A stretch of DNA of 29,434 bases from Candidatus Krumholzibacteriota bacterium (GTDB lineage Bacteria; Krumholzibacteriota; Krumholzibacteriia; LZORAL124-64-63): the NCBI GenBank assembly GCA_039714075.1, contig JBDLKA010000038.1, positions 1-29,434 of the forward strand, given 5' to 3'. Below the pieces are notes generated by a model. The model was given only the letters and a program-made list of their open reading frames with translations, was not told the origin of the DNA and searched no databases. How positions within the stretch are numbered: the stretch's first letter is position 1; every line of letters starts with the position of its first letter. Shown here in pieces: positions 1 through 29,434 of the stretch. The position numbers and the translations under genes are program-made.

Positions 1-1
1 G

Positions 2-175
2 CTGCTGGTGGTGGTGAGTCTGGCGTCGGCGGCGCCTTCTCGTGAACAGTTGGCGGGATTGACCTACGCCACGACCGAGCCGGGCGAGGTCTCGCGGCAC
101 CGGAGCCTGTTGCTGGGGCTGAGCCTGCTGGTGATTGCGGGGGTGGCGGTGACCTGGCTGGTGTTTCGGGGGTAG
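2..175 (+). CDS. 3' end of a probable sodium:solute symporter (SSS family); partial, runs off the window start
   Basis: Frame 2 reads LLVVVSLASAAPSREQLAGLTYATTEPGEVSRHRSLLLGLSLLVIAGVAVTWLVFRG* (TAG 173-175). VSL..P..EQLAGLTY followed by a final TM helix is typical of SSS sugar transporter C-termini. It lies next to a GH31 gene. Confidence 0.65.
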   Translation: MLVVVSLASAAPSREQLAGLTYATTEPGEVSRHRSLLLGLSLLVIAGVAVTWLVFRG

Positions 176-250
176 AGGTCGTTGAATTTTGATACGATAA
201 TCTGGGGGCAACCTCGGATTTTCGGTCAAATAGTCAAAACAAGAGATCCC

Positions 251-2362
251 TTAATTGCCGGAAACATCTCGAGTCACGATCTTCCAGGATCCCGGCTTCC
301 ATGTGCCCTCGATCACCGTGGTTTCCATCTCATCATCAAACATGAATTCGGTCACCCGGTACGCGCCGTCGCGGTACGCGTAACCATCGCCGTCATCTTC
401 ATACAAAAAGCCGACCGCCCGGCCATCCGGCCCGGGATTGACCAGCAGTTCCAGCTCGTCAAGCGGCCTCTCGCCGGACCATTGCATGATCGGCCCAAGC
501 GGCAGAACAGCACCCTCGCGCAGATACAGATCGGGCAGATCCGGGTCATCCAGATCGCCGGGCACCAGGCCCACCTTCACCCACTTGCCCGCGGGGAAAA
601 CCGGTTCGGGTCTTGCCGTGCCCGGCCGCGTATTGCAGGCCACCAACAGGTTGTCGCCCAGTAGGAAGGAATCATCATGAGCACGCAGGACAGGATCCGC
701 GGGGTCGGCGAAAAACAACGGCCGTACCGGGGGCAGACCCGTTTCGGCGGCCTCGCGCATCAACGAATACAGGTACGGCAGCAATCGATACCGCCGCTGC
801 AGGGCCAGACGGCAGGTCTTTTCGACATCATCACCGAAAGACCACGGCTCCTTGTCGATGTTCCCCTTGCCCGTGTGCCCCCGGGCGAACGGCTGCAGCG
901 CACCGATGCCCATCCAGCGGGCGAACATCTCCCCGGTGCCGGCCCCCACGAAGCCGCCGATATCCGGTCCCGACAGCGGCTGCCCGGACAGACCGAGGTT
1001 CAGCACCATGCTCACCGAATAGTCGAGATGGGCCCAGCTGGCGGTGTTGTCGCCGGTCCAGCAGGCCGCCCAGCGCTGGCCGCCCAGGTGGTTGGCCCGC
1101 GACAGGACGAAGGGCCGCTGGTTCGGGCGCGAACACTGCACGCCCTCCCAGGTGGCCCGGGCCATCAACATCCCGTACACGTTGTGGAATCTGGCGTGGG
1201 TGCCGGGACCGCCCAGTTCGGGGTCCGCGCGGTGGCGGTTGCTGCGGGGCATCGTCTTGGCGTCGACGTTGAAGACCGCCGGCTCGTTCATGTCGTTCCA
1301 GATGCCGTCGATGCCCAGCGACAGGAACTGCCCGTACAGCCCTCCCCACCACTCGCGGACCTGGGCCATCGTGAAATCGGGGAACACGCAGCGGCCCGGC
1401 CAGACCGACCCCACATAGGGCGCGCCGGCGGCGGTCTGCACCCAGGCGTCGATGGCGTCACCCGAATCGTACACGTGGTAACCCATCTCCTGCTTGATAC
1501 CCGGGTCGATGATCGCCACCGTGTGAAAACCCTGGTCGTGCAGTTCCGCGTTCAGTCCCCGCATGTCGGGAAAACTCCAGTCATCGACCGTGAAGCAGCG
1601 GAATTCGTCCATGTAGTCGATGTCGAACCAGATCACGTCGCAGGGGATGTCCCGCTCGCGGAACCCCGCGGCGATCTCGCGCACCCGGTCGTCCGGGGTG
1701 TAGGAGTACCGGCACTGGTGATAACCCAGGGACCAGCGCGGCGGCAGGGGCATGGTGCCGGTCAGGCGTCCCAGTTCACGGACCACATCCTGCGGCGAGT
1801 CCCCTTCGATGATGATCACCGGAAAAGGGACGCCGTCCGCCTCGAAGCGGATACCCAGGGTCAAATCGATCACGCAGCGGTTGGGCGTGTCGGCGAGCAC
1901 GCCGAAACTGGATCCGTCGGTCCGGACAGCCAGCACCCAGGGGTGCGACTGGTACAGGTTGGCCGCATTGCCGCCCCAGCCGTAGGCGTCGAAATTCCAG
2001 GCCACCGTGCGGGTGCCGTTGCGGCGCAGGGGGCCGGGCACCTCACCGGTGCCGTAGAGGTCGGTGCCGTCGCCGATGGCCAGGTAGACCGAAGTCCGCC
2101 CCTGGATCCGGGTGAATTCCGGTACGAGGGTCCATCCCGCCGGAACCGGGCCCAATGAGACCAGGGGAGCCACCAGACATAGCGACGGGAGAGCGCCGTC
2201 CCTTGCCTCGGCCGAAGCGTGGTAACGAACAACTCCTTCGCCCACACTTTCGCCCACGCTTTCGCCCACCTGGCCCAAGGCCGACGCGGGCAGGACGCCG
2301 ACCACAAAGGTCAGGACCAGGGCCCACACCATCGACCCGCATATCCGCCGGTATTTTTTCAT
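251..2362 (-). CDS. Exported glycoside hydrolase family 31 (alpha-glucosidase-like), 703 aa
   Basis: Motifs GYHQCRYSY, DVIWFDIDYMD, IIDPGI, VWPG, nucleophile motif GIWNDMNEP, HNVYG, acid/base motif WTGDN, DIGGF and LYEDDG. N-terminal Sec signal peptide MKKYRR...ASALG. Confidence 0.95.
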   Translation of the reverse strand: MKKYRRICGSMVWALVLTFVVGVLPASALGQVGESVGESVGEGVVRYHASAEARDGALPSLCLVAPLVSLGPVPAGWTLVPEFTRIQGRTSVYLAIGDGTDLYGTGEVPGPLRRNGTRTVAWNFDAYGWGGNAANLYQSHPWVLAVRTDGSSFGVLADTPNRCVIDLTLGIRFEADGVPFPVIIIEGDSPQDVVRELGRLTGTMPLPPRWSLGYHQCRYSYTPDDRVREIAAGFRERDIPCDVIWFDIDYMDEFRCFTVDDWSFPDMRGLNAELHDQGFHTVAIIDPGIKQEMGYHVYDSGDAIDAWVQTAAGAPYVGSVWPGRCVFPDFTMAQVREWWGGLYGQFLSLGIDGIWNDMNEPAVFNVDAKTMPRSNRHRADPELGGPGTHARFHNVYGMLMARATWEGVQCSRPNQRPFVLSRANHLGGQRWAACWTGDNTASWAHLDYSVSMVLNLGLSGQPLSGPDIGGFVGAGTGEMFARWMGIGALQPFARGHTGKGNIDKEPWSFGDDVEKTCRLALQRRYRLLPYLYSLMREAAETGLPPVRPLFFADPADPVLRAHDDSFLLGDNLLVACNTRPGTARPEPVFPAGKWVKVGLVPGDLDDPDLPDLYLREGAVLPLGPIMQWSGERPLDELELLVNPGPDGRAVGFLYEDDGDGYAYRDGAYRVTEFMFDDEMETTVIEGTWKPGSWKIVTRDVSGN
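2238..2270. repeat. In-frame 12-bp tandem repeat (TTCGCCCACRCT, about 2.75 copies) encoding VGES-VGES-VGEG
   Basis: Plus strand reads ttcgcccacact ttcgcccacgct ttcgcccac. It lies just after the GH31 signal peptide. Confidence 0.85.
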
Positions 2363-2399
2363 GCCGCCCTTTCTTTCCGGTCGTTACCCAAGCTATTCC

Positions 2400-2422
2400 C
2401 ATCATTGTGGTATATAATGATG
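2400..2422. promoter_or_regulatory. TATAAT -10 box inside a 7-bp inverted repeat, between the divergent GH31 and kinase genes
   Basis: CATCATT-gtggtatat-AATGATG, with TATAAT at 2413-2418. Confidence 0.45.
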
Positions 2423-2482
2423 AATCGCACTAACATCCCCCGATCGGGTCCGAATTTAACGCTTCCGGGTTCAGGAGTATAC

Positions 2483-5200
2483 ATGGATGCTGGCACCAGT
2501 CTGGCTCATTACGAAATCGTTGCCCGGATCGGCGTCGGCGGCATGGGTGAAGTCTATCGGGCCCGTGACACCAAGCTCGACCGCGACGTGGCGGTAAAGA
2601 TCCTGCCTGAAACCTTCACGGCCCAAACCGACCGTCACGCCCGCTTCCATCGCGAGGCCCAGGCCCTGGCCGCGTTTTCGCATCCCCACGTGGCGGGTAT
2701 CCACAGCATCGAAGAGGACGGCGGCCAGCATTTTCTCGTGATGGAACTCGCCGAGGGCGAAGACCTGTCCCAGCGGTTGACCCGGGGCGCCATCGGTCAG
2801 AAAACCGCCCTGAAAATCGCCTGCCAGATCGCCCTCGCGCTCGAAGCCGCGCAGGAAAAGGGCATCGTCCACCGCGATCTGAAACCCGCCAACATCAAGG
2901 TCGACGACGAGGACCAGGTGAAGATACTGGACTTCGGTCTGGCCAAGATGGTCGCTGATGAAACGACCACCGGGACCGTGGCCCTGGGCGACTCGCCGAC
3001 CCTCACCTCGAACATGACCCGCGAAGGCGTGATCCTGGGCACGGCCGCCTACATGAGCCCTGAACAGACCCGCGGCAAGGCGGTCGACAAGCGGACCGAC
3101 ATCTGGGCCTTCGGCTGCGTGTTGTTCGAGATGCTCACCGGCCGGCCGGCCTTTCCCGGGGAAACCATTTCCGATATCCTGGCGGGCATCATCAAGTCCG
3201 AGCCCGAGTGGGACCGGCTGCCGGGCGACCTGCATCCATCGGTCACCATGCTGTTGCAGCGCTGTCTGAAGAAGAAACCGCGCCAGCGACTGCACGACAT
3301 CGCCGACGCGCGCATCGTCCTGGACGACGTGATGAGCGGCTCCGATTCGGGCATCATCACTTTGGCGGAAATCGAGTCACGTGCGGCAGGCCGGAAAGGC
3401 ATCCCGCTTTGGGTGGGCATCGTCGGGGTGCTGGCGATCGCCGGCCTGGCGGCCAAACTCTGGCTGGGCCCGGCGGAGGTGGTCGATCCACCCGTGCGCC
3501 TGACGAACCTGACCTTCAGCGGCGGGGACTGGGCCCCCACCGCCTCAGCCGACGGCGAACTGGTGGCCTTCACCTCCAACCGCGACGGCATCCCCCGCAT
3601 CTGGCTGAAACAGCTGGCCAGCGGCAGCGAGGTGCCGATCACCGACGGCTCGGACGACCTGCCGCGTTTTTCGCCCGACGGGTCGCAGATCCTCTTCGTC
3701 CGCGACGTGGACAACATGCGCCACCTGTACCGTACCGCCGTGCTGGGCGGACAGATCCGCAAGATCATGAACAACGTCACCGAGGCCGACTGGTCGCCCG
3801 ATGGTTCGCAGGTGGCCTTCCTGCGCATATCGGAACAGGCAACCAGAAACGAGTTTTCCCTGGGCATCGCCGATGTGCAAACCGGCGAAGAGAGGATTCT
3901 GACCACGGTCTCCAACCGCTTGTGCTACGGAATCCGCTGGTCTCCCGACGGCCGCCGCCTCGTCATGACTGAAAACGCGCTCAGCGGCACCCTGGTGGCC
4001 GCCGGTCAACTGGACCTGGTCGACGTGGAAACCGGAGAGATCAGGCAGTTGCCCGTCACCGGCCAGTCCGGTTCGTTCACCGCCGCCCATTGGGCGCCCG
4101 ACGGAAAGTCCTTCCTGGTCGGCAAGACGCAGGAACTGCTTTCACACATCACCGGCCGGCCGGGGTTGTTCATGGAATATTTCCTGGAAACCGAAACGCA
4201 CCGGCCACTGTTCTGGGCCAATTTCCGCATTCCGCAGGGAGGGTGGGGGTTTTCGACCATCGCGGTGCTGAGCGACCGACAGTTGGTCCTGGACCGGTTC
4301 ACCCGGAATGCCATCCTGCAGGAATTCCCCTGGCCCGGCACTGGCGACAGGGATGCGTCCAGGGTCCTGACCACCAGCATGGGATTCGATCGTCAGCCCG
4401 TCTATTCCCCCGACGGCCGGGAGGTGCTGTTCTCCTCGAACCGGAGCGGGAACACCGACCTGTGGTCCGTCGAATTGGCGACGGGCAAAATGAGACAGTT
4501 GACGGATGATCCGGCCCACGACTGGGATCCCGCCTTCTCTCCGGACGGCCAATACATCCTGTGGAGTTCCAGCCGCACCGGACCGCTGGAGATCTGGATG
4601 GCGAACCGCGACGGCAGCGGGGCGCGGCAGATTTCACGGGACGGCGAAGATGCTGAAAACCCGACCATGACCCCCGACGGGCAGTGGATCGTCTACGCCA
4701 GTGCCAACGATGCCAACCTGGGCCTGTGGAAAATCAGGCCCGACGGTTCCGACGCCGTCCAGATCCACCAAGGCAGCGACCTCATTCCCGAGGTCTCCCC
4801 CGATGGCCGCTACGCCCTGTTTTCCATCATCCGCAGCCTGGATTTCGTGATCGAGGTTGTTGACGTGACCAGCGGGGAAACCGTCCCTTTCGCTATTGAA
4901 CTCAAGCTGTCCCAGCGAAACCAGGACGTGGTCTACGGTCGCGCCCGCTGGACGCCCGACGGCAGCGGCATAGTCTATATAGGCCAGGGCACCGATGGCA
5001 CCAGTGGAATCTACGTACAGGATTTCATTCCCGGCCAGGATACCGGAAACACACGCCGACCGGTGGCCGGGTTTTCGGGCCTTTATTCCAGTGAATCCCT
5101 GGGTGTGTCGCCGGACGGCAAAAACCTGGTTGTTTCGACGATCTACAACCGCCAGACCCTGCAAATGGCCGATTTGCTGGACCTGGAGAACTGGCGTTAG
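2483..5200 (+). CDS. Membrane Ser/Thr protein kinase (Hanks type) with extracytoplasmic TolB-like PD40 beta-propeller repeats, about 905 aa
   Basis: Kinase motifs GVGGMGEV, VAVK, HRDLKPAN, DFG, GTAAYMSPEQ and DIWAFG. One TM segment (IPLWVGIVGVLAIAGLA) precedes many F/W-SPDG repeats. Start moved from 2219 to ATG 2483, which has an AGGAG RBS at 2473-2477; the longer ORF overlaps the GH31 gene. Confidence 0.93.
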   Translation: MDAGTSLAHYEIVARIGVGGMGEVYRARDTKLDRDVAVKILPETFTAQTDRHARFHREAQALAAFSHPHVAGIHSIEEDGGQHFLVMELAEGEDLSQRLTRGAIGQKTALKIACQIALALEAAQEKGIVHRDLKPANIKVDDEDQVKILDFGLAKMVADETTTGTVALGDSPTLTSNMTREGVILGTAAYMSPEQTRGKAVDKRTDIWAFGCVLFEMLTGRPAFPGETISDILAGIIKSEPEWDRLPGDLHPSVTMLLQRCLKKKPRQRLHDIADARIVLDDVMSGSDSGIITLAEIESRAAGRKGIPLWVGIVGVLAIAGLAAKLWLGPAEVVDPPVRLTNLTFSGGDWAPTASADGELVAFTSNRDGIPRIWLKQLASGSEVPITDGSDDLPRFSPDGSQILFVRDVDNMRHLYRTAVLGGQIRKIMNNVTEADWSPDGSQVAFLRISEQATRNEFSLGIADVQTGEERILTTVSNRLCYGIRWSPDGRRLVMTENALSGTLVAAGQLDLVDVETGEIRQLPVTGQSGSFTAAHWAPDGKSFLVGKTQELLSHITGRPGLFMEYFLETETHRPLFWANFRIPQGGWGFSTIAVLSDRQLVLDRFTRNAILQEFPWPGTGDRDASRVLTTSMGFDRQPVYSPDGREVLFSSNRSGNTDLWSVELATGKMRQLTDDPAHDWDPAFSPDGQYILWSSSRTGPLEIWMANRDGSGARQISRDGEDAENPTMTPDGQWIVYASANDANLGLWKIRPDGSDAVQIHQGSDLIPEVSPDGRYALFSIIRSLDFVIEVVDVTSGETVPFAIELKLSQRNQDVVYGRARWTPDGSGIVYIGQGTDGTSGIYVQDFIPGQDTGNTRRPVAGFSGLYSSESLGVSPDGKNLVVSTIYNRQTLQMADLLDLENWR

Positions 5201-5334
5201 GCATCCTCGGCTTTTCCCCGACGAATCCTCTCGAAAAATTGCAGTCGGCATGGGTCCATGCTGTGCGTTCCGCACTATCCGAGGAATAATTGGCAACATT
5301 TGGCAATGGAAAGTCCCGCTGTGGATGGCAGTGT

Positions 5335-5357
5335 GGAAATTTACCCACCAAATTTCC
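5335..5357. promoter_or_regulatory. Perfect 8-bp inverted repeat, candidate activator-binding site
   Basis: GGAAATTT-acccacc-AAATTTCC in the intergenic region upstream of the central operon. Confidence 0.4.
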
Positions 5358-5370
5358 GATCACCGGCGGG

Positions 5371-5425
5371 GAGGAACGATAGGGAACCATAAGGAACAAC
5401 AAGGAATCACGAGGAAGGTCCGGAA
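5371..5425 (+). repeat. Five degenerate 10-bp direct repeats with an invariant GGAA core, plus a sixth GGAA
   Basis: gaGGAAcgat/agGGAAccat/aaGGAAcaac/aaGGAAtcac/gaGGAAggtc. GGAA starts at 5373, 5383, 5393, 5403 and 5413, then 5422. Confidence 0.8.
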
Positions 5426-5577
5426 ATCCTGCGCCCGGTTTTTTTGAGGATATTCAAAGCCCAATCCCATCCGGATGATCCTGCCTCAAAGCAACCTCCG
5501 ATGGCCATTAACTTATTATTTTAGAACACTTTCACAATCCAAAACGCCTCCCCCGCACGTACAACGCCGATACTTAG

Positions 5578-5593
5578 TGGCACGCAAATTGAT
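5578..5593 (+). promoter_or_regulatory. Putative sigma54 (-24/-12) promoter of the central operon
   Basis: TGGCACGcaaaTTGAT against consensus TGGCACG-N4-TTGCW, with one mismatch at the -12 C. It lies about 110 nt before the GTG at 5703. Confidence 0.55.
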
Positions 5594-5702
5594 CTTAAGG
5601 GCCCGAAGATTCCCCAGGGTTTCCGGACCCTCGTTGTCTTCGGCTGGGCTGGATATCGTTACCGGCCCGATCCGAGCTTGATTCAACCGGAAGGGAAGCG
5701 CC

Positions 5703-8700
5703 GTGAGGTCGCTAAAATACAAATTCATCATCTTATTGAGCATGGGGCTTGTCGGCATGCTGATGGTACCAACCATTGCGGCCGCCGGTCCCTATACCCA
5801 ACTCCAGGTCCTGCTTCCGGGTGAAACCCCGGCACCGGGCACCCCCAGCGGAAAGACAGGGGTTCCCCTGTCCCAGACCGTGGGCGAATCCTTCACGTTC
5901 CGTGTGCGGGCCGTGGACGACCAGTGGAACCTCGTTACGAGCATCACGGACGTGATCAGTTTCGAATCCTCCGATGCGGTCGCCACCCTGCCTCCGAACA
6001 CCTCCCTGGTCGGGGGGGAATCCTCCCTGTCGGCCACCTTCAACGCGGCCGGATCGTTCACCATTTCGGCGGACGACCAGACGGACCCCACCATTCCGGT
6101 GGGGACCTCCAGCGCCGCCCAGGTGCAGGTCCTGCAGGGTTTCGTTTTCCAGAACATCACCCAGAAGCATACGGACGCGGGGGTGCCGTTCGGGACCTCC
6201 ATCTCCGCGGTGGATCCGGGCGGAAATCCCGTCACCGGATTCAACGGGACGGTCCGGCTCCAGGAGCTGACCAGCTTCGGCGTCGGACGGATCGAACCGG
6301 AGACCGTGACCCTTTCGAACGGTTTCTGGTCCGGCAACGTCACGGTGTACAGGGCGGACGAGACCAACATCAGCAGCGGCAACGTCAACATGTACGTTTT
6401 CCTGGATATCGATCCGGCCAAGAACGGTACCAGTAATCCCTTCGTGGTGCATCCCGGTCCCCTGGCGCGCGTTCAGATCGTCGTGCCGGGCCAGGATCCT
6501 CTTCCGGGCAGCGCTTCGGGCGTGACCGGTACGCCGGCCACCCAGAGCGCCATCCAGGACTTCACCGTGGATATCTTCGCCACGGACAACTGGTGGAACC
6601 CGCTGCCGAGCGCGGACAACATCCGCATCACCTCGAGCGACGCGGCCGCCAGCACACCTGTTACCTCCACGCTCACCGACGGCCACGTTGCGGTGAACCT
6701 GCACCTGGCCACTTTCGGGGCGCAGACCCTCACGGTGGAGGACATGTCCAACGGTTCGGTCCAGGGCATGACCAGCGATCCGATCCAGGTCATCCCGGCC
6801 GGCGCCCATCATTTCGAGGTCGACGCCATCGCCGGTCCGGTGACCGCCGGTGACCCCGCCATGGTGACCATTCGCGCCACCGACGCAGGCGGCAACACCC
6901 TGCCGGACTTCGACGGTAACGCCATCCTGGCGGCCAACACCGGACCGGGCAGCATCAGTCCCGAAGCGCTCACCTTCAGTTCCGGTGTCTGGACGGGTGA
7001 GATCACCTTCCGCGGTGCGGGCAACGCCGTCCAGTTCACCTGTTCGGATTACGCCACGCCGCCCCACCTGGGAACCAGTAATTCCTTCGTCGTCAATCCC
7101 GCGGCCTATACCGGCATGCAGGTTCTTCTGCCCGGCCAGGATCCCCGCGGCGGGACGGAAATCGGCTATACGGGTAATCCCGACGTCCAGGCGGCCGGCA
7201 CCGGGTTTGAAATCCGGGTCCGCGCGGTCGACCAGTACTTCAACCGGGTTCCCGGCATCGGCAGCATGTTCGCCCTGACTTCGACGGACGAGAACATGCT
7301 GTTCCCGGCCGGTCTGGCTCTGACCAACGGCGAAGCCCTGGTTACGGTGACCCTGTACCGGTCCGGGATGCAGACCATTTCCGCCGCCGACTCGGATTCC
7401 GCCGGCATCGAACCGGCCACGTCCAGCGAAGTCGAAGTGACGGCCGGGACGTATACCAACATGCTCATCCTGGCTCCCGGTGAAGAACTTTCCCCCGGGG
7501 CCGAAAACGGACGGAGCGGAACTCCGACCGACCAGTCGATCAACTATGCCTTTACCGTCACGGTCTACGCCACCGACACGTGGTTCAACCCCGTCGGCGG
7601 CGTCACGGACATGGTGACGATCACCTCGGGCGATCCCATGGCCGAACTTCCGGCCGACGGGCCCATGGTCGACGGTATTGCGGACTTCAGCATCCGCCTG
7701 TCCACCGGTGGTTTCCAGCAGATCACCGCGTCGAACGTCACCCAGCCCGCCATGGTGCCCAGCACCACCGAGGTGAAGATGATCTCCAGCGGTTTCCACC
7801 TGGAGGCCGAGATCACACCCACCACGGTCCGGGCGGGAGATACTTTCGACCTGACGGTCAAGGTGACCAACGACGCCGGCAGCGTCATCCAGGAAATCAA
7901 TTCCTCGGTGACGGTCGAAGTGCAGAACGCCTCGACCCAGGATCCTGGTCTGGGCACCCTGGCCAACACCAGTTTCCAGTTGTTGCAGGGACAGCGCACG
8001 ATCGCCGAGACCTACACATACGCCGAGAACATCATCCTGGTGATCACCGATGACGGGGGCAACCTGCCGGCCCGGACCGAGGTTCTCACGGTCGTGCCCG
8101 GCGCGCCTACGGCCCTCCTGCTGAGCAGCAATCCGACCTGGGTCAAGGGTAACAAGACCGCCCAGGTGACGGCACGCGTGGAGGACGACTACCACAACGG
8201 TGTTCCGGCCCAGACGGTCGAGTTCACCCTGCTGACCAGTCTGGGTGTGCTCACGCCTGTCGGCGAACCGACCGACTCGAACGGCGAAACCATGGCTGAA
8301 TACCTGAGTCCGCGTGAGCCCGGTATCGACACCGTGCTCGCCGTGTCCGGGGCCCTGAGCGATACCCTGTATATCGAAACCGCTCTGGTGGACCCCGACG
8401 CGCCTGACGGTTCTTTGACCAATTACCCCAACCCGTTCCACCCGGACGAGACGCCGACCACCATCTCCTACAAGCTCAAGGACAACGCGTCGGTCCGCAT
8501 GCGGATCTACACCCTGAGTGGCGGCCTTGTTCTGGACACCCAGTTCGCCTCCGGCGACGAGGGCGGCAGGGCCGGGGACAACTTTGTGACCTGGGACGGC
8601 CGCAACGGCAACAACGAAAACGTCGCCAGCGGCGGATACATCCTTTTCATCGAAGCCGAAGGCAACGGTGCCACCATGCACGTCATGCGCCGTAAAATCG

Positions 8701-8714
8701 GCGTTGTTTGGTAG
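5703..8714 (+). CDS. Large secreted multi-Ig-like-domain surface protein with a Big_1/invasin-like domain and C-terminal FlgD-Ig/T9SS-like sorting domain, 1003 aa
   Basis: Signal peptide (MRSLKYK...TIAAA). Four repeats of Q(V/I)L-x-PG(E/Q)...G..GTP..Q...F...V.A.D..(W/F)N and two of AG.P....I.A.D.GGN....F.G...GTSN.FVV. Invasin-like VTARVEDDYHNGVPAQTVEF...TDSNG. C-terminal NYPNPF...IYTLSGGLV...WDGRN...ASGGY...RRKIGVVW. Confidence 0.85.
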   Translation: MRSLKYKFIILLSMGLVGMLMVPTIAAAGPYTQLQVLLPGETPAPGTPSGKTGVPLSQTVGESFTFRVRAVDDQWNLVTSITDVISFESSDAVATLPPNTSLVGGESSLSATFNAAGSFTISADDQTDPTIPVGTSSAAQVQVLQGFVFQNITQKHTDAGVPFGTSISAVDPGGNPVTGFNGTVRLQELTSFGVGRIEPETVTLSNGFWSGNVTVYRADETNISSGNVNMYVFLDIDPAKNGTSNPFVVHPGPLARVQIVVPGQDPLPGSASGVTGTPATQSAIQDFTVDIFATDNWWNPLPSADNIRITSSDAAASTPVTSTLTDGHVAVNLHLATFGAQTLTVEDMSNGSVQGMTSDPIQVIPAGAHHFEVDAIAGPVTAGDPAMVTIRATDAGGNTLPDFDGNAILAANTGPGSISPEALTFSSGVWTGEITFRGAGNAVQFTCSDYATPPHLGTSNSFVVNPAAYTGMQVLLPGQDPRGGTEIGYTGNPDVQAAGTGFEIRVRAVDQYFNRVPGIGSMFALTSTDENMLFPAGLALTNGEALVTVTLYRSGMQTISAADSDSAGIEPATSSEVEVTAGTYTNMLILAPGEELSPGAENGRSGTPTDQSINYAFTVTVYATDTWFNPVGGVTDMVTITSGDPMAELPADGPMVDGIADFSIRLSTGGFQQITASNVTQPAMVPSTTEVKMISSGFHLEAEITPTTVRAGDTFDLTVKVTNDAGSVIQEINSSVTVEVQNASTQDPGLGTLANTSFQLLQGQRTIAETYTYAENIILVITDDGGNLPARTEVLTVVPGAPTALLLSSNPTWVKGNKTAQVTARVEDDYHNGVPAQTVEFTLLTSLGVLTPVGEPTDSNGETMAEYLSPREPGIDTVLAVSGALSDTLYIETALVDPDAPDGSLTNYPNPFHPDETPTTISYKLKDNASVRMRIYTLSGGLVLDTQFASGDEGGRAGDNFVTWDGRNGNNENVASGGYILFIEAEGNGATMHVMRRKIGVVW

Positions 8715-8729
8715 AGGCCAGGAGGCGTC

Positions 8730-9989
8730 ATGTTTTACAGCAACAACAAAATGGACATTAAGTCGGCCCTGATCACCTTCCTGGTGGTCGGTTTGGCCCT
8801 GACGATTCCCTGCGGAGCGGGGGCCCAGGACGCGAACAACGGCGTACCTGGTGACTGGCTCTCGCGCTACGCCAGCCCGCGCGCTACCGGTTTGGGCGGC
8901 GCCATGGTCGCGGTCGGGGACGAACCCTCGGCTGCCCTGTGGAACCCCGCCGGCATTTCCTGGCTGCGCCAGAATGAGTTGCAGGTGGGCAGCGTCCGGC
9001 TGTTCGACGATACCTCGATCAACAGTCTGGGTTTCGCCAGGCCTTCGAGCCGGATGCCGAGCCTGGCCTTCAACCTGCTCAGCCTGAAGTCCGGTGAGTT
9101 CGAACGAACCAACGAGCTGAACGAGTCCCTGGGCACCTTCGATGAAGGGGACCTCGTAATGGCCCTGACCGTCGCCCAGGCTCTGACACCCCGGTGGTCG
9201 GTCGGCGCCAACCTCAAGCTGGCCAAGCAGACCGTCGAGGATTTCAGCGGCAGCGGCATGGGCTTCGACCTCGGTATCATGGGGCAGGTGACCGGTGGAT
9301 TGATGATCGGCGCATCCGCTCTCAATCTCGGCGGCCCCAAGATCACCCTGCGGGAAAAGGAAGAGTCCTACGCGAACGAATATCGCGGCGGCCTGGCCCT
9401 CACCATGCTCGAGGGCCGCAGCCTGACCTCGGTGGAGATGGTCCACCGCGACGGCCCGGGCACCCAGCCCAGGGTCGGTACCGAATTCTGGATCCAGTCC
9501 CTGGCCCTGCGTGTCGGGTACTACATCGAAGACATTGCCGCGGGTTTCAGTTACCGCTTCCGCAATGGGCTCCAGTTCGATTACGGCATGGCTGACCACG
9601 AGTTGGGTATGACCCATCGATTCGGACTTAACTACCGTTTCGGCGGATACTACGCGGATTCGAATGCCAATCCCGAGATCTTCTCCCCGACCGGCCAGAA
9701 CCCGGTGACCAAGTTCCTGCTGGCATCCCAGACCAAGGCCGACGCCAAGGACTGGCAGCTGACCATCTGGGACAAGTCCGGCCAGGTCGTCCGCAGCTAC
9801 GCGGGCCAGGGCAATCCGCCCGCCCACGTGATCTGGGACGGCAAGGGCGAGACCGGTATGCCGCTGCCGGACGGAAAATACCGCTACCAGCTGCGCGTGA
9901 CCGACCTCGATGGACGGATCATGGAAGGTCTGGAGCGCACAGTGGAAATCAGCACCGGCGGTCCCAGCGGATCGATCGGTGTCCAGTAG
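8730..9989 (+). CDS. PorV/PorQ-family (FadL-like) outer-membrane beta-barrel with a C-terminal FlgD-Ig-like domain, 419 aa
   Basis: GGAGG RBS and signal peptide. PorV-family hallmark SPRATGLGGAMVAVGDEPSAALWNPAG, plus SVGANLK, FDLG, NLG, LALRVGY and a terminal strand THRFGLNYRF. This is followed by IFSP...WQLTIWDKSGQVVRSY...WDGK...PDGKYRY. Confidence 0.82.
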   Translation: MFYSNNKMDIKSALITFLVVGLALTIPCGAGAQDANNGVPGDWLSRYASPRATGLGGAMVAVGDEPSAALWNPAGISWLRQNELQVGSVRLFDDTSINSLGFARPSSRMPSLAFNLLSLKSGEFERTNELNESLGTFDEGDLVMALTVAQALTPRWSVGANLKLAKQTVEDFSGSGMGFDLGIMGQVTGGLMIGASALNLGGPKITLREKEESYANEYRGGLALTMLEGRSLTSVEMVHRDGPGTQPRVGTEFWIQSLALRVGYYIEDIAAGFSYRFRNGLQFDYGMADHELGMTHRFGLNYRFGGYYADSNANPEIFSPTGQNPVTKFLLASQTKADAKDWQLTIWDKSGQVVRSYAGQGNPPAHVIWDGKGETGMPLPDGKYRYQLRVTDLDGRIMEGLERTVEISTGGPSGSIGVQ

Positions 9990-10024
9990 GCAACCCGGAT
10001 AAACCCGGGTAAGGAGACAAGAAG

Positions 10025-13000
10025 ATGTTGCGCATAGAGTTCAAATCCATCGTTTCTGTCTGGCTTGGAGCCATGGTGGCGGCTGTCCTGCTGTCGCCGG
10101 CTCCGGTCCGGGCCGAAACCGAGGAAGTGGAAGCGGAAGCGGAAGCGGAAGCGAAACCCGTGGCCACCCTGACCAGTCTGGGTCTGGAACTGGAGACGAT
10201 CCGCTTCGCGGCCTCGATGGGTGACCAGGCGGCAGCCGAGGCGCTGGCCCGCACCTATTCCGGCCTGGACGGTGATCTGATTCCCGAGGGGGCCGAGGCC
10301 GCGGCCGCCCTCCTCTGGGGCCGGATCAACCAGGAAAGAGGAACGTACGGGAAAGCTTCATCCGCCTATGCCGAAGCCGCAGACAAGGCCTCGGACCGGG
10401 GTTTGCGAGCCGCCGCCGAGTTCCTGGAAATCGCCTCCCGGGAGGCCGAGGGAAAGGATGAAGAGGCCGCGAAATCGTGGTTCAAGTGGATGGGTGAATA
10501 CCCGGACCACGCCCTGGCCCCCGACGCCCGCCTGCATCTGGCCTGGAACCGGTTGCGCAGGGGCGAGGTGTCAGCGGCCGCGGGCGACCTGATCAACCTC
10601 AGGGAAAACAACCCCTGGCTGGGCGAGGACCCGCGCCACTTCATCGGCCTGGCGACCTCGCACTACCTGTTGGGTGAATACGACCAGGCCCTGGCCATCG
10701 TCAGGGACCGGTCGCAGGATCCCGAGGCCATCTATCTCCGCGCCCTGATCCACCAGACCCAGGGCAACAACCTGAAGGCCGCCGCGGCCTTTCAGGAGGT
10801 TTCGGACCGCTTCGGGCACTCCCCGCTGCACGACATCGCACTGCTGGCCAAGGCGAACACCTTCCTGGCCAGCCAGGCCTACCGGAGCGCGGCCGAGGAA
10901 TTCGGCCGGGTTACGGAACGCGCCTCGGACCCGGCCGTGGTCGCCGAAGCGGGATTGCGTCGGGCCGCATCCGTCTTCATGTACGGCGACCTGCCGACCG
11001 CCGAAGTCCTGCTTCGGGAAGTCGTCGCCGCCAACACCGCTTCGGACGTCGGCGCCCGCGCCCAGTTCCTCCTCGGCGAGGTCATGGTCGCGGCGGACGA
11101 TTACGACGCGGCCATCCTGGAATACAACCGCGTCCTGACTTCCTATTTCGACCAGGGAGTGGCGGCCAGCGCCCAGTATCGTCTCGGACGCTGCTTCGAC
11201 GCCCTCGATCGACCCTTCGACGCGACCAGCGCCTACCAGGCCGTCGTCTCGGGCTACCCTCTGGAACCCGAAGCCCCCGCCGCTGCTTATCTGGCCGGCG
11301 CCGGGCTGTTGTCCATGGGCAAACCCCGGCTGGCCGTACCGTATTTCCAGCTGGTCCTGGACCGCTACGCCAGCAACGAGGACAGCGACGGCACGATCGT
11401 ATTCGCTTCCGCCGAGCACCAGGAACTGGCCGAGGCCTCCCTGTGCCTGCTGGAATGGTCCTATCACCAGACCAATGACCTGGGGCAGTTGACGGGCGCG
11501 CCGCACCTGATGCTCCAGAAGACCCCGCCCAGCCAGTCGACCTGGCGGGCCTATGCCCTCTTGATCGATGCCGACGCCCTGGCCGCCCAGGGTCAGCATC
11601 AGAAAGCCCGCGAAAGCCTGGAAAATCTTTTCCGGGAATTTCCCGAACACCCCTCCTCGCCGTCGGCCAAACAGCTGCTGGCCTGGACCTACGCCCAGCA
11701 GGGTGAGGAAGACCTGGCCATCCAAACCTCCGAGGACATGCTGGCCAGCGGGATGACCACGGGCGACCCCGAACAGCTGGCCGGCGCCTTCCTGAACGTG
11801 GCGCACGTCCGGTTCAATCAGGGCCGGTACGACGAGGCCGCGTCCGCCTACGAGGAATTCCTGACCCGTTATCCGTCCCACGAGCACCGGAATCTCGCTC
11901 TGTACCAGGCCGGGTTGAGCTACCTCCGCCTGGACCGTGCCGGAGATGCGGTCGATCGCTGGGAAACCATCGTCAGGACCGAACCCGATATCGAAATCGC
12001 CGAGAAAGCCTGGGCCAGGGCGGGCGACCTGTATTTCCAGGCCGATGAGTACGTCGAGGCCCAGCGCTGCTATCAGGGGTTGCTGGAAAACTTCGCCGGC
12101 AGTTCCGCCTCGGCCCTCGGCCTGCTGAGGATCGCGCAGTGTGATTACAACGCCGGTCGGGATGCCGAAGCCCTGGCCGGGTATTCCGAGCTGGTCGGCA
12201 CTTATCCCGACAGTCCCATGGCCCGGGAAGCGGAACGGGGCATCGAGATGGCCCTGTACCGTCTGGGCCAGAACGCCGAGGGCGTGGACCAGCTGGCGCA
12301 ACTGGTGGAGCTCTACCCCACCAGTTCCTTCGCCGCGGACGCCCAGTTCCAGATCGCCAAGAAGTTGTACGAGCAGGAACGCTATCTCGACGCCGCCGAC
12401 GAGTTCCGGCGCGTCGTCAGCCAGTTCCCCGGCTACTCGGCCGCGGACAGGGCCCAGTTCCTGATGGGCGACGCCTACGCCATGGCCGAGAACGACGACC
12501 AGGCCCAGCAGGCGTTCGAGCAGTTCCTGGTCTTCTTCGGTGAAAGCGGTCTGCGCACCACCGTCCGGTTCCGCCTGGGAATGAACTATTTCCAACAGGC
12601 CGAGTATTTCCGGGCGGCCACGAATTTCACGGACGTTCTCGAGAAGGATCCCGAGGGCGACATGGCCAAGGCGTCACTATACAACCTGGCCCTGTGCCGG
12701 CGGTTGATGGGCAGCCACGCCGAAGCCGCGGTTGAATTCGCGCGGTACCGGGAACGGTACGCGGGCGACGAACGGGCGGCCGAGGTGGCCTTCCAGCTGG
12801 GCGACATCCACGATCTCGCCGGCCGGACCGACGAAGCCGTCACGGAGCTGGAGAAGGCTCTTGCCGCCGGACCGGGCTCCGACCTCAAAACCGAGATCCA
12901 TTATCGGCTGGGCGCCTGCAAGGAAAAGCTCGCCGATCGGACCGGGGCCCTGGCGGCCTACGCGAAGGCCGCGGCCAGCAAACGGAAATCCGATCCCTTC

Positions 13001-13162
13001 AGGCTGTCGGCCATCGCGCGCAGCGCCGGTCTCTACGAAGAGGCCGAGCAATATCCCCAGGCCCTGGAAGCCTACCGGGATCTGATGGACAACTCCGAGG
13101 ATCCGGAACTTGTCGCCGCGGCGACCGGCCGGGCCTCGGAACTGGAAGCGGTAATCAAGTAG
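10025..13162 (+). CDS. Large exported tetratricopeptide-repeat protein (YbgF/BamD-like TPR units), 1045 aa
   Basis: AAGGAG RBS and signal peptide ending VRA. Tandem TPRs throughout, for example AQFLLGEV, AQYRLGRCF, ALYQAGLSY, AQFQIAKKLY and SLYNLALC, with many 'YP.S' linkers. Confidence 0.9.
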   Translation: MLRIEFKSIVSVWLGAMVAAVLLSPAPVRAETEEVEAEAEAEAKPVATLTSLGLELETIRFAASMGDQAAAEALARTYSGLDGDLIPEGAEAAAALLWGRINQERGTYGKASSAYAEAADKASDRGLRAAAEFLEIASREAEGKDEEAAKSWFKWMGEYPDHALAPDARLHLAWNRLRRGEVSAAAGDLINLRENNPWLGEDPRHFIGLATSHYLLGEYDQALAIVRDRSQDPEAIYLRALIHQTQGNNLKAAAAFQEVSDRFGHSPLHDIALLAKANTFLASQAYRSAAEEFGRVTERASDPAVVAEAGLRRAASVFMYGDLPTAEVLLREVVAANTASDVGARAQFLLGEVMVAADDYDAAILEYNRVLTSYFDQGVAASAQYRLGRCFDALDRPFDATSAYQAVVSGYPLEPEAPAAAYLAGAGLLSMGKPRLAVPYFQLVLDRYASNEDSDGTIVFASAEHQELAEASLCLLEWSYHQTNDLGQLTGAPHLMLQKTPPSQSTWRAYALLIDADALAAQGQHQKARESLENLFREFPEHPSSPSAKQLLAWTYAQQGEEDLAIQTSEDMLASGMTTGDPEQLAGAFLNVAHVRFNQGRYDEAASAYEEFLTRYPSHEHRNLALYQAGLSYLRLDRAGDAVDRWETIVRTEPDIEIAEKAWARAGDLYFQADEYVEAQRCYQGLLENFAGSSASALGLLRIAQCDYNAGRDAEALAGYSELVGTYPDSPMAREAERGIEMALYRLGQNAEGVDQLAQLVELYPTSSFAADAQFQIAKKLYEQERYLDAADEFRRVVSQFPGYSAADRAQFLMGDAYAMAENDDQAQQAFEQFLVFFGESGLRTTVRFRLGMNYFQQAEYFRAATNFTDVLEKDPEGDMAKASLYNLALCRRLMGSHAEAAVEFARYRERYAGDERAAEVAFQLGDIHDLAGRTDEAVTELEKALAAGPGSDLKTEIHYRLGACKEKLADRTGALAAYAKAAASKRKSDPFRLSAIARSAGLYEEAEQYPQALEAYRDLMDNSEDPELVAAATGRASELEAVIK
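10124..10153 (+). repeat. In-frame hexamer tandem repeat GAAGTG(GAAGCG)x4 encoding EVEAEAEAEA
   Basis: Read directly from the sequence, immediately after the TPR protein's signal peptide. Confidence 0.85.
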
Positions 13163-13199
13163 CGTCGAAACTTCGGGTCATTCATATAAGGAGTGCGAC

Positions 13200-13928
13200 A
13201 TGTTCGTCGAGTTCGATTGGATGGGAGCCATGACCGAGAGTCCCATATTGATGGTGCTTTTCGGCTGCAGTGTGATCACCTTCGGGATTGCTCTCGAGCG
13301 CCTGTATTATTTCCGCAAGCGCGCGGGTAATGCCGACCTGGTCCTGGTGGAGGCCCTCGAGGCCCTGCGCAAGGGCCAAGTCAGCGAAGCCATTGCCCAT
13401 TGCCGGAAAAGCAAGCATCCGGTCGGGACGGTTGCGGCCCAGACCATGGAATGCCAGCTGTCCCGCCCCGCGGACACGGAAGAGACCATGCAGGTGGCGC
13501 TCAGCCAGCAGAAGATGCTGCTCGAGCGCAGCACCGGAACCCTGGGCACCATGGCGGCGATCGCGCCGTTGATCGGGCTGCTCGGAACGGTCTGGGGCAT
13601 CATGCGGGCCTTCCATAGCATGGCCCTGACCGGTTCGGCCGCACCCTCGGTCGTGGCCGCCGGTGTGGCGGAAGCCCTGGTCACCACGGCCGCCGGCCTG
13701 GTCATCGCGGTTCCGGCCGTGCTTCTGTTCAACCATTTCACCCGCCGGGTGAACATCATGCTGACCGTTTCGGAAAACCATTCCCGCAGCCTGCGGATCG
13801 CACTGATCGAAGCCGTGGCGGCCGATTCCGGTCCTTCAGCCAAATCCGGCAGAAGGTCCTCGGGGATGGATTCCGAACTCCGCAAACAGGAACCGGTGTC
13901 CCGGGAACCGGTCGGCAGCCTGGTCTGA
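13200..13928 (+). CDS. exbB: MotA/TolQ/ExbB proton channel family protein
   Basis: Three TM segments with motifs LGTMAAIAPLIGLLGTVWGIMRAF and GVAEALVTTAAGLVIAVPA. AAGGAG RBS. Confidence 0.93.
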   Translation: MFVEFDWMGAMTESPILMVLFGCSVITFGIALERLYYFRKRAGNADLVLVEALEALRKGQVSEAIAHCRKSKHPVGTVAAQTMECQLSRPADTEETMQVALSQQKMLLERSTGTLGTMAAIAPLIGLLGTVWGIMRAFHSMALTGSAAPSVVAAGVAEALVTTAAGLVIAVPAVLLFNHFTRRVNIMLTVSENHSRSLRIALIEAVAADSGPSAKSGRRSSGMDSELRKQEPVSREPVGSLV

Positions 13929-13938
13929 AGGAGCACGC

Positions 13939-14349
13939 ATGCGTTGGAACCGTGAACAGGACAGCAACGATTCGATGTCGGACGTCAACATGACGCCGCT
14001 GATCGACGTGTCCCTGGTGCTGGTGGTCATTCTGCTGCTGGCCACGCCGCTGGCCTTCGAATCCAGTTTCGGGGTCAGAAAGACCTCGGACTCGGCCCGC
14101 AAGGCCAGCAACGTGGAAAAAGAAGCGAGGATCGAGCTGGCCATAGAATCCGACAGCTCGGTTCGGGTGAACCGGACCGCGGTCATGATCGATGACCTGG
14201 GCAAGACCCTGGTCCCCCTTCTCGCCGAGAGCACGTCCAGGGACGTTACCGTCACCTGCGGCGACGAGGTGGCCCACGGCACCTTCGTCCATGTGCTGGA
14301 CGTTACGAAACTGAGCGGGGCGAAGGAAATCGCCATCGCCGGGAGCTGA
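13939..14349 (+). CDS. exbD: ExbD/TolR family protein (copy 1)
   Basis: VNMTPLIDVSLVLVVI retains the conserved TM Asp. Periplasmic domain V.V..D......V.VLD..K.SG. Confidence 0.9.
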   Translation: MRWNREQDSNDSMSDVNMTPLIDVSLVLVVILLLATPLAFESSFGVRKTSDSARKASNVEKEARIELAIESDSSVRVNRTAVMIDDLGKTLVPLLAESTSRDVTVTCGDEVAHGTFVHVLDVTKLSGAKEIAIAGS

Positions 14350-14350
14350 T

Positions 14351-14779
14351 ATGCGCACACCCTTGGTAAACCGGACCCCGACGATGACCAAGATCAACGT
14401 CACGCCCATTATTGACGTGGCCCTGGTGCTGGTCATCATCCTGCTGATCACCGCGCCCATGCTCTCGGTCGCCGACCTCGAGGTCGAGCTGCCGAGCGCC
14501 CATTCGCGCGATGTCGAGGATCAGGGGTTCATCAGCATCACCCTGAGTCATTCCGGCGAGATCGCCGTGGATGAACAGGTACTGGCGGGTATCGGGCAGA
14601 TCCGGTCAGCGCTGCGGACGCGGATCGCGGAGCAGGAAAGCGATAAGGCCATGGTCGTCGTGCGCGCCGATTCCGGCCTGCCCCATTCCCTGATCCGCCA
14701 GGTCCTCGATGAAGCCCGCCGCGGCGGTGCGAAACAATTGGGCATCGCGACCCGCCAGAAGGGAGGCGGAAGCTCGTGA
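14351..14779 (+). CDS. exbD: ExbD/TolR family protein (copy 2)
   Basis: INVTPIIDVALVLVIILLITAPM, VELP and VVVRAD...VLDEARRGG. Confidence 0.92.
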   Translation: MRTPLVNRTPTMTKINVTPIIDVALVLVIILLITAPMLSVADLEVELPSAHSRDVEDQGFISITLSHSGEIAVDEQVLAGIGQIRSALRTRIAEQESDKAMVVVRADSGLPHSLIRQVLDEARRGGAKQLGIATRQKGGGSS

Positions 14780-15708
14780 GCACCATCACCCTCAACCATG
14801 AAATAACCGCCAGCAAGGAACGAATCCAGCGGACCCTGACGATCAGTCTCCTGGTTCATCTGGTTCTGTTCGCCCTGCTGATCCTGCGGAACGAAATCCT
14901 CCCGGAACCGGAGGGGATCGTGGAAATCGCCTGGCTGGATCCTGATCCGGCCCCCGCCCCTCCGGCCCCTGTTCCGGTCCAGGCGAAGCCCGTACCCGTA
15001 GCGGCGAAAACACCCGTGGCGCCCTCCCCGACGGAGGAGAAGTTCGAGCGCCGGCTGGAAAGAGCCGTCGTCGAGCCGACGCCCCAGGAACAGACCGCCA
15101 ACCGTGACCGGATCAAGGAAAGGGTCGCCGCCCTGTCCGCCACGACTTTGCCCAACAGCGCCCTGACTGCTGGCCCGCGATCGTCCAATTCGCTGTTGCA
15201 GGCCGCCCCGTCCGCGGTGCCGGACCCCGGTCCGAACACCCCCGCGGTCGATCTGAAGCGGCAGACGAGTTCCCGACCACAGCCCGCGCCCCTGAAACGG
15301 GGTCCTGTGACGACGAAGCGGTCTGCTCCCGCCCTGGCCACGGTCCCGCGGGAAAAGCCCACCGCCTCGGCGGCGGCCCCCAACATGGACGCGGTGGCCC
15401 GGCGCACCCTGGAAGGAGCCGAGCTGGCTGGTGAAATCGCCAACCGTCCGGTGGTCCGGCACACGATGCCGGCCTATCCGGAATGGGCCAAGAGCCAGGC
15501 GGTCGAGGCCACGGTGACTTTGTATTTCGTCGTTCTGCCGGACGGCCGGGTGAAGGAAAACATCCAGATCCAGAAGACCGCCGGTTTTTCCGATTTCGAC
15601 AACAGCGCCATCGAGGCTCTTGCCCAGTGGCGCTTCCAGGCCCTGTCCGGAGGGGCGTCCCAGGAGCAATGGGGCACCATCACCTTCCGGTTCCGGCTGC
15701 GAAACTAG
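14776..15708 (+). CDS. tonB: TonB family energy transducer
   Basis: N-terminal TM with SLLVH (S-x3-H motif), Pro/Ala-rich linker, and TonB C-terminal domain PAYPEWAK...VTLYFVVLPDGRV...FDNSAIEALAQWRF...ITFRF. GTGA overlap with the second exbD. Confidence 0.9.
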   Translation: MSTITLNHEITASKERIQRTLTISLLVHLVLFALLILRNEILPEPEGIVEIAWLDPDPAPAPPAPVPVQAKPVPVAAKTPVAPSPTEEKFERRLERAVVEPTPQEQTANRDRIKERVAALSATTLPNSALTAGPRSSNSLLQAAPSAVPDPGPNTPAVDLKRQTSSRPQPAPLKRGPVTTKRSAPALATVPREKPTASAAAPNMDAVARRTLEGAELAGEIANRPVVRHTMPAYPEWAKSQAVEATVTLYFVVLPDGRVKENIQIQKTAGFSDFDNSAIEALAQWRFQALSGGASQEQWGTITFRFRLRN

Positions 15709-15740
15709 TCCAACCCACCGAAGGGACCAGGAGTGGCATC

Positions 15741-16721
15741 ATGAAGACACGCGAGTTCACACCATATCAAGCCATCAGCCGTCCGGCGATTTGCCTGGCT
15801 GTGGCCCTGGCTTTGGCGGCCGGCCCCGGTCTGGCGAACGAAACGACGGCCCCGGAAGCTTCCGCCGATTCGAGCATGGCCCTTGAAGGCGGACAGGACG
15901 GAACGGTGTTCAAAAGCCTGACCATCGAGGGGGAAAACCGGGTCAAGATAACCTTCGAGCGGCCCAATCTGGCCCTCGATATCGACCCGTCGCTGGCTCC
16001 CGGCCTGGCCTTGGGGAATTCCATGGACGTGCTGAATCGCACGATTACCGATCTGGATACCCCGCTGCTGGAGACCTCTCCGCACTTCCGGTCTCCCCAC
16101 CAGGTCCGTCCCTGGCTGACCGCCTATGAAACCGGACCGGTGGCGACCTTCAAATTCGACCTGGAAAGCGTCCATCGCTGGACCCTGCTGGTAGTGGATT
16201 CCCGGGGCCAGGAAATCACCCAGTTCCAGGGAAAAAAGAACCCCCCGCGGGAGATTCCCTGGGACGGCCGCGGCCAGGACGGTTCGCCGGCCAAACCGGG
16301 CCTGACCTATTCCTATGTCCTGGAAGCCTTCGACAAGGCGGGCAACCGGCGGCGTTTCGTCGGTGAAGGATTCCAGTTGCAGGCCTATCGCAGGGACCAT
16401 GACGGGGGCCAGGAATTCATGATCTCCGGAGCCCAATGGAAAAAGGCCGCGGCGCAGACCCGTCCTGTTCCCTCGGCTTACCTTCTGGAAACCGCCAGTT
16501 GGATCAACCTGAAGACCGGCACCGGAGATCCGGTCCTGATCAGGGCAACCGCGGGAACCTATGCCGAGGCTCAGGCTCTGGGCGACGCGGTGGCCAAGGA
16601 ACTCAGACCCCTGATCCCGGGTGACGAAGTCCGGGTTGCGGTATCCGCCGTTGCCGAGCCGGGGGCGCCCGGTGAGGGCATCCTGCACATCCTGGCCGGA
16701 AGCCCGGCCGAAACGGAATAG
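15741..16721 (+). CDS. Exported hypothetical protein with a central FlgD-Ig-like domain and a possibly degenerate OmpA-like C-terminal domain, 326 aa
   Basis: Start moved to ATG 15741 (AGGAG RBS at 15729) and a signal peptide ending GLA. WTLLVVDSRGQ...PPREIPWDGR..DG...YSYVLEAFDKAGN resembles the C-domain of 8730-9989. The OmpA-like call rests only on the helix/strand pattern. Confidence 0.72.
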   Translation: MKTREFTPYQAISRPAICLAVALALAAGPGLANETTAPEASADSSMALEGGQDGTVFKSLTIEGENRVKITFERPNLALDIDPSLAPGLALGNSMDVLNRTITDLDTPLLETSPHFRSPHQVRPWLTAYETGPVATFKFDLESVHRWTLLVVDSRGQEITQFQGKKNPPREIPWDGRGQDGSPAKPGLTYSYVLEAFDKAGNRRRFVGEGFQLQAYRRDHDGGQEFMISGAQWKKAAAQTRPVPSAYLLETASWINLKTGTGDPVLIRATAGTYAEAQALGDAVAKELRPLIPGDEVRVAVSAVAEPGAPGEGILHILAGSPAETE

Positions 16722-16743
16722 TCCAAACCAACCTGATAGGAAT

Positions 16744-16774
16744 AAGGGCCCCGGGAAAACCCGGGGCCCTTCTT
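16744..16774. terminator. Intrinsic terminator between convergent genes, probably bidirectional
   Basis: Perfect 12-bp stem AAGGGCCCCGGG-aaaa-CCCGGGGCCCTT with T/A-rich flanks. Confidence 0.85.
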
Positions 16775-16796
16775 GTCATTTATCGTCAGTAACGGT

Positions 16797-17969
16797 CTAC
16801 TTCAGCAGCAGCAACGGCTGCGAATCGCCCTGGCCCGATCCCGCGCCCAGGACCCGGCAGAAATAGGCTCCGCTGGGCACCCGGCTCCCCGCATTCCCCA
16901 CTCCGTTCCACTGCACCCGATGGTCGCCCGCGGTGCGGTCTTCGTTCAGCAGGGTGCGGACCAGCTTGCCGTCGACGGCAAAGATCTCGACCCGGATCGG
17001 ACCCGAGCGGGTCAGGGAAAAGTCGATGGTGGTCGTCGGATTGAAGGGATTCGGATAGATGCTGGCGATGCTCACCACCGGACCGGCCGTCGGCAGGCCG
17101 TCCTCCACGCCGCTGATGACGCCCTGGAAAATAAAGGCCACGAATTCGGGGTGGTCAATGAACGGGTTCCGGTTGCCCTGGTAGGCGTGGACGATGTCGT
17201 TGCGGTTGCGCTCCCGGTCATCCACCGGATCTTCGTTGTGCCACTGGATCAGGGTCTGCAACAGGCCCATGTAGCCCACCGAGGCGTTGCCGCTGGTGAC
17301 CAGGATCAGGCTGGGGTTGTCGGTCAGGATCAGATCGGGTTCGGCGCCCGCGTCACCCGCATACCGGACATCCGCGTAGAACTGGGCCCGGGCCACGTCG
17401 CCGCGGCGGCTGCTCCAGGTTTCCCACGCCACGGTGTTCCGGTAGTTGGTGCCCGACTGCCCGTTGTAGTTGTCCGTCGGGTAACTGGAGCACCCGGAGA
17501 CGCAATCGTCATAATAATTGTTGCTGCGGGAGCTGTTGTAGCCGTCGTCGCACAGCATCAGCATATGACAGTCCGAATAGGCCAGGTTGGTCGATCCGTC
17601 ATCGGGGAAACCGTAGCTCTTGGGCCAGGTGTGCTCCCGGTTGTATTCGTTGTTGCCCGCGCCGTATTTCTGGAAGGTGCGGTTCCGGTACACATCGATG
17701 ATCCGGCCGGAATCGTTGGGATCCTCGTCGGCCAGTTCCAGCACGTTCCAGGTGTCGGTGGCGGAAGACGTATAGGGAATCTTCGTATGCCCGTCGATGA
17801 TGTTGTGCACGGTGGCCCGTACGGTCGCGGGGCTGGTGTAGTCGACCGTGTCGTAATAACCGGCAGGAGGGTCGGCAATGGCGCCGGTGAAAGCGAAAGC
17901 CACTGCCAGAAACACACATACACGGGCCGAAGCCTTGTCCAAGAGCGATGATTTGGTCAGCGTCAGCAC
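16797..17969 (-). CDS. Secreted endonuclease I family nuclease (EndA/Bsn-like) with FlgD-Ig/T9SS-like CTD, 390 aa
   Basis: YNREHTWPKS, D.H.L, NSSRSN, RGDVARA.FY..VRY, WH..DPVD..E..RN and QGNRNPFIDHPE. C-terminal YPNPFNP.T.I...G.Y....LLLK. Signal peptide present. Confidence 0.92.
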   Translation of the reverse strand: MLTLTKSSLLDKASARVCVFLAVAFAFTGAIADPPAGYYDTVDYTSPATVRATVHNIIDGHTKIPYTSSATDTWNVLELADEDPNDSGRIIDVYRNRTFQKYGAGNNEYNREHTWPKSYGFPDDGSTNLAYSDCHMLMLCDDGYNSSRSNNYYDDCVSGCSSYPTDNYNGQSGTNYRNTVAWETWSSRRGDVARAQFYADVRYAGDAGAEPDLILTDNPSLILVTSGNASVGYMGLLQTLIQWHNEDPVDDRERNRNDIVHAYQGNRNPFIDHPEFVAFIFQGVISGVEDGLPTAGPVVSIASIYPNPFNPTTTIDFSLTRSGPIRVEIFAVDGKLVRTLLNEDRTAGDHRVQWNGVGNAGSRVPSGAYFCRVLGAGSGQGDSQPLLLLK

Positions 17970-18033
17970 CGGAATCCCCTGTCCTTTTTGAGTGTCCTCT
18001 TACCTGTTCCAAGCCCCGTCTTACAATAGGTCA

Positions 18034-18061
18034 ATAATAACAGGTCAGGCCTCATATTCAA
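18034..18061 (-). promoter_or_regulatory. Putative sigma70 promoter for the nuclease gene
   Basis: Minus strand reads TTGAAT-16 nt-TATTAT with an extended -10 TGn. Confidence 0.45.
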
Positions 18062-18097
18062 AATAGAGAACCCCGCCTCCCGAAGAAAGCGGGGCTT
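18062..18097 (-). terminator. Intrinsic terminator after the two SWGSVKAL genes
   Basis: Minus strand AGCCCCGC-TTTC-TTCG-GGAG-GCGGGGTT forms a stem with a c(UUCG)g loop, followed by CTCTATTT. Confidence 0.7.
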
Positions 18098-18118
18098 CCC
18101 ACTGAATATGATTGCGAT

Positions 18119-18742
18119 CTACCGCAGCAGAGCCTTCACCGAACCCCAGGACATTTCCTCAACGTCCACAATGGGTTCTTCGGGTTCGCACTTGCCGTCC
18201 CACTGCTCGTCGTAACCGGGTTCGATAACGGTCGAGCGAGCGCTGATACCCGTCAGGAAAGGCCAACCCAACTGGTCCACCGGGGCGATGTCGTCCAGGT
18301 GGGTGCCGCCGACCCAGTCCACCCAGCCCGCGGCCGAGCCGAGGGTGGCGGTGAACATGGTGCGGTTCAGCGTGGTGATGGTGCCGATCAGGATGGCCGT
18401 TCCGTCACTGAAAGTGGCCGGATTGGCATAATCGGCGGCCGTACCATTGTCCTCGAAGATGGTCAGCGTGCCGTTGGCGTAGTTCTGGGGGCTCGCCGAC
18501 GTACCGTCTCCCGAGATCAACTGCAGGTTCGTGATCACCATGGTGTATTCATAATTCGCGAAATCCAACGGGATGGGGGTGGTCCCGGGAGCTGGATCAT
18601 TCACGATACTGTCCATGTTCAGCATGCCCCCGGGGATCCCGGGAACCACTGCCTGTCCAAGAAAGTCGAAGAGCTGCTGTGCAGAAGCAGGAACTGCGAC
18701 GAGAAGCAGCGCCAGCAGCAGCAGGGTTATCCGTGTCCTCAT
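18119..18742 (-). CDS. Secreted hypothetical protein with C-terminal SWGSVKALLR motif, 207 aa
   Basis: GGAGG RBS, signal peptide (MRTRITLLLLALLLVAVPASA), acidic beta-rich body. Paralog of 18788-19447. Confidence 0.85.
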   Translation of the reverse strand: MRTRITLLLLALLLVAVPASAQQLFDFLGQAVVPGIPGGMLNMDSIVNDPAPGTTPIPLDFANYEYTMVITNLQLISGDGTSASPQNYANGTLTIFEDNGTAADYANPATFSDGTAILIGTITTLNRTMFTATLGSAAGWVDWVGGTHLDDIAPVDQLGWPFLTGISARSTVIEPGYDEQWDGKCEPEEPIVDVEEMSWGSVKALLR

Positions 18743-18787
18743 GTTACATCCTCCAAAGTTGAAAAGACGCCCTAGGCGCCCAGAATC

Positions 18788-19447
18788 CTAGTTGAAAAGG
18801 GCCTTCACGGAACCCCAGCTGGTGTTTTCCGTGGAAACGGCTTCCTCGATTTCAAAGACCCCGTCAACCTGAAGGTCGTAGCCGTCGGGAATCTGTGCGC
18901 CCGTGTCCGGGGTAAAGTTGCCACCCCAGGTGTAGACGCAACCGGTGCAGACATCATCGATCATGGTCCCGCCGAGACCGTCGAGCGTGCCCTCGTAGGA
19001 GCCATAGCCGGCGGCGTCCAGGAACACCGTCATGCTGTTGAAGGACCCCTGGAAATACAGGATGCCGTCAACGAAGGTGCTCGGTGAGGTGGGATTTGGA
19101 GGAGCAATGCCCCAGTCGGCGTTCATCGCGCCATCCCGATAGATTTCGAGATAGCCGCCGGTGTAGTTGATCATCACCGTGCCGCCCCCGATGGGGACCT
19201 CTCCGGTGCTGACCAGGTCGTACATGTAGAAGGTGAGCTCTTCAACGCCGAAATCGACCCCGAAAACAGGGTCGGCGGCAACACCAACGCCGGTGAAAAT
19301 CATGGTGTCCCCGGGATTGCTGGGAGGGAATCCCCCCGTCTCCCATGCATACCCATAATAATCGATGGCGGAAGCCTGACCGAAAGCCGGCATCGCAAAT
19401 GCGACCACCAGCGCCAAGGCCATGAACGGTATCGTTTTTTTCATCAT
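18788..19447 (-). CDS. Secreted hypothetical protein with C-terminal SWGSVKALFN motif, about 219 aa
   Basis: True start at ATG 19447 or 19444 (MMKKTIPFMALALVVAFAMPAFG signal peptide, GGGGG RBS). The ORF extension to 19804 is AT-richer and looks intergenic. Confidence 0.85.
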   Translation of the reverse strand: MMKKTIPFMALALVVAFAMPAFGQASAIDYYGYAWETGGFPPSNPGDTMIFTGVGVAADPVFGVDFGVEELTFYMYDLVSTGEVPIGGGTVMINYTGGYLEIYRDGAMNADWGIAPPNPTSPSTFVDGILYFQGSFNSMTVFLDAAGYGSYEGTLDGLGGTMIDDVCTGCVYTWGGNFTPDTGAQIPDGYDLQVDGVFEIEEAVSTENTSWGSVKALFN

Positions 19448-19808
19448 GAACCCCCAAACTGTTTTCCCAACCAACCATGAGGAAATTACTTCCTCGCAGC
19501 CTCCCTGCACAAAATGGGCGATACCAGAGAGAACCATTACTAATAGCCACCAATGCATGGAATAAATTTCTGCACGGTCACGAGAGGTGGATGCAGGTTT
19601 CATTCGATGCATACTATCTGGGCGAACTGTACCATATAATTCCCCAAAATTCCGCCCCTTCCCGGAGGATTTTTCCAGAAAAACGGATGATGTTGAAATA
19701 CAATCACTTAACTGGACGAATAAAATCGGGGTTTTCCCCTGGTCCAACCGATAAACATTCCCGGAAAGGGAGAGTATTTTACTGGGAATACTTCCTGAGA
19801 CCATGTCC

Positions 19809-20984
19809 CTAGATCTTGATGAATATCTTCCGGTGGAAAAGGACCCAGAGGATGCCCAGCCACAATAAGACCATGGTCAGGGCAAACAGGAACGAGCCGT
19901 TCACCGGGCCCGCCACCGTGGCAAAAATCTCATCGTACAACCAGCGTTTCAGACTCACCACACGCCCCTCCGCACCTGTCACCTGCACCAGAACCAGAAT
20001 GCGTGCCAACAATCCCGATCCCACGAAGGCCACCAGCGGATTGCTGCCGAAGACAACCATGGGCATGGTGCCGGTCCGCCAGCGCCGGACGTCCATCACC
20101 CACGATGACGCCGCCAACATCATCATGGCCAGCCCCCCGGTGAGCAGAACATAGCTGACGGTCCAAAGTTGCTTGTTCACCGGTTCCAGCGCGCAAAACA
20201 CCAAACCGCCCATCGCGACACCGGCGCCCCACGCTCCCAGCCAACGCAGCTTTTCGGTCAAAGGCCGCAGGCTGCGGATGAACTCCCCCGCGAAAAACCC
20301 CAGCATGGTCGTGGCCACCGCGGGCAGGGTGGACACCAGGCCCTCGGGATCGAAGGCGATCTTCCCGGTTTTGTAGAGATGGGCCTCACCCAAAAGGCCC
20401 ACGTCCACCCAGCGCACGAAATTGTCCGCCAATTCGAAACTGCCGCCGCCCCACCCCGGAACCAGCGGCAGCCGCATCAACAACTCGTAAAACACCAGGA
20501 AACCGCCCGTCGCCAGGGCGCGGTTCCGTGTTCGCCGGGTCAACACCACCGTCAGGCCGGCCAGCAGGTAACAAAGGGCGATCCGCTGCAGGACCCCCGG
20601 GACACGCAGACTGCCCCAGGCGCCCGAAACATCAGCCAGGGAAAAGTCGGCCGCCATGGAGGCGTTCAAAGGGATACCGAAGGGGAAACCGTTCAGAAAC
20701 AGGCCCAGGGAAAAAATTATGGCCGACCGCGAAACGATTTTCCTGATCAGATCCCCGCGCCGGGCGCCCGCGGCAACCCGCCGGGAAAAACTGAGGGAAA
20801 CAGCCACTCCGACGATAAACAGGAAAAACGGGAAAACCAGATCGGTGGGGGTCAGTCCATGCCAGGCGGCATGGCGCAAGGGCGGATGGATATGCGCCCA
20901 CGAGCCGGGATTGTTGACGAGGATCATCAAAGCGACCGTCAGGCCCCGGAACACATCCAGGGAAACCAGTCTCTCATGTCTCAC
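19809..20984 (-). CDS. Heparan-alpha-glucosaminide N-acetyltransferase-like membrane protein (NagX/DUF5009/DUF1624 type), about 391 aa
   Basis: RLVSLDVFRGLTVALMILVNNPG, HAAWHGLTPTDLVFPFFLFIVG, GVLQRIAL, FDPEG, PVNKQLWTVSYVL and FGSN. Probable GTG start at 20984, just after the upstream gene's stop. Confidence 0.9.
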   Translation of the reverse strand: MRHERLVSLDVFRGLTVALMILVNNPGSWAHIHPPLRHAAWHGLTPTDLVFPFFLFIVGVAVSLSFSRRVAAGARRGDLIRKIVSRSAIIFSLGLFLNGFPFGIPLNASMAADFSLADVSGAWGSLRVPGVLQRIALCYLLAGLTVVLTRRTRNRALATGGFLVFYELLMRLPLVPGWGGGSFELADNFVRWVDVGLLGEAHLYKTGKIAFDPEGLVSTLPAVATTMLGFFAGEFIRSLRPLTEKLRWLGAWGAGVAMGGLVFCALEPVNKQLWTVSYVLLTGGLAMMMLAASSWVMDVRRWRTGTMPMVVFGSNPLVAFVGSGLLARILVLVQVTGAEGRVVSLKRWLYDEIFATVAGPVNGSFLFALTMVLLWLGILWVLFHRKIFIKI

Positions 20985-20989
20985 AGGCG

Positions 20990-21235
20990 CTATTCGGACT
21001 CCAGCCCGATGTGGGAGCCGTCGCAATAGGGTCCGCCCGCGTTGCGCTTGCAGGTGCACAGGGCAACGGTCCTGTCTTCGGCAAGGTTGAACATATCCGG
21101 GGTGAACGAGGTGGTCCGATGTGCGCCGTCACAGAAGGGCTGGGTTTGGGATTCCCCGCAGGCACAGTAGGCATACTGGCCGGGGGAAAGTTCCAGAACG
21201 ATGGGCTTGGTTCCAGCAATCCTGGGTTTATCCAT
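20990..21235 (-). CDS. CDGSH iron-sulfur (NEET/MiNT-like) protein with two CDGSH motifs, 81 aa
   Basis: YCACGESQTQPFCDGAH and LCTCKRNAGGPYCDGSH. Confidence 0.95.
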   Translation of the reverse strand: MDKPRIAGTKPIVLELSPGQYAYCACGESQTQPFCDGAHRTTSFTPDMFNLAEDRTVALCTCKRNAGGPYCDGSHIGLESE

Positions 21236-21310
21236 GGAAACGGCCCCTTTCCTGAATGCCCCGGGTTTGGCGACCCGGGACCTCCCTGTGTGCTGCCGGA
21301 TTCCCGAAGG

Positions 21311-21340
21311 AATATACCTCCCAAGAGGTTATCTGTTCAA
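21311..21340 (-). promoter_or_regulatory. Putative sigma70 promoter for the CDGSH/NagX-like pair
   Basis: Minus strand reads TTGAAC-18 nt-TATATT, about 75 nt before the CDGSH ATG. Confidence 0.45.
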
Positions 21341-21399
21341 GTAAAGACCGTTTCCAAATTCTGCCACCTGTCCTGCCTGGGGCCGTGGGGTCCCGGCCC

Positions 21400-24138
21400 T
21401 CATTTCACCATGGTCATGCGCCTGGTCCGGGAATACTCCGCCGCATCCAGTTTGTAGAAATAAACTCCCGCCGCGGCGGCCCGTCCGGATTGATCCTGGC
21501 CACTCCACACCGCCTGGTGGTTTCCGGCGGCAAGGTCGCCGTCGTCGACCAGGGTGCGGACCAGGCGTCCGGACACATCGAAGACCCGCAACAGGACCGG
21601 ACCGGGAGCCGCCAGATTGAAGCTGATGGTGGTCGACGGGTTGAAGGGGTTGGGATAATTCTGGCCCAGCACGGCCGTCGCCCCGGGCAGGGTTCCGTCT
21701 CCGGGAACCGGACTGGCCGGATTGTAGGGTTCGTCCAGATAGTTCTCCAGGATGTACTCGACGTTCTGCCGCAGGAGAATGTGATCCATGCGGTAGGGCC
21801 GGCCCGCCAGATGCACGAACTGGCCGCCGGTCGCCCGGAAGGTGCCCCCGCCCGTGGGCGAAGCCCAGACCCCGACCCCCCGCTCTCCACTGAATCCTTC
21901 GGTGGAGACGAACAACAGGGAGCTTTCAGGACCCGTGCTGGCCAAGTAGACGTCGTTCCAGCTTTGCGAACCGATGAACGGAACATGGGCCAGGCCACCC
22001 ACCACCGATAAGTAATTGCCGAGAGTGACCGTTTCCTCGGCCCAGGTCACGCCCAGATAGGTCGTCAGGTCCCCCTCCAGGAAGGATTTGCTGCGGCGCG
22101 TCAGCAGCAGCAGATTGCCGCCGACCTCCAGGTAGGATTGGATGGGTGTTTCGGCCCACTTGGCCAGGTCGCCGTTGTAGTTGTTGCCGACCCAGATCAC
22201 GGTCGAATACTCGCCGATAACGGAGGCAGGAACCGCATCGTGGCCGATGGGCGCAGGCAGATTGGCGGGATAACCTCCCGCCGGTTCGGGGAAACAGTCC
22301 CAGAAAGTGATCGGGTTGTCGCCCCAGAACACGCTGTCGGCATAGGCGGAGGTGATTTCCACCCCGTAGGTACCCCAGTGCACCCCGTTGACCAGCAGGA
22401 TGCCCTTGTCGAAGGTGGGGTCGGTCACCTCGGTCCGGACCTGGCGCAGGATCCAGCGGTCCGGATCCAGCAGGACACTTTCGGGAGTCCCGGTCACGGT
22501 CAGCACGTAGTCCTCGGACGCCAGGCTGTTGGCGACCGTGACATCGGTCGTGCCCGTGGTCGTGGTGATCCGCAGATCGATGGGCATGGTGAACAGCCCG
22601 GTATCGGTCTGCTCCTGGACGATCGTAACGGTGATTTCGTCCACCCCGGGTCCGGTAACCCAGGAATAGCTGTAGACCGGGAAATATTCCCCGTAGATCC
22701 ACTGCTGGAAAAAGGCGGTCAGGTCCTGTCCGCTGACCGTTTCCATGGCTGCCTGCAACTCTTCGGTGGTGGCGCTGCCGAAACCATGGTTGGCGCGGTA
22801 GAGAGCCAGTCCGGCGAAGAAATCGGAATCCCCCAACACCCCGCGCAGCATGTGCACCACCCAGCTGCCCTTGTTGTAGCTGAGGTTGCCGTCGAAGATG
22901 TTTTCGGTCAGGGGATCTTCCACGAAGATGGTTCCCGCCCCGTAATACGCGGCAAAGTCCATGTACTGCCGGTAGGTGGCGATATCGTAATTCTGCTCGG
23001 CCCAGTAGGCCTCGCTCCAGGTGGCAAAACCCTCGTTCAGCCAGATGTGCCCGAAGTCCTCGCAGGTGACCATGTCGCCCCACCACTGGTGGGCCAGTTC
23101 GTGGGAAATCAGATCTTCCGACCAGCCGCCCATGCTGGTCAGGGTCTGATGCTCCATCCCGCCGCCCCAGGTGAACTCGGCGTGGCCGTATTTCTCGTTC
23201 ACAAAGGGATATTCGCCGTACGCCTGGGCGAAAACATCGATCATCGGCACGGTCAGGGCATAGTTCGGCTCCACCAGGCCGACATGGCTGGGGTAGATGT
23301 AGAACTGCACCTCCATGGGGCCGCCGCCGCCCAGGGGGTTGTACCAGTCGCTGTACTGCACATAGGGATGGATGGCCAGCGATACCAGATACGTGGCGAT
23401 GGGATAGTTCGATTTCCAGTGCGTCGTGCGCGTGGACCCGTTGTCCACGTCCGACACCACCAGGCCGTTGCTGGCCACGACCAGGTGGTCGGGCACCGTC
23501 ACGGTGACATCCACCGAATCGGCCTTGTCGCTGTTCAGGTCCTTGCAAGGCCACCAGTCGCGGGCGCCGAACGGCTCGCTCAGGGTCCAGATCATATCCT
23601 GGCCGCCATAGCTGTCCCAGCCGAAGGACCCGCCGGCGGGATTGCCGTTGTAGTCCACCGTCACGACCACCGTCTCGCCGGTGGTGTAGGCGCGGTCCAG
23701 GTCCACCGTCAACACACTGGCGATGCGGCTGAAACCCGTGCCGATGCCGCCGGCCGTGACCCCGGTCACGGTCATGTGGAGCGTCAGATTCAGGTCCATG
23801 GTGGTGATCGAAGGCCCGGTCACTTCAGCGGTCACGATTACGGTACCGGTCAGGGTGGTGGTGCCGGGATCGAGGTCCAGATCCAGGTCGTAATGATGGA
23901 CGTCATACAGGTCCTGGTTGAGGGTCTTGCCGGCTTCGGCCGCCAGCAGGCCCTTGACCAGGAGATTCTTGCTCGCGGCTTCCTGGAAGCGGTGTTCCAG
24001 GATCTCTGCGCGGGTGGCGGCCGGGTCGTCGACCGGGGCGGCAGGGGCGCCCGGCGCCGTGAAAGTCATCAATGCCAGGGCGGCGATCAGCAGGAGGATG
24101 TGTGGTCGGCGCGCGGAGACAATGGGGCGAATAGACAT
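21400..24138 (-). CDS. Secreted M1-family zinc aminopeptidase with FlgD-Ig/T9SS-like CTD, about 912 aa
   Basis: GGMEH exopeptidase motif, HELAHQWWGD...WLNEGFA (HExxH...E) and YNKG. C-terminal QNYPNPFNPST...GRLVRTL...GVYFY...RRMTMVK. Start ATG 24138 with AGGGA RBS and a signal peptide. Confidence 0.93.
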   Translation of the reverse strand: MSIRPIVSARRPHILLLIAALALMTFTAPGAPAAPVDDPAATRAEILEHRFQEAASKNLLVKGLLAAEAGKTLNQDLYDVHHYDLDLDLDPGTTTLTGTVIVTAEVTGPSITTMDLNLTLHMTVTGVTAGGIGTGFSRIASVLTVDLDRAYTTGETVVVTVDYNGNPAGGSFGWDSYGGQDMIWTLSEPFGARDWWPCKDLNSDKADSVDVTVTVPDHLVVASNGLVVSDVDNGSTRTTHWKSNYPIATYLVSLAIHPYVQYSDWYNPLGGGGPMEVQFYIYPSHVGLVEPNYALTVPMIDVFAQAYGEYPFVNEKYGHAEFTWGGGMEHQTLTSMGGWSEDLISHELAHQWWGDMVTCEDFGHIWLNEGFATWSEAYWAEQNYDIATYRQYMDFAAYYGAGTIFVEDPLTENIFDGNLSYNKGSWVVHMLRGVLGDSDFFAGLALYRANHGFGSATTEELQAAMETVSGQDLTAFFQQWIYGEYFPVYSYSWVTGPGVDEITVTIVQEQTDTGLFTMPIDLRITTTTGTTDVTVANSLASEDYVLTVTGTPESVLLDPDRWILRQVRTEVTDPTFDKGILLVNGVHWGTYGVEITSAYADSVFWGDNPITFWDCFPEPAGGYPANLPAPIGHDAVPASVIGEYSTVIWVGNNYNGDLAKWAETPIQSYLEVGGNLLLLTRRSKSFLEGDLTTYLGVTWAEETVTLGNYLSVVGGLAHVPFIGSQSWNDVYLASTGPESSLLFVSTEGFSGERGVGVWASPTGGGTFRATGGQFVHLAGRPYRMDHILLRQNVEYILENYLDEPYNPASPVPGDGTLPGATAVLGQNYPNPFNPSTTISFNLAAPGPVLLRVFDVSGRLVRTLVDDGDLAAGNHQAVWSGQDQSGRAAAAGVYFYKLDAAEYSRTRRMTMVK

Positions 24139-24192
24139 GAATCTTTCCCTATGGTTCAAGAGCAAAAACCCGGCGATTTACCCGGACCCTTG

Positions 24193-24203
24193 ATTATACC
24201 ACA
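24193..24203 (-). promoter_or_regulatory. Extended -10 promoter element for the aminopeptidase gene
   Basis: Minus strand TGTGGTATAAT (TGnTATAAT) lies 55 nt upstream of the ATG. Confidence 0.6.
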
Positions 24204-24330
24204 AAGCGGTCAGGCCCGGAAAATCAACCCCCTTGACCATGTCATGTTGAGTGGATTCAGGATACTATATGATCATATCCTTCGGGATGGACCCCCATCG
24301 CCAATGAAATCGCCAAAGAAAGGCCCGGCC

Positions 24331-25332
24331 ATGCGCAAGCTCTCCGTTCTTTTTGTATTGATGATCCTGGCCCCGGCGACCTTCGCCTCCGAACCCATCC
24401 CCCGCGTGTCCCCGGTCCGACCGGTGTCGACCTATTCGATCGTCGCCCGTGATGCGGAAACCGGCGACCTGGGCGTGGCCGTGCAGTCGCACTGGTTCAG
24501 CGTGGGCGCCCTGGTGCCCTGGGCCCGGGCCGGCGTGGGCGCGGTGGCCACCCAGTCCATGGTCGAAGCCAGTTACGGACCCAAGGGGTTGGACCTGATG
24601 GCCGCCGGTCACGACGCGGTTTCCGTTTTGTCCACCCTGCTGACCCAGGATGCGCATGCCGAAATCCGCCAGGTGGCGATGATCGATGCCGGGGGCACCG
24701 TCGCCGCTCACACCGGGGGGCGCTGCATCCCGGAAGCGGGGCATTACCTGGGTCAGGGATTCTCGGTGCAGGCCAATCTCATGGGACCGGCCACCGTTCC
24801 CGAAGCCATGGCCAAGGCTTTCGAAAAAACTTCCGGCCCCCTGGCCGAACGCATGGTAGCCGCCCTGGCCGCCGCCGAAAAAGAGGGCGGCGACATCCGC
24901 GGCCGGCAATCGGCCGCGATCCTGGTGGTGCGCGCCGAACCCACCGGCCAACCCTGGAACGACAAGCTGGTGGACCTGCGCGTGGAGGACCACCCCGAAC
25001 CCGTAAAGGAACTCGAGCGGTTGCTGCGGGTCCATCGGGGCTATGAACAGATGAACGCCGGTGATCTGGCCGTGGAAAAGGGCGACCTCGACGGGGCGGA
25101 AAAAGCCTACGCCCAGGCCGAATACATCCTGGGCGACAATCTCGAGGCCCGCTACTGGCACGCCGTGGCCATGGTCAACGCGGGGGCGGTCGAGCGGGCC
25201 CTGCCGATTTTCGCGGATATCTTCAGGCGCGGGGACAACTGGCGCGAGCTTACGCCGCGGTTGGTGGAGCCGGGATTTTTGCAGGCTGATGAAGAGACTT
25301 TGGCGAAAATCATGGCCGCGGGAGATGAATGA
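24331..25332 (+). CDS. Exported DUF1028 (Ntn-hydrolase-like) protein with C-terminal TPR, 333 aa
   Basis: Signal peptide MRKLSVLF...ATFA. Motifs TYSIVARD, GVAVQSHWFSVG, GAVATQS, QANLM, GGDIRGRQSAA and DLRVEDHPEP. The 5' part of the 1064-aa listed ORF is antisense to the M1 gene. Confidence 0.9.
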   Translation: MRKLSVLFVLMILAPATFASEPIPRVSPVRPVSTYSIVARDAETGDLGVAVQSHWFSVGALVPWARAGVGAVATQSMVEASYGPKGLDLMAAGHDAVSVLSTLLTQDAHAEIRQVAMIDAGGTVAAHTGGRCIPEAGHYLGQGFSVQANLMGPATVPEAMAKAFEKTSGPLAERMVAALAAAEKEGGDIRGRQSAAILVVRAEPTGQPWNDKLVDLRVEDHPEPVKELERLLRVHRGYEQMNAGDLAVEKGDLDGAEKAYAQAEYILGDNLEARYWHAVAMVNAGAVERALPIFADIFRRGDNWRELTPRLVEPGFLQADEETLAKIMAAGDE

Positions 25333-25362
25333 TCGGCCTGCAGCCAATCACAATCATCAATG

Positions 25363-25384
25363 CGAAAAAGGCCCCCCGGGGGGC
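25363..25384 (-). terminator. Possible intrinsic terminator for the HTH/small membrane protein pair
   Basis: Palindrome GCCCCCCGGGGGGC followed on the minus strand by CTTTTT. Confidence 0.45.
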
Positions 25385-25417
25385 AGAATTATGTCAAGTC
25401 GGAGCGGGCCGTCGAGG

Positions 25418-25651
25418 TCAGATGAAATCCGAATCTTCGTCCCCGTTGCCCTTTTCCCGGGCCTGCCTCGCCACGGATTCCAGGATCCGCCCGATAACGA
25501 AGTAGAGGATCCACGGCAAGGCCAGAGCAAAAACCAGGAGGGGCGCCAGGCGGACCACTTCCTGGCTGCCGTCGAAATAGGGAATTCCGGTCAGCAGGAT
25601 CAGGTTCAGGAATAGCGGAATCATGAGGTAGGGGTTGCGCTTCAGGATCAT
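25418..25651 (-). CDS. Small hypothetical membrane protein with two TM segments, 77 aa
   Basis: GGGGAG RBS, two hydrophobic stretches and a charged tail. It lies 28 nt downstream of the HTH gene. Confidence 0.65.
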   Translation of the reverse strand: MILKRNPYLMIPLFLNLILLTGIPYFDGSQEVVRLAPLLVFALALPWILYFVIGRILESVARQAREKGNGDEDSDFI

Positions 25652-25679
25652 TTGGTCTCCCCTTTGTTCCCGTCCGATA

Positions 25680-25892
25680 TCAAACGAAGTTCGGCAGGTG
25701 TTCCAGGATGTCGCCGGGCTGGCAATCCAGTTCCCGGCAGATGGCGTCCATGGTGCTGAACCTCATGCCCTTGACCTTGCCAGTCTTCAGCAGGCTGAGG
25801 TTGGTCACCGAGATGCCGATCCGATCGGACAACTCGGTCAGAGTCATCTTTCTTTTCACCAGCATCAGGTCGAGATTCACTTGAATAGCCAT
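25680..25892 (-). CDS. Cro/C1-type (XRE, YozG-like) helix-turn-helix transcriptional regulator, 70 aa
   Basis: MAIQVNLDLMLVKRKMTLTELSDRIGISVTNLSLLKTGKVKGMRFSTMDAICRELDCQPGDILE matches the YozG/HTH_26 pattern. Start ATG 25892. Confidence 0.93.
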   Translation of the reverse strand: MAIQVNLDLMLVKRKMTLTELSDRIGISVTNLSLLKTGKVKGMRFSTMDAICRELDCQPGDILEHLPNFV

Positions 25893-25898
25893 GTCCAC

Positions 25899-25927
25899 AG
25901 AATACTGGGGCTTATTATGTTTGTCAA
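25899..25927 (-). promoter_or_regulatory. Near-consensus sigma70 promoter, probably producing a leaderless mRNA
   Basis: Minus strand reads TTGACA-17 nt-TATTCT-gtggac-ATG. Confidence 0.8.
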
Positions 25928-25983
25928 TGATGTTTTTATGTAAAACGAAAAATTCTTTAACTTAAACATCAAAATCCGGGTTG

Positions 25984-27258
25984 TCAGGCTCGCCGCGTCA
26001 AAGCCTCCAGATACCGCGACTTCATCTGTTTGCCGGCCAGCGCCCGCTTGACCGGAGGCAACTTCAGGACCGCACCCAACAGCGCCGCCAGGGCCCGGTG
26101 GCTGGCCATGACCTGGTTGTCGAAAATCAGGTTCTGCAGCTTGCCTCTCTCGGTCGCCATCAGGACATAGCGATGGGCCGCGTTGACCGGCGTAATGACC
26201 CGGGCCGCCCGCGGGGCCATGCGAATGCTTTCCTGCCCGCAGGCCCGGACGCACACCCCGCAGCCCAGGCAGACATCCGCCTCCAGGCGGGCGGCTTTCT
26301 TCTTCGGCCGGACCGGCTCATTGGCCGACACCAGGGACAGCGCCTCCACCGGACACGCCTCCACGCACTTGCCGCAACCGGTGCAGTCGGTGACATCGAC
26401 CTCGGCAAGGTAGTTGCTGGTATGGATGGGGTGAAGGTGGGCGAACCGCCGGGCGGCGATCATCGCTTCGCAGCAGCAGCCGCAGCAGTTGCAGATGAAA
26501 CTCACCCGCCGCTGGACGTTTTCCCCGAACTGGACCAGACCATGCCCGCAGGCTTCATCCAGCAGGTCCAGGCACTCGGCGGCCTCGATCTTCCGGACGT
26601 GGCCGTGCTTGATCAGCGATTCGGCCGACCCGTTGAAGGTCATGCAGATGTCCAGGGGCGCGTCGCAGGCGCGGTCCAGGTGCTGCATCTTGTGCCGGCA
26701 GTAACACATCCCCACGCCGATATGGCTGGCGGTGTTGATGACCTCGGTGGCCCGCTCGTAATCCAGGACATGGGCCGCCTGATCGCTGCTCAAAACCGGT
26801 TCCTGCACGAACACCCGGCCGAGCTGGGTTTCCCCCTCGGTGAACAGGGCCTTGACGAAGTCCTCTTCCACGTTGAGGTACTGATGGAACAGTTCGCTGA
26901 GGGCCTTCTGATCCAGGTCGCCGCGCGTGCGCATCAGGGAAAATTCGAAAAATCCCGCCATGGGCGGGGGCAGGGCGTATATCGATTCGCCCCGGCGCTC
27001 GATGTCCACCAGCAGGGCGCGTCCGGCAAGTTCCTCGAGGATGGCCCGCGCCCGCGCAGGCGGCAGCTTCCAGGCTTTGGCCGCTTTTTCCGCGGTGAAC
27101 GGTTTGATGGGCAGAAGGGAAAGCAGGGAGGCTTCGCGCTCGTTCATGAGCAGGGCCAGGATCCGGTTGAGCAGCCTGGACGGCGGCGCGCCCTGGGGGA
27201 AGCGGTTCAGGCGATCCACCAGCTGATCATAACCGGATTTGACTGTGCGATGCGCCAT
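25984..27258 (-). CDS. 4Fe-4S dicluster (ferredoxin-type) iron-sulfur protein, 424 aa
   Basis: CTGCGKCVEACP and CLGCGVCVRACG, plus Cys-rich CYCRH and ICNCCGCCC segments. Confidence 0.88.
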   Translation of the reverse strand: MAHRTVKSGYDQLVDRLNRFPQGAPPSRLLNRILALLMNEREASLLSLLPIKPFTAEKAAKAWKLPPARARAILEELAGRALLVDIERRGESIYALPPPMAGFFEFSLMRTRGDLDQKALSELFHQYLNVEEDFVKALFTEGETQLGRVFVQEPVLSSDQAAHVLDYERATEVINTASHIGVGMCYCRHKMQHLDRACDAPLDICMTFNGSAESLIKHGHVRKIEAAECLDLLDEACGHGLVQFGENVQRRVSFICNCCGCCCEAMIAARRFAHLHPIHTSNYLAEVDVTDCTGCGKCVEACPVEALSLVSANEPVRPKKKAARLEADVCLGCGVCVRACGQESIRMAPRAARVITPVNAAHRYVLMATERGKLQNLIFDNQVMASHRALAALLGAVLKLPPVKRALAGKQMKSRYLEALTRRA

Positions 27259-27278
27259 GATTTCCCCGGGAAAAAAGC

Positions 27279-28256
27279 CTAGAAGAAAATGCTGGCCTCT
27301 ATGTTCAGCTTGTATTCCCCGACATGCTTGAACAAATCATTTTCGTAATTTTCGAAGGTTTTGTCCACGGCCAACCGGCCACCCACCGTGAAATTGATCC
27401 CCAGGTGAACAGATTCGGTCTGCAGAAGGGAAGTGCCCAAGCCGACGTAGGGCGTGAAGACCATCAACCCGTCCCTGGAAATCTTTTCCGGGGTTCCGTC
27501 TTCCGCCCTGGCATCCAGCGCGGTGTTGTAGGACCAGTACAGGGCCCCGACACGCAAACCCACCAGCATGTACATTCCCAGCAGGGTGTGATCCGGCGTG
27601 AAATAACCCCGGCTGCCGACATCGATGCCCGCTTCGGATATCCAGCGCAGGCCGTCTTTGACATCAGCCTGGCTGCCGGCCTTTCCCCGCCCGTAATAGA
27701 CCCCGGCGTGGGCCCGGTAGCGTGGTGCGGTGTACCCGGAATACATGAGGGTGTAGTTGGAAAAACTCCGGATGGCATCGCCGGCGAGCAGGGACCGGGA
27801 ATACCAGAAATTCAGGTTGCCCCGCGTGATGTCCAGGCCGCCCCCGTCATCATCGTAGGATTCCCCGTTGTCGCTCCAGGTCCGGTTCCCCGTTCCACTG
27901 TAATCGGTCAGATAGGTGCTGGTGGCGACTGCGGGTTCCTCCTCGTCGTCATCCCCGGAAAAAAGGCTCAGGATCAGTCCGACCAGGAATGAGTCACCTT
28001 CGTCCGAATCCTCTTCATAATATTCATCGCCGTAATCCGAGGTGTAGGTATCGTTCTTGGTTCGCGTCCGGCCCTGGCCCCGGCCCTTGGCCTCTTCCTT
28101 GCCGGTCGACTCTCCCATGGCATCCGAAAGTTTGCCCCGGCTGCGGCTGCCGCTGCTACTGCTGCCGCCGCTGCCGGTGGCACAACCCGTCAGGCCCACC
28201 AGGATGGCCAGTCCCAAAACCAGGGCCAGAATCCAAATACTTTTTTGGAATAACAT
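27279..28256 (-). CDS. Hypothetical lipoprotein with a probable C-terminal outer-membrane beta-barrel, 325 aa
   Basis: Lipobox LTG-C at about residue 25, Gly/Ser linker, basic then acidic tracts, alternating amphipathic strands and a terminal YKLNIEASIFF. GGAGG RBS. Confidence 0.7.
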   Translation of the reverse strand: MLFQKSIWILALVLGLAILVGLTGCATGSGGSSSSGSRSRGKLSDAMGESTGKEEAKGRGQGRTRTKNDTYTSDYGDEYYEEDSDEGDSFLVGLILSLFSGDDDEEEPAVATSTYLTDYSGTGNRTWSDNGESYDDDGGGLDITRGNLNFWYSRSLLAGDAIRSFSNYTLMYSGYTAPRYRAHAGVYYGRGKAGSQADVKDGLRWISEAGIDVGSRGYFTPDHTLLGMYMLVGLRVGALYWSYNTALDARAEDGTPEKISRDGLMVFTPYVGLGTSLLQTESVHLGINFTVGGRLAVDKTFENYENDLFKHVGEYKLNIEASIFF

Positions 28257-28292
28257 TTCCTCCCTCCGATCTTCTGTTTCACCCCCGGTTCA

Positions 28293-29150
28293 TCACAGCT
28301 TGATTCCGATGCTGAGACTGTAGGAGGGGTTCATACCACTGTCCTTGAGATCACTGTCCAGGGGAAACCGGACTTGGAATCCCGGCATGTACTGTCCAAA
28401 GGAATAATTCGCAAAAAACCCGAACTGATGGAGAGAGCGGTTTCCGAAACCGCTGGCATCACCCGTGGTAATGACCCGGCCGCTGAATCCCCCTCCCACT
28501 CCGACTTTCCCCTCTTCATACCAGGCCTGGGCACTGTAGAGGGCGAAAATATCATTGTTTCTACTCCCACCGGTGTTATTCAGGTACAACCAGAAAACCG
28601 GTACCAATCGAATGCGCATGGCGAATCCGGACCTGGATTTGTAATTGTAATTTGCGCCGAAATAGATTGGCAGGAGTTCATCGGCAAAGGCCTCCATTCT
28701 TTCCACCGGGTCGGTGGCCGTTCCTATTGCGGAGGCGGTATTGAAATCAGCCAACACCGGAATGCGAATTCCGGCTTCCCCTTTGAATCCGTTGTCTGAT
28801 TTTCCGAATTCCAGGCCCAGGTACGGGTTGCCGATACTGTTTTCTCCCTGGGAGGGCTGAACATTATTACCGAGGTAAGGATCATAGTATTCGTCTCTTT
28901 TGAAATAGGAAAAAGGAACTTCGGCCCTGACCTGTAAATCCTCTCCCACCTTGATCCGACTCGACAGAAAAAGTGTAAATGAGGTGTTGGTGAGGTTGAG
29001 GCCGGCGAAATTCGGCCTGAGGGCTTCCAATTGAACGGCAGCCCCGCTGTTCGGCTCCAGGAAAATGGATTGGGCCCGCGCCGATTCCGTTTCCAGGATG
29101 AGTCCGGAAAAACCGATCAACAAGATGGCCGAAAAAATCAATCTCTTCAT
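28293..29150 (-). CDS. Hypothetical exported protein, probable outer-membrane beta-barrel, 285 aa
   Basis: Signal peptide ending ARA. Amphipathic strands LQVRAEVPFSY, IGNPYLGLEF, FGANYNY and terminal YSLSIGIKL. Confidence 0.7.
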   Translation of the reverse strand: MKRLIFSAILLIGFSGLILETESARAQSIFLEPNSGAAVQLEALRPNFAGLNLTNTSFTLFLSSRIKVGEDLQVRAEVPFSYFKRDEYYDPYLGNNVQPSQGENSIGNPYLGLEFGKSDNGFKGEAGIRIPVLADFNTASAIGTATDPVERMEAFADELLPIYFGANYNYKSRSGFAMRIRLVPVFWLYLNNTGGSRNNDIFALYSAQAWYEEGKVGVGGGFSGRVITTGDASGFGNRSLHQFGFFANYSFGQYMPGFQVRFPLDSDLKDSGMNPSYSLSIGIKL

Positions 29151-29198
29151 TGCGATCCCCTTTGAAAGAACAACTGTAAATCAATAAAACCGTACGCG

Positions 29199-29214
29199 GC
29201 AATTTGGGTACCGG
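29199..29214 (-). promoter_or_regulatory. Putative sigma54-like (-24/-12) element upstream of the beta-barrel genes
   Basis: Minus strand CCGGTACCCAAATTGC gives GG-N10-GC with TTGC, about 50 nt before the ATG at 29150. Confidence 0.4.
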
Positions 29215-29434
29215 TTGCCTGGATTTCATTAAGTTGTCATTTTTCAAGGGGTTTGACAACTCGCATTATTTCGATGGCACTTCCGGTTGTATGGTCCCAC
29301 AGACAAACCGTCCGGGATCGGACACAACGCCAGCGGCTCAGGCCCATCCCTTCAGGAAATATCCTGTCCGATTGACTTGATTATCCACCTCGGGTAAAAA
29401 TCGGGACCGAATCAGAATCCATTCCAGTCCAGGC

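Follow-up and report, generated by a model that had tools for sequence, protein, structure and literature searches.

An accessory eight-gene operon encodes a Ton/Agl-type motor together with a PorV-family barrel and a T9SS-type surface protein

Here, we describe eight genes (g1 to g8, 5703–16721) encoded in one direction on the + strand of a 29,434-nt stretch of DNA from a Candidatus Krumholzibacteriota bacterium (the window); all features below are on that strand. With moderate confidence, we read this operon as an accessory, regulated, envelope-spanning machine, in which a Ton/Agl-type motor would act on an outer-membrane module that displays the T9SS-exported protein g1.

An ORF check showed that the genes are separated by 15, 35, 37, 10, and 1 nt, then by a 4-nt overlap, and lastly by 32 nt. 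The final gap presupposes that g8 starts at ATG 15741, which gives a protein of 326 aa and corrects the 412 aa assigned previously; the longest g8 ORF begins at 15483 and overlaps tonB by 226 nt. An intrinsic terminator (16744..16781, with stem and loop at 16744–16771) with a 12-bp stem (10 G-C pairs), a 4-nt loop, and a T-rich tail ranks as the strongest among 16 candidates in 5200–17000. The ORF check and the terminator ranking thus bear out the original prediction of tightly spaced, same-strand genes closed by a strong terminator. We additionally noted a candidate sigma-54-type -24/-12 promoter element (TGGCAC-N5-TTGAT, 5578..5593) 125 nt upstream of the g1 start, so that the eight genes lie between a single such element and a single terminator. 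TGGCAC-N5-TTG occurs only at this position in the whole window, where 0.24 matches are expected by chance. Across loci, GGCAY-N6-YGC lies 90–230 nt upstream of g1 in 33 of 54 (3.6% of random windows), and a looser sigma-54-type form precedes g1 in 46 of 54 (8.7% of random windows). No sigma-70-like site was found in 5200–5702.

Next, we considered the conservation of the operon. The eight genes stay linked in many uncultured bacteria, being colinear in 37 of the 40 loci that have sufficient flank (other species, 40–60% protein identity, at least 50% query coverage). Per-gene adjacency ranges from 49/53 to 59/60 loci, and g2 stays beside g3–g8 in 48/49 to 59/60 loci with room. The unit is broken in two of the 40 testable loci, L029 and L035, the latter missing the motor part; in one complete genome, g1 lies ~293 kb away and is still 54% identical. 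A diverged second cassette (about 25–40% identity; g2 ~33%, g3 ~24%, g8 ~27%) preserves the complete order of eight genes at four of five fetched loci, while the fifth has six genes and no ExbD match. Both versions co-occur in some genomes. The whole cassette was duplicated anciently and has been retained as a unit. The linkage of exbBD-tonB to the porV and cargo genes therefore holds in relatives, in the 37 loci as well as in the duplicated cassette. From this conserved linkage of all eight genes, we conclude that a functional coupling joins the Ton-type motor to the PorV-like barrel and the CTD protein. As for distribution, g8 was found in 134 of 208 genomes of its own phylum, in 68 of 206 genomes of a second GTDB phylum (a count that takes in the unpublished genome G284), and in two of seven genomes of a third. 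The operon is present in 86 of 125 near-complete genomes of the phylum, and ~31% are without it.

Profile searches agreed with the domain calls made earlier for the eight products and, also as predicted, matched none of them to the TonB-dependent receptor (TBDR), TolB/Pal, or GldKLMN families. The stator subunit g4 (13200..13928, 242 aa) belongs to the ExbB/TolQ family (MotA_ExbB PF01618, E = 1e-31); it scores 111 bits with TolQ and 93.6 bits with ExbB, both under the equivalog cut-offs. The ExbD/TolR paralogues 1 and 2, g5 (13939..14349, 136 aa) and g6 (14351..14779, 142 aa), both match PF02472 and share 30% identity; their transmembrane Asp is conserved in 57/57 and 55/56 orthologues, respectively. 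g7 (14776..15708, 310 aa) is a TonB/TolA-like transducer with an N-terminal TM helix, a Pro/Ala-rich linker, and a TonB_C domain at 232–308 (PF03544, E = 1.2e-15). Ser24 and His28 of its TM helix are invariant in a 46-sequence alignment and, together with the conserved ExbD Asp, would argue for motor competence. As a counterpoint to the reading favored here, the usual partners of TonB are TonB-dependent transporters, and g7 could serve such transporters; the host genome has eight Plug-domain matches outside the operon.

The operon also encodes exported proteins beside the motor. g3 (10025..13162) is a 1045-aa TPR protein with YbgF/CpoB- and BamD-like repeats, a Sec signal peptide, and no lipobox; of the 60 loci long enough to include it, 59 do. 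g8 (15741..16721) has a disordered N-terminus with a conserved motif at ~50–80, a FlgD-Ig domain at 130–213, and an OmpA/MotB-C-like region at 215–322. The FlgD-Ig assignment comes from Pfam, and the OmpA/MotB-C-likeness from the fold alone: the AF2 model of g8 (pLDDT 78.6) aligned in VIA-align at Z 9–11 to T6SS TagL/TssL anchors, MotB, PomB, and OmpA-like domains, and at Z 7.3–7.4 to two Pal chains. Pfam returned no OmpA match in g8, and the usual OmpA peptidoglycan-binding motif is absent on inspection by eye, hence wall binding by g8 is uncertain.

The first gene, g1 (5703..8714), encodes a 1003-aa exported Ig-repeat protein that ends in a T9SS type-A-like CTD (~905–1003) with a YPNPF motif. 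Its Pfam matches are Big_1 and a C-terminal FlgD_ig/CTD. The CTD matches the CTD parts of the PorZ, PorU, and M6i models (E = 1e-6 to 1e-7) and stays under the curated cut-offs (TIGR04183, 16.8 vs. 23; FlgD_ig, 25.8 vs. 27). At the sequence level, it resembles the CTD of a neighboring endonuclease (34% identity, E = 4e-11), a bona fide T9SS CTD. Mean identity is highest in g1 among the eight proteins (58%, even along its length), and such conservation would suit a component of a machine more than a rapidly evolving adhesin. Profile searches found no recognizable binding or catalytic domain in g1.

g2 (8730..9989, 419 aa) is a PorV/PorQ-family 14-strand outer-membrane barrel (~82–304) followed by a FlgD-Ig domain (~327–407), which the original prediction did not include, and a conserved tail. 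It scores 96.8 bits on PorV_fam NF033709 (cut-off 90), matches the PDB PorV 6h3i_F by profile (E = 6e-9), and falls under both equivalog cut-offs (PorV, 24.4 vs. 250; PorQ, 85.3 vs. 220). With the AF2 model (pLDDT 86.5), Foldseek placed Flavobacterium johnsoniae PorV first (8gl6_F and 6h3i_F) and FadL/TodX next, consistent with the PorV/FadL-like fold that had been proposed. Judging from the barrel topology, the FlgD-Ig domain of g2 is probably periplasmic. It is paralogous to the Ig domain of g8 (38% identity, E = 6e-11).

We then turned to what the motor might drive. Searches of the host found both SprA and PorU; SprA is accompanied by the host's own PorU-PorV pair and more than 50 CTD matches. 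The original prediction had the motor energizing a CTD-tagged protein via a dedicated barrel in a T9SS-related system. Its coupling of motor, CTD protein, and PorV-like barrel stands, but its proposal that the motor replaces GldLM for export is not supported: SprA is present in 128/128 near-complete genomes of the phylum, the operon in 86/125. The operon is accessory, and therefore cannot be the general T9SS motor; we rejected that role, SprA being kept in 5/5 near-complete genomes without the operon. Taken as a dedicated secretion or release device, in which the Ton-type motor stands in for GldLM and the CTD cargo is exported through the PorV-like barrel or released from it, the original idea is highly unlikely in our estimation. 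The GldL, GldM, and GldK models gave nothing over cut-off in the host, and GldL gave 0/128 near-complete genomes against 128/128 for SprA, which speaks for this idea, but these searches ran without a positive control. There is also precedent for TonB-dependent protein export in Oar/PopC of Myxococcus, in the portion of PMC6434023 used here. Against it, besides the same accessory distribution, the 14-strand barrel of the model appears too narrow for a folded 100-kDa protein, and the relevant part of PMC10202324 gives a 14-strand PorV-like barrel the part of anchor or shuttle rather than that of translocon. The eight genes might instead be two unrelated adjacent modules, one a cargo with its barrel, the other a TPR-Ton motor set serving TonB-dependent receptors elsewhere, as the unlinked g1 in one complete genome and the missing motor part in L035 would allow. 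We find this scarcely credible, given that g2 adjoins g3–g8 in nearly every locus with room, that the cassette was duplicated whole and remained intact at as little as 25–35% identity, that g2 and g8 share a paralogous Ig domain across the supposed divide, and that a single promoter element and terminator enclose all eight genes.

TonB-powered uptake is unlikely, in our view. Here, g2 would be a FadL-type channel whose N-terminal hatch is opened by the TonB-like protein, and g1 would capture substrate, as in SusCD/RagAB-type complexes. Import is the textbook role of ExbB-ExbD-TonB; after PorV, the structural matches of g2 are the FadL, TodX, and TbuX transporters, and g2 retains the N-terminal region of the family with a WNPAG motif. 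Moreover, a cluster on host contig C41 pairs a TonB-dependent-receptor-like barrel, a CTD protein, and a PorV-family barrel with ExbB-ExbD-ExbD-TonB. However, profile searches found no Plug or TonB-dependent receptor in the operon, g1 lacks a recognizable binding or catalytic domain, and a 1045-aa TPR protein with an OmpA-like protein is atypical of uptake loci. We know of no TonB requirement among FadL-family channels, nor of a transport role shown for PorV-family proteins. Quite unlikely, too, is a second, specialized Tol-Pal-like system, in which the motor and a TolA-like g7 would manage a tether between outer membrane and wall (g2, g8 as the Pal analogue, and the CpoB-like TPR protein) for envelope integrity or division, with g1 as a passenger. 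The operon shares with Tol-Pal a TolQ-like stator, TolR-like proteins, a TolA/TonB-like transducer, CpoB-like TPR repeats, and a periplasmic protein of predicted OmpA/Pal fold. g3 has 11 stretches matching the YbgF/CpoB model, TolQ is the top model for g4, and the closest host paralogue of g4 is TolQ (40% identity over 124 residues). PorE offers a precedent, being read in the part of PMC12204202 drawn upon as a fusion of CpoB, TolB, and Pal that may work with a TonB/TolA-like protein. By contrast with Tol-Pal, the operon has no TolB or Pal lipoprotein (g8 lacks a lipobox), is absent from ~31% of near-complete genomes, and includes a barrel and a highly conserved surface protein that this explanation leaves unaccounted for. 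The host, moreover, keeps a full TolQ-TolR-TolA-TolB-Pal-CpoB locus on contig C63; this locus, the flagellar MotAB, and the other Ton systems all lie apart from the operon.

The closest working analogue would be the Agl-Glt core together with its platform in the outer membrane, and the original comparison with it fits in composition. In the sections of Luciano et al. 2011 (PMC3169522) that concern this core (aglR, aglQ, aglS, gltD, gltE, gltG, and gltC, Myxococcus and relatives), it comprises TolQ-like, two TolR-like, and TonB-like (GltG) proteins and a 1191-aa exported TPR protein, GltD. Both systems encode together a TolQ/ExbB-like protein, two distinct TolR/ExbD-like proteins, a TonB_C transducer, and a ~1100-aa TPR protein with a signal peptide; in Myxococcus, the core connects to barrels of the outer membrane and to a surface adhesin, and so moves the cell. 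Among the Glt/Agl family models, the eight products gave only a weak AgmX/PglI tail match on g7 (21.8 bits, cut-off 40). Unlike the Glt system, the operon has a PorV/PorQ-family barrel, a T9SS-type cargo, and an OmpA-like protein, its g7 has no FHA domain, and it occurs in FCB-type candidate phyla rather than in Myxococcota or Gammaproteobacteria.

The operon is also akin to T9SS pairs in which the gene for a CTD protein adjoins that for a PorV-family barrel. The pertinent part of PMC10202324 lists PorZ-PorQ, PorU-PorV, type-B cargo with PorP/SprF, and PG1035-PorP-PorE; the CTD is retained in the first two and anchors the protein, cargo genes cluster with cognate PorP/SprF barrels, and PorE contributes TPR and OmpA-like wall-binding parts. 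These pairs are neither encoded with nor known to use an ExbB-ExbD-TonB motor, whereas the operon has one, and g2 differs by its extra, probably periplasmic FlgD-Ig domain and by falling short of the PorV and PorQ equivalogs. Lastly, for TPR-tolQ-tolR-tolR-transducer operons with vWA-headed force transducers, a role in powering an envelope process has been put forward (Williams-Jones et al., 2025, PMC12204202). By contrast, the head domain of g7 is TonB_C; in the portion of that study considered here, PorV, PorQ, and FadL stand at 0 occurrences each, and the phyla of the operon are not covered.

Returning to the envelope-spanning machine, we propose that the eight genes would be under sigma-54 regulation, and that in the inner membrane ExbB (g4) and a heterodimer of the distinct ExbDs (g5 and g6) would turn proton flow into force. 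This force would pass to g7, whose C-terminal domain would reach the outer membrane. The module there would consist of the PorQ/PorV-like barrel g2 and its OmpA-like partner g8, with the FlgD-Ig domain of g2 probably pairing with the related domain of g8, the OmpA-like domain of g8 probably tying the module to the cell wall, and the giant periplasmic g3 acting as a scaffold. The host's ordinary T9SS would export g1, which would stay on the cell because its CTD remains bound to its own barrel g2, in the manner of PorZ on PorQ and PorU on PorV. The motor may then pull on, move, or gate the displayed g1. Adhesion or motility, unmasking, and uptake are candidate outputs; the host is flagellated, hence a motility role is not required. 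A literature search found no description of a system with this eight-gene composition.

The operon at 5703–16721 of the window was predicted as a row of eight same-strand genes, and eight plus-strand open reading frames, g1 to g8, indeed fill this span. From g1 to g6, successive genes are separated by 15, 35, 37, 10 and 1 nt, g6 and g7 overlap by 4 nt, and g8 lies 32 nt beyond g7 when its start is placed at ATG 15741; with the longest g8 ORF, which begins at 15483, the overlap with tonB would be 226 nt. The strong terminator in the original prediction was recovered as a hairpin 3' of g8 (16744–16781; 12-bp stem, 10 G-C, T-rich tail), which ranks strongest of 16 terminator-like sites in 5200–17000. 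A sigma-70-like site was looked for in the 500-nt spacer 5' of g1 and none was found. The same spacer holds, at 5578–5591, a TGGCAC-N5-TTG element that is its sole match in the window. A GGCAY-N6-YGC element lies 90–230 nt upstream of g1 at 33 of 54 loci, compared with 3.6% of random windows, and the looser -24/-12 form occurs upstream of g1 at 46 of 54 loci, compared with 8.7%. Because this -24/-12 element is conserved upstream of g1 in other species, the operon is probably sigma-54-dependent.

The source genome is a 4.06-Mb metagenome-assembled genome, 92% complete, whose closest public relatives by g2 (80–84% identity) are labelled Candidatus Krumholzibacteriia. A g2 profile retrieved 80 loci on contigs from one genome per species, and synteny of the whole set was tested on the 40 loci with room, at a coverage threshold of 50% or more. 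All eight genes are colinear in 37 of these 40 loci; hence, the motor genes are kept with the porV and cargo genes, as had been proposed. At locus L094, g7 is kept at 40% coverage. Locus L029 has no g1, and a 54%-identical g1 sits about 293 kb away in the same genome. At L035:11178–21149, in one species, g3 breaks off after about 375 aa, and in place of the motor genes comes a stretch of some 10 kb filled with small mixed-strand ORFs; an insertion or a misassembly could explain this disruption. Judged from sequence, the operon is real and strongly conserved, and is built of known parts in an undescribed combination.

Within its own phylum, the g8 query matched 134 of 208 genomes, and 86 of the 125 near-complete ones. 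The operon is thus accessory. The matches split into orthologues at 37–73% identity and a group at 25–30%, the latter belonging to a diverged, type-II cassette (identity about 33% for g2, 24% for g3 and 27% for g8). Four of five type-II loci (L104–L108, in genomes G125, G164, G167, G095 and G105) have all eight genes in the same order, and the fifth, L106, has six genes and no ExbD match; some genomes hold both cassette types. Since the weaker group shares the eight-gene order, the whole cassette is, on this comparison, the product of an ancient duplication and was retained as a unit. Extending the distribution check beyond the host phylum, as originally suggested, also found g8 in a second GTDB phylum (68/206 genomes, NCBI labels Eisenbacteria, a count that takes in the unpublished genome G284) and in a third (2/7 genomes).

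In the first gene product, g1 (1003 aa), a signal peptide, Ig-like repeats (Big_1) and a C-terminal beta-sandwich were recognised. This C-terminal domain scored 16.8 against a cut-off of 23 on TIGR04183 and 25.8 against 27 on FlgD_ig; it shares 34% identity (E 4e-11) with the CTD of the adjacent secreted endonuclease, which passes TIGR04183, and contains a YPNPF motif. A search of PDB sequences with g1 at E up to 1 returned 0 hits, Pfam on residues 1–700 at E up to 10 gave weak Ig-like hints and nothing else, and an ESM Atlas search found only its own family and Ig/CTD families. The mean identity of g1 (58%) is the highest of the eight proteins and is uniform along its length, which speaks for a machine part and against a fast-evolving adhesin.

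The second, g2 (419 aa), scored 96.8 bits on the PorV/PorQ subfamily model NF033709 (cut-off 90; 92.2 bits in a six-frame genome search) and fell below both equivalog cut-offs (PorV NF033710, 24.4 against 250; PorQ NF033711, 85.3 against 220). Its profile matches PorV in the PDB. The AF2 model (pLDDT 86.5) consists of a barrel of 14 long strands followed by a FlgD-Ig domain, and the expectation of a PorV/FadL-like barrel was upheld by Foldseek, where F. johnsoniae PorV (8gl6_F, E 7.5e-10, and 6h3i_F) took ranks 1–2, followed by FadL/TodX. As an even-stranded barrel has both ends periplasmic, the Ig domain in this model should be periplasmic.

At the other end of the operon, g8 (326 aa) consists of a disordered N-terminus, a FlgD-Ig domain sharing 38% identity with its g2 counterpart, and a C-terminal domain that structural comparison assigned to the beta-alpha-beta-alpha-beta-beta fold of OmpA_C/MotB_C. 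The latter matched 4b62, 6x65, 3s03, 3oon and 3wpw (Z 9.0–10.9, about 100–119 aligned residues) and two Pal chains (Z 7.3–7.4). No PF00691 match was obtained for g8 even at E up to 10, the usual OmpA peptidoglycan-binding motif was not evident by eye, no lipobox was present, and the g8 profile gave chance-level matches only among PDB sequences. Against 1.84 billion representatives, the same profile gave 2269 matches at E up to 0.001, and those past about 60 full-length relatives are mostly giant multi-FlgD-Ig proteins. Many proteins of 1000–4000 aa carry 7–29 FlgD-Ig repeats (profile matches P0133–P0270), and some of these giants end in a region matching the Ig plus OmpA-like part of g8. The same domain pair is thus met again, by sequence match, in giant envelope proteins. 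A motif in the disordered N-terminus of g8 is among the best conserved in the protein; we infer that this motif and a conserved one in the g2 C-terminal tail are candidates for peptides that dock to the TPR or TonB_C domains.

Between the barrel and g8 lie the TPR protein and the motor genes. The exported g3 (1045 aa) has TPRs with YbgF/CpoB- and BamD-like repeats, and g4 is ExbB/TolQ-like. The ExbDs g5 and g6 are distinct (30% identity), and the proton-binding transmembrane Asp is present in 57 of 57 g5 and 55 of 56 g6 orthologues. In g7, a transmembrane helix whose Ser24 and His28 are invariant is combined with a Pro/Ala-rich linker and a TonB_C domain. Thus, g4–g7 match MotA_ExbB, ExbD and TonB_C in Pfam, and carry the domains and residues of a Ton system: MotA_ExbB, the ExbD Asp, and TonB_C with a Ser/His transmembrane motif. 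Their scores were below cut-off on the Ton equivalogs (ExbB, 93.6 against 206; ExbD, at most 47.8 against 153 or more) and on the Tol equivalogs (TolQ, 111 against 221; TolR, 80.5 against 127), and BLAST of g4–g7 against host paralogues gave no clear grouping with Tol or Ton. Plug and receptor domains are absent from all eight genes, in agreement with the earlier view that the operon encodes no TonB-dependent receptor; the eight Plug-domain matches in the host genome all lie outside it.

Could the operon serve as the Tol-Pal system of its host? It has no TolB and no Pal lipoprotein, and its scores stay below the TolQ and TolR equivalog cut-offs. We rejected this reading, as a canonical and complete TolQ-TolR-TolA-TolB-Pal-CpoB locus lies elsewhere, on host contig C63. 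MotAB sits within the flagellar cluster, and the further host motor loci are two TonB2-like loci, an ExbB-ExbD locus adjoining a BamG-like gene, and ExbB-ExbD-ExbD-TonB on contig C41. At C73:2715–6502 of the host (locus L098), an ExbB-ExbD pair precedes a 478-aa protein without assignment, then a BamG-like protein (94 bits, under the cut-off) and finally a TPR protein, and this motor set has no recognisable TonB.

A broader alternative is that a Ton-type motor of this kind energises type IX secretion (T9SS) in general. The host has SprA, a PorU-PorV pair (the PorV candidate adjoins PorU on contig C19), six or more PorV-family paralogues and over 50 CTD matches, and family models for GldK/L/M/N match none of the eight operon genes, as had been claimed. 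In the suggested HMM check of the host genome, SprA and PorU were found, and GldL, GldM and GldK gave nothing over cut-off (no match to GldM or GldL, and only 76 bits against 350 for GldK, all with models lacking a positive control). Likewise, none of the 128 near-complete genomes of the phylum reached the GldL cut-off, again with a model lacking a positive control. Since the Gld models were run without a control genome, the result reads only as "not found with these models". Judged by the sizes and strands of their ORFs, four host contigs with FGE-sulfatase-like matches hold no row of genes resembling gldK-L-M-N. Against a general role stands the accessory distribution of the operon. SprA is over cut-off in all 128 genomes of the phylum at ≥90% completeness, compared with 86 of 125 for the operon, and 5/5 near-complete genomes without g8 carry SprA, the g8 profile finding Ig-domain fragments only. 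Because SprA is present in genomes without the operon, the operon cannot be the general T9SS motor, and we rejected it as such. Either the T9SS motor here is too diverged to detect, or secretion is otherwise powered.

A second PorV-family barrel plus Ton motor set is encoded in the host (G000) at C41:1–11550 (locus L097). Its order is a TonB-dependent-receptor-like barrel (1023 aa), a 973-aa protein with a PorZ-like CTD, a PorV_fam barrel (328 aa, 178 bits), a GWxTD-domain protein (582 aa), ExbB, ExbD, ExbD and TonB. Of the 128 near-complete genomes of the phylum, 118 encode the GWxTD protein, often on the same contig as sprA and 45–90 kb from it.

Two T9SS cargo genes with CTDs that pass TIGR04183 flank the operon in the window, both on the minus strand: Endonuclease I (16797–17969) and an M1 aminopeptidase (21400–24165). 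For most of its length, a 1064-aa plus-strand ORF (22138–25332) shadows the M1 peptidase gene in antisense (GC3 0.65 against 0.83), and only its last part, about 24430–25332, is a real DUF1028 match (E 3.7e-72) with TPR. Directly upstream of the operon, a plus-strand gene (2219–5200) encodes a 993-aa fusion of a Ser/Thr protein kinase with PD40/TolB-like beta-propeller repeats, which is not kept beside the operon in most relatives. The G+C content falls to 0.53 in 18788–20000, from about 0.63 elsewhere; a 338-aa minus-strand ORF without a family match (18788–19804) lies within this stretch.

ExbB/TolQ/MotA motors power Ton import, Tol-Pal envelope integrity, flagella and myxobacterial gliding. 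Which other processes such motors drive is described as an open question in the discussion of PMC12204202. The motor and TPR half of our operon matches the composition of the TPR-tolQ-tolR-tolR-transducer operons described there in 2025. It also matches the Agl-Glt core complex as listed in PMC3169522 (TolQ-like, two TolR-like, TonB-like, large exported TPR), so the proposed likeness to Agl-Glt in make-up holds; at the sequence level, the sole hit is a weak AgmX/PglI tail match on g7 (21.8, below the cut-off of 40). The cargo and barrel half, in turn, matches the PorZ-PorQ, PorU-PorV and cargo-PorP/SprF pairs, and the operon resembles PG1035-PorP-PorE once g3 and g8 are added (PMC10202324). 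It has been suggested that PorE might use a TonB/TolA-like protein (PMC12204202); in our operon, a TonB-like protein is encoded alongside. PMC12204202 makes no mention of PorV, PorQ or FadL. As the original prediction supposed, the gene set appears undescribed: no paper describing the combination was found among the main texts of the open full-text literature.

Gene content and domain make-up suggest that g1–g8 most likely form a single envelope-spanning assembly. In such an assembly, g4 with g5 and g6 would be the stator, g7 the transducer and g3 a periplasmic scaffold, and g2 with g8 would form an outer-membrane and cell-wall module. The displayed protein would be g1, exported by the resident T9SS and held on its own barrel, g2. 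More tentatively, and with greater doubt than confidence, we propose that a Ton/Agl-type stator and TonB-like arm mechanically drive a PorQ-like barrel holding the T9SS-delivered g1, leading to gliding, adhesion or force-gated exposure of that protein, and that this would be an unrecognised class of proton-driven surface machine in these candidate phyla.

Such a motor is tied, by strict synteny that spans three or more phyla and outlasted an ancient duplication, to a T9SS-type surface protein and a barrel of the PorV family. With SprA, PorU and PorV present and GldL/GldM not detected, this sharpens the question of the energy source of type IX secretion outside Bacteroidota. More boldly still, Ton-type motors whose genes accompany those of PorV-family barrels may do, in this phylum, the work of GldLM in Bacteroidota; the candidates would be this operon and the probably near-universal C41-type cluster. 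The defined set of eight proteins of fixed sizes allows TonB-like arms on non-TBDT barrels to be tested. If the proposed mechanical drive is true, the operon would be the second case, independent of Agl-Glt, in which a TolQR-family motor has been wedded to a surface adhesin, and the first link of TonB-type force transduction to the PorV family.
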